From contig CBDCXV010000011.1 in the NCBI GenBank assembly GCA_965223905.1, forward strand, positions 32,001 to 96,000: a stretch of DNA of 64,000 nucleotides, given 5' to 3'. Position numbers and translations under genes: made by a program. This DNA comes from Candidatus Latescibacterota bacterium (GTDB lineage Bacteria; Latescibacterota; UBA2968; UBA8231). Within the stretch, counting starts at the first letter, position 1, and the number at the start of each line of letters is the position of its first letter. This document shows, one piece after another, positions 1 through 64,000 of this stretch. The notes beneath the pieces are model-generated. The model saw nothing but the letters and a program-made list of their open reading frames with translations, searched no databases and was not told where the DNA came from.

Positions 1-1407
1 GCGCAGATCCTCGAGCCGGCCATCGACCTGGCGGAGAACGGCTTCCCCGTGTACCCGGAGCTGGCCGCGTCGCTGCGCAACAACGCCGCCAAGTACCGCG
101 ACCAGTACCCGACCACGGGCCGGGTCTACCTGCCCGGTGGGTCCCCGCCGGCAGCCGGTGAGCTGCTGCGCAACCCGGACTGGGCGGAGGTTCTCAAGAA
201 GATGAGCCGCGCCGACCAAGAGGGGAGCGCCAAGAGCCGGGTGGCCGGCATCGAGGCCGCGGCAGACCTGTTCTACCGCGGCGAGATCGCCGAGACCGTC
301 GTCTCCTTCATCGAGAATCCCATCGCCGACGCCAGCGGCAGCGAGCACGCCGGGCTCCTGACCCTCGACGACATGGCGGCCTGGGAGCCGCGCCTCGACG
401 AGCCGGTCGGCGTCGACTACCGCGGCCTCGAGGTCCACAAGTGCTCCTCCTGGACGCAGGGGCCGGTCTTCCTGCAGCAGCTCACCCTGCTCGAGGGGTT
501 CGACCTGGCCGGTATGGAGCACAACTCCGCCGACTACCTGCATCTGGTGATCGAGTGCTCGAAGCTCGCCTTCGCCGACCGCGAGGCCTGGTACGGCGAC
601 CCGCTGCACGACGAGGTGCCGTTCGACACCCTGCTGTCGAAGGAGTACGCGGCGCAACGCCGGGAGCTGATCGGCGACGCCGCGTCCCTGGAGATGCGGC
701 CGGGAGCGGCGGGCGGTGGGGTTCCGGAGTACGCACTCGGCGACGTGGCCGAGGACAACCGCCGCGCCCTCGAGGTGGCGGCGCGCGAAGTCAAGGACCT
801 CGGGCTGGGCCACGCCCACCTCGGGGACACCACCCACCTCGACGCCGTCGACGCCGAGGGGAACATGGTGGCGGCGACCCCGAGCGGCGGCTGGCTGGGG
901 ACCTCGCCGGTGATCGAGGGACTGGGATTTCCGCTGGGAACGCGCGGCCAGATGTTCTACCTCAACCCGGAGCGACCCAACGCTTTGGCGCCCCGCAAGC
1001 GGCCGCGCGCGACCCTGACCCCGACCCTGGTGATGCGGGACGGCGACCCCCTGATGGTCTTCGGAACCCCGGGCGGCGACTCGCAGGACCAGTGGACCCT
1101 GCAGTTCTTCCTCAACCACGTCGACTTCGGGATGAACCTGCAGGAGGCCCTCGACGCCCCGAGCGTGCACTCCCTGCATTTCCCCTCCTCCTTCTACCCG
1201 CGCGCCGGGTTTCCCGGGGAGGTGGCCGCGGAGGAGAGGATTCCGGCTGAGGTGCTGGAGGAGCTGGAGCGGCGCGGGCACCGCGTGTCGCCGCGTCCGG
1301 GCTGGTCGAACGGCAAGGTGCTGGCGATCCGCCGCGACGGGGAATCCGGGGTGATTTCAGGGGCGGCTTCGGCCAAGGGTAGCATCGGTTACGCCATCGG
1401 GTGGTAG
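1..1407 (+). CDS. ggt: Gamma-glutamyltransferase family protein (5' end lies outside the window)
   Basis: Frame open from base 1 (AQILEPAIDLAENGFPV). DTTHLDAVD autocleavage Thr motif, LAPRKRPRATLTPT and FGTPGGD motifs. Confidence 0.9.
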   Translation, partial: AQILEPAIDLAENGFPVYPELAASLRNNAAKYRDQYPTTGRVYLPGGSPPAAGELLRNPDWAEVLKKMSRADQEGSAKSRVAGIEAAADLFYRGEIAETVVSFIENPIADASGSEHAGLLTLDDMAAWEPRLDEPVGVDYRGLEVHKCSSWTQGPVFLQQLTLLEGFDLAGMEHNSADYLHLVIECSKLAFADREAWYGDPLHDEVPFDTLLSKEYAAQRRELIGDAASLEMRPGAAGGGVPEYALGDVAEDNRRALEVAAREVKDLGLGHAHLGDTTHLDAVDAEGNMVAATPSGGWLGTSPVIEGLGFPLGTRGQMFYLNPERPNALAPRKRPRATLTPTLVMRDGDPLMVFGTPGGDSQDQWTLQFFLNHVDFGMNLQEALDAPSVHSLHFPSSFYPRAGFPGEVAAEERIPAEVLEELERRGHRVSPRPGWSNGKVLAIRRDGESGVISGAASAKGSIGYAIGW

Positions 1408-1649
1408 GTTGGGCATCGATGGTTCGGGCAGCCCCAGGTTTGCATTGACAATGAAATGGTCGAATTGCGGTTTTATTTCGGAACCTTTTCGGGTTCTTTG
1501 TGGAATTAGGTTACAGTTTATCCAGAAGCGAATTGATTTGTACTTAGTTGCAGTATTCTCCAATTCCAAATTGGTGAATAGGAGGTGACTCCAATGGACG
1601 TTGGCGGCACTTATTTTTTCTTGGATCGTTGTCCAAATAAATACGAGGA

Positions 1650-2708
1650 TTGACTATGGCCTGGCCTATACCATCCGACTCGAAGACCCAGATTAATAGG
1701 GCTGGAAGGATCCTCATTGAGGACTCTATCGATTTGGATCAATCCCATTGGGCGTTTGAGGTAGTGAACCACTGGCGATCCTGCCACGGTTATCCCATAA
1801 ATACCTTCCAGGCTACATTACGCAATAAGCTGAGATCTATCGACCGTAACGCCTTGGTGGCCCAGCGGCTCAAGCGAATGCCTTCTATCACCGAGAAACT
1901 TCGTCGCTTGGAGGGCATGCAGCTGGCGCGAATGCAGGACGTAGGGGGAATAAGAGCGGTGGTTTCTACCTTAAAAAGAGTACGTTTGTTAGAGGAAAAT
2001 TATAGAAGTAGTCGATTTCAACATGAGCTTGTGACCTCCCGTGACTATATTTCTGATCCCAAGGTTTCTGGATACAGAAGTGTCCACCTTATATATCGGT
2101 ATAAAAACCAACGCGCTCCAGAATACGACGGCCTTCTCCTTGAGCTTCAGATTCGGACAAAGTTGCAGCATGCCTGGGCGACAGCCGTTGAAACTATGGG
2201 AACTTTTCTTAAACACGCCTTGAAATCGAGTGAAGGTCCAAAGCCATGGCTCGATTTTTTTTCTTTAGTCGGATCGGCATTTGCTCACTTGGAGAAAACC
2301 CCTGCCATCCCGAAATACCAAGGATTGTCTAGGGAAGAGACATTTGCCTTGGTAGTAGAAACCGCCCGCCAGCTGGGTGTACGAGACAGTTTACTCGCTT
2401 ATACCGTCGCAGCAAAGCGTGTTCAAACCAATATGAAAACAGGGGGGTATCACCTTATTGTTCTTGATCCGACAGAAAAAAAGGTTTCGATATATAGCTA
2501 TAAAAAAGAAGACCTTGGGACTGCAAGCAGACATTATGGGCAAATTGAACACAGAATTGCGGACGGTGAATTGATACAGGCCGTGTTGGTTTCCGCTGGT
2601 CCGATTGAACAATTACGTAGGGCGTATCCCAATTACTTCTTAGATACTCGGGAATTCCTCAAGCAACTATACCGGATCGGGAAACATGTAAGAACCGGAG
2701 TGGGCTAA
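1650..2708 (+). CDS. capRel: Fused CapRel-like toxic small alarmone synthetase (RelA_SpoT synthetase domain plus C-terminal antitoxin/sensor domain)
   Basis: RLKRMPSITEKL, RMQDVGGIR, SGYRSVHL and ELQIRTKLQHAWAT synthetase motifs; C-terminal AVLVSA...LRRAYPNYF (YxxY) as in CapRel. AT-rich compared with flanks. Confidence 0.8.
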   Translation: MTMAWPIPSDSKTQINRAGRILIEDSIDLDQSHWAFEVVNHWRSCHGYPINTFQATLRNKLRSIDRNALVAQRLKRMPSITEKLRRLEGMQLARMQDVGGIRAVVSTLKRVRLLEENYRSSRFQHELVTSRDYISDPKVSGYRSVHLIYRYKNQRAPEYDGLLLELQIRTKLQHAWATAVETMGTFLKHALKSSEGPKPWLDFFSLVGSAFAHLEKTPAIPKYQGLSREETFALVVETARQLGVRDSLLAYTVAAKRVQTNMKTGGYHLIVLDPTEKKVSIYSYKKEDLGTASRHYGQIEHRIADGELIQAVLVSAGPIEQLRRAYPNYFLDTREFLKQLYRIGKHVRTGVG

Positions 2709-2727
2709 GCAATATAGGAAAAATAAA

Positions 2728-4659
2728 ATGAAAATCACCGACAGACACGGAAACCTGCTGGAGCACGAGGGAGGGGGCTCCCTGAAGGAGGTCCTCCTCT
2801 CTCTCGACAAGAAGATTCTGCGCGAATACATCGGGGCCCGCGCCGGCGGCGAGCGGATCGACTTCCACACCGAGCTCCCCGATGACGCCGAGGTCGAGCT
2901 GATTCCCTGGGATTCCGAGGAAGCGGCCTGGATCTACCGCCACAGCGTCGCCCACGTGATGGCGCAGGCGGTCCTCCGGCTCTTTCCCGGAGTGCGGCTG
3001 GCCATCGGCCCGGCGATCGCCGACGGCTTCTACTACGACTTCGACTGCGAGGCCTCCTTCACCCCTGACGACCTCGGGCGCATCGAGAAGGAGATGAAGC
3101 GGATCGTCAAGCAGAACCACCGGTTCGAGCGCTTCACCCTGCCGCCGGAGGAGGCGGTCGCCTTCGTCGAGGAGGATCCCTACAAGCTCGAGATCATCGC
3201 CGACCTCGAGCCGGGGGAGACCCTGTCGTTCTACCGCGACGGCGACTTCACCGATCTCTGCCGCGGGCCGCACATGCTCAGCACCGGGCAGGTCAGGCAC
3301 TTCAAGCTGCTGTCGCTGGCCGGCGCCTACTGGCGCGGCGACGAGAACAACAAGATGCTGCAGCGGATCTACGGCACCGCGTTCGCCACCCGCGAGGCCC
3401 TCGACGGGCACCTGACCATGCTGGAGGAGGCGAAGAAGCGGGACCACCGCCGCCTCGGGCAGGACCTCGAGCTGTTCTTCTTCGACGACGAGGTCGGCCC
3501 CGGCCTGCCGCTGTGGCAGCCGAAGGGGACGGTCCTGATCGAGGAGCTGGAACGGCTGGCCAAGGAGACGGAGCGCGAGGCCGGGTACCTGCAGGTGCGC
3601 ACCCCCCACATCTGCAAGGATTCGATGTTCGTGCGCAGCGGCCACCTGCCCTACTACGCCGAGTCGATGTTCCCGCCGATGGAGCTGGAGGGGGTGAACT
3701 ACTACCTCAAGCCGATGAACTGCCCCCACCACCACAAGGTGTACGGGTCGGTCCCGCGCAGCTACCGTGACCTGCCGCTGCGGCTCGCCGAGTACGGGAC
3801 CTGCTACCGCTACGAGCAGTCCGGGGAGCTGTTCGGGCTGATGCGGGTGCGCTCGATGCAGATGAACGACGCCCACATCTACTGCACCCTCGGCCAGTTC
3901 GAGGAGGAGTTCCTCGCCGTCTGCCGCATGTACCTCGGCTACTTCGAGCTGTTCGGCATCGACAAGTACGTGATGCGCTTCAGCACCCACGAACCGCAGG
4001 ACCTCGGAAAGAAGTACGTCGACGAGCCGGAGCTCTGGCTCGAGACCGAGGAGCGGGTGCGCCGCGCCCTCGCCAACGGCGGCATCAACCACGTCGAGGT
4101 CGCCGGGGATGCGGCCTTCTACGGCCCCAAGATCGACGTCGAGGTCTGGAGCGCCATCGGCCGCGAGTTCTCGATCGCCACCAACCAGGTCGATTTCGCG
4201 GTGCCGGCCCGCTACGGGCTCGTCTACACCAGTGCCGAGGGGGGCCAGGAGACGCCGATCTGCATTCACCGCGCCCCGCTGGGGACCCACGAGCGCACCA
4301 TCGGCTTCCTCATCGAGCATTACGCCGGGGCCTTCCCGCCCTGGCTCGCCCCGGTGCAGGCGGTGGTGCTGCCGATCGGGGAAGGCCACGCCGCGTACGC
4401 CGCGGGAGTGGGGGCCGCCCTGGCCGCGGCCGGAGTGCGCGCCGAAGTCGAGGGGGACAACACCCTCGGTTACCGCATCCGCGCGGCGCAGACGCAGAAG
4501 GTCCCCTACATGCTGATCGCCGGGGACCGCGAGGTCGAGAACGGGGAAGTGTCGATCCGCCTGCGCTCCGGCGAGCAGCTCGACTCGATGGCGGTTGCCG
4601 AGGCGGTAGCGCTGATCGGCGGGCGCATCGCCTCGAGAGCCGAGGAACTGGCCGGGTAA
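2728..4659 (+). CDS. thrS: Threonine--tRNA ligase
   Basis: RHSVAHVMAQAV, DLCRGPH, AGAYWRGD, KPMNCPHH and AFYGPKID motifs; anticodon-binding C-terminus. Confidence 0.97.
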   Translation: MKITDRHGNLLEHEGGGSLKEVLLSLDKKILREYIGARAGGERIDFHTELPDDAEVELIPWDSEEAAWIYRHSVAHVMAQAVLRLFPGVRLAIGPAIADGFYYDFDCEASFTPDDLGRIEKEMKRIVKQNHRFERFTLPPEEAVAFVEEDPYKLEIIADLEPGETLSFYRDGDFTDLCRGPHMLSTGQVRHFKLLSLAGAYWRGDENNKMLQRIYGTAFATREALDGHLTMLEEAKKRDHRRLGQDLELFFFDDEVGPGLPLWQPKGTVLIEELERLAKETEREAGYLQVRTPHICKDSMFVRSGHLPYYAESMFPPMELEGVNYYLKPMNCPHHHKVYGSVPRSYRDLPLRLAEYGTCYRYEQSGELFGLMRVRSMQMNDAHIYCTLGQFEEEFLAVCRMYLGYFELFGIDKYVMRFSTHEPQDLGKKYVDEPELWLETEERVRRALANGGINHVEVAGDAAFYGPKIDVEVWSAIGREFSIATNQVDFAVPARYGLVYTSAEGGQETPICIHRAPLGTHERTIGFLIEHYAGAFPPWLAPVQAVVLPIGEGHAAYAAGVGAALAAAGVRAEVEGDNTLGYRIRAAQTQKVPYMLIAGDREVENGEVSIRLRSGEQLDSMAVAEAVALIGGRIASRAEELAG

Positions 4660-4751
4660 GGGACCGGTACGGGTCTTGTCGGCATGACTCTCGCGAAATT
4701 CCAGGGAAGGCCGGGTAAAGACTGGGCAGCCGCCGGGGAGGCCTTCAGGCC

Positions 4752-5447
4752 GTGCCGGTGAAGAAGAGGATCTCGCGCGCCGCCGGGGTCTTCTGGCGCT
4801 TCCGCTACCACCTGGTTTCGACCCTGGTGGTGCTCGTCTTCTGGGACACCCTCCTGATCAAGCCCTTCCGCGTCTTCGTGGTGATGGTGCACGAGGTCTG
4901 CCACGCCGGCGCCGCCCTGCTGACCGACGGCGAGGTCGTCGAGATCCGCACCGCCTGGGAGGAGTCGGGCCACACCCTTACCCGGGGCGGCATCTTCCCC
5001 GTCATCAGCTCGGCCGGGTACGTCGGCTCCGCCCTGCTCGGAGCGCTGCTGATCTACGCCGGCTGCTTCCCGCAGGTGCAGAGGCTGGGCCTGCTCTTCA
5101 TCGGCGCCGCCACCATGGGGATGACGATCTGGTACACCCCGGCCGGAGCCGGCGACTTCTACTTCGGGATCTTCGGCGGCCTGGTGTTCGTCCTCCTGGC
5201 GATCAAGAGCCAGCGCGCCGGGACCGCGGGCGCCGTCTGGCTCGGGGTGATGCTCTGCATCTACAGCCTCCACGACTTCCGCACCGACCTGTGGATGTAC
5301 CCCGAGCAGACCGACGCCGGCATACTCGCCGCCTACTGGGGGGCGCCGCCGCTGGCCTACCCCATCGCCTTTACCTGGGTCGCCGTATCCGTGTACGCGA
5401 TGTACAAGTCGCTGCTGGCCCTGGTCCGCAAGGAAAGGAAGAACTGA
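4752..5447 (+). CDS. M50 (M50B-like) membrane metallopeptidase
   Basis: HEVCH zinc motif, SAGYVG, TDAGIL; several hydrophobic segments. Confidence 0.8.
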   Translation: MPVKKRISRAAGVFWRFRYHLVSTLVVLVFWDTLLIKPFRVFVVMVHEVCHAGAALLTDGEVVEIRTAWEESGHTLTRGGIFPVISSAGYVGSALLGALLIYAGCFPQVQRLGLLFIGAATMGMTIWYTPAGAGDFYFGIFGGLVFVLLAIKSQRAGTAGAVWLGVMLCIYSLHDFRTDLWMYPEQTDAGILAAYWGAPPLAYPIAFTWVAVSVYAMYKSLLALVRKERKN

Positions 5448-5449
5448 CG

Positions 5450-7225
5450 ATGAGAAAGAGCACCCTGTTCAGCCAGACGCTGCGCGAGGCCCCGGCAGAC
5501 GCCGAGGTCGCCAGCCACGTGCTGCTGCTGCGGGCCGGCTACATCCGCCAGCTGGCGAGCGGGATCTTCAGCTACCTGCCGCTGGCGCGCCGCGCCTTCG
5601 ACAAGATCGAGGCGATCATCCGCGAGGAGATCGACGCCATCGGCGGCCAGGAGATCACCATGCCGGTCGTGCACCCGGCCGACATCTGGAAGGAGACCGG
5701 CCGCTGGTACGACATCGACGCGGAGATGGGCCGCTTCAGCGACCGCTCGGACCGGGACATGGTCCTCGCCATGACCCACGAGGAGGTGGTCGCCGACCTC
5801 GTGCGCCGGGAGATCAAGTCGTACCGGCAGCTGCCGCAGCTCCTCTACCACCTGCAGACGAAGTGGCGCGACGACCCGCGGCCGCGCTCCGGGCTGCTGC
5901 GGGTGCGCGAGTTCACCATGAAGGACAGCTACTCCCTCGACGCCGACGAGGCCGGGCTGGAGAAGCAGTACCGCGACCATTTCCAGGCCTACTTCAACAT
6001 CTTCAACCGCTGCGGCATCCCGACCATCGCCGTCAAGGCCGACGTCGGCATGATGGGGGGCAAGCTCTCCCACGAGTACATCTACCTCACCGGGGTCGGC
6101 GAGGACAGCATCGTCCACTGCCCCGGGTGCGGGTACTCCGCCAACGGCCAGGTCGCCCAGTTCGCCAAGGCCGCGCCGGAGCCGGAGGAGGCGCAGCCGG
6201 TCGAGCGGGTGGCGACGCCGGACACCCCGACCATCGAGGCCCTCGCCCGGCTCCTCGAGATCCCCGAAAACCGGACGGCCAAGGCCCTGTTCGTGATGGG
6301 CAGGTTCCGGGGCGAATCGGAGGAGGAGCAGGAGGAGCGGCTGATCCTGGCGGTGATCCGCGGCGACATGGAGGTCAACGAGACCAAGCTCGCCAATGCC
6401 GCCGGGGCCCTGTCCCTGCGCCCGGCCCACGACGAGGAGATCCTGGCGAGCGGCGCCGTGCCGGGGTACGCGTCGCCGATGGGGGTCGCAAACGCCCTGG
6501 TGGTCGCCGACGACTCGATCCCCGGAGCGGCCAATCTCGTGTCCGGGGCCAACGAGGAGGGGTACCACCTGCGCAACGTCAACTACGGCCGCGACTGGGA
6601 GGCCGCAGTGGTCGCCGACATCGCCGCGGTGGGGGAGGGGGCGGCCTGCCGGGAGTGCGGCGGCCTCCTGCAGGTGAGCCGGGGCGTCGAGGTCGGCAAC
6701 ATCTTTCAGCTCGGCACCCGCTATTCCGAGGCGATGAACTGCTTCTTCCTCGACGCCGAAGGCAACCAGCGGCCGGTGATCATGGGCTCCTACGGCATTG
6801 GCGTCGGGCGCCTGCTGGCCTGCGTCGCCCAGGAGCATCACGACGACAACGGGCTGGCCCTGCCGGTATCGATCGCCCCCTACCAGGTCCACCTCGTCTC
6901 ACTGGCCAAGACCCCGGGGGCAGTGCGGGAAGCGTCCGAGGCGCTCTACGACGGCCTCCGGGAGGCGGGCGTCGAGGTGCTCTACGACGACCGCGGGGAA
7001 AACCCGGGGGTGAAGTTCAACGACGCCGACCTGATCGGACTGCCGATCCGCATAACCATAGGGGACCGGTCGCTGAAGAAGGGACAGGTCGAGATCAAGC
7101 TGCGGCGCCAGGAGAAGGCCGCGGAGGTCCCGGTAGAGAGCGCCGTCGAGCACGTGGTCGAGCGGGTCCGCGAGCTGCGGGCGGAGCTGGAAGCCCGCGT
7201 CGTCGAGGTCCCCTACACCGACTGA
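5450..7225 (+). CDS. proS: Proline--tRNA ligase (with editing insertion)
   Basis: ATG at 5450 (MRKSTLFSQTLREAP); LAMTHEE, RPRSGLLRVREFTMKDSYS, EVGNIFQLGTRYS and MGSYGIGVGRL motifs. Confidence 0.97.
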   Translation: MRKSTLFSQTLREAPADAEVASHVLLLRAGYIRQLASGIFSYLPLARRAFDKIEAIIREEIDAIGGQEITMPVVHPADIWKETGRWYDIDAEMGRFSDRSDRDMVLAMTHEEVVADLVRREIKSYRQLPQLLYHLQTKWRDDPRPRSGLLRVREFTMKDSYSLDADEAGLEKQYRDHFQAYFNIFNRCGIPTIAVKADVGMMGGKLSHEYIYLTGVGEDSIVHCPGCGYSANGQVAQFAKAAPEPEEAQPVERVATPDTPTIEALARLLEIPENRTAKALFVMGRFRGESEEEQEERLILAVIRGDMEVNETKLANAAGALSLRPAHDEEILASGAVPGYASPMGVANALVVADDSIPGAANLVSGANEEGYHLRNVNYGRDWEAAVVADIAAVGEGAACRECGGLLQVSRGVEVGNIFQLGTRYSEAMNCFFLDAEGNQRPVIMGSYGIGVGRLLACVAQEHHDDNGLALPVSIAPYQVHLVSLAKTPGAVREASEALYDGLREAGVEVLYDDRGENPGVKFNDADLIGLPIRITIGDRSLKKGQVEIKLRRQEKAAEVPVESAVEHVVERVRELRAELEARVVEVPYTD

Positions 7226-7251
7226 AACGCAAGGGAAAGGAAGGAAAAGCC

Positions 7252-7902
7252 ATGCCGGTTTTTCGCGCAGGCAGCGGCCAGGCCCCGGCCTGGTGCGAGC
7301 TGCATCGATTCGACATCGTCGACCTGCCCGCCGGCGCCGGCAGGTACGACTTCGACCGCGCCGGCCCCAGGGAGAAGCTGATCGTCGGGGAGGGCGCCTG
7401 CACGGTCGCGGTTGGGGGCAGGGAGCAGGCCGCCGAAAAGGGAGCCAACATCGACCTGCCCGAAGGGGAAGGGGAACCGGGCTTCAGCATCCTCGAGGTC
7501 GCCGTGGATTCCACCCTGATCCGCATGGCCGGCGACTGGGGGGACGAGGTCGGCGGCTCCGGGCTGTTCTCGGTAGCCGAGGCGGCCGAGAGCGACCGCG
7601 CCGACCGGGGCGATCCTGTGGCATACGAGAAGCGGACCGGCTTCGACTGCCACTTCCACGACTGCGACGAGTACTGGATCCTGTTCGCCGGCAGCGGTGT
7701 GGTGGTGTCGGAAGGGAAGAGGTACGAGGTTTCGGCAGGGGACTGCGTGGCAACCGGGATGGGGCAGCACCACGACTTCCCGCTCGTTCACGAGCCGGTG
7801 CGGGCGGTCTATTTCGAGACCACCATGGAAGGGGAGAAGCGCCGCGGCCACCTCTGGGACCACATCCACGGGAAGGCGCAGCCGCGGGCGGAGCGGGTCT
7901 GA
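7252..7902 (+). CDS. Cupin domain protein
   Basis: ATG at 7252 after AGGA; HFHDCDEYW...G.G...GDC...GQHH cupin metal motifs. Confidence 0.8.
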   Translation: MPVFRAGSGQAPAWCELHRFDIVDLPAGAGRYDFDRAGPREKLIVGEGACTVAVGGREQAAEKGANIDLPEGEGEPGFSILEVAVDSTLIRMAGDWGDEVGGSGLFSVAEAAESDRADRGDPVAYEKRTGFDCHFHDCDEYWILFAGSGVVVSEGKRYEVSAGDCVATGMGQHHDFPLVHEPVRAVYFETTMEGEKRRGHLWDHIHGKAQPRAERV

Positions 7903-7906
7903 AGCG
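7802..7906 (+). repeat. Direct repeat copy 1 (105 bp; cupin 3' end)
   Basis: Matches 32583-32687 with 3 mismatches. Confidence 0.95.
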
Positions 7907-7990
7907 GGGGTTCAGTCAGAAAGATCAAGAAAACGGGAAGGAAACAGTCCCCTTGAATTGGGAAAGATCGGGTCGACTCCATCCTTCGAA

Positions 7991-8187
7991 TCAGATCTTC
8001 CTGGTGCTTCCCGCATTTTTCAGGATGGCATTCGCCGTATGGCGACTTTTCAGATTATGTGGCACCAGCAGAATTTTGCCGGTACTCAAGCATTTCCACT
8101 TTTCGTGGGAACCTTTTGCGTTTTCCAATACTTAAAGCCGAGTTTGGAAATTTCTATTGTGACCGTGTTGTATAACGTACCTGGCAA
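7991..8187 (-). pseudogene. hicA: HicA-family toxin, frameshifted
   Basis: LYNTVTIEISKLGFKYWK / AKGSHEKWKCLSTGKILLVPHNLKSRHTANAILKNAG read across a 1-nt shift in an A-run near 8122. Confidence 0.7.
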
Positions 8188-9096
8188 ATATGCCGTGACC
8201 TTGATCGAATGATATACGTCACGACTCGTCCAACGGTACCGGGACCGGAAACCCCCGCGCAACGCCATTGCCTGGGGCGGAAGCAGTCGTCCCGGCATCT
8301 CGCTGATCCGGTTGTTCCGAGGGTCCGCGACAAGCTTCCGAGCCTGTGGTCGACGCCCTGCAGGACTTGGTCCGGCCATGCTCACCGACCGTGCATGTCC
8401 AGCCATTACTGCCGGCGGATCGCCATGTCGATTTGCCAGCGCCACTTCTCCCCGGATTCCTGAGCCCGCTACATGGCCTGGACATAGCCGTTGTTTGCAA
8501 AGGGACTTATATCGATAACTACGCAAGCGCAATTTTAGAAAACTCATCCGCGAATTTAATAAAAATCTGGTATAACATAGTGTAAAAAAACCCCGAGACC
8601 CTGCAAGCTAAAATAGATGCAGCAGACCAGATCCGATCCGTTGCATCTACTACAGCTAAGCGTAGTGATTGAGAATGACCTGGATAATTTCCAGGACTAT
8701 CTCAAGCGAAACAACGACCCACTTGGGCAGCATACCTTTCTCCTTTCCAATTTAAGGGTTTCGGTTTCTTGCCCTTCTCAGTATAGCAAGAAGAGTCCTG
8801 ACAGTTACGAGTATAGCCAAGGTGACTATATTGGGACTTTTCATGGGATCTTTCATCATCATCGTAAAATCCTTTCACATATGAATGGGAGTTGAAAAAT
8901 GATTAACCGACTTCGCGAGGGGAGGCGTGACGAGCCAGCCGGATATACGACAAACACAAAAAATCCCCGTTCCAATTAGGAGCCGAGGATTTCCAAAAAT
9001 GACTCTTCTGTAAGGTGACTTATTTTTATTAGACGTATCCCGCAAACTCTTCTTTATAGCCTCTGGACGCAGGATTCAGGAAGTTCCTGATCCCTT

Positions 9097-9181
9097 TCAG
9101 AGCGGCTTCAGGGGACGTCCCATTGCCATAGGTGTCCTCCTTGCGGTATCGCTAGACAGGAACCTAATGAGGAAACCATAT
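9097..9181 (-). mobile_element. Possible IS630-like left-end remnant
   Basis: AGGAGG RBS followed by MAMGRPLKPL*, similar to IS630 transposase N-termini; very short. Confidence 0.25.
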
Positions 9182-9275
9182 TTATTCAAAATATTCCTGG
9201 GACAGGACGACAGGCTCCATCCAACCGCTGGCGAGTCAGAGGTATCTTGCATCAGCTTCGCTCTGCTGCCCCGCT

Positions 9276-12200
9276 TCAACGAAGCAGGGTGAGCTTGCGG
9301 GTCCACGCTCCTTCGGCCGTCACCAGCCGGTACACGTATACTCCGCTGGCCAGGGGGCGGCCCTGGTCACTCCGCCCGTCCCAAGTGAGGCGGTGGAGGC
9401 CGATCTTCTTTGCACCCTCGTGCAGCACCGCCACCCGCTGGCCGGTTAGGGCGAACACCTCCAGCTGCACCTCCCCGGGGTGCAGCTGGAACCAGGAGAT
9501 CACGGTGCGGCTGTTGAAGGGGTTGGGCGCGTTCTGCCGAAGCTGCGGTCCCTCGGGCAGGCCGATCCGCTCGCTGGCCATGGCCAGCAGCTTGGCGCGC
9601 GCCGCCTGCCCGAAGTGCTCGGCGAAGAGGAAGAAGTCGGGGAAGTCCACCGTGCCGCTGCCGTCCAGGTCGAAGCGGGGGTCGCTGCCGCCGAAAGCCT
9701 CGGCAAAGAGGAAGAAGTCGTCGAAACCCGTCACTCCGTCACCGTTGAAGTCGCTGATGGCCAGAGCCGTGACGGTGAAGATCTGCGGCTGCAGGCCAAT
9801 CACCCTCACCTCCACGGTGATGGTCCCACTCCCCGGCCCGATGGTCAGGGCGGTGGAGGCGCGGCCCCTGGCGTCGGTGGTGCCGGTAGAGACAGAAAGG
9901 GTCCCCTCCCCCTCGGTGACCGAAAAGGCCACCACGGCTCCGGGCAGGACCACCCCGTTCTGATCCAGAACTTGGACCACAAAGGGGTCCTGAACTTGAG
10001 TGCCCGACGGCGCCTCCTGGTTATCGCCCGAGAGCTTGGTCAGGACCTCAGCCATACGCGAGAACAAGACCGCAACACCCCTGGCTTCCAAGGCTGGTAG
10101 ATGGGTATTGACGGCTAGCGGATTCAGCGGATTGCCCTCGAGATTCAATTGCGTCAATTGCGTTGCAGACTCAAGACCGGTCAAATCCCGGATCTCCCGG
10201 TTGCTCACATTGAGTGTGGTCAAACGGGCTATGTCTGTTCTGGTGATAGGTCCGTATCCCGATTTGCCCAGTGTTTCTCGAATTGCCGCTTTGAGGTTGA
10301 AGTCGGCGATATGTACTACGGGTGTGACATAAGGCGACATATCCCACAAGACGATGGTGTAATCCCCCTTTCCATAATTGCCTAATGCCGTGGCGAAAGT
10401 TGTGCCATCAGGGGAAAATGACCCAGAAGAGGAAAACAGTTTCTCTCCGCTGGCCCCTTGAAATGCCGCGATTCTTTCGTATGTATTTGTATCCCAGTCT
10501 ATCCCCCAAAGTTTAATATCCCCCCCCTGTATCGCGGAGACAACTTTTTCGCCATCGGGGGTAAATGACACATAGCGCAGAATACTTTGTTTGCTTACTT
10601 CAAACGCATCCTTAAAGGTTTTTTTATCCACGTCCCAAAAAGCGAGTTTGTTATTAAAAGCACCCGAAATGAGGGTTTTTCCATCCGGTGAGAACGATAC
10701 AGAAGTAACCGTGTTCTCATAGGGAAGGTAGGCAATCTGGGTTTTTGTCGCCACATCCCATAGCCTGATTGTGCTATCAAAAGCACCTGAAGCAAGGGTT
10801 TTTCCATCCGGTGAAAACGACACGCTCTGGACACCATTACTATGGCCGCTAAGGGTGGCGATCTCGGTTTTTGTTGCCATGTCCCACAGCTTGATCGTGT
10901 GTGCTGGACTTGTCCAATCATCGGTCAACGCTGAGGCGAGGATCTTTCCATCGGGCGAAAAGGCCAAAGACATGATCCGCCCCTCATCACCGCCATGCTC
11001 GAAGGTGATGATCTCTGTTCTTGTTTCCACATCCCATAGCTTGATCGTGCCTTCCCATGTTCCCGTGGCGAGGATTGTGCCATCGGGAGAAAAGGCCACA
11101 GAGTAGACCCGGCGAAAATACCCCCGACCCTCATATCCTGAGAGTGTAGCGATATGTTCGCCTGTCTCTGCGTTCCACAGTTCAACGGTTTGATTCTCTG
11201 ACCCTGAGGCGAGGACTTTCCCATCGGGAGAAAAGGCCACCCCATAGGCACCATTTCTCTTTCCCCTGTCCAGGGAGATGACGAGTTTGTGGGTCGAATT
11301 GTGCAGCAGCGATAGGCCTATTTTGCCGATATTGCCGAGCATATCCACAACCTCGAACTCCATCCTGTGCGTAAGAAGGGTGGAGAGATTCGTATGGTCC
11401 CTGTCCGATGGAATAATGCCGTCATACTCGAAGTCAACAATCGCACTCGTCACACCCTCTAATAGACGACCTGTCTTCAATTCGGGAGAGCCTGCGGAAA
11501 AGTGGGTTTCTGGTGTTGTAACAAATAGAGATACTTGCTGAAGACCGTCAGGGTGGCTGAGTTCAAGTTGAATAGGGACGCTTGTCGCTCCTGTCCGATA
11601 TGAACGCGACGAAAGAACCTGACCCGTTGGCAACTCGCTCTCAGAAAGCGTCTCCGTTGGACTATCAGGATTGAAATGGGGGTGTACGGCCAGATGCCCG
11701 GCGCTGAGCTCGGATAGCCTGCTTCGCCCGGGGCCATAGGACATGATGTACTCCCCATCGTTGAAATTGTGCCACAATCCGAAAGCGTGTCCCAGTTCAT
11801 GGGCGGCCCTGGCCACGAAATTGGGGTCGATATATTGTCTCAACATCGCCCATCCACCGGTTCTGGTGGATTGCAGTCCCAGCCCCAAGACATTCCGCAA
11901 TTGAATGTCTTCCTCGTTGCCAAGGACGATGAAGTAAACGTTCGTGTCGAAATCGAATTCCTGTTGAATACGTTCAAGGGCACCCCAATGGTCGTAAGTG
12001 CCTCCGGCACCATATGCGATATGAACCATGGGTTCATTTTGTGCATCCCTCTCAAAACGGAAGGTTCTCTCTCCGAATCCGTGCGCCCTGATCTGGTCGG
12101 CAAAAATACGCTGCACCTCCCGAATCGTAGATTTCATCTTATCAACTACTTCTTGCCTGAACGCCTGCGGATCGGATACGAAGTAGATCATTCGCACGGT

Positions 12201-12310
12201 GCGCGGCTCTCCCGCATTCAACAGGGCCGGCTTGGCCGCGGGGCGTTGCAGATGGCGGTCAAGCCTCTCCGAATCGACAGGCAGGCAGAAACCCGTGTCC
12301 TCGGCCGAGG
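9276..12310 (-). pseudogene. Secreted metzincin-like peptidase / WD40 / LRR / Ig-like / dockerin / FlgD-Ig protein, main body (separated from its signal peptide by an IS)
   Basis: HELGHAFGLWH plus Met-turn (YIMSYG); about 7 WD40 repeats (VAFSPDG..LASG...IKLWD); internalin-like LRR; DFNGDGVTGFDDFFLFA; C-terminal QNAPNPFNS...SGVYVYRL. Confidence 0.85.
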
Positions 12311-13885
12311 GGGCGTCTTAAGTAATTGTTATAGCGCAATTCAGGTGCGTATGTGTATATTTTACAGTAAGTTGCTTTCTTTTTCCGCATCCCCTGCGGC
12401 GCGCTCCCCTGATTTCAGAAAGAAGGGGAGCGATGAGTGCGATTCTCTCTCTGGAAGTTTTTCAGGAGCGGCAGAGTCAGGACCGCTTTCGAAGCCGGGC
12501 GCATGAAGCCTTGGACCAATGGCTGGATCGGGTGGAGACGCAAATGAGCGAGCGCGGATCTTGTGCGCCGACGTTGATGGAGATCACCGCGGCGATGTCT
12601 CAAGAGCGCTCCGGGCTCACCGCGGCCTTGGTGGAAGCCTTCGTCGAACGCCGCCACGGCCATTTCCTGGCCCAGGAAGAGGCGGCCTGCCCCAAGTGCA
12701 AAGGCCTGCTGCGAGCGCGCCCGTCTCGCTCGCGCACGGTGGAGACGCTGCTCGGGCCGGTGACCTTGGAGCGTCCCTATTTCTACTGCGTTGGCTGTCA
12801 CCACGGGTTCTATCCGCTGGACGAGGCCCTGGGCCTGTCGGCGCAGCGCAAGCAGTGGGACGTGCAGCAGGCCGGGGTCAAGCTGGGGCTGGAGATGCCC
12901 CACCGGCGCGCCGCCGAACTGTTGGACGAGCTCACCGACGCGTCGATGAGCGATTGTGTGATTCACGAGGTGCTGCAACAGACCGGGTCGTTGGACGTGC
13001 TGCAGGTGTGTCCGGACGCGGCCGATATCCAGGATCGCATTGCGCAAGCCGCCGCCGGTCGCAAGTGGCGGCCGATCGTGGTGTTGGCCATCGACGCGGC
13101 CGACGTGCCCAGTCGTCCCCAGACCGCCAAAGGCACCCGTCCCGGACGCAAGAAGAGCCGGGCTCGGCGAAGGCGTTGGCAGGGGGAATACCACGAAGCC
13201 AAGGGCTTTCGCTTCTACCTGATAGACGATGAGCGCATCGAGCAGCTGATCTCCTGGCACCAGATGGGCAACGAACAGGCCTTCGGCGCGGCCTTGCGCC
13301 AGGTCAAGGAGGCGGGGCTGATCCCGGAGGATCAGGTGCGCTTGTGTGCCATCGGAGATGGCGCTCCGTGGATCTGGAAGTGGGTGGAAGAGCTGTTCCC
13401 GAGCGCCCGTCAGATCCTCGACTACTACCATTGCAGCAGCTACCTGCACGCGGTGGCCGAGGCCCAATACGGCGCCGATGCGGCGCGTGCTGCCCATTGG
13501 CTGGAAGCGACCCTGGCGCGCCTGTTCTGCGGCGAGGGCAGCGGCGTGGTCTGGGGTCTGCAGCGCATGCAGCCGCTCTCGGAAGAGGCCGGAGAGGCCA
13601 TCGGCACGGCCTTGACCTACCTGCAAAAGCGACTGCACCAGGTCGATTTCGGCAGCCATCGCAAGGGCGGATACCCGATCGGGTCGGGGGCGATCGAATC
13701 GGCGCATCGCTTCATCGGCCACGTTCGTCTGAAACGGTCGGGCGCTTGGTGGTATAAGGAAAACAGCAACGCCATTCTGGCCCTGCGCTGCGCCTTGTAC
13801 AATGGAACGCTTGACCGGGTCTTTCAGCAGTACCGAGAAAACCTAAAAACAACCACCGAAACCGTAACAATCAGCTAAGACACCC
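12311..13885 (+). mobile_element. Complete ISKra4/ISLre2-like (Mutator-related) IS with 8-bp target site duplication
   Basis: Imperfect terminal IRs GGGCGTCTTAAGTAATTGTTA / GGGTGTCTTAGCTGATTGTTA; TSD GGCCGAGG at 12303-12310 and 13886-13893. Confidence 0.9.
12433..13878 (+). CDS. ISKra4/UPF0236-type DDE transposase
   Basis: CPKC zinc motif, AIDA, IGDGAPWIW, LDYYH and PIGSGAIESAHR motifs. Confidence 0.9.
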   Translation: MSAILSLEVFQERQSQDRFRSRAHEALDQWLDRVETQMSERGSCAPTLMEITAAMSQERSGLTAALVEAFVERRHGHFLAQEEAACPKCKGLLRARPSRSRTVETLLGPVTLERPYFYCVGCHHGFYPLDEALGLSAQRKQWDVQQAGVKLGLEMPHRRAAELLDELTDASMSDCVIHEVLQQTGSLDVLQVCPDAADIQDRIAQAAAGRKWRPIVVLAIDAADVPSRPQTAKGTRPGRKKSRARRRRWQGEYHEAKGFRFYLIDDERIEQLISWHQMGNEQAFGAALRQVKEAGLIPEDQVRLCAIGDGAPWIWKWVEELFPSARQILDYYHCSSYLHAVAEAQYGADAARAAHWLEATLARLFCGEGSGVVWGLQRMQPLSEEAGEAIGTALTYLQKRLHQVDFGSHRKGGYPIGSGAIESAHRFIGHVRLKRSGAWWYKENSNAILALRCALYNGTLDRVFQQYRENLKTTTETVTIS

Positions 13886-13960
13886 GGCCGAGGAGGACGC
13901 GGGATGGCCCATGGACGAGAGAACAACGGATAGAAATAGAATGGGAGTGAAGTTCCTCAT
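13886..13960 (-). pseudogene. N-terminal signal peptide of the IS-split secreted peptidase
   Basis: MRNFTPILFLSVVLSSMGHPASSSA; joins 9276-12302 in frame once the IS and one TSD copy are removed. Confidence 0.85.
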
Positions 13961-14355
13961 CCTCAGTCTCCTTCGTCTATGAGAGACCCGACACTTCGAG
14001 GGTCTCCACGCAGTAGAGTGACAGGGGAGAAAATAGGCTATATCCGGGTTTTCCAAAGGACAATTTATAGCATGTACAGAGAGAGATATCGAGTGATTCA
14101 CACTGTACGGAATCGAAATACCGCGGAGGACGTTCGCCGAAGACCTTCGGGTCCGGCTGCCTCTCTGTCTTGTCCGCCCGCCCGGAGCTCGGGCCCATAC
14201 CGGCTCTGGACAGGGCGTTTCGAACAACAGGCGCTTCGAGTTGCTTTGGGAAACGGACCATCCCGTCGAAGAAGCGCGCGCACGCCGGCTTCTCGGCGAA
14301 ATAACGGATCGGGACAACCCCTTCGAACCTTTCGATCGGGCCGCCAGGGGCTTGC

Positions 14356-15954
14356 TTGAAGCCTTCGCGGGATGGGCGGGTCCAAGCACTGACGGCGGTT
14401 TCAGGGCTGACCACGGTGGTCAGTCTGTCCTCGCTGCCGGAGCGTCCGGAATACCCGGTCGACCTCTCTTCCGGGACCGGCGAAGCCGGCAGAACGACCA
14501 GCCAGAACCCTCTGCTCGGCTTCACATTGGCACAGCGGCTGTGGAAGGTGCTGGCTGCTCCTTTGGAGTATGGCCGGGACATTCGGCTGAGCTGGCCCGG
14601 AGAATTGATGCCTTTCCAGCGAGAGGGGGTTCGGGCGCTGCTGGCCAACAACCGGTTGCTGCTGGCCGACGACATGGGTCTGGGAAAAACCCTGCAAGTC
14701 ATCGCCGCATTGCGGATTCTCCGGGCGCGCCGGGAGGTCAGGTCGTGCCTGGTGGCGGCCCCGGCCAGTCTATTGAACCAGTGGCGGCGAGAGATCGAAA
14801 AGTGGGCTCCGGAGCTTTCCGCCATCATCATCCGCGGTCCGACATCCGACCGTTCATGGCAGTGGGAGGCGGACAGAGACGTGACCCTGGTCAGTTACGA
14901 CACCCTGCGCTCTGATTTCGGAGACAACCCGCGATCCCCAGTGCGTCGAAAAACCTGGGACGTCGTAGTGGCGGACGAAGCCCAGCGTATCAAGAACCGC
15001 AACGATACAAGCGACGCGTTGAAGGGGTTGCGAAGAATTCGCTCCTGGGCCCTGACCGGCACCCCCATCGAAAACCACGAAGAAGAACTGGCCTCGATAC
15101 TGGAGTTCGTCGATTACGACGGTTGCGAAGCTCCGAAGCGCTACCGGCCGGGTGAGAAGCTACTGGCTCGGCACCGCGAGCTGCAGCTCAGACGCAAGAA
15201 GGGCGAAGTCCTGGACGACCTCCCGCCCAAGCAGGTAAGCAGGGTGGCCATCGACCTGAGCTCGGGGCAGCGCACCAGCTACGACAAGGCCGAGCAGGAT
15301 GGAATCGTCTACCTGAAGTCTCTTGGCGCCGAAGTCAGTGTCAGGCACGTACTCGAGCTGATCACTCGCTTGAAGCAGATCTGCAACGTCGATCCCAGAT
15401 CCGGCGAATCCAGCAAACTGGCCGACATCAAGGACCGGCTGGAGCAGCTGGCGGCCCAGGGACACAAGGCGCTGGTCTTCTCCCAGTACACCAGCGAAAC
15501 GTCCGGTGTGGCCGCCGCGGCCGGATACCTGGGGGATTTCACTCCGCTCACCATCACCGGCGACGTATCCCAGCAGGAGCGGGCCGACGTCATCGAACGA
15601 TTCAAGACCCGCGACGAACACAAGGTGCTGATCCTGTCGCTGCGCGCCGGCGGCCTGGGCTTGAATCTGCAAGAGGCTTCCTACGTGTTCCACCTGGACC
15701 GCTGGTGGAACCCCGCCGTAGAGCGCCAGGCTGAAGACCGTAGCCACCGCATCGGCCAGACGGTCAAAGTCAACGTCATCAAGTATTCCTGCGCCGGAAC
15801 CATCGAGGAACGGATCGACGGGATTCTGGAGAGCAAACAGGAACTGTTCGACCAGCTCATCGACGATGTGTCGTTGGACCTGACTGCCCGGATGAACAGG
15901 GAAGAACTGTTCGGCCTGTTCGGCATGGAGCCGGCACCCGAACGAAAGCCCTAG
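14356..15954 (+). CDS. SNF2-family helicase/ATPase (start uncertain)
   Basis: LADDMGLGKT, DEAQRIKN, ALTGTPIEN, GGLGLNL and DRWWNPAVERQAEDRSHRIGQ motifs. Confidence 0.9.
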   Translation: MKPSRDGRVQALTAVSGLTTVVSLSSLPERPEYPVDLSSGTGEAGRTTSQNPLLGFTLAQRLWKVLAAPLEYGRDIRLSWPGELMPFQREGVRALLANNRLLLADDMGLGKTLQVIAALRILRARREVRSCLVAAPASLLNQWRREIEKWAPELSAIIIRGPTSDRSWQWEADRDVTLVSYDTLRSDFGDNPRSPVRRKTWDVVVADEAQRIKNRNDTSDALKGLRRIRSWALTGTPIENHEEELASILEFVDYDGCEAPKRYRPGEKLLARHRELQLRRKKGEVLDDLPPKQVSRVAIDLSSGQRTSYDKAEQDGIVYLKSLGAEVSVRHVLELITRLKQICNVDPRSGESSKLADIKDRLEQLAAQGHKALVFSQYTSETSGVAAAAGYLGDFTPLTITGDVSQQERADVIERFKTRDEHKVLILSLRAGGLGLNLQEASYVFHLDRWWNPAVERQAEDRSHRIGQTVKVNVIKYSCAGTIEERIDGILESKQELFDQLIDDVSLDLTARMNREELFGLFGMEPAPERKP

Positions 15955-15981
15955 TGGATGCGGCGCCCCCGGAGGGATGAT

Positions 15982-16095
15982 ATGCTTGAACGACTGTTCG
16001 TCGACAATTACAAGTGCCTGGTCAACTTCGAGTTGCGTCTCGAAGAGATGTCGCTTCTCCTCGGCCCCGACGGACCGGAAAGTCCGCGGTTTTCA
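15982..16095 (+). pseudogene. AAA_21/AAA_15-type ATPase N-terminal fragment
   Basis: MLERLFVDNYKCLVNFEL...LLLGPDG / TGKSAVF: Walker A split by a frameshift, then similarity ends. Confidence 0.6.
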
Positions 16096-16300
16096 ATCCC
16101 AAGCTCTCCCGCTTTCGTCGACTTTCTCGCCAACTTGACGGTTTGCGCAGGACAACCCCGAGTTGATATCGCCGTTCACCGAGCGGTTGAAGGAAACTAT
16201 CCATGGTGGGCTCGGTTCAATACGCCTGGAGAAGGTCGGCAGGGAAACCCGGGATTTGCAGTGGAATGGAAGGGATCGCGCCGCGGCGAGGACCAGCCCA

Positions 16301-19180
16301 CTATTCCCTTTCCTGCAGGCGCCCAAGCGCCCTCCGTGCCAGCTCCAGCGTCGAATCCTCCTGCACCGCCTTCTGCAACGCGGCGACTGCCTCTTCCCGG
16401 CGGCCCTGCTCTGCATAGGCCATGCCCAGATTCAGGTGGGCCCGCGCCAGGTCCGGGCGCAGGCGCACCACCCTTTCGAAGGTGGCGATCGCCCGCGCCA
16501 AGCGCCCCGCCTGATGCTGGGCGAGCCCCATGTCGTTGAGGGCCGTGACGAGACCTGCGTCGGCGGCGTACGCCCGCCCGTACGCGGCGATGGCGCGGTC
16601 CAGCTTGCCCTGACCGTGCAAGGCCCCGGCCAGGGCGTAGTGGGCTTTGGCGAACTCCGGTTTCAGCGCCACCGCCCGCTCGAACGCCGCCGCGGCCTCG
16701 GCGCCGCGGCCCTGCAGCAGGTATTCCCGCCCGACGCGGAACTGCAGCTCGGCATCGTCCGGAGTGACCCTGAGCACCTTCCGGAAGCGGTTGATGCGGT
16801 CCTGTACCGGCCGCAGGCGCGCGAACAGCTGCTGTTCCCGGCGCGCGGCCTGCGGCTGGTCCAGGGCTTCGTACAGGCGGGCGAGATGCTCGTGCGGCGT
16901 CGGGGCCCAGGGAGCCAGGCCCGCGGCGGCCTGAAAGGCATTGATCGCGGAGCGACGACTTCCCGTGCGCAGGTAGGCGAGGCCCAGCCGGTTGCGAATC
17001 TCCCATGCCCTCGGCGCCAGCGCGGCTGCTTTTTCGAGAGCGGCGACAGCGCGTTCCGGTTGATCGAAGCTCAGCCGAACCGCTCCAAGCAGGTGAAAGA
17101 TGGGTGCACGGGTCGAGTCCTTCGACACCGCCTCTTCCAGGACGCGGGCCGCCTTCCGGATCCGTCCCAAGCGCTTGAACAGGGTGACGGCGAGAGAGTA
17201 ATAGGCCTCCATGTGGTGCGGCTCCCGTTTGATCACCTCCCGGAATAGCCGCTCGGCCTCCTCGTGGCGGACCTCTTCGTGCCGTTCGACCCCCATCAGG
17301 TAGATCTCCCGGGCCGTGGCCTGCGCTGGAAGCGCGGCCAGACCGGACGTCTCGTCACCGGCCGGATCTGCCATCTTTTCCCCTGCGGGAGATTTCGTCT
17401 GACCAGGTACCGCCGCCGGTAACGCGGTCGCGACCGCGTATGAGGCGACCGGCTCGTCCTCTCCTTCCCTGAGCTTCAGGTACCGTCCGCTTTCCGGCTT
17501 CTCGAGAACCTGTACCCGGCCGGAAGGCCAGAGGATCTCCACCCGGTCCACCTCTTCCCGGGACCCGAGTCCGAACAGCAGCCGGTGGTCGTGTGCCGAC
17601 TGATAGCCGTAGCTCCGCCGCACCTCCCGGGTCCGGGTTCGCCCGCCGGCGCTCAGGAGCACGCGGGCGCCGATACCGTCGCGGTTGCTGGATGTTCCCT
17701 CCAATTCCAGGCCCAGCCAGTTGTTCCTGTTGCCCCCGTCGTTGCGCAGGAGGGTGGGCGCGTCGTTGAGATTCACCACGGCGATGTCCCGGTCGCCGTC
17801 GTTGTCGTAGTCGCCGAAAGCGGCGCCGCGGCTGACCTTTTCCACGTCCAGGCCGCTGCCGGCGTCAGCCGCCGGCGCGAACCTGCCCCGGTGATTCCAG
17901 TAGAGGAGGTTGCGCTGCCTGTAGCGCAGCGTGGTCGACTGGATCTCCAGCTGCGGGTAGAGGTGGCCATTGGCGACGAACAGGTCCTGCCAGCCGTCGT
18001 TGTCCGCGTCCAGGAAGGCCGTGCTCCAACCCACGAAAGGCCGCACCGGACCGTCCAGGCCGGCCGCGGCCGTCGCGTCGGCGAACATTCCCTTCCCGTC
18101 GTTCCGGTACAGGGTGTTAACGTCCGCGGAGAAATTGGTCACGTAGAAGTCCTGGTCGCCGTCGCCGTCGTAGTCCCCGAAGTCCACGCCCATGCCCGCC
18201 TGGGCCTTGCCGTCGGCGTTGTACGCCACCCCGGAAATCGCACCGACCTCGCGCAACTGCCAGTCGCTGTCGTTGCGCCAGAGCAGATTGGCCTGCTGGT
18301 CGTTGGCCACATAGATGTCCTGGTCTCCATCGTCGTCGTAGTCGCAGAACGCGACCCCCAGCCCGGCGAGTGCTTTGCCGGCTACCCCGGTGGCCGCGCT
18401 CACGTCTTCGAAGACGCCGCCGCCGCCGTTGCGGTAGAGCAGATCGGCCTGGGACCTCAACCCGATGGGCCCGCAGGCACCTTCTATTCCCCGGTAGGCC
18501 AGGCAGGGCTGGCCGTCGTTCGGGGGAGCTTCCAGGTCGAACTCCAGGTAGTTGGCGACGTAGAGGTCGAGCCGGCCGTCCGCGTCCAGATCGCCGAAGG
18601 CGGCGCTGGCGCCCCAGCCGTCGTCGCCGACCCCGGAGCGCGCCGTCACATCGGTGAAGCCTCCGTCGCCGTCGTTCCGGTAGAGGAGGTTCGGCCCCCA
18701 GTAGGTGACGTAGAGGTCCACGTCGCCGTCGTTGTCGTGGTCGGCCGCGGCGCATCCCATGCCCCAGCCCGACCCACCCACGCCGGCGCGCGCGGTGACG
18801 TCGGTGAAGAGTCGCCGGCCGGAGGACCCCGGGACGTTGCGGTAGAGGCGGCTGATGGCGGTTGGGGCCTCCTCCTCGACGCGCGTGCCGTTGACGAGGT
18901 AGAGGTCGAGGTAACCGTCGGCGTCGTAGTCGAAGAAAGCGGCTCCCCCGCTCATCGTCTCGAGAATGAACCGCTGCCCGGCATCGCCGGAGACGTGTGC
19001 GAAGTCCAGGCCCGAAGCCGCGGTCACGTCGGCGAAACGCACCTCCGCCCCCGGCTGGTGGCCGGGCTGCGGAGGGAGGCCGGATGGTGCGGTTTGCGGT
19101 GCCGGGGGAGCGGTATCCTGGTCCTCGGACGGAGCACAGGCAATCCCGCACGTCAGGACCAGTACCATCACCCGGTGCAT
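16301..19180 (-). CDS. CRTAC1-family (FG-GAP/VCBS, ASPIC/UnbV) lipoprotein with C-terminal TPRs
   Basis: Lipobox-like GIAC; many DYDxDGDxD repeats; SNRDGIGARV...RLLFGLG ASPIC domain; TPR helices. Confidence 0.9.
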   Translation of the reverse strand: MHRVMVLVLTCGIACAPSEDQDTAPPAPQTAPSGLPPQPGHQPGAEVRFADVTAASGLDFAHVSGDAGQRFILETMSGGAAFFDYDADGYLDLYLVNGTRVEEEAPTAISRLYRNVPGSSGRRLFTDVTARAGVGGSGWGMGCAAADHDNDGDVDLYVTYWGPNLLYRNDGDGGFTDVTARSGVGDDGWGASAAFGDLDADGRLDLYVANYLEFDLEAPPNDGQPCLAYRGIEGACGPIGLRSQADLLYRNGGGGVFEDVSAATGVAGKALAGLGVAFCDYDDDGDQDIYVANDQQANLLWRNDSDWQLREVGAISGVAYNADGKAQAGMGVDFGDYDGDGDQDFYVTNFSADVNTLYRNDGKGMFADATAAAGLDGPVRPFVGWSTAFLDADNDGWQDLFVANGHLYPQLEIQSTTLRYRQRNLLYWNHRGRFAPAADAGSGLDVEKVSRGAAFGDYDNDGDRDIAVVNLNDAPTLLRNDGGNRNNWLGLELEGTSSNRDGIGARVLLSAGGRTRTREVRRSYGYQSAHDHRLLFGLGSREEVDRVEILWPSGRVQVLEKPESGRYLKLREGEDEPVASYAVATALPAAVPGQTKSPAGEKMADPAGDETSGLAALPAQATAREIYLMGVERHEEVRHEEAERLFREVIKREPHHMEAYYSLAVTLFKRLGRIRKAARVLEEAVSKDSTRAPIFHLLGAVRLSFDQPERAVAALEKAAALAPRAWEIRNRLGLAYLRTGSRRSAINAFQAAAGLAPWAPTPHEHLARLYEALDQPQAARREQQLFARLRPVQDRINRFRKVLRVTPDDAELQFRVGREYLLQGRGAEAAAAFERAVALKPEFAKAHYALAGALHGQGKLDRAIAAYGRAYAADAGLVTALNDMGLAQHQAGRLARAIATFERVVRLRPDLARAHLNLGMAYAEQGRREEAVAALQKAVQEDSTLELARRALGRLQERE

Positions 19181-19183
19181 GCG

Positions 19184-21112
19184 TTACCTGGGGGGCTGGA
19201 GATTGGGCATCACGCCGTCCAGGAGCCGCGCGAAACCCGCCTTCGCCACGCTCTCGAGCTGTTTGCCTCGACTCAGCCTGGCGTAGGTTTCGCGATGACG
19301 CCGGGCCTCTGCCTCCTTCCCGACCCGTTCCTTCAGCATGCCGAGAAACAGGTGCGGATAGGGATCTTCCGGCACCTCTTCCCGCACGTATTCGAGGTGG
19401 GCGATGGCCTCCGCATGCCGCTGCCGGCGGGTCAGCAGGAGCGCCAGCAGCTGACGGGCCCCGAGATGGTCGGGGCGCAGCCGGATCGCTTCGCGGAGAT
19501 GGATCTCGGACTCCTGGAGCTGTGCGGCGTCAACGGGCGAGGTGGAATCCACCTCGAACAGGCTGTCCTCCAGGGCCCGCTCCAGCAGCGCCCCTCCCAA
19601 CCTGGCGTGCCAGAGGTGATTTCCGGGATCCTCCGAAAGCAGCGCGCGGTACTGCTCGATCGCCCGGTCCGTTTGCCCGCCGCGATCGTACAGCTGGGCC
19701 AGCTGGTAGCGCAGGAGGGTGGAGTCAGGCCGGGCCGCCACCGCCTCGGCGTAAGCAGCGGCGGCGCGGTCGATCCGCCCCATCGCCCGGTAGGCCTCCC
19801 CCAGGCGCACCAGCAGTCCCGGCGAGGGAGCGCCGCGTGCGCGGACCTGCTTCCAGGAGAAGACGGCCTCGTCCATGCGTCCGGTGGCGGCGTAGCCATC
19901 CCCCTGCAGGAGCAGGATCTCCGGTGCTTCGGGATGAGACCGGAGGAACTCCGCGCAGACGGTGAGAGCCTCCTCCGGCCTGCCTTGGTCAAGGTACAGC
20001 TTCGCCAGCTCCCGCGTGGCCGGCTTGTGAGCCGGCATCTGCTCGACGGCCCGGCGGTAGGCGCCGGCGGCATGGGCCGTCATCCCCTGACGGGCACAGG
20101 CGACGCCCATCCAATAGTGATGATGCGCAGCGCCCGCCAGATGCGCGGGCGTCTTCACCCCGAGGTTGCAGGCGACGACAAGGAAGAGGATGCCGGCCGT
20201 CTTCCACGCTCTTCGATTGCTTCTCCACAGGTCTTCTACGGCCAGAGCGGCGAAGGGCAGCATCAGCAGCGCCAGGGGCAGCCGCTGGCGCGCATCGGGG
20301 GCGAGGAGGCCGAACACAACCGCGGACGCGAAGACGAAAAGCAGCAGCGCCCTGCCGGCCGTCGTGCGGGCCCCGGCAGAGCGCCCGAACAGGACGAGCC
20401 CGGGAATGGCCAGAGGCAGTATCACCCCGAACGGGAAGGCCAGCCACCGGTCCCACAGCAGGGCGCCGATCACCGCGGAATGGCCGCTGATCAGATAGGG
20501 ATCGAGGTCCGGGAGCAACTCCCGGCCCTGGACGAGATGGAAGAGATTGGGCGCCGACCCGGCCAGGCTGCCCAGGGCCGGCAGGTTGCGAAAGGGAAGG
20601 GATTCGACCAGCACCAGGGCCAGAAGCAGGGCGGAGATCGTCCACCTGCAGACCGGCTTCTGCACCGGCGGACGGGCGACACTCAACAGAAACAGAGGCC
20701 CAAGCAATGTCGACCACGTAGTCGGCGTCAGCTCGCCGACGAAGCAGATGGAGGGCCCGTAGAAGGCCGCGGCCAGGCCGGCCGCAAGACCGATGGCGCG
20801 GGAGAACAGGGTCGCGGACAGCAGGTAGATCAGCAGACAGGCGGCGGTGCCCGCCGCGGCCTGGCCGAAAAAAACCAGGGTCGGATCACCTTCCCCGATT
20901 CGGAGGGTGGCGCCGACAACGCGGGTGTAGAGGGGAGCGCGGGGTGAGGGTTGGTCCAGACCTGAATCCCGGTCCGGCGCGACGCCCGCGAAGAGAGAAG
21001 CCACCCCGCCGGGACCACTGAGAAAGGGACTGTCCTGGATTTCGTGGAGATAGGCGAATCGCACGGCGATCGCCGCAAGGCCGATCAGCAGCAGGCGCTG
21101 AAGGTCGGACAC
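19184..21112 (-). CDS. Membrane protein (GT-C/PMT-like N-terminal TM region) with C-terminal TPRs
   Basis: Multiple TM segments, RAPLY and ARQRLPL motifs, then TPR repeats. Confidence 0.65.
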   Translation of the reverse strand: MSDLQRLLLIGLAAIAVRFAYLHEIQDSPFLSGPGGVASLFAGVAPDRDSGLDQPSPRAPLYTRVVGATLRIGEGDPTLVFFGQAAAGTAACLLIYLLSATLFSRAIGLAAGLAAAFYGPSICFVGELTPTTWSTLLGPLFLLSVARPPVQKPVCRWTISALLLALVLVESLPFRNLPALGSLAGSAPNLFHLVQGRELLPDLDPYLISGHSAVIGALLWDRWLAFPFGVILPLAIPGLVLFGRSAGARTTAGRALLLFVFASAVVFGLLAPDARQRLPLALLMLPFAALAVEDLWRSNRRAWKTAGILFLVVACNLGVKTPAHLAGAAHHHYWMGVACARQGMTAHAAGAYRRAVEQMPAHKPATRELAKLYLDQGRPEEALTVCAEFLRSHPEAPEILLLQGDGYAATGRMDEAVFSWKQVRARGAPSPGLLVRLGEAYRAMGRIDRAAAAYAEAVAARPDSTLLRYQLAQLYDRGGQTDRAIEQYRALLSEDPGNHLWHARLGGALLERALEDSLFEVDSTSPVDAAQLQESEIHLREAIRLRPDHLGARQLLALLLTRRQRHAEAIAHLEYVREEVPEDPYPHLFLGMLKERVGKEAEARRHRETYARLSRGKQLESVAKAGFARLLDGVMPNLQPPR

Positions 21113-21116
21113 CTCG

Positions 21117-22088
21117 CTACTTCCGGAGCAGGCTGTCCGGCAGGGCTTCGGTCAGCTCCCTGGAATGCACCACCACCTGCGAGGCGTACTTCTCGCCCAG
21201 CTTCCGCAGCAAGCCCTCCAAGGCTTCCGCCTGCCGTCGTCCGAGCAGCAGGGTCCGCGCCCGGCGGCTCGCCCGTTCGTAGGGATACATGCTTTCCGGA
21301 ACCCGCTCCAGCACCCGAAAGATCGAGTATCCACCCGCCACGGCGACCGGTCCCGTCAGTTCTCCCTCCCTCGCCAGGGCTGTCGCCGCGGTCAGTTGAG
21401 GGTAGATCTGCCCCTCCTGCCGGTGGAAGTGATACCGGGCACCGAGCTTGCGGGCGTCGGGGCGCAGGCTGTGGCCCGCCAGATCGACAAATCGCTCGCC
21501 CGCTGCGATCCGGTCGCGGATTTCCCTCGCCGCGGCTTCGGATCCCAACAGCAGCTCCTCGACCGCGGTATACCCCTCGATGCGGAAGATACCCGGATTG
21601 TCGTCGTAGTAGCCCCGGACTTCCTCCTCTGAAACTTCGATGCCGGCCACCGCCGTGCTTCTTACCGCTTCGGCGACCGCCTGGTCCCGCTGCTGTCTGC
21701 GAAACCGGTGAATGTCCGGTGTGTCGTAGAGTCCGGCGGCCGCGGCTGCGAGCTCGAACAGACGCGGTGACAATACGTAGCTCCGGACCACTTGCTCGGC
21801 CTGGGCGCTGTCGGCAAAGCTCCGGCGCAGGCCGGCCGCAGCCAGAGCTTCATCCGCCTCGGCCACCGTGATGACCCCCTTGTCGTGGTGGTAGAGGGGG
21901 GTGGAGCTGGCAGCCAGGGGGTCGGAACGCCGCCGCCGGTAGGCTTCCATCAGCTCCCTCAAACCCGCCGGGTTCAGACGAACGCGGTAAGAGTGGGCGA
22001 GGGCTTCCCGGTGCTCGCTCAGTGCCTGAATTCTTCGCTTCCGTCTGAGTTGGCGTTCGATGAGAGGGGCGTATTTCGAAAACGCCAC
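21117..22088 (-). pseudogene. Parvulin/PrsA-like PPIase, probably 5'-truncated
   Basis: VSEEEVRGYY, GERFVDLA..HS, GELTGPV...GGYSIFRV; no signal or anchor at the N-terminus. Confidence 0.6.
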
Positions 22089-22201
22089 CGGAACGGTCTC
22101 CGTGAACCTGATTACCTGCCAGGAGCCCCCGGCGACCGCCAGCGGCCGGGAGACCTCGCCGTCGGGTCGCGGCAGCCTACGGTTACAATACCATAGGGGC
22201 G

Positions 22202-24388
22202 ATGCTCGGCTGCCTGGCCGCGGGGTTCGTGCTGATTCGGGAGCTAGGTGTCCAGAACAGCCTTTATCTGGCCGCCGCCGTCAACGCCCTGGTAGTCGCC
22301 ATCGCCTTCGTCGCTTCCCGGTACAGGGGCAACAGTGCCGCGGCCGGCACCGAAGCCGGCAAACCGCGGATCGCAGCCGAGGCGTATGCTCGGCCGCGGG
22401 CTCTCGTCGCCATCTACTTCTGCACCGGAGCCCTCGCCCTGGGGTACGAGATCCTCTGGTTTCGCATTCTCGCCATCTACGCGACCAACAGCATCGTCAC
22501 CTTTACGCTCATCCTCTCCACCTACCTGCTCGGCTTTTCCGCCGGCAGCATTCTGCTGTATCCGCTGTTGGCCCGCAGGTTGCACGGACTCACCCTGCTC
22601 GCGGTCTCCAACCTCGGCGCGGCGTTCTCGGTATTCCTTACGTTGCCCCTGGTCTATTCCTTCCCCGCCATGCAGGAGGTGCTGCACGGACCGGCGAGCC
22701 GGGAGGCCCTGACTCCGCTCAGGCTTGCGGGCGTCGAGACCTGCTTCGCCCTCGTCATGATTCTGCTGCCGACGCTGTTCATGGGTCTGGCCTATCCCGC
22801 ACTCTGCCAGGTCCTGGTTCCGAGCAAGGAGTCCACCGCCGAGCGAACCGGCCTGTACTACTTTGTGGGAACCATCGGAGCCGTGGTGGGAGTGATCCTG
22901 GTCGGCTTCGTCGTCATTCCGGGATTCGGCCTGGTGGGCAGCGTCGGGACGCTCTGTTTCGCCAGTTGCGCGCTGGCTTTCCTGACCCTGCAGGTCGGCA
23001 GGGAGACCCCCGTTCGCGGAAGGTTTGTCCTGGTCACCTGTTGTTCGCTTCTGGCCGGAGCCGCCGTGCTCTATGGCTACAACGGCCATCCGTTCCTGAA
23101 GACCGCCAACGTCGATTTACAGGAGGGCAGATGGGTCGTCCGAAAGCCGCGTGGCGACGGCAGGATAAAGACGCTCCTGCGCTACGCGGCCGGCCATTCG
23201 GGGACTGTCATCGTCAAGGGGATAAGCGAACCCGGCAGCAATATCACCACCGAAGCCCATATCTATGTCGATGACCAGGCCGTGGCCGCCTCCACGCTGA
23301 ACAACCGGATCGACTCGAAGATGCTCGCTCACCTGCCGCTGCTCCTGCACCCGGACCCGGAGCGGGCCCTGACCGTCGGCTTCGGCAGCGGCGGCACCTC
23401 CTGGTCGATGACCCTGCACGGGGTCGAGACCGACTGCGTGGAGATCGAAGCCGAGGTGCCCCGCTCCGCCTTTTTGTTCCGGGATCAGAATCGCGACGTG
23501 CTGAACCATCCCGGTTTCCGCCTGATCCTCAACGACGCCCGCGACCATCTGCACATCACGGACAGGAAGTACGACGTGATTTCGACGGATGCCACCAACC
23601 TGCAGTACAAACAGAACGGCAATCTCTATTCGAGGGAATATTTCCGCCTCATCAGGTCTCGCCTTTCCGCAGGGGGGATCGCCTGCACCTGGACGCCGAT
23701 GGTCAAGATCAGCGAGCCGGAATTCAAGATCCTGCTGAAGACCTGGGCCGACGTCTTCGAGCATCCCAGTCTCTGGTTCATGAATCACTCCCTCTCCAGC
23801 TGGTCGATATTCGTCGCCACACCCGGGCCGTTGACGATCGACATGAACCGGGTGCGGGAAGGTTTTGCCGATTCCGGCATTCGGGCGGACTTGAGCGACA
23901 TCCTCGTCGAGCACCCATTCCAGTTCGCCAATTTCCTGCTTTTGGATGAAGACGGGATTCGAAGCTACGTCGGGGACGTTCCGGTCCACACCGACGACCG
24001 GCCGCTTCTCGAGTTCTTCTCCGCGTTCGAATTCTACCAGCGCAATCACCTGAGGGAGAACAACCTGCTGGATGCACTCCCCTTCCGGCCCGGGAACGTT
24101 CGCCGCTTAGCCCGCAATCTCGACGGGCAGGATGCCGAGCTGTTCGACAAGTACACCCGGGCGGGCCAGCTGTGGACCGAGGTCCTGGCGCGCTTCATGT
24201 CCTATGGATACATGCGCTACGACACGACCGAGCCAGCCGCAGACAAGCTGAAAAAAGTGGAAGGCGCACTGCAGACGGGGATGCAGGCCCTCGATCTGCT
24301 GCCGGCCAACAGGGCCCTGCGCGACATCATGCAGCGGCTGAGCAAGGTGCGGCAGGAGCTGCTGGCGAAAGCCCGGCATGGCCGGTAG
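22202..24388 (+). CDS. Fused membrane domain / spermidine synthase-like protein (N-terminus apparently truncated)
   Basis: ALTVGFGSGGT SAM-binding motif, CVEIEAEV, NDARDHL, YDVISTD, NLYSREYF, HTDDRPLLEF; in-frame upstream AYGYNTIGA shows it starts mid-domain. Confidence 0.8.
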   Translation: MLGCLAAGFVLIRELGVQNSLYLAAAVNALVVAIAFVASRYRGNSAAAGTEAGKPRIAAEAYARPRALVAIYFCTGALALGYEILWFRILAIYATNSIVTFTLILSTYLLGFSAGSILLYPLLARRLHGLTLLAVSNLGAAFSVFLTLPLVYSFPAMQEVLHGPASREALTPLRLAGVETCFALVMILLPTLFMGLAYPALCQVLVPSKESTAERTGLYYFVGTIGAVVGVILVGFVVIPGFGLVGSVGTLCFASCALAFLTLQVGRETPVRGRFVLVTCCSLLAGAAVLYGYNGHPFLKTANVDLQEGRWVVRKPRGDGRIKTLLRYAAGHSGTVIVKGISEPGSNITTEAHIYVDDQAVAASTLNNRIDSKMLAHLPLLLHPDPERALTVGFGSGGTSWSMTLHGVETDCVEIEAEVPRSAFLFRDQNRDVLNHPGFRLILNDARDHLHITDRKYDVISTDATNLQYKQNGNLYSREYFRLIRSRLSAGGIACTWTPMVKISEPEFKILLKTWADVFEHPSLWFMNHSLSSWSIFVATPGPLTIDMNRVREGFADSGIRADLSDILVEHPFQFANFLLLDEDGIRSYVGDVPVHTDDRPLLEFFSAFEFYQRNHLRENNLLDALPFRPGNVRRLARNLDGQDAELFDKYTRAGQLWTEVLARFMSYGYMRYDTTEPAADKLKKVEGALQTGMQALDLLPANRALRDIMQRLSKVRQELLAKARHGR

Positions 24389-24773
24389 CTCGCAGCGGAG
24401 TCGACCACGTAACCGATCGCCCATGGCCTGGATCGTGATCGCCCTGAGTGGAGCGTCGCCAGCCGTTCGAGCACGTGATCGGGGTGGATGGACATGCGCT
24501 GGAAGGGAAGGTTGTCGCGCCCGATTCGCCGGATCGAACGGCCGGTCACCCGGGTAGGCTTTTGTGGGTCATCCCCTCCGAGAAGATGACCACTTCCCCG
24601 AGTCCGGGTACTCCTGCTTCCGGCACCTCCCGCGGTTCCTCGCACCGCCCCTTCTTCTCGCCCTTCCGGGTCCGGGAGCCCGACCCGGAGCGGACCGGGG
24701 AAACGTCCGCGCAGGGGCCCCTGCACCACCTCCTTCGGGTGGTCCCGCAGGTGATGGCGGCGGCGTGGCGGTG

Positions 24774-27700
24774 TCAGGGGGCGCTGAAGACCCAGGGGCG
24801 GGCCTGCTTGATCGCCAGTATATCGGCGCTGGTGATCTTGAACTCGATCTCCATGGCGAACGGTTCACCGGCTGCGGGGTCGTACAGCTCCGCGAACTCC
24901 TCGTGGATCACCTCGAGATGCTCTCTCAACTGGCGCAGTTGGTCATCGCTCATCAGGAGTTGCCCCGGCGGCACCTGGTTGGAGGTCGCAAGGACGGTGT
25001 ATGCACTGTTTCTGCTCAGCAGAAGTTCCTCCGGCACCGAGTGCGCCTCGGGGTTGGTGACCAGGTCCTCGCCGACCTGCGTGTTGACGTAGTAGCGTCC
25101 GTCTCTGCCGTAGATGGGGTCGAAGCTGACGGCGACACCGTTGGCCAGTTCGTCACGATAACTGGGATGCACCAGCACCCCCATCGCCGCCGCCAGGTGA
25201 TCGATGCGATGAAAATCGCGTTCGACGAAGGCGCGGAAGTTCCACAGACCGGCGTACACCTCCTTGAGGGACTTGGCGAGATCCTTCTCGTCCTCGCTCG
25301 GCTTCTGGCTCTTGGAGTCGTACAGCCCCGCGCCGTTGAAGCCCGGCAGGTCCTCGTTGTTGGTGCTGGACCGGTAGCGGCGGTTGATCCCCTCGGAGAA
25401 AGACTCATTCATTGTCTCGATTGCCGAGATGATCCAATCCGGCGTCTCCGCGTCCTCGATGGCCTTGCGCAGCTTCTTGAGGGAGTCCGCCCGGGCTTCG
25501 AAGTCCGTCTGGAAGGCTTCGTCGGCCAGCATGGTTTCAACGCGGGTGTAGAAGTCGTTGTGCTTCATGAACTCGTCGTAGAAGTAGAACGGGATCGCGA
25601 AGCCGTCGGGCACCGTCCCCTCCGGAAACCCCAGCGTCCCCAGCACCGCCACGTTGGCCGCCTTGACGCCGAACGCGTCCCAGTCATCGAAGCCGATCTC
25701 ACTGAGCGGCGTGATTTGGGTGATCTCGAGGTCCCGTTGCGGGATCTGTTCATGGGCGGGCCGGGAAGACTCGTAGTGCGCCTCGACTTCTGCGGGCGTG
25801 GCCGCCCCAAGCTCCCAGCCGCTATCCGTCACCTCGTAGCGGACGTAGCCGCCGATGAGAGTGTTGATAGAGCTGTTGTCGAGCGCGTCGGCGATGAAGG
25901 CATTGGGGATGCCGTCCTGCACGGCGCGCAGGTTGACGTGCGACAGGGGCGTCTGGGGCACGGTGCTGACGATGCCGGCCACGCGGGAAAGTTCGTTGGG
26001 CAGGGCCTCGTAGAGCACCACGTCGCGCGGGTGGGGACGTTCGTCCGGGTCCATGACCCGCAGCAGGCCGTACCCTTCCCCCGGGTTCAACGCCAGGAAG
26101 CCGGATTCGGGAGAGATGTCTTCGTCGAACAAGAGGTTGATTCGGGAATCCCTGTAGAGCGGCAAGTCGGACTGGAAAGACAGAAGCTGATTGTTTCTTA
26201 TGTGAAAGGCCAAGTTGTCCTCGAGCAGCCGCATGCTGGCGGCGAGCATCGTATAGGAGCGCGCCACAAGGCTGAAGGAGAAGGGGAAAACAGATCTTAC
26301 CGTAAGCGATAAACGGTAGACTCCCGGACTGCCATCGGGGGCAACGAGGTCCGTGTAATAGGTGATTTCACCGGTGATCATCCTGTCCTGGCCCGGGTCG
26401 AGACCTACGGCATCCAAGAAGTATTGATGCTGCTGGTAGGTCTCGGTGTTCATGAAGTAGACACGCGGGCGGGCGGTGTCCATGCCGAGCAGAACGAACT
26501 TGAGGAACAAACCGCTGAAGGAGAGTGTCTCGAATGTTTCCCGATCGGGAACGGTCACGGCCCCGTCAGTGAGTGCGATGGCCGCCGCCGGGTTCAGCGG
26601 GTTCATGCCCACCGTGTCGAGTTCGGTGAGGTCGTCAATGCAGTCGCCGTCGACGTCGGCCGGGTCGGCGACGAGGTACTTCTCCACCCGGTAGCGCTCC
26701 CTGGGCAGCGCCGCCACGTTCTCGGCGAGCGTGGTCGTGCCCGCTTCGCCGCGCTTGACCAGGACCGGCACCTCTACCGTCGCGCCATCCACATCGTGCC
26801 GCACATAGAGCACGAAGTAGTCATCCGTCGTGGACTCGACCACGATGGGAACCGCCGTCACCTGCACAGCCACCGGCGTCGGGGCGTCGCCGCCTTCTGA
26901 ACAGCTCCCCCCGAAGCCCGAGACGGACCATTCGCTCTCCCCTTCGTCGTTGTGCGCCCGCACCTGCACCTCGTAACGGGTGTTGACCTCCAGGTCCGGG
27001 ATCGTGGTAGTGGTACCGGGGCCGTCGTGCGGCCAGGGGAGGAAGCTGCCGCTCTTGCGATACTGCACGTCGTAGTCGTGGACATCGGGGCCGGTGTTGG
27101 CCGGCTCGGTCCAGGTCACGGTCAGGCTGGTGGAGGAGGCCGGCTCAACCCACGGGGCAGACGGCCTCCCGGGCGGTTCGTCGACGTCGGCTACGTGGAT
27201 GGTCACGTCAATGGCGGCAATGCCGCCATGTCCGTCCTCGGCTTTCACCGACACAGAATAGCGGGGCTTTGTCTCGTAGTCGTAGGTGGCGCCCGAGCGG
27301 GTGCGCAACTGGCCGCTGGTGGAGGCGAGGGTGAAACTCCCCGCATCCGTCCCCTCCAGGTTGTAGGTCAGCCTGTCGTCATCGCTATCCGTCGCGGTCA
27401 CCGGGTTGCCGATGTCCTCACGCGCCCCGGTGTTCTCGGCCACGGTGCGGGTTGCGGCCGGTGCCTCGTCGAAGGTGGGGGCGTTGTTCTGACCCGGCGG
27501 AGGCGGAGGCGGCGGGTCCGGCGGTGGAGGCGTTGGAGGCGTTGGAGGCGGCGGTGGAGGTGGAGGCGTCGGGGGCGGGGGGGTTACCGGACCACCACCG
27601 TCATTACCATTACCATCACCATCGTCACTGCCCGAGCCGGGTGGGGTCCGGGGCGGCCTGGGGGGCGGCTTGGGCTCGACGGTGACCCTGAAGCTCAGTG

Positions 27701-30700
27701 ACGCCTCCAGTTCCTTCGGGTCGCGGGCGGTCACTGAGATCCCGGTCTGCCCGATGCTCTTGGGGGTGATGCGCAGGCCGGTTCCTTCGACCGCTGCGGT
27801 GGCCACCGCCTCGTTGCTCGACGCGGCCGTGTAGGTCAGCACGTCTGTTTCGTCCGGGTCGGTGAAGGCGTCCGACAGCTCGACCCGGTCCGGGCTGCCG
27901 ATGCGGATCTTGCGGTCGGCCAGGGTCCCCGCCACCGGCGGGCGGTTGGCTGGGTACACGGTCACCGGGACCGGCAGAGTGGCAGCCCGGCCCCCCTCGT
28001 CGCGGGCGGTCACCGCGACCGTCACCCGGCCGGGGGTCACCGGGGATATGGTCAGCACCGAGTCGGCCAGAGTCGCGGCGGCGACCGCTTCGTCGCTGGA
28101 GGCGGCGGTGAGGGTCAGGGCGCCCCCCTCCGGGTCGCGGAAGCGGCCGGCCAGGTTCAGGGTGGCCGAGGCCCCCTCTACTTTGAGGATCTGCGCCGGC
28201 AGGCCGGCGCCCAGGGTCAGGCCGTACGGCTCCTTCAGGCCGGAAGTGACCAGATCCTCGACCTGGCTGCCGTCGAGGTTGGCGCGCTGGATCTTGTCGG
28301 TGCCGTAGTCGGTCCAGTACATCCTGCCCTCGTCCAGATCGAGGGCGATCGCCTGGGAGGTCCGCAGGCCCTCGGTAACCAGGTCTTCCACCTCGGAGCC
28401 GTCGAGATTCGCGCGCTGGATCTTGTCCGTGCCCCAGTCGGGCCAGTACATGCGGCCGTCTTCCAGGTCGAGGGCGAGGCCCCGGGGCTGGTTGAGGCCG
28501 GTGACCAGGTCCTCGACTTCGGAGCCGTCGAGATTGGCCCGCTGAATCCGGTCGCTGCCCCAGTCGGTCCAGTAGATCTTGCCCTCCCCCAGGTCGAGGG
28601 CGAGGCCGTAGGGCTCGTTCAGACCGGTGGCGACGAGGTCTTCGATTTCGGAGCCGTCGAGATTGGATCGCTGGATACGGTCGGTCCCCCAGTCGCTCCA
28701 GTAGATCTTGCCGCCTCCCAGATCGAGGGCGAGACCGAACGGCTCCTTCAACCCTTCGGTCACCAGGTCTTCGACCTTTGAGCCGTCGAGGTGGGCGCGC
28801 TGGATCTTGTCGGCGCCGCTGTCGGTCCAGTACATGCGGCCGCCGTCCCGGTCGAGGGCGATGTCCCGGGGCTGCATGAGTCCGCCGACCAGGGTGCGAA
28901 TGTCGCTGCCGTCGAGCTCGGCCCGCTGGATGCGGTCGGTGCGCGCGTCGGTCCAGTAGAGCCAGGGCACGGCGAGCGGGGGCTCGTTGGAGGCCTGCAC
29001 GGTGACCGAAAACCTCTGGGTTGCCTGCAGGCCGCCCGGGTCGCGGGCGGTCACGGTGACGGCGGTCTCGCCGACGGCCAGCAGACGCAGGGTCACCAGG
29101 GAATCGGCTGTCTCCACCGTCGCCACCGTTTCGTCGCCGGACGAGGCCGTGTAGGTCAGGGCGTCTCCGTCCGGGTCGCTGCCGGCCAGCTCGAGAATCA
29201 CCGAGTCGCCGGTGGCCGCGGTGCGGTCCGCCAGCGGCTCCAGGGCAGGGGCCTGGTTGTCCGTGGACAAAGTCCGGGCAAGGGCCAGGCCCCGGGGACT
29301 CCGCAAGCCCTCGGTCACCAGGTCTTCCACCTCGGAGCCGTCGAGGTTGGACCGCTGGATGCGGTCGGTGCTGCTGTCGGCCCAGTAGAGCTTGCCCGCA
29401 GAAACGTCGAGGGCCAAGCCCCGGGGGGTGCCCAAACCGGTGGTCACGAGATCCTCGATTTCCGTGCCGTCGAGGTTGGCCCGTTGAATGCGGTCGGTTC
29501 CGTTGTCGCTCCAGTAGAGCTTGCCGCCGGCCGCGTCCAGGGTGAGTCCCCGGGGGATCTGCAGGCCGGTGGTGACGAGGTCTTCGAGTTCAGTGCCATC
29601 AAGGTTTGCGCGCTGGATTCGGTCGGCGCCGCTGTCGGTCCAGTAAAGCTTGCCCGCGGCCGCGTCGAGGGCCAGGCCCAACGGCGTCTGCAGGCCGGTC
29701 ACCAGGTCTTCCACTTGAGAGCCGTCGAGGTTGGACCGCTGAATCTTGTCGGTGCCGTTGTCCGTCCAGTAGAGCTTGCCGCCGGCCGCGTCGAGGGCCA
29801 GGGCCAGGGGGATCCGCAGGCCTTCGGTGACGAGGTCCTCGATTTCGGAGCCGTCGAGGTTGGACCGCTGGATGCGGTCGGTTCCGTAGTCGGTCCAGTA
29901 GAGCTTGCCGGCCGCCTGATCCACCGCCAGGCCGCGCGGGTTGACCAGGCCGCTGTCGACGACGTCCTCGACCCCGGAGCCGTCCAAGTGGGCGCGCCGG
30001 ATCCGGTCCGCCTCCGCGTCGGTCCAGTAGAGCCGGTTGACCGCCCCGAGGCTCCCGGCCCCGACGACGAGCACGGCGAAGCGCTGCACCGCCTCCAGGC
30101 CGTCCGGGTCGCGGACGGTCACCGCAATCGTCGCCCGGCCCATCGCCAGCGCGTAGACCGTCAGCAGGGAATCGGTCACCTCGACCCTGGCTACCGCCTC
30201 GTCGCTCGATGAAGCCGCGTAGGTCAGGGCGTCTCCGTCCGAGTCGCGGCCCGTCGCCACGACAGTCAGGGTGTCGCCGGCGGCCGCGGTCCGGTCCGCT
30301 ATAGGCGCCAGGACCGGGGCCCGGTTGCCGCCGGCAACGGTCCGCACCAGGACCAGGCCCCGGGGACTTTCCAGCCCCTCGGTCACCAGGTCTTCGATTT
30401 CAGAGCCGTCGAGGTTGGACCGCTGGATCTTGTCGGCGCCGCTGTCGGTCCAGTAGAGCTTGCCTGCGGCCGTATCCAGGGCCAGGCCCCGGGGACTTTC
30501 CAGCCCCTCGGTCACCAGGTCTTCGATTTCAGAGCCGTCGAGGTTGGCCCGCTGGATCTTGTCGCTGCCGTTGTCGCTCCAGTAGAGCTTGCCCCCGGCC
30601 GCGTCCAGGGCCAGCCCCCGGGGAAGCTCCAGGCCGGCGGTGATGAGGTCCTCGACTTCCGTGCCGTCCAGATTGGCCCGCTGGATCTTGTCCGCGCCGC

Positions 30701-32150
30701 TGTCGCTCCAGTAGAGCTTGCCGCCGGCTGCGTCCACGGCCAGGCTCAACGGCGTCTGCAGGCCGGTCACCAGGTCCTCGACTTGAGAGCCGTCGAGGTT
30801 GGACCGCTGGATGCGGTCGGTGCCGTTGTCCGTCCAGTAGAGCTTGCCGCCGGCCACGTCCACGGCCAGACCCAGCGGAATGCGCAGGCCGGTGGTCACC
30901 AGGTCTTCCACCTGCGAGCCGTCGAGGTTGGACCGCTGGATCTTGTCGCTGCCGTAGTCGGTCCAGTAGAGCTTGCCGGCCGCCTGATCCACGGCCAGGC
31001 CGCGCGGGTTGACCAGACCGCTGTCGATCACGTCCTCGACCCCGGAGCCGTCCAGGTTTGCGCGCTGAATGCGGTCGCCGTCCGCGTCCGTCCAGTAGAG
31101 CATCGGCGCATCCGCCGCCGCCACCGGGGCGCCGATCCCTTCCGGCAGCGACGGGTCGGACGGGTCGGCGTGGTAGGCCTCGATCAGCCGGGCGTCGGTC
31201 AGATCGACCAGCCCGTCCCCGTTGACGTCCCCCAGGGTGAGGTCGCCGTTGCCAAGGGACAGGGCCGGGTCCTCGCTGTACGAGGCGATCAGCAGGGCGT
31301 CGGACAGATCGACCCGGCCGTTGCCGTCGACGTCCCCCAGCAGGCCGCCTGCAACGGCCACCTTGCCCCGAGGCAGGGAGGACAGCGGCTGAACCTGGAT
31401 CTCGACAGGCCCGCCTCCCATTCGGAAGGCCGGGTCGACGTAAGGGACCAGCCCCGGACCCGAGACTGTCAGCCCGTAGACCGGTCCCTTACCGCGAGGC
31501 GGGGCTGCCGCCCTGGCGGAACCCCCTCCACCCCCCAAGCCCACCGCCCCGTCCAGCAGCACCATCGACCGCGTCAGCCGCTCCCCGCCTCCCAGCAGCC
31601 GATACAGGTACACCCCCGAGCCCACCCCCCGGCCCGAGGCGTCCGTCGCGTTCCAGGTCGCCGTGTGGAAGCCGGCCGGACGCTCTCCGTCCACCAGGGT
31701 CGCCACCCGCTGGCCCAGAATGTTGAACACCTCCAGCCGCACACGAGCCGGGACCGGAAGCTGATACGGGATGATCGTCGACGGATTGAACGGGTTGGGG
31801 TAGTTCTGACCCAGGTGCAGGCGCGCCGGCAGCGGCGCGGCACGGCGTAGCGCCTTCAGGGGAAAGGCGAAATAGCCGCTCTCATCGGTGGTGACCCGCA
31901 ACGAGCGCCCCAGGTCGCCCGGGGCGAACAGCCGCACCCGGGCCCCGGCCGCCGGAGCCCCCGAAGACAGAAGCACACGCCCCTCCAGCAGCGGCTCGGC
32001 CCCGGCTCCTGACCCCGGTGCCGCGAGACAGCCGAGCACTGCCAGCAGCCATCCGAAACCGCCGGCACCCGGGAAAGAGGCCGAGGAGCGCCGGGCGGAC
32101 AGGGTGCGGGGTGTATCGATGGGGTTCTCCAGTCGCAAGGTCGGCCGCAT
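24774..32150 (-). CDS. 2458-aa secreted multidomain protein: FlgD-Ig-like, dockerin, three YWTD beta-propellers with Ig-like spacers, Pro-rich linker, cadherin, FN3, PEP/pyruvate-binding (ATP-grasp) domain
   Basis: 18 (L/M/I)YW(T/S/A/P)D repeats; GDVDGNG/GDVNGDG; YDYETK; YEVQVRAHN; GVKAAN, RSSTNNEDLPGFNGAGLYDS, EIEF...KQARPW. Confidence 0.9.
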   Translation of the reverse strand: MRPTLRLENPIDTPRTLSARRSSASFPGAGGFGWLLAVLGCLAAPGSGAGAEPLLEGRVLLSSGAPAAGARVRLFAPGDLGRSLRVTTDESGYFAFPLKALRRAAPLPARLHLGQNYPNPFNPSTIIPYQLPVPARVRLEVFNILGQRVATLVDGERPAGFHTATWNATDASGRGVGSGVYLYRLLGGGERLTRSMVLLDGAVGLGGGGGSARAAAPPRGKGPVYGLTVSGPGLVPYVDPAFRMGGGPVEIQVQPLSSLPRGKVAVAGGLLGDVDGNGRVDLSDALLIASYSEDPALSLGNGDLTLGDVNGDGLVDLTDARLIEAYHADPSDPSLPEGIGAPVAAADAPMLYWTDADGDRIQRANLDGSGVEDVIDSGLVNPRGLAVDQAAGKLYWTDYGSDKIQRSNLDGSQVEDLVTTGLRIPLGLAVDVAGGKLYWTDNGTDRIQRSNLDGSQVEDLVTGLQTPLSLAVDAAGGKLYWSDSGADKIQRANLDGTEVEDLITAGLELPRGLALDAAGGKLYWSDNGSDKIQRANLDGSEIEDLVTEGLESPRGLALDTAAGKLYWTDSGADKIQRSNLDGSEIEDLVTEGLESPRGLVLVRTVAGGNRAPVLAPIADRTAAAGDTLTVVATGRDSDGDALTYAASSSDEAVARVEVTDSLLTVYALAMGRATIAVTVRDPDGLEAVQRFAVLVVGAGSLGAVNRLYWTDAEADRIRRAHLDGSGVEDVVDSGLVNPRGLAVDQAAGKLYWTDYGTDRIQRSNLDGSEIEDLVTEGLRIPLALALDAAGGKLYWTDNGTDKIQRSNLDGSQVEDLVTGLQTPLGLALDAAAGKLYWTDSGADRIQRANLDGTELEDLVTTGLQIPRGLTLDAAGGKLYWSDNGTDRIQRANLDGTEIEDLVTTGLGTPRGLALDVSAGKLYWADSSTDRIQRSNLDGSEVEDLVTEGLRSPRGLALARTLSTDNQAPALEPLADRTAATGDSVILELAGSDPDGDALTYTASSGDETVATVETADSLVTLRLLAVGETAVTVTARDPGGLQATQRFSVTVQASNEPPLAVPWLYWTDARTDRIQRAELDGSDIRTLVGGLMQPRDIALDRDGGRMYWTDSGADKIQRAHLDGSKVEDLVTEGLKEPFGLALDLGGGKIYWSDWGTDRIQRSNLDGSEIEDLVATGLNEPYGLALDLGEGKIYWTDWGSDRIQRANLDGSEVEDLVTGLNQPRGLALDLEDGRMYWPDWGTDKIQRANLDGSEVEDLVTEGLRTSQAIALDLDEGRMYWTDYGTDKIQRANLDGSQVEDLVTSGLKEPYGLTLGAGLPAQILKVEGASATLNLAGRFRDPEGGALTLTAASSDEAVAAATLADSVLTISPVTPGRVTVAVTARDEGGRAATLPVPVTVYPANRPPVAGTLADRKIRIGSPDRVELSDAFTDPDETDVLTYTAASSNEAVATAAVEGTGLRITPKSIGQTGISVTARDPKELEASLSFRVTVEPKPPPRPPRTPPGSGSDDGDGNGNDGGGPVTPPPPTPPPPPPPPTPPTPPPPDPPPPPPPGQNNAPTFDEAPAATRTVAENTGAREDIGNPVTATDSDDDRLTYNLEGTDAGSFTLASTSGQLRTRSGATYDYETKPRYSVSVKAEDGHGGIAAIDVTIHVADVDEPPGRPSAPWVEPASSTSLTVTWTEPANTGPDVHDYDVQYRKSGSFLPWPHDGPGTTTTIPDLEVNTRYEVQVRAHNDEGESEWSVSGFGGSCSEGGDAPTPVAVQVTAVPIVVESTTDDYFVLYVRHDVDGATVEVPVLVKRGEAGTTTLAENVAALPRERYRVEKYLVADPADVDGDCIDDLTELDTVGMNPLNPAAAIALTDGAVTVPDRETFETLSFSGLFLKFVLLGMDTARPRVYFMNTETYQQHQYFLDAVGLDPGQDRMITGEITYYTDLVAPDGSPGVYRLSLTVRSVFPFSFSLVARSYTMLAASMRLLEDNLAFHIRNNQLLSFQSDLPLYRDSRINLLFDEDISPESGFLALNPGEGYGLLRVMDPDERPHPRDVVLYEALPNELSRVAGIVSTVPQTPLSHVNLRAVQDGIPNAFIADALDNSSINTLIGGYVRYEVTDSGWELGAATPAEVEAHYESSRPAHEQIPQRDLEITQITPLSEIGFDDWDAFGVKAANVAVLGTLGFPEGTVPDGFAIPFYFYDEFMKHNDFYTRVETMLADEAFQTDFEARADSLKKLRKAIEDAETPDWIISAIETMNESFSEGINRRYRSSTNNEDLPGFNGAGLYDSKSQKPSEDEKDLAKSLKEVYAGLWNFRAFVERDFHRIDHLAAAMGVLVHPSYRDELANGVAVSFDPIYGRDGRYYVNTQVGEDLVTNPEAHSVPEELLLSRNSAYTVLATSNQVPPGQLLMSDDQLRQLREHLEVIHEEFAELYDPAAGEPFAMEIEFKITSADILAIKQARPWVFSAP

Positions 32151-32222
32151 GCAGGACCGGGGGTGCCGAAGCCCCGGCAGGAACGCACTGGGAGGCCTGC
32201 GCGTTCGGATCCTGTGGAGAGG

Positions 32223-32238
32223 TGCAAAGACTGTGCCA
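32223..32238 (-). promoter_or_regulatory. Sigma54 (-24/-12) promoter
   Basis: TGGCACAGTCTTTGCA on the minus strand, exact GG-N10-GC spacing, about 73 bp upstream of the 2458-aa ORF start. Confidence 0.8.
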
Positions 32239-32317
32239 TCGTGGAAAAAATGGAGCTAACTACTTGCAGATAAACGAGTTGAAGCAATTCAGGAGAAGCC
32301 GGGGAAAAGGGGTCGAG

Positions 32318-32472
32318 TGTCGCATTTTGGAACACTCCTGCGCCTGTTCCGGGGGTCGACTGAAGGGGAGTCGACTGTTCAACCAACTGTTTATAAACGG
32401 GTTATATAAACTCAGGGGGCGGCATTGAGGGCCGTGTGTCGCGATATGCGACGCCTGTCTCATTTTGCGACA
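32318..32472. promoter_or_regulatory. Three putative enhancer-binding-protein (UAS) sites
   Basis: TGTCGCATTTTGGAACA (32318), TGTCGCGATATGCGACG (32437), TGTCTCATTTTGCGACA (32456): TGT-N11-ACA dyads 80-235 bp upstream of the sigma54 site. Confidence 0.65.
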
Positions 32473-32582
32473 CAAAAGGGCAAGGCTGGAAAGGGGCCGT
32501 GCGGTCGGATCTCAGCGGGGATCCGCAGCCCGCGGACAGGCAGAAAACCCGGCCGGGGGGAACAGCAGCAACCAGGGCAAGG

Positions 32583-32687
32583 GGGCGGTCTATTTCGACA
32601 TCACCATGGAAGGGGAGAAGCGCCGCGGCCACCTCTGGGACCACACCCACGGGAAGGCGCAGCCGCGGGCGGAGCGGGTCTGAAGCG
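32583..32687 (+). repeat. Direct repeat copy 2 (orphan cupin 3' end)
   Basis: Encodes AVYFDITMEGEKRRGHLWDHTHGKAQPRAERV*, nearly identical to the cupin C-terminus. Confidence 0.95.
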
Positions 32688-32740
32688 ACTCGCCCGGGCG
32701 AGCCCATGTGCTGGGGGCGGTATAGAGGCCGGGTAGGATG

Positions 32741-33001
32741 CTACCGGGTGGCGGCTTGGACCCTGTTCCACTCCTGCGGCCGTCCCTCGAGCTCGCCGAG
32801 GAACATGAAGGCTTTGCGTGACATGCCGCGGGATATCCGCTGAACCTCTTCGACGCTGCGGGAGTGGACCGCTTCTCCCTCGGCCCAGTAAAGAACCTCG
32901 GGATCGTTATTCCACCTGTACAACAGGTCCCAGTCTCCCTCCGTCATCGCCCGCAGGACCATGCGAGGTCCCAGCAGCCTTACCTGGTGTTCACGGATCA
33001 T
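32741..33001 (-). pseudogene. RimJ/RimL-type GNAT acetyltransferase N-terminal fragment
   Basis: VLRAMTEGDWDLLYRWNNDPEVLYW; ends after about 85 aa. Confidence 0.6.
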
Positions 33002-33084
33002 GAAATTTCCCCGTGGGGCCGAGATGCAAAAGGGCAAGAGCAGGTGATCGTACGTCCTCTGCGCCAAAGCGGAAGCGTGCGGAG

Positions 33085-33235
33085 TTCCTCATGATTGCCG
33101 CACTGGCAATGTGTCGGCAATTCCAGGTCAACAGGATATCGATGTCGTGAACCGATGGAACGGCGATATGGATGGCATCACGTGCTGCTACTTGCGGCAG
33201 CAGTGCAGAATCAAGAATAGCCTGCGATAATCGGA
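33085..33235 (-). pseudogene. PIN-domain (VapC-like) C-terminal fragment
   Basis: AARDAIHIAV..VHDIDILLTWNCRHIA. Confidence 0.6.
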
Positions 33236-33437
33236 AATACATGCGATGGAATACTACCGCGGCTGCCGGGCCCGAGGGGAGTCAGGCTCGGGTCAGGGCC
33301 AGGAGCTCAGGAAAGCAGGATCGGTGCTGGGAGGTATGGGGGTGGTCGGATGCCGGCTTCAGCAGGCTCCGGTGGCGCTCAAGCGGGGATTCCCGGGGGG
33401 AAGCAGGGGACGCCTCCTTCGGTCGGGATGAAGTTCG

Positions 33438-34478
33438 CTACCTCCCACCACCAGAAACCGGGTACAGGGTTATTCCGGCTTTTTTCCCTGCGCCCTCATC
33501 GGCAACGATCAGCGTGTTGTCCGCGGCGAAAGTGATGCCTTCAATCTGACGATGCCATCGGGCGGGAAACTGCCTGACTGCCAGGACCTTCCCGCCGGGG
33601 GTGATCTCCGCAATGGCGCGCTGACGGGCAGCCACGACGAAGTAATTGCCCGAGGCAGGGTGCCGCTCGATTCCGGAAGGCTGGAACTTCGTTTGCGCGA
33701 TATGTCGGGAGAATTCAACGACAGGGATTACCGTACGGGGAGTTTCGCTCAGCTGCTTCCCGTCGATCGACCAGTGATATATCGCCAGCTTTCCTTCCAG
33801 GTCTGCACTGCGGGAACCTTTGCACATCAGCAGCAAAGCCCGCCGGCCATCATACGCCAAGCCTTCTATTTCGCAATCCCTGCCGATCCCGGTAGCATAG
33901 GCATTGAACAGGACGGACTCCCGGTCGGCGCCCTCGGTGCACTCGTACAGCCGTCCTGAACTGGTGACCAGGTAGATCCGCTCGCCGGCTGCGGCAATGC
34001 CTTCGAAATCGCCGGCAACCGGGTTCGCCGTATCCGCCAGCTGGAACGCTTTTTCTATGGACCCGTCCCGGAAATCGATTTCGTAAACGATTCCCCTCTC
34101 ATCGTTGTGTGCCAAGAGCCGGCCGTCCTTGGTCATGGCCAGACCCGAGATTTCCCTGAGACGTCCCGGAAGCTTCCGGTGCGCCGCGGTCTCGGCTTTC
34201 AGCTCATAGCTTCCGAGAGATACAGGTGGCAGCCCCCTTTCGCTTTCTGGCCGGTCAGGAGACTCGGCCATTTCCGTCCGTGAAGCCGCCCTCGTCTCAA
34301 CCACGGTATGGGCGGGCGAAGCATCCGTGTTCGCGGGGGTAGTATCCGTATCCAGGTTTGAACGACCCTCGCTCGATTCTGCCGGCGGATCCCCTCCATA
34401 GCCGATCGAAAACAGGAAGACGAAAATGCTGAAACCGAGGAATCCCAGCAGGGATTTTTCTCCGCGACCCATGTGCAA
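33438..34478 (-). CDS. SdiA-regulated/YjiK-like beta-propeller protein
   Basis: LREISGLA, HNDERG, DFEGIA, EIEGLAYD, FQPSGIERHP, QIEGITF...DEG; N-terminal TM segment. Confidence 0.75.
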   Translation of the reverse strand: MHMGRGEKSLLGFLGFSIFVFLFSIGYGGDPPAESSEGRSNLDTDTTPANTDASPAHTVVETRAASRTEMAESPDRPESERGLPPVSLGSYELKAETAAHRKLPGRLREISGLAMTKDGRLLAHNDERGIVYEIDFRDGSIEKAFQLADTANPVAGDFEGIAAAGERIYLVTSSGRLYECTEGADRESVLFNAYATGIGRDCEIEGLAYDGRRALLLMCKGSRSADLEGKLAIYHWSIDGKQLSETPRTVIPVVEFSRHIAQTKFQPSGIERHPASGNYFVVAARQRAIAEITPGGKVLAVRQFPARWHRQIEGITFAADNTLIVADEGAGKKAGITLYPVSGGGR

Positions 34479-35425
34479 TCACCTGGTTGCGGAGCTGTGT
34501 CTCTTCAGTTGCACGTTGCTGATGCTCTTCTTTCCGGAGTCCTCGATCTCCCGGACGATGGAAGCCGGGTCGGCGGACTGCTTCAACCAGACATCGAAGG
34601 CGACGACGGCCGTTCCATCCTGATTCCTGACCACGCTGGCCAACTGCCATTGCCTGGTGCTGGATTTCAGGACCTGGGCGGCCGCCTTCTGCGCGGCATT
34701 GGCTTTGGTCGCATTCACTTCGATCCGGGCGTCGCCGGGTGCCCCGGCGGCAATGGCCTTGTTGCCTGGCCCGGCGGCCTTCTCCGCCTTTTCGGCGGGG
34801 ACGATTCTCCACCCGGACAGCACGGTCGACTGCGCTCCGAAATTGGTTTTCCACACTGCGAGAGATACGGTGACGAACGCCAACGACGCGAGATAGGCCA
34901 CCGTGGTGAGCTGGGTGCCGGCGGCCAGCCCTATGCCGATGGCCATGAACATGTACACGGCATCTATCGGCTCATCGAGCGAGGTCCGGAAGCGGACCGC
35001 GGCCACGATGCCGGCAAGGCTGAAGGCGAGGGCAAGACTCCCCTTGACGAGAAAGACAACCAGGGCAATGGAAATGGGAACCACGAGCAGGGTCTGCGCA
35101 AAGGATTGATTGTATTTCTTGCGCGGCCGCGTCAAGCGGTATACCCAGGTAATCGGGAGGGTTACTGCGAAAGCCAGCACCATGGCGACCATGACCGGGA
35201 TGGTGTGCGCCGGGTCGGCGAGCCTGGCTACCCCTTCCTGGATATCTCCGAGTGGAAACGGAACGGTGTCGGTCCCCGGGTCCAGGCCTTTGGCAACGAA
35301 GATGCGTTCGCGCTCCACGGCGACGTAATAGAGGATCTGGGGGAAGAGGTGGAAAACCCCGCTGAGCGCCAGAAGCCATGCAACGTAGTAGACAACGAGC
35401 CGTACTGATGATGTTGCTGGAGCAT
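34479..35425 (-). CDS. DUF4956 membrane protein (apparent indels just after the ATG at 35425)
   Basis: SLALAFSLAGIVAAVRFRTSL...DAVYMFMAIGIGLAAG; frame stays open upstream of 35318 (VRLVVYY...). Confidence 0.8.
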
Positions 35426-35444
35426 GTGAATTCTCCTCGATTGG

Positions 35445-37640
35445 CTAGAATGTGAGACCAGCGCGCACGTACAGTCCCGTCAGGTCGTCGCCGTTTACGA
35501 CAGCCACGCTCAAGGTCTGCAGGCGCTGGAGGAAGGACAGCCACAATCCGCCTCCGGTACTGGTGTGCCAACGGTCGGCATCGTCCGGATCCCCGGAATA
35601 GAACACCCGGCCGGCGTCGGCCGCAGCGAACAGGCCCAGCTCGCCCGGCACCAGAAGCCTGATCTTCGCCAGCACCAGGCGCAGCTCGGAATTCCCGTAC
35701 AGTGCGGTATCTCCCGCGAACCGGTTTTTGCGGAAACCGCGCAGGCTGCCGCCGGATGCATCGCCGCCGGTCAGGCCGGGCCCGCCCAGAAAGGCGCTCT
35801 CGTGGAAGGGGAAGGTACCCCACACCTTCCTGCCGCCGGCTCGCAAGGCAAGGGTCGGGTTGGCTGGGACAGGAGCCGTCACGTAGGCGCGCGTTTCCCC
35901 GTCCATGCTGCCGAAAGCCGACTCCACATCCCAGGCTCCCGGATAGAGGGCTCCGGCGACACGGGCAAGAATCCCCCGGGTAGGGTACCCCGAATTGTCG
36001 CGCGCGTCGTAGAAGATCTCGCCCTGCGCCCCTGCCTGGCCGAAGGACCCCGTGCCGTACCACGGGTGATCCCGGGAAGCGATGAAATTCCCCTCGTTCG
36101 AGCTGAGCGGCGTGTTCGAATACTTGACGACCGGCCCGAAGGCGATGGTCCATTGCGGGCGCGGCGACTTCATGCCGCCATGGGATCCGCCCCCTTGATG
36201 GCCGCCCGCGCCGAACTCGAGAGAGGGTGCGAAAGCGAAATGATTCTGCTCCACCTCGTAGAAGGAAGCCGGACCCGGAATTTGAGTGGCGTTGCCGAGT
36301 CCGTTGAAGCGGATCACCTGGAGCCCTGAGTACTTGAGCTTGACCTTCGCGTCCAGGCCGAACAGCGACCGGCGGAAGGTTCCGGTGTAGGACACAGAGG
36401 GCTTGAGACGATTCACGGCCAGCCCGGCGTTTATGGAGTGGCTCGAAGCAAAGGGGTCCTTTCGATACCCGAAGTACTGCCGGCTGGCCACACCTCCCGC
36501 GAACACGCCCAGGTCCGGGGTCACCATGAAGACCGGGAAGGCGATCGTCTGCCTGCCCCAGTCCAGGGCGTAGCGCGCGCGCAGAACCGGTGCGGGAGGA
36601 CGCTTGTAGGGGCTCTCGTCGATTTTGGCCCCCTTGCCTTTCGCGAACCGGTTGTTCCCGCGGTAATCGTAGAACCTTGTCTTTGAAGCGCCGGCCCGGG
36701 ACGAATTGGTGAAGCTGTCGTCCCCTCCTCCGCCATCGATGCGAACGGCGATCTTTCCCTCGGTCCCCGATATTTCCGCGCTGTCGGCTCCCCCTCGGAG
36801 GTATACTCGGACTTCCCGGGTTTCCCCGGGGCGGAAGGTCCTCCGGAAATAGGGATCTTCTCTTTTCCCACCCGGACCTTCCATCAGACCGATGCGGACC
36901 GCGAGATCGCCGTCCGGCATGTGCTCGCACTGGAGGTATTCGTCCTTGTCGGTCGCTTGGATCTCCACCTCCCGGGTTATCAGCTCGTAGTAGCGGTCGA
37001 CGAACTCAGGCAAGGCGTCCCGCCTGGATTTCAGGGCTTTTTCAAGTTCCTCCCCGATCATCAGGTAATAGGGCTGCGGAAGCCTCCGAACCGCATCCTC
37101 GATGACCGGGTCGGGCAGGTTTCTGCGGAACTCGGTCACCACCGAGTCCCACGCAGCCTTGTCGAGCTCGACGAGGAACTCGCGGTCCATCTCCCACCCC
37201 GTAGTCGACAGGCCTACCAGGCTCGGGTACGTGTCTTTGAACTTGATCTGTCTGGGCAGTCCCCTGCGCGCCACGGTCATGGCGAACCCGTCGAAATCGA
37301 TGAAAGCCTGGTCGCGGTCCTCGGGTATCACAACCCAGGTAAAGCAGTCCCCGTCCGGGAACCGCGCCCACCTCCACTGGCCGAAATGGCGGTCCTTGTC
37401 GCCGATGAGGAAGTCCATCAGCTTGGCCTTCAGGTAGGCGCGGGCATCGACGCGGTTGCATGGGCTTTTTTCCAGGTGCTTCCACAGCTTCTCCGTTCCG
37501 CTGATTTTTCGGGAACCGGCAAAGCCGGGAGCATCGTCCGGCCCCTCGGAAGGGTGTTCCTGCAGCGTGCCTATGAGGCCGGCAAACTCCTCGCGGTACT
37601 CCCCCAGCCTGGGATCGTCCGGAATGACGACGAGCGTGTG
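35445..37640 (-). pseudogene. BamA/TamA-like outer-membrane beta-barrel protein (kinase-like N-region), 5'-truncated
   Basis: IPDDPRLGEYREEF, YLKAKLMDFLIGDKDRHFGQWRW, PEDRDQAF; LRGFRKNRFAG; terminal aromatic residue (GLTF); no start or signal peptide. Confidence 0.7.
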
Positions 37641-37903
37641 TTAAGTATGCGGGGCGTTTGCCCGGCCGTTTGTTGCGGCCCGTTGTCGAAGATACATACA
37701 AGCCGTTTTAGATCGCGCGGGGTGGAGGAAGAAAGGTCTGCTTCGGACCTCCTGTCACCCTCTTTGTCGAACAATTCGGCGTTGCCGCCGGGCCCAACCA
37801 GGGAGGAAGGAGAGCTCGGCCCCCAGGTCAGGCTTGTCGAGGGAGCAAGTTAGGAAGGCCAATTTTTTTGCGCTTCGTTCGACTCGCGGCAGCGACGACG
37901 CCC

Positions 37904-38611
37904 TCAGACATTCCACTCCTCCGGCGGAACCACCGACCGGTCCCGAGGCTCGTACCCCAGCACCTTCTTCCCGTGGTCGAGATCGTACATCGGCCAGTTG
38001 CTGTCCGAGACCCCGAACACCACTTCGTACCGCACCCCCGGATGAACGATGGCGCGCTCGAACACCCGCACGCAGTCCCCGTGGCTGAGGTGGTGCGGGT
38101 GTTCCGGCAGGTCGCGGTCGCGGTTGAAGTTGCCAATGCGCACCGACACCACCTCCATGTCGAAGCGGGTCGCGTACATGTAGCCGATCTGCTCGCCGAA
38201 CGCCTTGCTGATCGTGTAGTAGTTCTGCGGCAGCGGGACCAGGTCCATTGTGCGCTGCAGCGACTTCGGATAAGCCCCCAGCAGCCCGGCCCGGCTCGCG
38301 AAGGCGACCCGTCGCACCCCGTTTTGCCGGCTCGCCTCGAAGAGGTTGTAGGTGCCGGTGATGTTGTTCTGCAGGACCTGCTCCCAGGTGGCGCTGCCTC
38401 CGGGGTTCCCGGCGAGGTGGATGACAGCCTCCATGCCACGCGTTGCCTGGAGCGCCACCTCATAATCGGAGAGATCGCCGATCACGACGTCCCCGGCATC
38501 GAGGCCGGGCACCTCGACGAGGTCGAGGCCGCGCAGCTCGTAGCGCCCTTTCAGGCCTGCGACCAGGGTGGATCCGACGGCCCCGGCCGCCCCCGTAATC
38601 AGAACACGCAT
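37904..38611 (-). CDS. NAD-dependent epimerase/dehydratase (uronate dehydrogenase-like SDR)
   Basis: MRVLITGAAGAVG, VIHLAG, NITGTYNLFEA, YTISK, VRIG. Confidence 0.85.
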   Translation of the reverse strand: MRVLITGAAGAVGSTLVAGLKGRYELRGLDLVEVPGLDAGDVVIGDLSDYEVALQATRGMEAVIHLAGNPGGSATWEQVLQNNITGTYNLFEASRQNGVRRVAFASRAGLLGAYPKSLQRTMDLVPLPQNYYTISKAFGEQIGYMYATRFDMEVVSVRIGNFNRDRDLPEHPHHLSHGDCVRVFERAIVHPGVRYEVVFGVSDSNWPMYDLDHGKKVLGYEPRDRSVVPPEEWNV

Positions 38612-38640
38612 CGCTCGTCCAAGGCCCGCGGGAAGGCGGA

Positions 38641-41600
38641 TCAGCGGTCCTGCAGCGGCAGGTGGCGCCGCGACTCGATCCAGAAGGCGGCGATCGAAAC
38701 GGCGACGATGCCGAGCCAGATCCATCCGTGAACCTGGAACCAGGTGGCGGGCTGGCGCACGAGATCCAGGCCCGGGTCCAGGGTGGCGGTCAGCACCCCG
38801 AGGAGGATGTAGGCGAGGATGTTCCCGCGCAGCAGGAAGGCGATGACGGCAGCGACGGTCGCTATTTTGATGGCGCTCGTTCCGGCGCCGAGGAGGAACT
38901 CGCCGGCGTTGAATGCCCCCCCTTCCGAGATCAGGAGCCAGGCGAGGACCGCCCCGATCACGTACGCAGGTTTCTTCAGGACCTTCAGCGCGTAGAAGAG
39001 GACGATGCCGTAGGCGATCGGCATCACGGCCCCGGTGGTCAGGGTGGCGATCAGGCCGCTGACGGCCGGCGCCGCGTCGTTCATTCCGGTCAGCGACAGG
39101 AGGCCAAAGCCGGGATCTGCGAACCCGGGGAATTGCCGGGCAACGAGGCCGGCGAGCCGATCCCCGACCTTCCCGGCGACCCAGGCGAGCAGGGCGATCA
39201 AGGCGGCGTCGCGAAAGAACCCGCCCCGCCCCGGTCCCCGCAGGCGCTCGAGGCAACCCGGGTACAGGGAATCGGCCAGGCCGAGATAGCAGACCACACC
39301 GAGGCCGACGGCGATCAGGCCCAGCACCGCGCCGACGACCTGCATGATGGTGAAGATGGTGGTCGTCATCGCGGTGCTGTACCCGGTGTAGAATGCCGGC
39401 AGGCTGTTGAGGTAGCCGATGAGGAACAGGGCGCCGGCGATCAGACCGAGAGTCACCGGTTTCCGCCAGCCGAGGGCCTGCGACCGCATCTGGCGGACCA
39501 TCAGCCAGATCAGGTGCAGGACGACAAAGACGATGACGGCGATGTTCAGCCCCGACATCACCGCTTTCAAGGTGGTGCTCTCCTCGCGCTCTCGAAGCCA
39601 TTCCTCGGGCAGCTTGACGAAGCGGCGGAAGCCGCTCGCTTCGTCGCCGATCACGTCGACCTCGATCCGGTAGAAGGACTGGTCGAGGTTGCGCGGGTCC
39701 CCCTCCAGGGCCTCCCAGACGAAGTTGTGGTCGCGCCTCGCCTTCATCTTCTCCGAGGAGGATTCCACCAGCTCGAACTCGCCCGCATCGACCCCGAACT
39801 CCCGCAGGTGGGCTTCGGCCACCGCCCGCGCCTCCTCTTCGGAGAGGTCGGCCCCGGCAGCCTCCTCTTCCACCAGGTGGGTGTAGGAATCGACGCTACC
39901 GTCGCCGCAGTCGACGTAGACGCGGAACTCCTCCTTTTCGAGGGACCGGAAGAACCGCACCCGCCAGCGGTTGAGGGGCAGGTGGCGGCTGTAGAGGCTG
40001 TCGATGGCGGCGAAGCCGGCCCGCTCCATGCGGTACTTGGCGACGCTGCCGCTGGCCGCGGAGGAGCCGGTCACCACCACCCGGTATTCCTCCAGATCGA
40101 CCCCTCGGCCGCCGAGGTAGCTTCGCGCCGCGGCTTCCGCTTCCTGCGCGGTGACGGCGAAGGCGGTCTCCTCGAGCGGCTTCTCGTAGTCGAGGAGGAA
40201 GAGGCCGGCTGCCAGGGCGACGACCGCGGTCGAGAGGAGAAGGCGGCGCCCCGACAGGGGGGTGTACGCCGATGCCGGCTCCGGTTCGGAAAGGGGTTCG
40301 TCTTGCGGCGCCTGAACCCCCTCCCCGGACAAGGCCTCCTGCAGCTCGTCGAGGGGGGGACTCTCGGCGCGGTTGAGCAGCGGCTCGGGATCGACGAAGA
40401 ACCGGTGCCGCACGTACAGGACCAGGGCCGCGGCGAACGGCAGCAGCATCAGGCCGACCGAAAGGCCGGCGGAGACGACGAAGTAGCTGTTGCTCGACCG
40501 CAGCAGGATCATGGCGGTGTAGAAGGCGTCGATGGTGTAGTGCCAGACCAGGGCGGGAAGCAGCCCCCAGCGGATCATCACGTAGCCGACGGCGATCCCG
40601 GCGAGGCCGACCTCGATGCCGCGGATGTAGAACGGCTGCTGCGGGTACCCGGCGTGGGCGAACCCCCAGACCAGGGCGGAGATCACCACGGCGAGCCAGC
40701 GCTTCTTCAGGAAACGCTGCAGGAACGGGATCGAGAAGGCCCGCGAGGTGAACTCCTCGGAGACCGCCGGCATGAACCCGATCAGCAGGACGACGACCCA
40801 CGGGATGTAGGTGTTGACCATCTGGTCGTAGGGGATCTGCGCCGGGCTCCAGGCCCCCAGGTCGTCGGCGACGACGTAGAAGACGGTCTGGTAGGCGACG
40901 AACAGGGCGGTCATGGTCAGGCCGATGACGGTGCCGGTCAGGAAGCGCTTGGTGCGGATTCCCGCCGGCAGGAACTGCTGGTTGAGACTGATCTGGCCGC
41001 CGTAGGAGCGGCGGTAGATCGGCTCCGCCCCGGCGGTGAGAAAGCCGATGAGGACCGCCTGTCCGAGCGCCGAGAGCAGGGCCGAGAGCAGGTGACTGGT
41101 GAGGAAGCTGCCGTAGGTCTCGGTGGTGTCGAAGTTGAACTCCGTGAGCGGCAGGGTGTTGAGCTCGGCGAGAAAGGTCAGGGCGAAGGCGATGGCGGTG
41201 AATACCGTTACCGTCTTCCAGCGCACGTCCCGGGCGCGGATGCTCTGGGTGAGGACCACGAGCATGCCGATCCACAGGAGCACCATCAGGACGGCGGCGA
41301 TCAGGCCGGTCGCCTCGTTGTAGGAGCGCAGCTCCTGGTACTCCCGCTGCCAGGCCTCGGGAACCTTGAGGTACTCGCTGTACCTGCCGACCTCATCCCC
41401 CTGGATGCCGACCGTGAGGCGGTAGGTCGCCTCGGAGACCTCGAATCCGGACAGCTTCCAGGTGAAGGTGTGGTCGCTGCGGTTCGGGCGCTCGGTGATC
41501 TCGGCCTCGACGAAGGTCAGCCCCGCCAGGTCGCGGCCCATCGTCCCGGAGAGGAAGCCCTCGGCCAGGGAGCGGGCTTCGGCCTGGTCGAGGCTGGCCC

Positions 41601-42021
41601 CGGCGGCCTCCTCCTCGATCAGGTGGGAGAAGCCGGCCAGCTCCCCCGCGGTCGTGTACTGCACGCGGAACTCTTCCTTCTCCAGCTCCCTGACCCAGCG
41701 GTTGCTCCAGCGCCACAGGCGCACCGGGTCGCCGATGAGGGCGGTGGCCCCTTCGAGTCCCAGCTCGCGCTCGAGGAAGGTCTTGGCCATGCCGTCGAAG
41801 AGGAAGATGGCGCTGTGGCGGTACCCCTCGACGTCGAGGCCGCGGCTGTCGAGGAAGGTCCGCGCCCGTTCCCCCGCCTCCTCGCGGGTGATGCGGAAGT
41901 CGATGGTCGCTTCCGGGAAGGCGTCGTAGAAGAAGTGGCTCGCCGTCACCAGGCTGGCCGCGGCGACGACGAAACAGACGGCGATCAGCCGGAAATCGCG
42001 ATGGGTGAGGTGTTGTTCCAT
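38641..42021 (-). CDS. Large CPBP (CAAX protease/Abi) intramembrane glutamic endopeptidase with a duplicated extracytoplasmic module
   Basis: PAVSEEFTSR, WGFAH and WHYTID motifs; EEEAAGA.L...EAR module present twice. Confidence 0.8.
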   Translation of the reverse strand: MEQHLTHRDFRLIAVCFVVAAASLVTASHFFYDAFPEATIDFRITREEAGERARTFLDSRGLDVEGYRHSAIFLFDGMAKTFLERELGLEGATALIGDPVRLWRWSNRWVRELEKEEFRVQYTTAGELAGFSHLIEEEAAGASLDQAEARSLAEGFLSGTMGRDLAGLTFVEAEITERPNRSDHTFTWKLSGFEVSEATYRLTVGIQGDEVGRYSEYLKVPEAWQREYQELRSYNEATGLIAAVLMVLLWIGMLVVLTQSIRARDVRWKTVTVFTAIAFALTFLAELNTLPLTEFNFDTTETYGSFLTSHLLSALLSALGQAVLIGFLTAGAEPIYRRSYGGQISLNQQFLPAGIRTKRFLTGTVIGLTMTALFVAYQTVFYVVADDLGAWSPAQIPYDQMVNTYIPWVVVLLIGFMPAVSEEFTSRAFSIPFLQRFLKKRWLAVVISALVWGFAHAGYPQQPFYIRGIEVGLAGIAVGYVMIRWGLLPALVWHYTIDAFYTAMILLRSSNSYFVVSAGLSVGLMLLPFAAALVLYVRHRFFVDPEPLLNRAESPPLDELQEALSGEGVQAPQDEPLSEPEPASAYTPLSGRRLLLSTAVVALAAGLFLLDYEKPLEETAFAVTAQEAEAAARSYLGGRGVDLEEYRVVVTGSSAASGSVAKYRMERAGFAAIDSLYSRHLPLNRWRVRFFRSLEKEEFRVYVDCGDGSVDSYTHLVEEEAAGADLSEEEARAVAEAHLREFGVDAGEFELVESSSEKMKARRDHNFVWEALEGDPRNLDQSFYRIEVDVIGDEASGFRRFVKLPEEWLREREESTTLKAVMSGLNIAVIVFVVLHLIWLMVRQMRSQALGWRKPVTLGLIAGALFLIGYLNSLPAFYTGYSTAMTTTIFTIMQVVGAVLGLIAVGLGVVCYLGLADSLYPGCLERLRGPGRGGFFRDAALIALLAWVAGKVGDRLAGLVARQFPGFADPGFGLLSLTGMNDAAPAVSGLIATLTTGAVMPIAYGIVLFYALKVLKKPAYVIGAVLAWLLISEGGAFNAGEFLLGAGTSAIKIATVAAVIAFLLRGNILAYILLGVLTATLDPGLDLVRQPATWFQVHGWIWLGIVAVSIAAFWIESRRHLPLQDR

Positions 42022-42123
42022 GTTTATCTTCAGGCTCGAGTTTCACCCGGCTCGAATGGGAGATGGTCCCTGGCCGGAAACCGGAAATTCCCTGCCGGTT
42101 CAGATCGCCGGCGAGAAGTGGAA

Positions 42124-42546
42124 ATGAATTCCTGCCAAGGCTTGGACCAGCGCATCGCGAACCTGCTCGAACCCCGCCGGGAGGTTCTCGAAGCCTACCT
42201 GTTCGGCTCCCATGCGCGCGGAGAGGCGCAGCCTCACAGCGACCTGGACATCGCCGTTTACATCGATGAAGAAGCGGCGGAAAAAAGCGTTTTCGGGTAC
42301 CGTGCGCAACTCGCTACCGAGCTCATCGCGGGGCTCCACAGCAACGACATCGACCTTCTGATTCTCAACCAGGCCCCCCCGGTTTTGTACTATCATGTCC
42401 TGCGCGACGGCATTCGCCTCCTTGCCCGTGACATGAGGGCGACGACGACTCGGGAAGGGCGTGCGGTTTCCCGCTACTGCGACTTCGTTCCCCAGCTCGC
42501 GAAGATGGAAGCGGCGTGGGGTTCCGGCTCCCCAGAGGGAAGATGA
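42124..42546 (+). CDS. mntA: MNT nucleotidyltransferase antitoxin
   Basis: YLFGSHARGEAQPHSDLDIA (GSx10DxD) and IDLLILN. Confidence 0.85.
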   Translation: MNSCQGLDQRIANLLEPRREVLEAYLFGSHARGEAQPHSDLDIAVYIDEEAAEKSVFGYRAQLATELIAGLHSNDIDLLILNQAPPVLYYHVLRDGIRLLARDMRATTTREGRAVSRYCDFVPQLAKMEAAWGSGSPEGR

Positions 42547-42998
42547 CCCCCGGACAGCCGAATCCCTCCGTCGTGCGGCGCCATCTCACCGCCCTGAGAC
42601 TCGCCGTTGAAAACCTGCGCCGGCATTCCGGTACGACCGCGGCTCAGCTTCGAGAGGATTCCGATCTGCGCTGGTCGGTCGAACGCGGCCTCCAGCTCTG
42701 TGCGCAGAACAGCCTCGATATTGCTACCCATATGGCGTTGTCCGCCGGCCTGGACGCTCCGGATTATGCATCCGCCATCGACCGGCTCGCCGAGACCGGA
42801 GTGTTGCCCCGTGATTTCGCGGGGCACTTCCGGGATGTCGCCGGTTTCCGCAACGTGCTTGTCCACGGGTACCTCGATGTCGATCTCGACCTGATCGCAC
42901 AATTTCTCGACCGGCAGCTCGTGGATTTTGAAACGTTTTCCCGCCATGTCGAACGGTGGGTTTCCAAACTCTCAGAAAAAAAAGACGGGTCGCCATGA
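42543..42998 (+). CDS. hepT: HEPN (DUF86) RNase toxin
   Basis: VERGLQL...LDIA and GFRNVLVHGY (Rx4H); ATGA overlap with mntA. Confidence 0.85.
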   Translation: MTPGQPNPSVVRRHLTALRLAVENLRRHSGTTAAQLREDSDLRWSVERGLQLCAQNSLDIATHMALSAGLDAPDYASAIDRLAETGVLPRDFAGHFRDVAGFRNVLVHGYLDVDLDLIAQFLDRQLVDFETFSRHVERWVSKLSEKKDGSP

Positions 42999-43066
42999 GG
43001 ACGCCGTTCTATGACCCTGCACAGGGCATTATTCCCGGGACGGCAGCCTGACGACGGAGGATCGGC

Positions 43067-43810
43067 GTGGATCTCTACATCGGCACCAGCGGCTACAACT
43101 ACAAGGAGTGGAAGGGGCCGTTCTACCCCGAGAAGTTCCCGGACAAGGAGATGCTTGATTACTACGGGCAGCGGTTCAACAGCGTCGAGATCAACAACAG
43201 CTTCTACCGGGTGCCGAAACCGGACGTGGTCGTCTCCTGGGGGGAGAGGGTGCCGGGGAACTTCCGCTTCTCGATGAAGGCGACGCGCCGGATCACGCAC
43301 CTCAAACGCCTCAAGGGGGTCGAGGAGGAGACCGGGTACTTCATCGACATCGTTTCCAACCTAGGCCCGGGGCTCGGCGCCCTGTTGTTCCAGTTGCCGC
43401 CGACCCTCAGGAAGGACATGGACCGCCTCCGGACCTTCCTCGAGATCCTCCCGGACGGGGCTCCGGCGGCTATGGAGTTCCGCCACGAGAGCTGGTTCGA
43501 CGACGAAGTGAAAGCCTGCCTGCAGTCGAAGAACGTCGCCTTGTGCTTCGCCCACGAAGATGAGGACACCGCCGAGGAGACCGAGCGCAGGTTCGCCTCT
43601 ACCGCCTCCTGGGGGTACCTGCGCCTGCGCGGCAGCGGCTACGGCGACGACGAGCTGCGCGCCTGGGCCGACAGGGTGAAGGGGCAGTCCTGGGAGCGCG
43701 CCTTCGTCTTCTTCAAACACGAGAGCGAAGGCCTGGGGCCGAAGCTGGCAAGGCGGTTCGCCCAGGCGGCGCAGGTGGCCGGAGATTCCGGCCCGGAGCC
43801 AAGGGAGTAG
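43067..43810 (+). CDS. DUF72 (YecE-like) protein
   Basis: IGTSGYNYKEWKGPFYP, SVEINNSFY, LFQLPP, EFRHESW, YLRLRG. Confidence 0.9.
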   Translation: MDLYIGTSGYNYKEWKGPFYPEKFPDKEMLDYYGQRFNSVEINNSFYRVPKPDVVVSWGERVPGNFRFSMKATRRITHLKRLKGVEEETGYFIDIVSNLGPGLGALLFQLPPTLRKDMDRLRTFLEILPDGAPAAMEFRHESWFDDEVKACLQSKNVALCFAHEDEDTAEETERRFASTASWGYLRLRGSGYGDDELRAWADRVKGQSWERAFVFFKHESEGLGPKLARRFAQAAQVAGDSGPEPRE

Positions 43811-43819
43811 TCAGTGATT

Positions 43820-43936
43820 GTGGATCTCTTCCACGAGAGCGAAGGCCTGGGGCCGAAGCTGGGGCCGAAGCTGGCCATCCGGTTCACCAGGCGGCGCAGG
43901 CTGCCGATGGGTTCCGGCCCGGGGGCAGGGGAGTAG
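43820..43936 (+). repeat. Internally deleted mini-copy of the DUF72 gene (start plus 3' tail)
   Basis: GTGGATCTCT matches the gene start at 43067; 43832-43936 resembles 43718-43810. Confidence 0.75.
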
Positions 43937-43939
43937 CCG

Positions 43940-45349
43940 GTGACCGCCGATATCTGCTTCACCACCGCGGCGGAACTGCGCGAGCTGTACGCGGCCCGCC
44001 GCCTCTCACCGGTCGAGGTTACCCGGGCTGTCCTCGACCATATCGACGCGGCCGACCGCGGTATCAACGCCTTCGTGACCCTCACCCCGGAGCTGGCCCT
44101 GCGCCAGGCCCGCGCCGCGGAGACCGCGTACGCCGAAGGCCGGGCAGGGCCGCTGGCCGGCATCCCCTTCACCCTCAAGGATCTCACCTCGACCCGGGGG
44201 ATACGGACGACGCGGGGCTCGGAGCTGTACCGGGACTGGGTCCCAGACTACGACGCGCCGGTAGCCGAAAGGCTGTACGCCGCCGGGGGGGTGCTGCTGG
44301 GAAAGACCAACACCCCGGAGATGGGGTGGAAGGGGGACACGGACAACCGCGTCGCCGGTCCCACCCACAACCCCTGGCGCCGGGGACGCACCGCGGGGGG
44401 ATCGAGCGGGGGCGCCGCGGCCGCGGTCGCCGCCGGGTTCGGGCCCATTGCCCAAGGGTCGGACGGGGCGGGGTCGATACGCATCCCGGCCTGCATGTGC
44501 GGGGTCTACGGGTTCAAGCCCTCCTGGTCGCTGGTTCCCCAGTACCCGGCCAGTGCCGTCGAGCTGTTCTCCCACATGGGGCCGATCACCCGCAGCGTCG
44601 CCGATGCCGCGGCCATGCTGACCGTTATGGCCGGGGAGGACGCGCGCGACCGCGCCTCGCTTCCCTGCACCGCCGACTTTTCCGCGGCCCTCGGGGAGGA
44701 GGTCGACTGGCCGGACATCCGCATCGCCTGGTCTCCCGATCTCGGGTACGCCGCGGTCGATCCGGAGGTGCTCGCGGTGACCGCCGCGGCGGCGCAGCGC
44801 TTCGCCGAGCTCGGCTGCCATATCGAGGAGGATCACCCCTCCCTGGGCGATCCCTGGGAGCCGGTCGTCGACGTCCTCTGGTCGACCTCGTTCGCCGGGC
44901 TGTTCCACGACGACTTCGACGCCGTGAAGGACCGCCTCGACCCGGGGCTCGCCGCGGTGATCGAGGCCGGGTCGCGCTACTCCGGCCCCCAGGTAGGGGC
45001 CGCCCATGCCCGCCGCGTCGACTACTACCACGACTGGCGCCGCTTCATGGAGCCCTACGATTTCGTGCTGACCCCGGCCCTGCCGGTGACCGCCTTTCCC
45101 TGCGGCCGGGACCATCCCGGAAAGATCGCCGGCAGGCCGACCAGCTATCTCGGCTGGACCGCCTTCACCTATCCGTTCAACATCACCGGACAGCCCGCGG
45201 CGACCGTTCCCTGCGGTTTCGTCGACGGCCTTCCCGTCGGCCTGCAGATCGTCGGTCGCTGGCGCCAGGACGCCGCGGTTCTGCGCGCCTCCGCGGCCTT
45301 CGAACGCATCGCACCGTGGGCGCACCGGCGCCCGCCCCTTGAGGCATGA
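43940..45349 (+). CDS. Amidase signature family enzyme
   Basis: GIPFTLKD, GKTNTPE, GGSSGG, GSDGAGSIRIPA. Confidence 0.92.
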   Translation: MTADICFTTAAELRELYAARRLSPVEVTRAVLDHIDAADRGINAFVTLTPELALRQARAAETAYAEGRAGPLAGIPFTLKDLTSTRGIRTTRGSELYRDWVPDYDAPVAERLYAAGGVLLGKTNTPEMGWKGDTDNRVAGPTHNPWRRGRTAGGSSGGAAAAVAAGFGPIAQGSDGAGSIRIPACMCGVYGFKPSWSLVPQYPASAVELFSHMGPITRSVADAAAMLTVMAGEDARDRASLPCTADFSAALGEEVDWPDIRIAWSPDLGYAAVDPEVLAVTAAAAQRFAELGCHIEEDHPSLGDPWEPVVDVLWSTSFAGLFHDDFDAVKDRLDPGLAAVIEAGSRYSGPQVGAAHARRVDYYHDWRRFMEPYDFVLTPALPVTAFPCGRDHPGKIAGRPTSYLGWTAFTYPFNITGQPAATVPCGFVDGLPVGLQIVGRWRQDAAVLRASAAFERIAPWAHRRPPLEA

Positions 45350-46581
45350 CCATGGAGATTCGCGCGGTTCGCGAGCAGGAGCTCGAGGCGATGATCGAGC
45401 TCCAGTGCCTGATCTTTCGCCCCGACGGGCACGAGCGCTACACCGCCTACCTCCACGGCGACCCCTCGTACGAGCTCGGGCAGACCCGGGTCGTCGTCGT
45501 CGACGGGGAGATCGTCGCCACCCTGCGCATCTGGGACCGCACCATCCGGGTAAGCGCCACCGCGGTGAAAATGGGCGGGATCGGCGGGGTCGGAACCCAT
45601 CCGGCCCATCGCAGGCGAGGCTATGCCTCGGCCATGCTCCGCGACGCCAGCGACTGGATGCGGAGCCGCGGCTACCTCACCAGCGTGCTGTTCACCGAGG
45701 TCGCCAGCCAATTCTACCGCCGTCACGGCTGGGCGAGCGTGCCGATGCCGGGGTTTCGCATCGGCATCCCGGGCGCCGGCGCCACCCTTCCGGCGCCGGG
45801 AGAAGGGCCGGGGGAGTGGAGAGTCGAGGAATTCGACGAGGCCCGCGATCTCGATGCGGCGGTGGCCCTGTACGAGAGGTTCAACGCCGCCCGGAGCGGC
45901 GCCCTGGTCAGGGACCGGCCCTACTGGGATTCGGAGCCGGCGAGAATCCGGGGGATTCTGCCCACCGTCGTCGCCCTCGACGCCCGGGGGAACCTGCGCG
46001 GCTACCTCAACTACGAGATCGAGGAAGGGCAGGCGACGGTGTGCGAGCTGGCCGTCGACGAGACCGCGGCCTCGGCGACCGATGCCCTGGTGCGGCATTT
46101 CCTGCGGGAGTGCGCCGCGCGTGGAGCCGGCGAGATCGTCGGGGAGCTGCCGCACCGGCACCCCCTCGTCGACCTGCTCTGCGAGTACTGCGGCGGTGAT
46201 CTCGAGCTGACCGGAAACGCCGCCACCATGTGGAAGGCGGTTGACCCCCCGGGATTGCTCTCCGCCCTGCTGCCGGAGCTGCAGCAGCGGGTGGCGGCTG
46301 CGGAGCCGGCGGCGCTGCCCTTCGAGTTCGACGGAGAGCCCTGCTCGCTGGCTCTCGACCCCGCCGGGCGGCTGCATCTCGATGCCGAGCCCCCGGCGGG
46401 CGGGGCCCTGCCGTTGAGCGGCGAGATGCTGTGGCGCCTGCTGCTGGGGGAGAGCGCCTGGTCCGACATCGAGGCTTCCCCGCCCGCCCGGGGGGAGGCG
46501 GTCGATCCGGCGCAATCCCGGCTGCTCGCCGCCCTGTTTCCGCGGCGCCAGGTGATCTACTGGGCGCCCGACCATTTCTGA
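45346..46581 (+). CDS. Eis-like GNAT acetyltransferase
   Basis: GIGGVGTHPAHRRRGYA and FYRRHGW; about 410 aa two-GNAT architecture. Confidence 0.8.
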   Translation: MTMEIRAVREQELEAMIELQCLIFRPDGHERYTAYLHGDPSYELGQTRVVVVDGEIVATLRIWDRTIRVSATAVKMGGIGGVGTHPAHRRRGYASAMLRDASDWMRSRGYLTSVLFTEVASQFYRRHGWASVPMPGFRIGIPGAGATLPAPGEGPGEWRVEEFDEARDLDAAVALYERFNAARSGALVRDRPYWDSEPARIRGILPTVVALDARGNLRGYLNYEIEEGQATVCELAVDETAASATDALVRHFLRECAARGAGEIVGELPHRHPLVDLLCEYCGGDLELTGNAATMWKAVDPPGLLSALLPELQQRVAAAEPAALPFEFDGEPCSLALDPAGRLHLDAEPPAGGALPLSGEMLWRLLLGESAWSDIEASPPARGEAVDPAQSRLLAALFPRRQVIYWAPDHF

Positions 46582-46621
46582 AATCCGCGGCTGGGGCCGC
46601 GGCGAGGAGGATGAAAAGAAA

Positions 46622-47641
46622 GTGAGTCCGAAGAAGGGGTTTCGATGCGGAGTGATCGGGTACAGCCCGGCCTTCAACATGGGGCGTACCCACCTGGAGG
46701 CGATGACGAAGAACCCGGGGATGGAGGCGGTGGCGGTCTGCGATCTCGACCCGGAATACAGGGCAGCGGCCGCCCGGGACTGGCCGGAGGCCACGGTCTA
46801 CGGCCGCGTCGGCGACATGCTGCGGCGCGCCGATCTCGATCTCGTCGCCGTGATCACCCCGCACAACACCCACGCCAGGCTGGTGATGCGGTGCCTCGAC
46901 GCCGGGGTGGGCGTGGTGTGCGAAAAGCCCCTGGCGATCACCAGCAAGGAAATCAGGGAGATGATCTCCCTGTCGAAGCGCCGCAAAGTCATGCTGTCGA
47001 CCTTTCACAACCGTCGCTGGGACAGCGACTTTCTGCTGCTCCGCGACCTGCTTCAGGAGGAGAAGGCGATCGGCGAGCCGTTCCGGATCGAGTGCGGCTT
47101 CTACAGATACGGGGAGTCGCCGCCCTGGTGGCGCTCGGACAAAAAGATTTCCGGCGGCGCCATCTACGACTGGGGCGCCCACTTCACCGACTGGGTCCTG
47201 CAGCTCGTCAGGGACGAGATCGACTGGGTCAGCGGCTTCCAGGTGAAGAACCCCGCCTGGGGCTCGTACAGCAACGAGGACCACTCGGAGTACACCCTGA
47301 AGTTCAAGGGGGGCTGCGAGGTGACGCAGACGATATCGAACCTGTCGATGAGTCCGCGGCCGCGGTGGCGCATTCTCGGGGACCGGGGGGCCATCGAGGC
47401 GGCCGAGGGGGGATTCCTGCTGCGCACCCTCGTCAACGGCAGGCAGATGAGCGCCGTGGTTCCGGTGCCGGAGCGGCTGCCGACCGCGGACCTGTTCTAC
47501 GAAAACGTGTACCGCCATCTGCTGGGCCGGGAGGGGCTGGCGGTCACCGCGGAGTCCGCGGCCCGCGTCATCGGGGTGCTCGAAGCGGCCAACCTCTCCG
47601 CGGCGCGCGGTTCCGCCCCCGTGAAGCCGGCGTTCAAATAG
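46622..47641 (+). CDS. Gfo/Idh/MocA oxidoreductase
   Basis: TPHNTH, CEKPL, FHNRRWD, GGAIYDWGAH. Confidence 0.9.
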   Translation: MSPKKGFRCGVIGYSPAFNMGRTHLEAMTKNPGMEAVAVCDLDPEYRAAAARDWPEATVYGRVGDMLRRADLDLVAVITPHNTHARLVMRCLDAGVGVVCEKPLAITSKEIREMISLSKRRKVMLSTFHNRRWDSDFLLLRDLLQEEKAIGEPFRIECGFYRYGESPPWWRSDKKISGGAIYDWGAHFTDWVLQLVRDEIDWVSGFQVKNPAWGSYSNEDHSEYTLKFKGGCEVTQTISNLSMSPRPRWRILGDRGAIEAAEGGFLLRTLVNGRQMSAVVPVPERLPTADLFYENVYRHLLGREGLAVTAESAARVIGVLEAANLSAARGSAPVKPAFK

Positions 47642-47654
47642 AAAGGACGGAACC

Positions 47655-48398
47655 ATGCTCCTCGGCGAAATGACCTCGCCCCAGATCGACGCGCTGCCGC
47701 GCGACATCGTCGTCTACATCCCGGTCGCCTCATGCGAGCAGCACAGCCTGCACCTGCCGGTCCTGACCGACAGCATGATCGGGGAGGAGGTGGCGCGGCG
47801 CGTCCACGTGCGCATCCCCGACGACGTGCTCGTGCTGCCGGTGCAGTGGCTGGGGTATTCCCAGCACCACATCCGCTACCCGGGAACGGTCAGCGCCGTC
47901 AGCGAGACCCACCTGCTGCTGATGATGGACATCGTCGCCTCCATGGTCGGCAGCGGATTCCGCAAGATCCTGATCCAGAACAGCCACGGCGGCAACGGCG
48001 CCAACATCCAGGTGCTCCTGCAGCGGCTGATGGAGCGCTATCCCGAGGGGGAGGCGGAGTTCTACTCGCGCTGGGCCTGGGCGGATGGCGACACCCTGAA
48101 CCAGATCCGCGACCTGCCGCACGGCTCGGGGCACGCCGGGGAGACGGAGACGTCGATGATCCTGGCGATGCGCCCCGACCTCGTGCATACCGGCAAGCTC
48201 GACCCGGACGGCGAGCGCGAGGGGATGCGGGTTCCCGGAATGTCCTCCTACCACCGCTTCGACCAGCGCACCCGTCACGGCGGGGTAGGCGACCCCCGGC
48301 CGGCCACCGCGGAGAAGGGAGAGCGCATGCTCGACGCCTCCGCGGACGAGATCGCCGAGCAGGTGCTCGCCATCCGGGCGCTGAAGCCGTTCGCTTGA
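47655..48398 (+). CDS. Creatininase/creatinine amidohydrolase family protein
   Basis: EQHSLHLPVLTD, GYSQHH, NSHGGN, HAGETETS. Confidence 0.9.
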   Translation: MLLGEMTSPQIDALPRDIVVYIPVASCEQHSLHLPVLTDSMIGEEVARRVHVRIPDDVLVLPVQWLGYSQHHIRYPGTVSAVSETHLLLMMDIVASMVGSGFRKILIQNSHGGNGANIQVLLQRLMERYPEGEAEFYSRWAWADGDTLNQIRDLPHGSGHAGETETSMILAMRPDLVHTGKLDPDGEREGMRVPGMSSYHRFDQRTRHGGVGDPRPATAEKGERMLDASADEIAEQVLAIRALKPFA

Positions 48399-48416
48399 TC
48401 CAGCCTTACAGCCGGC

Positions 48417-49358
48417 TCAGGCGCGTTCGAACAGCAGGCTGAGGTCGAGGGCGGGAGCCGAGTGGGTGAGGGCCCCGATCGAGACCAGGTCGACCCCGGT
48501 CAGGGCGATTTCGCGGACGTTGTGAAGACCGATGCCCCCGGTCGCCTCGATCTCGATCGGCGGGTCGAGCGGGCGGATCAGCGCCACCGCCTCCCGGATG
48601 ACCTGAGTGGGCATGTTGTCGAGAAGAATCCGGTCGGGCCGCAGGGAGCGCTCCAGGGCGGTGAGCTCGCCCACCTCGTCGAGGTTTCGCGCCTCCACCA
48701 TGACGCGCGGGGGAGCGTCCCCCTCCGCCCCCGCCTGTGCCGCCCCTTCCCGGGCCAGCCGCACCGCCGCGGCGCATCCCCCGGCCGCGGCGGCGTGGTT
48801 CTCCTTTATCAGGACGGCGTCGTAGAGGCCGCGGCGATGGCTGACCCCGCCGCCGCAGCGGACCGCGTACTTCTCCAGCTGCCTAAGGCCCGGTGTGGTC
48901 TTGCGGGTATCGGTGACGTGCACCCCGGTGCCGGCGATTTCTGTGACGAAGCCGCGGGTCAGGGTGGCGGTTCCCGAGAGGCGCTGAAGCAGGTTGAGGG
49001 CGGTCCGTTCCCCGACCAGCAGGGAACGCGCCGGCCCCGACATCTCGGCGACGGTTCCGCCGGAATCCATGATGCTGCCTTCCGCCGCGAGGCGGCCGAA
49101 CTGCACCGAGCCGTCGAGACGGCGGAAGACGGCGCAGGCGACCGGAAGGCCGGCGATCACCCCGCGCTGCCGGGCGACGATGCGTGCCCGCGCTTTCGCC
49201 TGCGGGGCGACCGTCCAGGCGGTGGTCAGGTCCCTTGCCGGGGAAGGTTCAGGGGAGCCGAGGTCCTCGGCGAGGGCCGATTCGACCACGGCGTCGATGG
49301 CGGCCGCGTCCGGCAGGCCGGTGTCGTCGAGGCCGGTGAATTGGGGAAGGGGGCTCAT
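48417..49358 (-). CDS. nadC: Nicotinate-nucleotide pyrophosphorylase (quinolinate phosphoribosyltransferase)
   Basis: ERTALNLLQRLSG, DTRKTTPGLR, LIKENH, ILLDN, EATGGI, SIGALTHS. Confidence 0.95.
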   Translation of the reverse strand: MSPLPQFTGLDDTGLPDAAAIDAVVESALAEDLGSPEPSPARDLTTAWTVAPQAKARARIVARQRGVIAGLPVACAVFRRLDGSVQFGRLAAEGSIMDSGGTVAEMSGPARSLLVGERTALNLLQRLSGTATLTRGFVTEIAGTGVHVTDTRKTTPGLRQLEKYAVRCGGGVSHRRGLYDAVLIKENHAAAAGGCAAAVRLAREGAAQAGAEGDAPPRVMVEARNLDEVGELTALERSLRPDRILLDNMPTQVIREAVALIRPLDPPIEIEATGGIGLHNVREIALTGVDLVSIGALTHSAPALDLSLLFERA

Positions 49359-49609
49359 GCGGTTGCTCCGCCACCCGCGGTTGTTCGCTCGCCGCGGGTG
49401 GCAAAATCCAAACGGTGATCCATTGCGGGAAGTATATACCTGAGTAAACGCGCCAGCATCCCGTACAATATCAAGCGACTATTCCCCTACCGACCAATAG
49501 AAACCATACGCCCCGAAATGCCGCCCAAAGAGAAGCCGCCGGGGTATCGGCCTGGAGCTCTTGAGCGGCAACTCAGCCGGCACCCTTTCCGCAACCAGGG
49601 AACAGCAGC

Positions 49610-51443
49610 ATGACCGTCACCATCAAAGCGCAAGAGCCCGCGCCCACCCCCCCGCACTGGGGCGTCCTTCAACGCCGGCTGTCGACGCCATCGAAGAGGC
49701 CGCGCCCAGGGTGTTGGAGAGATACACGAAGCCGGACGGCAACCTGCTTTGGCCTCCCTCTCCCGATTTCCAAAGCATCGACGCCCTAGACGACTCTACG
49801 AGAGCTTCCACAACTGGCCGCTCTTCTACCTTCTGGGCGGCAGCGACCGCTTCCTCGCCGACGCCCAGCGGGAGTTCGAGCTCATCACCGAGGCGATGAG
49901 CCGCCACGGCACCGGACACGGCTACCCCATGGTGGTCAAGGAGTACCAGCCGGGGTACGACTGGTTCCACCAGGGGGAGGGGAACTACCTCTTCTACATG
50001 CTCTGCGCCGCGGACCCGGGCCACGCCGCCAACCTCGAGCGAGCCCGGCGCTTCGCCGGGCTGTTCCTCGGCGAAGATCCCGAGGCTCCCAACTACGACC
50101 AGGAAAAGCGAATCATCCGCTGCGCGCGGAACGGCAGCATGGGGCCGGCCTTCTGGACCTTCGAAGACAGCCCGTACTGGCCCTATCCCGGTTACAACCT
50201 GCCTTTCTACGATGTGCCGGGCTGCACCAGCCATGAGGCGGTGGGCGCCGATCCGGCGCTCCCGGAGCGGCTCGGCCGGGCGATGCGGGAGCGCCAGGGC
50301 CGGGGGGATTCCGTAGTGAACCTCCTGGCGACCTGCCTGGCCGCCAACGCCTTCCTGCTGACGGGGGAGGAGAAGTACCGCGAGTGGGTCCTCGAGTACA
50401 CCGGGGCCTGGATCGAGCGCACCGGGGCGAACGACGGCATCGTCCCCGACAACGTCGGCCTCTCCGGCGAGGTCGGCGAGCACATCGACGGCAAGTGGTA
50501 CGGAGCGAGCTACGGCTGGGCCTGGCCCCACGGGTGGCACAGCGTCGGGCAGGCGGTGGGAGTCGCGGCCCAGAACGCCGCCCTGCTTACGGGAGACCTC
50601 GGGTACATGGATTTCCCCAGGTCGCAGATCGACCACCTGATCGCGCGCGGCATCGAGCGGGACGACCAGCTCTACGTGCCGCACAAGTACGACGACCCCG
50701 GCAGGGTCAGGTACGAACCGGGGGTGTGGATGCAATACCCGATCCGGAACGAGGACGGCACCGCCCTGCAGCGGGACGGCTGGTTCGAGTTCATGCCGAT
50801 GTTCCCGTCCGACCTCGCCCACCTCTGGTGCATGTCGATGAGCCCGGGGGGATTCAGCGCGCTTCGAGCAGACCCGCAAGAGGAGCGGCGACCGGTTCGC
50901 CGTCAACTCCTGGCACCACACCAAGGACCAGGGGGGCACGACTGGGGGTGGCTGGCCTGGCTGCACGGGGATTTCGACCAGTATCCCGAGCGGATTCTCG
51001 AACACAACCTCTCCCAGGTGCGGGCGCGCCTCGATTTCATGGAGCAGGACGAGGAGGACACGGCCGGGTACTCGGACGCCTATTTCCAGCGCCGCAACCC
51101 GGTCACCTGCGAGGGCCTGCTGGTGTCGCGGCTGCGCCACTTCGACGCGCAGCGCCGGCGCCCGGGCCTGCCCCCCGACGTGGCCGCGCTCGTGTCCGCA
51201 ATGACCGCGGAAAGGACCGACCTGACCCTGGTGAACCTCGGACCGGAGCACCGGCAGGTGCTGATCCAGGCAGGGGGCATGGGAGAGCACGAGTTCACCG
51301 AAGCCGGGGCCGACGGGGACCGCCAGCTGACCGCGGTGAACGGGGCGGCCGTCGAGATCGGCCTGCCTCCAGGCACGCGCATCCGCCTCGAGCTGGGGAT
51401 GAGGCGCTTCGTCAACCGGCCGACCCTGGCATTTCCCTGGTGA
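49610..51443 (+). pseudogene. Conserved hypothetical protein (possibly alpha/alpha-toroid enzyme) with several frameshifts
   Basis: ATG at 49610; plausible coding pieces (SIDALDD / YESFHNWPLFY, DWFHQGEG, IVPDNVG, RPGLPPDVAALV) switch frame near 49680, 49795 and 50850-50930. Confidence 0.55.
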
Positions 51444-51471
51444 GGCTCGGGGGAGCCCCCCGGGGATTCCG

Positions 51472-53634
51472 TCAAAAGATCCCGTGTCCGACTGCGCCGG
51501 CGAAGTAGTCGACGACGAGCCAGAGGCCCATGGCGAGCATCTGGCCGGCGATCATCCCGAGGAAGAGACCCCGGCTGCGGCGGTACCCGGAGGCGCCTCC
51601 GAATCTGAGGACGAGGACCTTGACGGCCCAGGCGAGGAAGACGCTGGTGACCACCACATTCATCAGGTTGGTCGCCGCTACCGGAAAGCCGACAGGATGC
51701 AGGGGCCACCAGGAGAGGCGCTGCCGCGCCCACATCATCAGGGCCATGGCGCCGCCGCCGCCCAAGAGGAAGCCCATGCCGGGCCAGTAGATCCCCGCCG
51801 GCTCGAGGTTCCTCGCCGCGTGGTCGTAGGCCACCGCCGGTCCGACCTTGAAGAACCACCCGTCGAGATTGACGCCCCCGTGGCGGTAGGCCATGTGGAA
51901 GGTCATCCAGGAGGAGCCCAGGGCCCCGATCAGCAGGGCGAGGAGGAGGGCCCGCGAGACCAGCCGGCGGCCGGAAGAATCCATCTCCTCGATCAGCTTC
52001 AGGGCGTTGGTGCAGGTCGCCATGGCGAAGGCGCGCACCTCCGAGCCCCAGATGTAGGCCAGGGAGAGGTTGAACACCCCTGTGGGGCCGACGAGGGTCG
52101 ACCCTAGCCCCATGACGACGAAGTCCGGGGCGTTGACCGGGGCCCGCAGGGTCGCGAGCCCGGCCACGGCAATGATCCGCGAAACGCCGGTGAAGATCAG
52201 CAGGGCGGTGACGACGAAGACCAGGGAGACCCAGAACGGCGTCCCCATTATCGACAGCCACGCGGTCATGACCGCGGCTCCGCCGAGGGTCCCGGCCACG
52301 GCGCCGCGGTACGGGAGGATCTCGTCGCTGTCGTCGACGTGGGGGGCCCGGCCCAGGGCCTTGAGCCAGACATCCTTCAGGTGATCGCGGCCCGTCCACA
52401 GCCCCGCCAGCACCAGCACGAGCAGGGCTCCGAGGCCCTGGTACCCGATCAGGGGGGAGTCGCTCACCCCGTGGAAGTGCACCTGGTCGGACTTGATGCC
52501 CCAGAGCTTGAGCGCCGCCTTCTCGAACTTGGCGAGCAGGAAGAACACCCAGACCCCGGCCGATATCCTCGTGTCGATCAGGTAGGAGAACCCGACCAGG
52601 GCGTAGTTGACGTGGCCGCCCATGAACGGCAGGGGTACCGAGAGGGCCGGCAGGGTGATCGAGGGGAAGTAGTGGGACAGCCCCCTGAAGCCGCCGGCGA
52701 TGAAGGGGACGGCCATGCCGATCAGCACCAAGGGCTGCCGGAAGAAGCCGTTGACGAGGCTTCCGGCCTCCTCGCCGCGGATCATCGCCAGACCTGCCTG
52801 GGCGATGGGATAGGCCAGCCGCTCCCGCTCCATCCACTGGCGCCGCAGGATCACCGCCATCGAGATCGTGCAGACGTAGAGGGCGAGCAGGAACACCGCC
52901 CACCAGGCCAGCGGCTCGGCCCAGGCGCCGTAGGGGATCTCCTGCCCGGGTTCGGAGATGCCCTCGAAGAAAGCGGCGTTTCCGGCCCCGTCGTCGACGA
53001 GGACGTTCCGCTCGGGGAAGAGGGGGAAAAGCTTCTCCCTCCACTGGTTCTCGGGGGAGGCGTAGTAGAAGATGGCGGTCAGGGTGGGCAGGAACTGCTC
53101 GATCAGGCCCATGGTGCAGATGGCCGAGACCATCGCCAGCATGGCGTAGACCATGATCAGCTCCCCCCGGTTGAGGGCGAGGCTGCGGCCGGCCCAGGCC
53201 ATGGGCAGGTTCGCCAGGGCGCAGACCAGCAGGAAGGTGGAAAAGATCAGCCCGGGGGAAAGGGGATCGAGGCGCGTCAGCGGCCAGTAGACGAGGAACC
53301 AGGCCGCGGCCGCGAACAGGGCGAAAACCAGCGCTGTTCCCCTGCCGCGCGCGGCGAGCTTGAAGAGGAAGTTGAGCAGCCCGATCAGCAGAAGAAAGAG
53401 GAAGATGGCGCCCGGTGTGCTGATGTCGGCTGCGAGGTAGGCCCCCTTGATGATCATGTTGCCGTAGGGCGCCCCGATCGCCAGGAAAAAGCTGAGGAAG
53501 CTCCCGACCCAGAATCCCCGCCAGGTGAGGTGCTGCCGGGACTGAACCGGCTCGAACCGCGATTCCAGATGCTCGCGGTGGGGGGCTGCTATCTGCTTTC
53601 TCATCAGTTTCGGGCGGACTTGCGCCGTTGGCAA
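51472..53634 (-). CDS. DUF6785/DUF6784 multi-pass membrane protein (OPT-like putative transporter); alternative ATG at 53604
   Basis: LRRQWMERERLAYP and WWPLHPVGF motifs; many TM segments. Confidence 0.75.
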   Translation of the reverse strand: MPTAQVRPKLMRKQIAAPHREHLESRFEPVQSRQHLTWRGFWVGSFLSFFLAIGAPYGNMIIKGAYLAADISTPGAIFLFLLLIGLLNFLFKLAARGRGTALVFALFAAAAWFLVYWPLTRLDPLSPGLIFSTFLLVCALANLPMAWAGRSLALNRGELIMVYAMLAMVSAICTMGLIEQFLPTLTAIFYYASPENQWREKLFPLFPERNVLVDDGAGNAAFFEGISEPGQEIPYGAWAEPLAWWAVFLLALYVCTISMAVILRRQWMERERLAYPIAQAGLAMIRGEEAGSLVNGFFRQPLVLIGMAVPFIAGGFRGLSHYFPSITLPALSVPLPFMGGHVNYALVGFSYLIDTRISAGVWVFFLLAKFEKAALKLWGIKSDQVHFHGVSDSPLIGYQGLGALLVLVLAGLWTGRDHLKDVWLKALGRAPHVDDSDEILPYRGAVAGTLGGAAVMTAWLSIMGTPFWVSLVFVVTALLIFTGVSRIIAVAGLATLRAPVNAPDFVVMGLGSTLVGPTGVFNLSLAYIWGSEVRAFAMATCTNALKLIEEMDSSGRRLVSRALLLALLIGALGSSWMTFHMAYRHGGVNLDGWFFKVGPAVAYDHAARNLEPAGIYWPGMGFLLGGGGAMALMMWARQRLSWWPLHPVGFPVAATNLMNVVVTSVFLAWAVKVLVLRFGGASGYRRSRGLFLGMIAGQMLAMGLWLVVDYFAGAVGHGIF

Positions 53635-53795
53635 AAAACCGTGTTCCTCTAGGAGGAAAGCCCCAGCCTTGGTGGCTTGCCCGGACCTCGGGTGCCGTGG
53701 ACCGGCTGGTTTTTGGAAGACCGGGCGTACGGCTTGAACACGGTGACTATGTAGTGTAGTAGCCGCGGAGGTTCCGAAATAGAGACCATGCAGAT

Positions 53796-54077
53796 ATGGT
53801 CAAGAATGGGGAGGTATGTGAATTGAAGCTGTACAAGCTGTCTTATGTTATGCACGATCCTTCGGAGGAAACGGAGGATAAGTTCATGGCCGAGATACCC
53901 GCTCTTCCGGGATGCAGGGCTTGGGGGGATACTCCCGCCGAAACGCTGGAAATACTAAAGAGCGTGGCCGCGGCTTTCATCGAGTCTTATGCGGATGGAG
54001 GAGATGAGATGCCTCCTGAAGTGAGTTCTTCGTTGATCGAATCTGATGACGCCACCGACGTATTGATCGCAATTTGA
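53796..54077 (+). CDS. hicB: HicB-family antitoxin (true start perhaps TTG at 53823)
   Basis: AEIPALPGCRAWGDTPAETLE...GDEMP. Confidence 0.8.
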   Translation: MVKNGEVCELKLYKLSYVMHDPSEETEDKFMAEIPALPGCRAWGDTPAETLEILKSVAAAFIESYADGGDEMPPEVSSSLIESDDATDVLIAI

Positions 54078-54283
54078 ATTATAGAGAACTCACGCGCAAG
54101 TTGCGAAGGCTGGGTTGCGAGCTTGACCGACAAGGCAAAGGCGACCACGAAATCTGGATAAACGTCGATACCCGTTCCAAGACGACAATCCCAAACTGGG
54201 GAAGTCGCGATCTGAAGATTGGTACTATCAGGGCAATTCAGCGAGACCTGGATATATCGGAAGAGGAATTCGAGCGGGCGTAA
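54074..54283 (+). CDS. hicA: HicA-family toxin
   Basis: LRRLGC..RQGKGDHEIW...TIP....DLKIGTIRAI. Confidence 0.85.
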   Translation: MNYRELTRKLRRLGCELDRQGKGDHEIWINVDTRSKTTIPNWGSRDLKIGTIRAIQRDLDISEEEFERA

Positions 54284-54498
54284 TGCAGGCGTAATGTCTT
54301 TGTATTTCTATTCCAGATTTGACATGTGAGGACATGCTGGTTGTACCTGGACTTTTGCAAACTCCACTTTTACTGAAGTTTGAGATGCGCGACAATTCTC
54401 TGCTCTGTTGACCCTATCGTGGCTTGGTCCACTACCAGGAGATGGTCGCCTGACAAGGAACAGGGCCACGGCCCGGCGCCGTAAACCAGGGAACGCCA

Positions 54499-55832
54499 CT
54501 ATCGATCGATTTCGAGGGCTGCCTTGATGCGTCCCCACGTGCGGTCCCGGATAGCGCTGTCCGCTTGATCGCGGCTCAGTAGCATTACGTCAGTGCCGAA
54601 TAGATTGTACCATTTTTCGCCTCCGGCATGCGCGCGGCATAGCGCACGTCGACGCGTTGGGGTTCCTCCGCCTCGGGATTCAGCGGCGTCAGGTAGGTGT
54701 CGACCCTGCCCACCCCCGCCTCTTTCCACGCCGTGGGGGCGCTGTCGGTTTCGCTGTCCATCGGTCGTTCGGCGGGCCGTCCGCGCTTGGGTGCCGGTTC
54801 CCGCAGGGGCACGGTACCTCCGTCCCAACTGACCACCAGGGTGTCGCCCTCGGGAGCCAGCGGCGCCGCTGCTTGCAAGGCCAACTCGAGGTGTTCGGCG
54901 TGGTTCTCGGCATACTGGCCGACCCGGGTCAACAGCTGCTGAATGGCGGTGCGCGAGGGCGGCTCGGGCAGCAATTCACGCAAGCTGTTCTCGACCTCGG
55001 CAGGGACCATGCCGGCGCCCAGAAACGCCGTCAGGCGCTCCAGCTCCGGCACCATGAATCGCTTGACCATGCCGCAGCGCTCGTCCAGAGGCACCCGGCT
55101 CGGTCCGCCGCGATCGCGTTGGTATAGCCGCCGCGCCACCACAACCTTGCCCCACAGGGTCACCCACTCCTTGTCGACCACCTGCTTGAATCGGTACACC
55201 TTCCCCTGGTGTACCACGGTGTCGTCGTCCAATTCACAAGCTTGAACCAAGCGTTGGAAACCGCTTCGACCGATGTCGTCCAAGCACGATCGAAACTCCC
55301 CCAGCATCCGGCGAAAGGCATCCGGTCCTGCTTGCCCGGACTGCAGGCGATGTTCCCACTGCCGGACATTTTCCTGCAGGTTGGTCAGGCGAGCGCTCAA
55401 ATCGTGCGTATCTTCCATCTGGGACCCCTTTCCGGTTTTTGGGCGTAAGTGCATATACCCAAAAGTACAACTCGTACCCGGACTTGGGGTCCCACTCTTG
55501 TTAAAAAGTGCGTAAAGTGGAGGCCTTGAGACCGTAGGTAGTTCTTCCAGTTCTTACCGGGACTACATACAATTGATAGGGATCGTACGAGAAGTCATCC
55601 ATTTCGAAATCGATCGTCTTCAGAGTCGGTTCGCCCAGCAAGTCGGGCCATTCATCGGTGGTGCCGTCTCGCAGATCGATCTGGGCAAGCATGTCGTCGG
55701 TGATCTCCAGGATCGGAACCACCCGGTCCCCTTCATGCGCGATCGCCCAGTGGGAAGGAAAGCGGCGCATGTTATGTCAGCGGTAAGGAGGAGGAACGGC
55801 CTCCTTCCGCCGGATTGATGAGAGACTTCCAT
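54499..55832 (-). pseudogene. Third TWGRIK-family paralogue, disrupted (N-part 55578-55832, C-part 54499-54615, centre replaced by an IS fragment)
   Basis: AHEGDRVVPILEITDDMLAQIDLRDGTTDEWPDLLGEPTL at one end and LLSRDQADSAIRDRTWGRIKAALEIDR at the other. Confidence 0.8.
54612..55418 (-). mobile_element. Truncated ISKra4-like transposase
   Basis: TLWGKVVVARRLY, VPLDERCG, VVSWDG, WKEA; the C-terminal catalytic half is missing. Confidence 0.7.
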
Positions 55833-55978
55833 TTGAAAATCCTTTCGTCCCGAACAACGAAAAAAGCCCGCGACCAAGTTCTTCTTCAGACGGTGAAGGT
55901 AGCTTGCCTGACAGGGACTCGGGCAACGGGCTCTGGGGCCGGTGCCGGCGGTACAGGCCGCGCCGGAAAGCAGGCGGC

Positions 55979-56875
55979 CTATCGATCGAGATCGAGGGCT
56001 GCCTTGATGCGGCCCCAGGTGCGGTCGCCCACAGCGCTGTCGGCCTGATCGCGGCTCAGCAGCATTGCGTCATTGACACCGGGTCCGTATCCCAGCCCAT
56101 ACCTCGCCAAATAGTCGGAACTATCTCGATCCCATACTCCCAGCCCAAATCCAATCACCTCTCCGGCCCTGAGGTCGGACACCACGCTGCTATCCGGTTC
56201 GAGGGCTATCAGCAAATCGAACGGGGTCACGAAGAATTCTATAGTCCAGATTGTAGGCTGTTCTCCAATCACATTACCACCTGCTTCACAATACGGTAGA
56301 TGGATCATCCAGTCTCCAAGGGGTTCGAGACCCGAATGCGTAACCCATGGCAGAATCACGGTGGGACCCTCGGAAACCCACGGGGTCGCATAGTAGCCTT
56401 GAATTTCCAATCGGTGACTCCCCTTCCCTATGAGACTTTCCCTAAGAGGCCCGCTGTGATCCCCGTCGACAACGAATGTTATCCTGTCCCTACGCGAGTT
56501 TGGTCCGAAAGGAGGACCTGTCCCTCCCCAGTACTCGTTATCGACGAAGGCCCCCGCGAAGTAGATGCGATCCAACTCCGCGTGCCAGCCCAACCATATG
56601 GCGAAGTCAAAGTCCGCGGGATCGTACTCAGTGGAGAGATCGCTATCCGTTTTGAAATCGATTGTTTTCAAGGTCGGCGCCCCCAACAAATCGGGCCATT
56701 CATCGGTGGTGCCGTCTCGCAGGTCGATCCGGGCCAGCATGTCTTCGGTGATCTCCAGGATCGGATACACACGTTCGCCTTCATGCGCGGCGACGTAACG
56801 GGGAAGCAGTGCGGCGCAGGCCATGGCGGCGATGAGGAACAGCCCCCTGCCGCCGAATAGATGGGCGATCTTCAC
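55979..56875 (-). CDS. Secreted CBM9/DOMON-like protein with C-terminal TWGRIK motif (paralogue B)
   Basis: GTG at 56875 after AGGAGG; signal peptide; DPADFDFAIWLGWH, VDGDHSG, WTIEFFVTPFDLL; ends DRTWGRIKAALDLDR. Confidence 0.8.
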   Translation of the reverse strand: MKIAHLFGGRGLFLIAAMACAALLPRYVAAHEGERVYPILEITEDMLARIDLRDGTTDEWPDLLGAPTLKTIDFKTDSDLSTEYDPADFDFAIWLGWHAELDRIYFAGAFVDNEYWGGTGPPFGPNSRRDRITFVVDGDHSGPLRESLIGKGSHRLEIQGYYATPWVSEGPTVILPWVTHSGLEPLGDWMIHLPYCEAGGNVIGEQPTIWTIEFFVTPFDLLIALEPDSSVVSDLRAGEVIGFGLGVWDRDSSDYLARYGLGYGPGVNDAMLLSRDQADSAVGDRTWGRIKAALDLDR

Positions 56876-57041
56876 TTTACTCGTCCTCCTTTGTCGTCCT
56901 CTCGCCCCGAGAACCATACGACAAAAGCCCGCGGCCAAGTCCTTCAGGCGGCGAGGGCAACTCGCCTGACAGGGATTCTCGGGCCACGGGCTCTGGGGCC
57001 GACGCCGGCGGTACAGGCCGCGTCGAAAACCAGGGACCGAC

Positions 57042-57950
57042 CTATCGATCGACCTCGAGGGCTGCTTTGATGCGGCCCCAGGTGCGGTCGCGGATGACGC
57101 TGTCGGCCTGATCGCGGCTCAGCAGGATTGCGTCGGTGTCCAAGAGGCTGTACCACTTGATATCCTGCCCGACCTGATCTTTATCGTATACGTCCACATA
57201 AAGTCCAATCACCTCACCCGCTGTGAGGTCGGATACCACGCTTTCATCCGGCTCGAGGGCGACCAGCAAGTCGAACGGGGTCACGAAAAATTCCATACTC
57301 CAAATCGTCGGATTCCCTTCAATCACATTTTCACCTGCTTCACAATACGGAGGATGGATCATCCAGTCTCCAAGGGGTTCGAGATTTTCATCCACATGCG
57401 TAATGTATGGTATAATCACGGTGGGACCCTCCGAAATCCATGGAGTCGCCATATAGAATTGAATTTCCGATCGGTAAGCCGACTCACCATAATCAAAGAA
57501 GTCAGCCGTAATAGGCCCGCTGTGGTCGCCGTCAACCCCTAATGATATTTTGTCCTGGCTTGCATTTGTTCCGTAAGGAGGATGACCTGTCCCCCAGTAC
57601 GCGTTATCGACGAAGGCCCCGGCTAGGTAGATGCGGTCCAGCTCCTCGTGCCAGCCCAGCCAAATTGCGAAATCGAAGTCCGCGGGATCGTACTCCGTGG
57701 AGAAGAACTCACTATCCATTTGGAAATCGATCGTCCTCAGGGTCGGCTCGCCCAGCAAGTCGGGCCATTCATCGGTGGTGCCGTCTCGCAGGTCGATTTG
57801 ACTCAGCATGTCGTCGGTGATCTCCAGGATCGGAACCACCCGGTCCCCTTCATGCGCGGTCGCCATGTGAGGAGGGAGGGAGGCGCATGTGACGGCGGCG
57901 GTGAGGAGGAGGAACGGCCCCCTGGCGCCGAATAGATGGGAGATTTTCAT
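57042..57950 (-). CDS. Secreted CBM9/DOMON-like protein with C-terminal TWGRIK motif (paralogue A)
   Basis: ATG at 57950; same conserved blocks as paralogue B; ends DRTWGRIKAALEVDR. Confidence 0.8.
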   Translation of the reverse strand: MKISHLFGARGPFLLLTAAVTCASLPPHMATAHEGDRVVPILEITDDMLSQIDLRDGTTDEWPDLLGEPTLRTIDFQMDSEFFSTEYDPADFDFAIWLGWHEELDRIYLAGAFVDNAYWGTGHPPYGTNASQDKISLGVDGDHSGPITADFFDYGESAYRSEIQFYMATPWISEGPTVIIPYITHVDENLEPLGDWMIHPPYCEAGENVIEGNPTIWSMEFFVTPFDLLVALEPDESVVSDLTAGEVIGLYVDVYDKDQVGQDIKWYSLLDTDAILLSRDQADSVIRDRTWGRIKAALEVDR

Positions 57951-57971
57951 GCGAGTCTGTCCTTTTCTTTT

Positions 57972-59519
57972 CCCTCTGGTTGCATAAAAACAGGACATTT
58001 TTCATCTCTGAACTGCCACACTTCACTTGCGGCGCCTCTGAAAATGGGGTATTGATGATGTCGACCAAGACATTTATCGACCCCTTCCAGGAGGACACCG
58101 CAAGTGAAGTGTAGCAAACAAGCCATTTTAGCCCGTTTTCACAAGCTCCCGCGTCTTCGCTTCGAGGATCAACAGCTTACCTCCTTTGCAGGAACGATTG
58201 TTTTTCAACTCCTCTTCCAGCGCCTGGATCTCAAGGCTCGACTGAAGCCATGCTTCCCCGCCAATAGCTCAGCGATCTTTGGTCCCCATCTCATTGTAAT
58301 GTGGCTCATCTTGCATCTGCTGCTGGGCTTCCGGCGGCTGCGAGACGTCGATTATTACCGGGACGATCCCGTGGTCTTGCGCTTGTTGGGCGTACGTCGC
58401 CTGCCGGATGTGGCCACCGTCAGTCGCACGCTGGCGAAAATGGGCCATTCCAGTGTCGAAAAAGTGCGCCACCTGTCTTCGACCTTGGTGGTGCAAGCGC
58501 TCCAGCGCGAACGCTGTCCTCGCCTGACCCTCGACTTCGACGGCTCGGTGTCCTCCACTTGTGGTCATGCTGAAGGTACCGCGGTCGGCTACAATCCCAA
58601 GAAAAAAGGGGCGCGCAGCTACTACAACCTGTTTTGCACGGTGGCCCAAACCGGTCAATTCTTCGATGTCCTTCACCGGCCCGGCAACGTCCATGACAGC
58701 AAGGACGCTCATGAATTCATGATGAACGTTTTCGATCGCGTGGGCGACGAACTGGCGCACCCCGTGCTCGAGTCCCGACTGGACAGCGCCTTCTTCAGCC
58801 AACACACGCTTACCCTCATGGACCTGTATGGCGTCGAATGCACGATCAGTGTCCCTTTCGAACGCTTTGCGCTACTCAAGGACAAAATCGAGGCGCGCCA
58901 GCGCTGGTGCTATCTCGATGAGCAATGCTCCTATTTCGAGAGTGACTGGAAACCCAAAAGCTGGCCGGCCTCGTACCGGTTTCTCTTCGTGCGCCGTAGG
59001 GTACGGCGCACGACCAAGGAAGCGCTGCAACTGGATCTGTTCGAACCCCGAGCATTCGATCACGAGTACCGCGTTGTGGTTACCAACAAGCCGAGCCTCG
59101 GCACGTAGCGTGCTCCTCTTCCACTATGGCCGCGGCGCTCAGGAAGGGATCTTCGCCGAGGCCAAGCAACATGCCGGGCTGGATCTGATCCCCACCCGAC
59201 GGCTGCTCGGAAACCAGATGGTTACTTTGGGTGCGATGATGGCCCACAACCTGGGGCGCGAAATGCAGATGCTGGCGCAGGCGCGATCCAACTATTCGCG
59301 TGGCAAACGTCCGGCGGCGTGGACCTTCCAGACCCTGGGCACCTTGCGTCAGCGCTTCCTGCATCGCGCCGGGCGTCTCACTCAGCCCAAGGGAGAGTTG
59401 ACCCTGACCATGAACTCGAATCCAAAAATCGAAAAGGATCTGTTGCATTTTCTCGATACACTGAAGGATGCGGCCTGACCACAACCACCTCCTTCAAGCT
59501 GATTTATGCAACGTTAGGG
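57972..59519 (+). mobile_element. IS1380-family element; transposase 58104-59478 frameshifted near 59100
   Basis: IRs CCCTCTGGTTGCATAAA / CCCTAACGTTGCATAAA; LTLDFDGS, HRPGNVHDS, RLDSAF, YGRGAQEGIFAEAK. Confidence 0.88.
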
Positions 59520-60644
59520 GTTACTGACGGCTACTCGATGGGTCTTCCATCGGATGCCTCCGTTAGTACTGACCAGGCGAACTTCCCAGTGCGCAGGGTA
59601 GTGTAGGGGCGGCAGCTTTCTGGGAAAAGGACGTGGCGAAGGCTGGTAGAACTCGACCGGAGGTCTTTGTCCCAAGGCCTCGTGGGGTCGTTCCTGGTTG
59701 TATTCGTGACGGAAGCGGGTAAAGCGGTATTGCTGTCCGAAGCGGGACGCGGCGGGGGGAATCGTCGCCTCCCGCTTGAGCGTGCCATGCAGGCGTTCGT
59801 GGCGCCCATTCTGCGGCGGGCAGCCGGGCTGGATGCGCTCGGGCAAGATGCCGAGCCGGATCCACCAGACCGACAGTTGGGAGAGCCGTCCCAGCGCCTG
59901 GGAGGAGGCGAAGGGGGCGCCGTTGTCGGTGCGGAGGATGCGGGGCAGGCCGTAGGTGCGGAAGAGCCGGTGGAAGACCGGCCGGCTCAGTTGCCCCTGG
60001 GGCGCGTCGAGGGCTTGGCACCCCAGCAGGAAGCGGCTGTAGCCGTCGCGACGGTCAGCGGGTAGCAGTAGCGGCCATCCAGGGTCTTGAACTGCCCCTT
60101 GAAGTCGGCGGTCCAGACGTGATTGGGCGCGCTCAGGGGGGTCTGGGGTGGCCCCGCAGAGCCCCGGCCGGCGCCGCGTCCGCGGCGTCGGCACCAGGCC
60201 ATGGCGTTTGAGGATGTCGCAGACGGTGTGCGTGCCGGCCAGGGGCGATGCGGCTGCGATCGCCAGAGGAGCGCCAGCAGCTTCTTGGCCCCCCACGTCG
60301 GGTGTGTGCGGCGCGCCTCGAGAATCGCCTCTACGAGGTCGGAAGACGTAGCGTGCGGGCAACGGACCGGTCTACGCGACTGCGCCATCAAGCCGGCAGC
60401 GCCTGTGTCGACATACCGCTGCACCCACTTGTAGCCGGTGGGACGGCTGATGCCGTAGCGACGGCACAGCTCGGAAAAGGGGAAGAAGTCCTCGAGGTAA
60501 TCGGCGATGAAATGCATTCGTTGGTCCATGGCTGAGGTTTCGTTCCAGGGCATGTGAGCACCTCCTTGAGATGCCCAAAGGTGGGCGAAACTGTAAATCA
60601 TGTACCTGGACTGATCTGTAAAACCATGTACCTGGACCGTACCA
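59520..60644 (-). mobile_element. IS481-family element, frameshifted and 3'-truncated by the IS1380 (transposase ATG at 60553)
   Basis: MPW...ELCRRYGISRPTGYKW, WTADFKGQF, RTDNGAPF, QNGRHERLH, YNQERPHEAL; tandem TGTAAA..CATGTACCTGGAC repeats at 60592-60637. Confidence 0.85.
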
Positions 60645-60787
60645 GATTGAGCCTAACCGTTCAGTCCCCTGGCAGATTGGGGCCGGGGGCGGAATGGTCG
60701 CAGGTTGGTATTAGCGAATGGGCGGATGGGTGTAAAGGGGGCATAAAGTACGAGCGCAGAAAGCCTCGTGTGGGTACATTCGCCCCC

Positions 60788-62409
60788 CCCCCCCCCCCAC
60801 TGCCCGGATGAAACCGCGAGCCGGACGATGGCACGAGTATCGATTACGCCGAGCCCCGAACCGGGGACGATGGGGGGCCTGCAGGCCCTGTGGGATGAGC
60901 CTGCGCCGCGCACGCCGTTGCAGTTCCTGCAGCTGGAGAGACGCGTGTGCGCGGCCGCGGGTCGGCAGGCCGACGAGATCCTGGGACACCACCTGATCGG
61001 GGCGCACCAGGACGCGGCGTTTGTCGAGCAAGCGGTGGAGGCGGCGCGGCAGCGCCATGACGGGGTGCTGCGCCACAAAGGTCAGCGCACCACGTCGGTA
61101 TGGGTTGCCGGGCGGCGCGCTGTGCGTCGTGGAGACCCCCTACCTGCGACCGCAGACGCCTCGCCGGCCGGGTCGCAAGCGCACGCGGCGGGGTCCCACG
61201 GGCGCGGGCGTCTACCCGGTGCTGGAGGCGTTGGGGATCGCCCACCGGGTGTCTCCGGCCACGCGGAGCCAGATGGCCTTGTACACGGTACAGGCGGGCA
61301 GCTACCAGGAGGCGGTGCAGTTGCTGGCGGAGCAGGGGGTGCCCGTGGATGTCACGACGCTTCGGCGTGTGGCGCAGAGCACGGCTCGCGCCGACATCGC
61401 GCTGCGGGACGGGGCCTTGGCGCAAGCACGGCGCACCCCGGTGGCCGCGGACGGTCCGCTGGCCGGCCTGCGGGTGCGCGTCAGCATCGACGGAGGGCGG
61501 GTGCGCACCCGGTCGCCGCACCCGGGTCGCCGGACGAAGAAGGGACGCCACCGGTTCGACACGCCCTGGCGGGAGCCGCGCGTGCTGTTGATCGACGTGC
61601 TCGACCGCAACGGCCGGGCCGACCCGCTGCGGCGGCCTCTGTACGACACCCTGCTGGAGGATGCCGAGGCGACCAGGGCGCTGATCATCGGCTATCTGCG
61701 CCTGCTGGGCGCCGCCCACGCCCAGAGGGGGGTGTTCATCGCCGACGGCGCGGAGTGGATCTGGGAGCGCAGCGACCAGATCCGTCAGGAAGCCGAGATC
61801 CCCACCCGGCGCTGGGTCGAGGGGGTCGACTTCTACCACGCCAGCGAGCACCTGCACGACGCCATCGAGTTGGGTCGGGATCGCAACGCCTCGGAGCGCC
61901 GGCAGCAGTACGAAAGGCTGCGTCACGTGCTGCGTCGCGATGCGGACGGCGTCCACAAGGTCATCGAAGCCCTCCAAGCCGAAGCGCGCGGCCGGCGGGG
62001 TCGGAAGATGAACACGGCCATCGACTACTTCGAACGACACCAGCATCGCATGGCCTACGTCAAGCTGACTCGTCGGAAGGTGCCGGTGGGATCGGGGCCT
62101 GTGGAGAGCGCCATCCGCCGGGTCATCAACCTGCGCTTCAAAGCCCCCAGCACGTTCTGGGCCACCGAAACCGTCGCCGACCTGATGCATTTGCGCGCCG
62201 CCTTCAAGTGCGGGCGCTGGCACGAACTGAGGCACCGGGTCCTCACGCAGACCTTTCCCGTGCCCTCCTTCGCTCGGTTGCCCCGAGACCAGCTCGACAC
62301 CGTGTCCCCACAAAGAGCCAAAGAGGACCCGGAAAACCCCACGGCAGGCAACCCTGCAGCCGGTTCGCAGACGAGCCTGAACGCCCCCGTTCCGCCATCG
62401 CGTCCTTAG
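60788..62409 (+). mobile_element. ISKra4/ISLre2-like transposase, frameshifted near 61100
   Basis: SIDGGRVRTR, WREPR, FIADGAEWIW, DFYHASEHL, PVGSGPVESAIRRVINLR. Confidence 0.8.
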
Positions 62410-63855
62410 CGGATGACGGAGCGGGTTGAAGGCAGCAGCGAGGGCGCCGGCTGCTTAGACACGGCAGCGTGACAGGCCATTCTGAGATAGGCGAGGACGT
62501 TGCGTTGTTGCTGGCCCAGGGTATCGCGCACCGTGAGCAATCGCTCTACGAAGCGACTGCCTCCGGCACTGTGGGTGCCGAAGCTGGTGTGGCGCCACAA
62601 CACGCCATGGCGAAGCGCTCGTTCGGCTTCGTTGTTGGTCGGCTCGACGCCGGGGCGGCGTGCGAAGGTCCACAGGGCCGGCCCGAGGTCGAGGAGGTTA
62701 GCGCAGGTGGCCGCCGTCTTGGCGTCGGCGAACTGCTGCCCATACCCCAAGTAATTATGAAACCGCCCACGCAAGCCGCTGACGTAGACCTGGAAGCTGG
62801 ACCGTTGCAAGGTGCCGTCGCGGACCCGGTGCCACCAGGTAAACACCTGGTCGCTGGCGTCCAACAGCCGTTGTCCGACCCAGGCGGCCTCTCCGCCCCG
62901 GGCCACGAACTCCTCGAAGGTGCGCCGCAGATGAGCCCAGCAGACTTGGCGGCGTCGAAGCGGCAGATGCGCGTAGGCCGAATAGCGATCGGAGCCGACC
63001 ACCGCCCGGTTACCCGCACCCAGCACCTCATCGACCCCGTCGCGTCCACGGCTTGGGCGAATGGCGAACACGGTGACGCCGGCCGTGACGGCGGTCCACA
63101 ACCAGGCCTTGGCGCGGCGCTGGCGCCAGCCGGTCTCGTCGACGTTGACTATTCCCTGTCGGCGAACGAAGGCGCGCGCCTCCTCGACCGCACCCGCCAG
63201 GGCCGCGGCCACCTCCTGTTCCAGTCGGCTGACCGTACCCAGCGACACCTCCAGGCCGAAGGCGTCGGACAACAGCGCCCGGATAGTGCGCTTGCTCAGC
63301 CGGTAGGCCCCGGCCAGCAGGCCCACCCAGGGCCTGCACGCTGGGACCGAAGGTGTGCCGCGATACCCCCCCCCCCCCCTCGGGCCAACCGGCTTCGGTC
63401 AGGCGGTCGCAGTGACGGCACCGCAGGGTGTGCAGCTGATACTCGATGATCTGGGCCTGCACGGGGGGGAGGACGACTTCCTGGTGACGCTGCGGATGGG
63501 GATCGTGTCCGCTCAGCCGGTGTCCGCATCGGTGGCATGTACTCGGCTTGACGGGGATCAGTTGGTCCACTTGCTCGACCGATACCCACGAGCGGCCGTG
63601 CCCTTCGTGGCCCGGCTGCCCGCCCGGCGAGCGCCCCGAGGATCGGCGACGGGAGGCGTCGGTGCGCCGGCGAGGAGGAAGCGCCCGATTCCGACGAGGC
63701 GGCCCGGGCACCCCGACGGGATCGTCCCTTGCGGCGGGCCAATTCCTGCTCCAGCTCGGCGATCCGCGCCGCCTGTTGTTCCACGATCTGCTCAAGCTGG
63801 ACAATGCGCTGGCGCAGGTCGCTTTCGGAATCGCACTCTCAGGAGGTCTTTTCAT
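62406..63855 (-). mobile_element. IS66-family (single-ORF ISBst12-like) transposase, multiply frameshifted
   Basis: PGGQPGHEG, CHRCG, VDETGW, SDRYSAY, QVCWAHLRR, VEPTNNEAERALR. Confidence 0.88.
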
Positions 63856-63945
63856 GGGGGTCGCCGTATCCGGAGAATCTGCAACACACAACCAATCCCG
63901 AAATACCGACAAACCCCAAAACCCGCGTAGGTATTTCTTTATATG

Positions 63946-64000
63946 GTGCGCCGTGACAAGGCGCCATCCTTCAGCGGGTGCGAATCCCGCCCGGCAACTG
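63946..64000 (+). ncRNA. 5' end of a group II intron (runs off the window)
   Basis: Starts GTGCG; GCGCC..GGCGC stem; then GCGGGTGCGAATCCCGC hairpin as in domain I of bacterial group II introns. Confidence 0.7.

Follow-up and report, generated by a model that had tools for sequence, protein, structure and literature searches.

We found that the PPDK_N ATP-grasp domain at the end of a 2458-aa protein from a Latescibacterota-like bacterium forms the C-terminal end of a conserved module of approximately 710 aa (aa ~1750-2458), in which a swivelling domain with a near-invariant histidine, His2071, lies directly upstream of the ATP-grasp domain. An earlier note on this DNA had described the ATP-grasp domain as an orphan and had reported no phospho-histidine swivel domain; neither description was sustained, and the 410 aa between the fibronectin type III (fn3) domain and PPDK_N belong to the same module. 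With moderate confidence, we favor the reading that the protein is Sec-exported, tethered to the surface or matrix, and equipped with a complete histidine-relay dikinase that acts outside the cell on an acceptor and has the domain order of the plant and algal alpha-glucan, water dikinase (GWD) and phosphoglucan, water dikinase (PWD). This acceptor may be an extracellular polymer or a host-surface molecule, possibly a glycan.

The protein is encoded by a single open reading frame on the minus strand of the window, the stretch of 64,000 nucleotides that was analyzed, with the stop codon at 24774-24776 (Table 1). Its orthologue P0029 (2470 aa), located on a separate 588-kb contig, was collinear with the window protein from end to end, with an identity of 88% over aa 1-1498 and 81% over the C-terminal module. 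The single frame and its collinear orthologue indicate that the gene is genuine and, because P0029 lies on a separate contig, the misassembly of the fn3/module junction considered in the earlier note is unlikely. A broader artefact, in which the frame would be a misassembled chimera or the enzyme a cytoplasmic one joined in silico to a surface protein, has virtually no probability in our view. Assemblers can be misled by repeats as similar as propellers 1 and 2 (80.5% identity); nevertheless, three further relatives (P0032, P0033, and P0052) each combine Ldl_recept_b, cadherin, fn3, and PPDK_N, and the module occurs behind signal peptides in hundreds of independent proteins.

Table 1. Features of the window protein and their positions in the window.
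Feature	Residues (aa)	Position	Strand	Basis
Whole open reading frame	1-2458	24774..32150	-	ORF list; collinear orthologue P0029
N-terminal leader, probable Sec signal peptide	1-51	31998..32150	-	Sequence and hydrophobicity
FlgD_ig / Por_Secre_tail-like beta-sandwich	117-194	31569..31802	-	Pfam, NCBIfam
Dockerin type I-like Ca-binding repeat pair	271-325	31176..31340	-	Pfam
YWTD six-blade propeller 1	~341-602	30345..31130	-	Pfam and motif scan
Ig-like spacer 1 (Big_2/Big_9-type)	603-696	30063..30344	-	Pfam and motif scan
YWTD propeller 2	~697-958	29277..30062	-	Pfam and motif scan
Ig-like spacer 2 (Big_9/PKD-type)	959-1058	28977..29276	-	Pfam and motif scan
YWTD propeller 3	~1059-1316	28203..28976	-	Pfam, motif scan, propeller similarity search
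Two Ig-like domains	1317-1495	27666..28202	-	Pfam; NCBIfam tandem-95 repeat match
Pro/Gly/Asp-rich stalk	~1496-1560	27471..27665	-	Sequence
Cadherin-like domain	1583-1642	27225..27404	-	Pfam, below cut-off
Fibronectin type III domain	1667-1742	26925..27152	-	Pfam
Module part 1, beta-sandwich with conserved acidic D-x-D-G-D loop	1750-1848	26607..26903	-	Alignment, AlphaFold model
Module part 2, alpha/beta domain	~1849-2014	26109..26606	-	Model, conservation
Module part 3, swivelling beta/beta/alpha phospho-histidine domain	~2015-2132	25755..26108	-	Fold search, GWD1_pHisD matches, secondary structure
His2071 codon, predicted phospho-acceptor, motif QTPLSHVNLRA	2071	25938..25940	-	Alignments; codon verified
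Module part 4, PPDK_N ATP-grasp nucleotide-binding domain	~2145-2458	24777..25718	-	Pfam, PDB sequence and fold matches

The N-terminal leader comprises a charged n-region, a hydrophobic core at aa 32-43 (KD 2.2), and small residues ahead of Glu52, and is probably a Sec signal peptide. A lipoprotein leader was considered and dropped; a lipobox is unlikely because the Cys of the core is replaced by Ser in P0029. Downstream of the leader, FlgD_ig (aa 131-182; 28.3 bits; cut-off, 27) and TIGR04183 Por_Secre_tail (28 bits; cut-off, 23) both matched above their cut-offs. T9SS cargo carries its sorting domain at the extreme C-terminus, whereas the matching domain of the window protein is near the N-terminus and thus unable to serve as a C-terminal sorting signal. 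The dockerin match also exceeded its cut-off (29.9 bits vs 22.9). Pfam assigned 18 Ldl_recept_b stretches, corresponding to 18 YW[TSAP]D motifs arranged in three blocks of six with a spacing of 42-43 aa. Propeller 3 was approximately 63% identical to propellers 1 and 2, and each block was followed by an Ig-like spacer of the Big_9 type, with two after the third block. The results thus reproduced the probable signal peptide, the FlgD/T9SS-CTD-like domain, the dockerin, the exact repeat count, the spacers, the Pro-rich stalk, and the fn3 domain (54.6 bits) previously read from the sequence. The cadherin assignment was upheld in part: its match (24.3 bits) fell below the Pfam cut-off of 28.8, but PF00028 appears in the precomputed domain lists of close relatives.

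Propeller 3 was strongly similar to the propellers of animal LRP2, LRP4, LRP6, and LDLR (e.g., LRP4 3v64, E 1.6e-42), and the window protein resembles animal LDLR/LRP ectodomains in its tandem six-bladed YWTD propellers. However, the spacers of LDLR/LRP are EGF modules, whereas those of the window protein are bacterial Ig-like domains (Big_9/PKD-type); neither EGF nor LDL-A modules were present among its Pfam matches, and it has no membrane anchor or tail. The receptor mimicry proposed in the earlier note therefore applies to the YWTD propellers but does not extend to the EGF and LDL-A modules. Of the 120 relatives listed, 4 have the propeller arm, a lineage-specific add-on; the conserved and widely shared part of the protein is the dikinase module.

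AlphaFold modeled the module with confidence (mean pLDDT, 89.4; N-part, 92.6), and ATP-grasp and swivel-fold matches were obtained from the models. In part 1, Cys1750 and Cys1837 co-vary across relatives; this part is missing from a short form of the family. Part 2 contains the invariant residues K1884, Y1898, F1899, N1901, T1902, and H1908 and is a candidate acceptor site. No relatives of part 2 were matched in Pfam, in the PDB fold search, or in the ESM Atlas, where a search with the alpha/beta domain alone yielded nothing usable. The boundaries of part 3 were taken from the secondary structure of the AlphaFold model. A fold search with the module minus its ATP-grasp domain returned swivelling-domain proteins as the best PDB matches, led by rifampin phosphotransferase 5hv2 (113 columns; rmsd 3.4; E 6.4e-4) and including AF_0055, S. 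aureus pyruvate kinase, MccF, the Enzyme I N-domain, and PPDK; these matches were assigned to part 3 on the basis of the secondary structure and the position of the Pfam matches. His2071 was kept in 54 of 55 long forms and 60 of 60 short forms, inside the invariant motif named in Table 1.

At the level of sequence profiles, Pfam gave PPDK_N and a trace of fn3, and 0 matches to GWD1_pHisD, in the C-terminal 738 aa of the window protein at E<=10, and a profile of 55 relatives searched against PDB sequences matched the ATP-grasp of PEP synthases and rifampin phosphotransferase (RPH) with no stretch of a His domain. This Pfam result would suit a lone ATP-binding or direct-kinase module displayed on a receptor-mimicking scaffold. 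We consider such an orphan ATP-grasp extremely improbable, as a swivel fold with a near-invariant His lies upstream, conservation extends over the full 710 aa as a single unit, and GWD1_pHisD was repeatedly matched in relatives, immediately ahead of PPDK_N. These matches occurred in 8 of 22 relatives in one comparison and in 39 of 60 in a second; the best scored 23.9 bits, and none reached the 27-bit cut-off. PEP-utilizers was never matched in these relatives. An ESM Atlas search with the module core returned PPDK_N clusters of unnamed function, in one row of which GWD1_pHisD was assigned to 15% of the members (score, 0.86; a lead only).

The ATP-grasp domain itself was assigned firmly, in agreement with the earlier note, by PPDK_N (PF01326; aa 2160-2452; 84.2 bits vs a cut-off of 27) and by fold matches to PEP synthase 2ols (E 2.3e-14) and rifampin phosphotransferase 5hv1, with which the sequence matches agreed. 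The G-x-K Lys, the R-S-S Arg, the acidic residue of E-x-E, and the Gln and Arg of Q-A-R aligned with PEP synthase 2ols and 9dae; these ATP-grasp residues presumably include the equivalents of PPDK K22 and R337. K2163, R2260, E2436, Q2449, and R2451 were each kept in 54-55 of 55 long forms and in 60 of 60 short forms, and the degeneration of catalytic residues about which the earlier note had cautioned was thus not observed. Pseudo-enzymes usually lose their catalytic residues. A non-catalytic module that binds a nucleotide or an anionic ligand would accord with a predicted extracellular location at which no ATP supply is evident; nevertheless, we regard it as very unlikely in view of the retention of His2071 and these five residues across phyla and of the 112 positions at which the window protein and 60 short forms do not differ.

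GWD and PWD phosphorylate alpha-glucan at C6 or C3 with the beta-phosphate of ATP. According to excerpts of the respective reports, the PPDK_N nucleotide-binding domain of GWD is C-terminal (PMC5575247, PMC11986951) and its catalytic His is in a phospho-His domain upstream of the nucleotide-binding domain (PMC12892837). This order, with the targeting domains located further upstream, is that of the window protein with its predicted phospho-His domain, and the recurrent but weak, sub-threshold GWD1_pHisD matches of relatives point to a possible further likeness. The differences are that GWD and PWD carry CBM45/CBM20 starch-binding modules, whereas Pfam identified no CBM family in the window protein; that they are plastidial or cytosolic, whereas the window protein is predicted to be exported; and that the window module has a family-specific alpha/beta domain, preceded in long forms by the beta-sandwich, before its His domain. 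PEP synthase and PPDK share the ATP-grasp fold, the catalytic motifs, and the swivelling His-relay logic with the module, but their order is reversed, with the ATP-grasp first, then the His domain, and then the PEP/pyruvate TIM barrel; neither this barrel nor PEP-utilizers had a Pfam match in the window protein, and the NCBIfam scores for PEP synthase/PPDK were far under their cut-offs (64.4 vs 598 and 61.9 vs 739.75 bits). Rifampin phosphotransferase, the best structural match for both the ATP-grasp (5hv1) and the His-domain region (5hv2), is likewise a dikinase of three parts whose acceptor domain is not a TIM barrel. However, it is cytoplasmic and runs from the ATP-grasp through the rifampin-binding domain to a C-terminal His domain, in contrast to the upstream His domain of the window module; its NCBIfam score was 47.6 vs 999 bits, and no homology of the window module to its acceptor domain was detected.

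Searches with the module returned thousands of related proteins, in which it usually sits close behind a signal peptide. Among 8000 scored candidates of 1351-4302 aa, 1453 matched the module at E<=1e-3, and the 120 relatives listed were 58-81% identical to it; among 7999 candidates of 366-1168 aa, 3662 matched. Clustering at 50% yielded 4465 clusters at E<=1e-3 and 1237 at E<=1e-30. Dehalococcoidia, Poribacteria, Acidimicrobiia, Latescibacterota, and Planctomycetota are among the carriers, and phyla are intermingled in the tree of the module. An N-terminal hydrophobic leader was present in 286 of 333 relatives, compared with 4 of 333 internal control segments, and the N-termini of the relatives resemble Sec signals. 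Five of 22 relatives, of the Bacteroidota type, ended in a Por_Secre_tail; the partner domains among these 22 also included SLH, CW_binding_2, PKD, and EF-hands, and further partners were RTX repeats, Metallophos, sulfatase, LRR, cadherins, and varied adhesin arrays. The results support a predicted exported multidomain protein carrying a phosphotransfer module, as the earlier note had proposed. Public records name family members 'PEP/pyruvate-binding domain-containing protein', 'hypothetical protein', or 'Phosphoenolpyruvate synthase', the last of which is misleading. The literature searches revealed no published account of such a secreted dikinase, and the databases searched likewise gave no characterization of the family, in keeping with the suggestion of an uncharacterized system. 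In a supplementary figure legend of one preprint, PPDK_N is among the domains of giant proteins that are scored as intracellular.

A comparison of 79 loci and the window revealed no conserved partner gene near the module gene. The widest neighbor cluster, leaving aside the module gene itself and its off-frame shadows, covered 11 of 80 loci; two larger clusters, found in 66 and 18 loci, consisted of antisense or off-frame shadows of the big genes, and the remaining clusters (<=11 of 80 loci) reflect the synteny of close relatives. No clear link was found for the poribacterial neighbors DUF5916, Laminin_G_3, DUF3500, and GHL15, and a regex scan of the window and the compared loci identified no gene with the canonical His motif of PEP-utilizers. 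The promoter/terminator scan gave a signal no better than shuffles, the tRNA search found none, and the Rfam search returned no matches.

In the reading that we favor, a dikinase acting on an extracellular acceptor, the ATP-grasp domain would bind ATP, the swivelling domain that precedes it would receive the beta-phosphate on His2071, and water would take up the gamma-phosphate. The His domain would then swing to the alpha/beta domain and hand its phosphate to an acceptor bound there, and the YWTD propellers, Ig spacers, stalk, and cadherin-like and fn3 domains would form an arm that anchors or aims the enzyme. We know of no ATP pool outside the cytoplasm able to feed such an enzyme, and this counts against an extracellular dikinase. 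The extracellular His relay could instead end on water and convert ATP into AMP and 2 Pi; held at the host surface by the arm, the enzyme would strip extracellular ATP, a danger or purinergic signal of the animal host, or harvest phosphate. The family-wide secretion and anchoring signals and the intact catalytic set accord with such ATP consumption; moreover, acceptor-related partner genes were not conserved nearby in the 80 loci, and many carriers are from lineages that take their name from sponges or are known to occur in them (PMC3909097, in excerpt). Nevertheless, we consider it unlikely: the extra alpha/beta domain with its invariant polar residues is kept in both long and short forms and therefore argues for a specific acceptor, and Planctomycetota and Verrucomicrobiota records without a host-related name also commonly contain the short form.

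The ATP problem would be solved if the exported dikinase had its site of action within a eukaryotic cell, host or prey, or its phagosome, where ATP is available, with the YWTD, cadherin, fn3, or LRR arms mediating binding or uptake. Eukaryote-like adhesion domains do accompany the module, and excerpts of the sponge-symbiont literature tie such domains to host interaction (PMC3909097, PMC8163846). However, the domain searches of the window protein and its relatives revealed no translocation domain or injection-system signal, and SLH, CW_binding_2, or T9SS tails anchor many relatives to the wall or surface, an arrangement that sits badly with cell entry; we consider delivery of this kind distinctly unlikely.

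The His-relay dikinases that we know of (PEP synthase, PPDK, GWD, and rifampin phosphotransferase) are intracellular enzymes. Only tentatively, and with more doubt than confidence, do we extend the favored reading to a very large unrecognized family of surface or secreted dikinases that spend extracellular ATP on an extracellular polymer or host-surface molecule, or remove the extracellular-ATP signal of a host, and that moved repeatedly between phyla sharing animal (sponge) hosts and became fused to host-like adhesion arms. If this were true, thousands of signal-peptide-bearing dikinases, anchored to the wall or surface and with an intact catalytic set, would perform ATP-dependent phosphorylation or ATP removal outside marine and host-associated bacteria. 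Such a family would raise the questions of where the ATP comes from, whether the target is host matrix glycans, particulate polysaccharide, or nothing, and why conservation of the module is so strong (50-80% identity between phyla) and symbiont lineages apparently exchange it. A further gain would be bacterial relatives for the plant GWD/PWD catalytic core, which to our knowledge is still structurally unsolved.

LDL-receptor class B repeats, fn3, cadherin, WD40, TPR, and ASPIC/UnbV have been described on predicted surface proteins of Poribacteria and other sponge MAGs, together with lateral transfer among lineages, in excerpts of PMC3909097 and PMC8163846. The available passages of both reports do not mention the dikinase module, and the term 'dikinase' occurs 0 times in PMC8163846. 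The window also contains WD40 and FG-GAP/ASPIC-UnbV/TPR genes, and the eukaryote-like proteins of sponge symbionts share domain types with these genes and with the window protein.

The sequence at 24774..32150 on the minus strand contains one unbroken ORF, which encodes a protein of 2458 aa (the window protein). Pfam and NCBIfam scans recovered almost all of the domains listed in an earlier note, and the cadherin domain remained below the cut-off (table). The hydrophobic N-terminal leader (best Kyte-Doolittle score, 2.2) and a Pro-rich stalk C-terminal to the YWTD/Ig array were confirmed, and a motif count identified exactly 18 YW[TSAP]D motifs at a spacing of 42-43 aa in three blocks of six. 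One Ig-like spacer follows each of the first two blocks, and two follow the third. Propellers 1 and 2 were 80.5% identical to each other, and propeller 3 was approximately 63% identical to either. Because propeller 3 strongly matched the propellers of animal LRP2, LRP4, LRP6, and LDLR (LRP4 single propeller 3v64, E 1.6e-42; LDLR 1ijq, E 1.8e-26), the earlier description of the protein as LRP-like is fair at the propeller level; EGF and LDL-A modules were not found among its Pfam matches.

Misassembly at the fn3/PPDK_N junction had been raised as a possible explanation of this architecture. The orthologue P0029 (2470 aa), encoded on a separate 588-kb contig, was collinear with the window protein (88% identity over aa 1-1498 and 81% over the C-terminal 709 aa), and three other relatives (P0032, P0033, and P0052) also combined Ldl_recept_b, cadherin, fn3, and PPDK_N; therefore, the junction is very unlikely to be an artefact of this assembly. 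The G+C content was 0.626 in the C-terminal part (24777..26903) versus 0.70 in the adhesin arm (26925..32150), with third-position values of 0.84 versus 0.87, a difference that would fit separate origins for module and arm or may simply reflect amino-acid composition.

Features of the window protein (aa) and transposase/integrase ORFs of the window (nt)
Feature	Position	Strand	Source or remark
T9SS-tail-like domain	aa 117-194		Pfam/NCBIfam, just over cut-off
FlgD_ig	aa 131-182		Pfam/NCBIfam, just over cut-off
Dockerin_1	aa 271-325		Pfam
Ldl_recept_b	18 stretches		Pfam
Ig domains, Big_9/PKD-type			Pfam/NCBIfam
Cadherin	aa 1583-1642		sub-threshold, 24.3 vs cut-off 28.8 bits
fn3	aa 1667-1742		Pfam
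PPDK_N	aa 2160-2452		84.2 bits vs cut-off 27
Beta-sandwich with conserved acidic D-x-D-G-D loop	aa 1750-1848		AlphaFold2 model
Alpha/beta domain	aa ~1849-2014		AlphaFold2 model
Small beta/alpha domain	aa ~2015-2132		AlphaFold2 model
ATP-grasp	aa ~2145-2458		AlphaFold2 model
DDE_Tnp_1_4	58104..59108	+	low-GC region
rve_3	59514..60362	-	low-GC region
IS66	62406..63326	-	low-GC region

The C-terminal ATP-grasp domain, previously regarded as an orphan, proved to belong to a conserved module (aa 1750-2458) that is typically matched across relatives as a single stretch. When this module was compared with proteins of 1351-4302 aa, 1453 of 8000 scored candidates matched at E<=1e-3, and the 120 listed matches shared 58-81% identity with the query over 93-100% of its length, the remaining domains being highly variable. 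In an exhaustive HMMER search against representatives clustered at 50% identity, 4465 clusters matched at E<=1e-3, 1237 of them at E<=1e-30, and the match typically formed one stretch covering query residues ~28-737. In a sample of 265 proteins biased to long ones, 241 had a module alignment of >600 aa, including 22 with more than one; among these 263 alignments, 142 started no later than residue 150, 17 ran to the C-terminus as in the window protein, and 104 lay elsewhere. A shorter stand-alone form of 650-850 aa (query residues ~132-735) was common in Poribacteria, Planctomycetota, and others, and one such protein, used as query, yielded 3662 matches among 7999 candidates of 366-1168 aa. The source names of these short forms were "PEP/pyruvate-binding domain-containing protein," "hypothetical protein," "Pyruvate phosphate dikinase, AMP/ATP-binding domain," and, once, "Phosphoenolpyruvate synthase."

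We modelled the last 738 aa with AlphaFold2 by using 55 aligned sequences (mean pLDDT 89.4, pTM 0.83). A fold search matched the whole module model to PEP synthase 2ols (E 2.3e-14), rifampin phosphotransferase (RPH) 5hv1, and other ATP-grasp enzymes, and the G-x-K, R-S-S...E-D, and E-x-E...Q-A-R motifs aligned with those of PEP synthases. The ATP-grasp residues Lys2163 (54/55), Arg2260 (55/55), Glu2436 (54/55), Gln2449 (55/55), and Arg2451 (54/55) were conserved in the long-form alignment, and each was present in all 60 short forms sampled (every second of the 120 listed); thus, the ATP-grasp site is not degenerate, as the earlier note had allowed that it might be.

The earlier note had also reported no obvious phospho-His swivel domain, and this view is contradicted by the region upstream of the ATP-grasp. 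When a second model lacking the ATP-grasp (391 aa, pLDDT 92.6) was searched against the PDB, the top matches were all proteins with a swivelling beta/beta/alpha domain, namely RPH 5hv2 (113 columns, rmsd 3.4 A, E 6.4e-4), AF_0055 and the aconitase X small subunit, S. aureus pyruvate kinase, MccF, the Enzyme I N-domain, and PPDK. From the secondary structure and the position of Pfam GWD1_pHisD matches in relatives, we infer that these fold matches belong to aa ~2015-2132. His2071, at a helix start in both models, was conserved in 54/55 long forms, and the Q, T, L, N, L, R, A, and Q positions of the surrounding motif QTPLSHVNLRA-Q were each invariant (55/55); His2071 and these positions were likewise retained in 60/60 short forms. 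In total, 112 positions were identical in the window protein and all 60 short forms, including K1884, Y1898, F1899, N1901, T1902, and H1908 of the alpha/beta domain, for which Pfam, the PDB, and the ESM Atlas yielded no convincing match. In the long-form beta-sandwich, a Cys pair co-varied across the 55 rows (C/C 38, C/non-C 1, non-C/C 4 plus 4 with a first-position gap, and neither 8), a pattern that is inflated by kinship of the rows and would fit a disulfide.

GWD1_pHisD (PF22973) did not match the window protein itself in Pfam. In relatives, it matched 8 of 22 mixed proteins (E 1e-4 to 0.2, 11.7-22.3 bits) and 39 of 60 short forms at E<=0.1 (best E 3.3e-5, 23.9 bits), all below the 27-bit cut-off and always at profile positions ~48-113 of 115, immediately upstream of PPDK_N; the canonical PEP-utilizers model was absent from both scans. 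Because one and the same model out of 24,736 turns up repeatedly at this position, we read these matches as genuine but remote homology that leaves membership of the GWD family unproven. In plant GWD and PWD, the PPDK-type nucleotide-binding domain is C-terminal (PMC5575247, PMC11986951) and is preceded by a phospho-His domain that contains the catalytic His (His992 in the potato enzyme; PMC12892837, a review according to which experimental GWD or PWD structures are lacking). On the basis of this published order and the sub-threshold GWD1_pHisD matches, the module, with its predicted phospho-His domain followed by a C-terminal ATP-grasp, is likened to a GWD-type dikinase. Unlike GWD and PWD, the window protein lacks Pfam matches to CBM45 and CBM20, and its predicted location also differs. 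The module fits neither PEP synthase/PPDK nor RPH on domain order and NCBIfam scores.

Evidence of export was found throughout the family. A crude leader test (best 12-residue Kyte-Doolittle window >=1.9 in the first 70 aa) was positive in 286/333 relatives versus 4/333 when a 70-aa segment from inside each protein was scored instead; the 333 were drawn from 385 module-hit proteins after exclusion of the window protein, two without a Met start, and those with modules starting before residue 25. The N-termini of 24 module-first relatives were typical Sec leaders with small residues at the end, and 17 short or stand-alone forms from the loci, as stop-to-stop translations, mostly had a hydrophobic leader, with EF-hand-like and Gly/Arg-rich segments often coming next. 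The partner domains point the same way: 22 relatives contained C-terminal Por_Secre_tail (5), CW_binding_2 (1), SLH (1), PKD (1), and EF-hands (3), EF-hand families occurred in 34/60 short forms, and 13 long relatives included RTX repeats (P0018), LRRs (P0106), and cadherin arrays. Two PPDK_N stretches per protein were present in 6 of these 13. Two relatives, P0012 and P0018, combined Metallophos and a purple-acid-phosphatase N-domain with two module copies, and in P0107 the module was fused to a sulfatase with an SGSH_C domain; the domains thus predict phosphate-adding and phosphate- or sulfate-removing enzymes on single secreted proteins.

Our analysis demonstrated the folds, conservation of the His and of the nucleotide-site residues, the placement of the His ahead of the ATP-grasp, and signals for export and anchoring. 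Beyond these, the catalytic path most likely follows the established mechanism of PPDK, PEP synthase, GWD, and RPH. The ATP-grasp would bind ATP and transfer the beta-phosphate to His2071; the phospho-His domain would then swivel, and an acceptor on the alpha/beta domain that is specific to this family would receive the phosphate. The arms, which vary among relatives and in the window protein comprise three LRP-type propellers together with Ig, cadherin-like, and fn3 domains, would keep the enzyme on a surface. The main objection to an extracellular dikinase is that no ATP supply outside the cytoplasm is known, and the rival readings are that the module only removes ATP, that it acts inside a host cell, or that its role is non-catalytic. 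For a surface-tethered dikinase, the analogy with GWD, the sulfatase and phosphatase fusion partners, and the adhesin arms prompt a guess that the acceptor is a glycan or other polymer. We did not find a secreted dikinase of this kind described in the literature searched.

A genome scan produced at least 534 pattern matches and at least 247 confirmed relatives, the best 80 rows representing 79 loci. By record title, these were Dehalococcoidia (31), Candidatus Poribacteria (14), Acidimicrobiia (13), Planctomycetota (6), Candidatus Latescibacterota, Acidobacteriota, and other Chloroflexota (3 each), Thermodesulfobacteriota (2), and Verrucomicrobiota, Gammaproteobacteria, Deferribacterota, and Bacteroidota (1 each). 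Names of the type Poriferisodalis and Poriferisocius appear in several titles, and Poribacteria live in association with sponges (PMC3909097); the names suggest that the long form is linked to sponges. In a quick maximum-likelihood tree of all 80 rows (LG+G4, SH-aLRT support only), the window module paired with that of a Latescibacterota chromosome, L001 (79% identity, support 100), and Poribacteria formed a single group. Phyla were intermixed in the long-form clade, the starred branches forcing at least 9 label changes for Chloroflexota and at least 7 for Actinomycetota, and Thermodesulfobacteriota/Terriglobia (branch lengths 0.04-0.05) and Latescibacterota/Dehalococcoidia formed cross-phylum pairs (support 100 each). 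Among the 79 loci, four chromosomes contributed two each, and five loci (L006, L015, L028, L029, and L039) carried two module genes within ~6 kb, 57-67% identical to the query, which are tandem or neighbouring paralogues. Because of these duplicates, transfer between phyla is considered only likely, since paralogy and binning errors can mimic it. In locus L069, the module match was split into two pieces in different frames at about 11701-11706, near query residue 597, which reflects a frameshift in this copy or else an error in sequencing.

No conserved partner gene was found across the 80 loci compared, and the module gene in the window seems to be a solitary gene. Its 3' end faces that of a convergent 728-aa spermidine-synthase-like gene, and its upstream side holds nothing but short ORFs, a GNAT fragment, and a phytase-like propeller gene. 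Elsewhere in the window, a 981-aa WD40-repeat protein at 9276..12221 (-) occupies the lowest-GC part (0.52-0.56 versus ~0.65-0.70 elsewhere) and may be an acquired eukaryote-like repeat gene. A three-gene run at 16301..22088 (-) encodes a 959-aa FG-GAP, ASPIC/UnbV, and TPR protein, a 642-aa TPR protein, and a PPIase-domain protein; ASPIC/UnbV domains have been noted in Poribacteria (PMC3909097). At 38641..42546, two long opposite-strand ORFs overlap. The minus-strand ORF (1126 aa) has Rce1-like and DUF4901 matches, and the plus-strand ORF is probably mostly a shadow frame because its sole match, a Polbeta nucleotidyltransferase (aa 1163-1258), is confined to the C-terminal end. A 720-aa protein at 51472..53634 (-) strongly matches DUF6785 and DUF6784 (E 5e-100), and the region 54000..63400 (G+C 0.57-0.59) contains three transposase/integrase ORFs (table).
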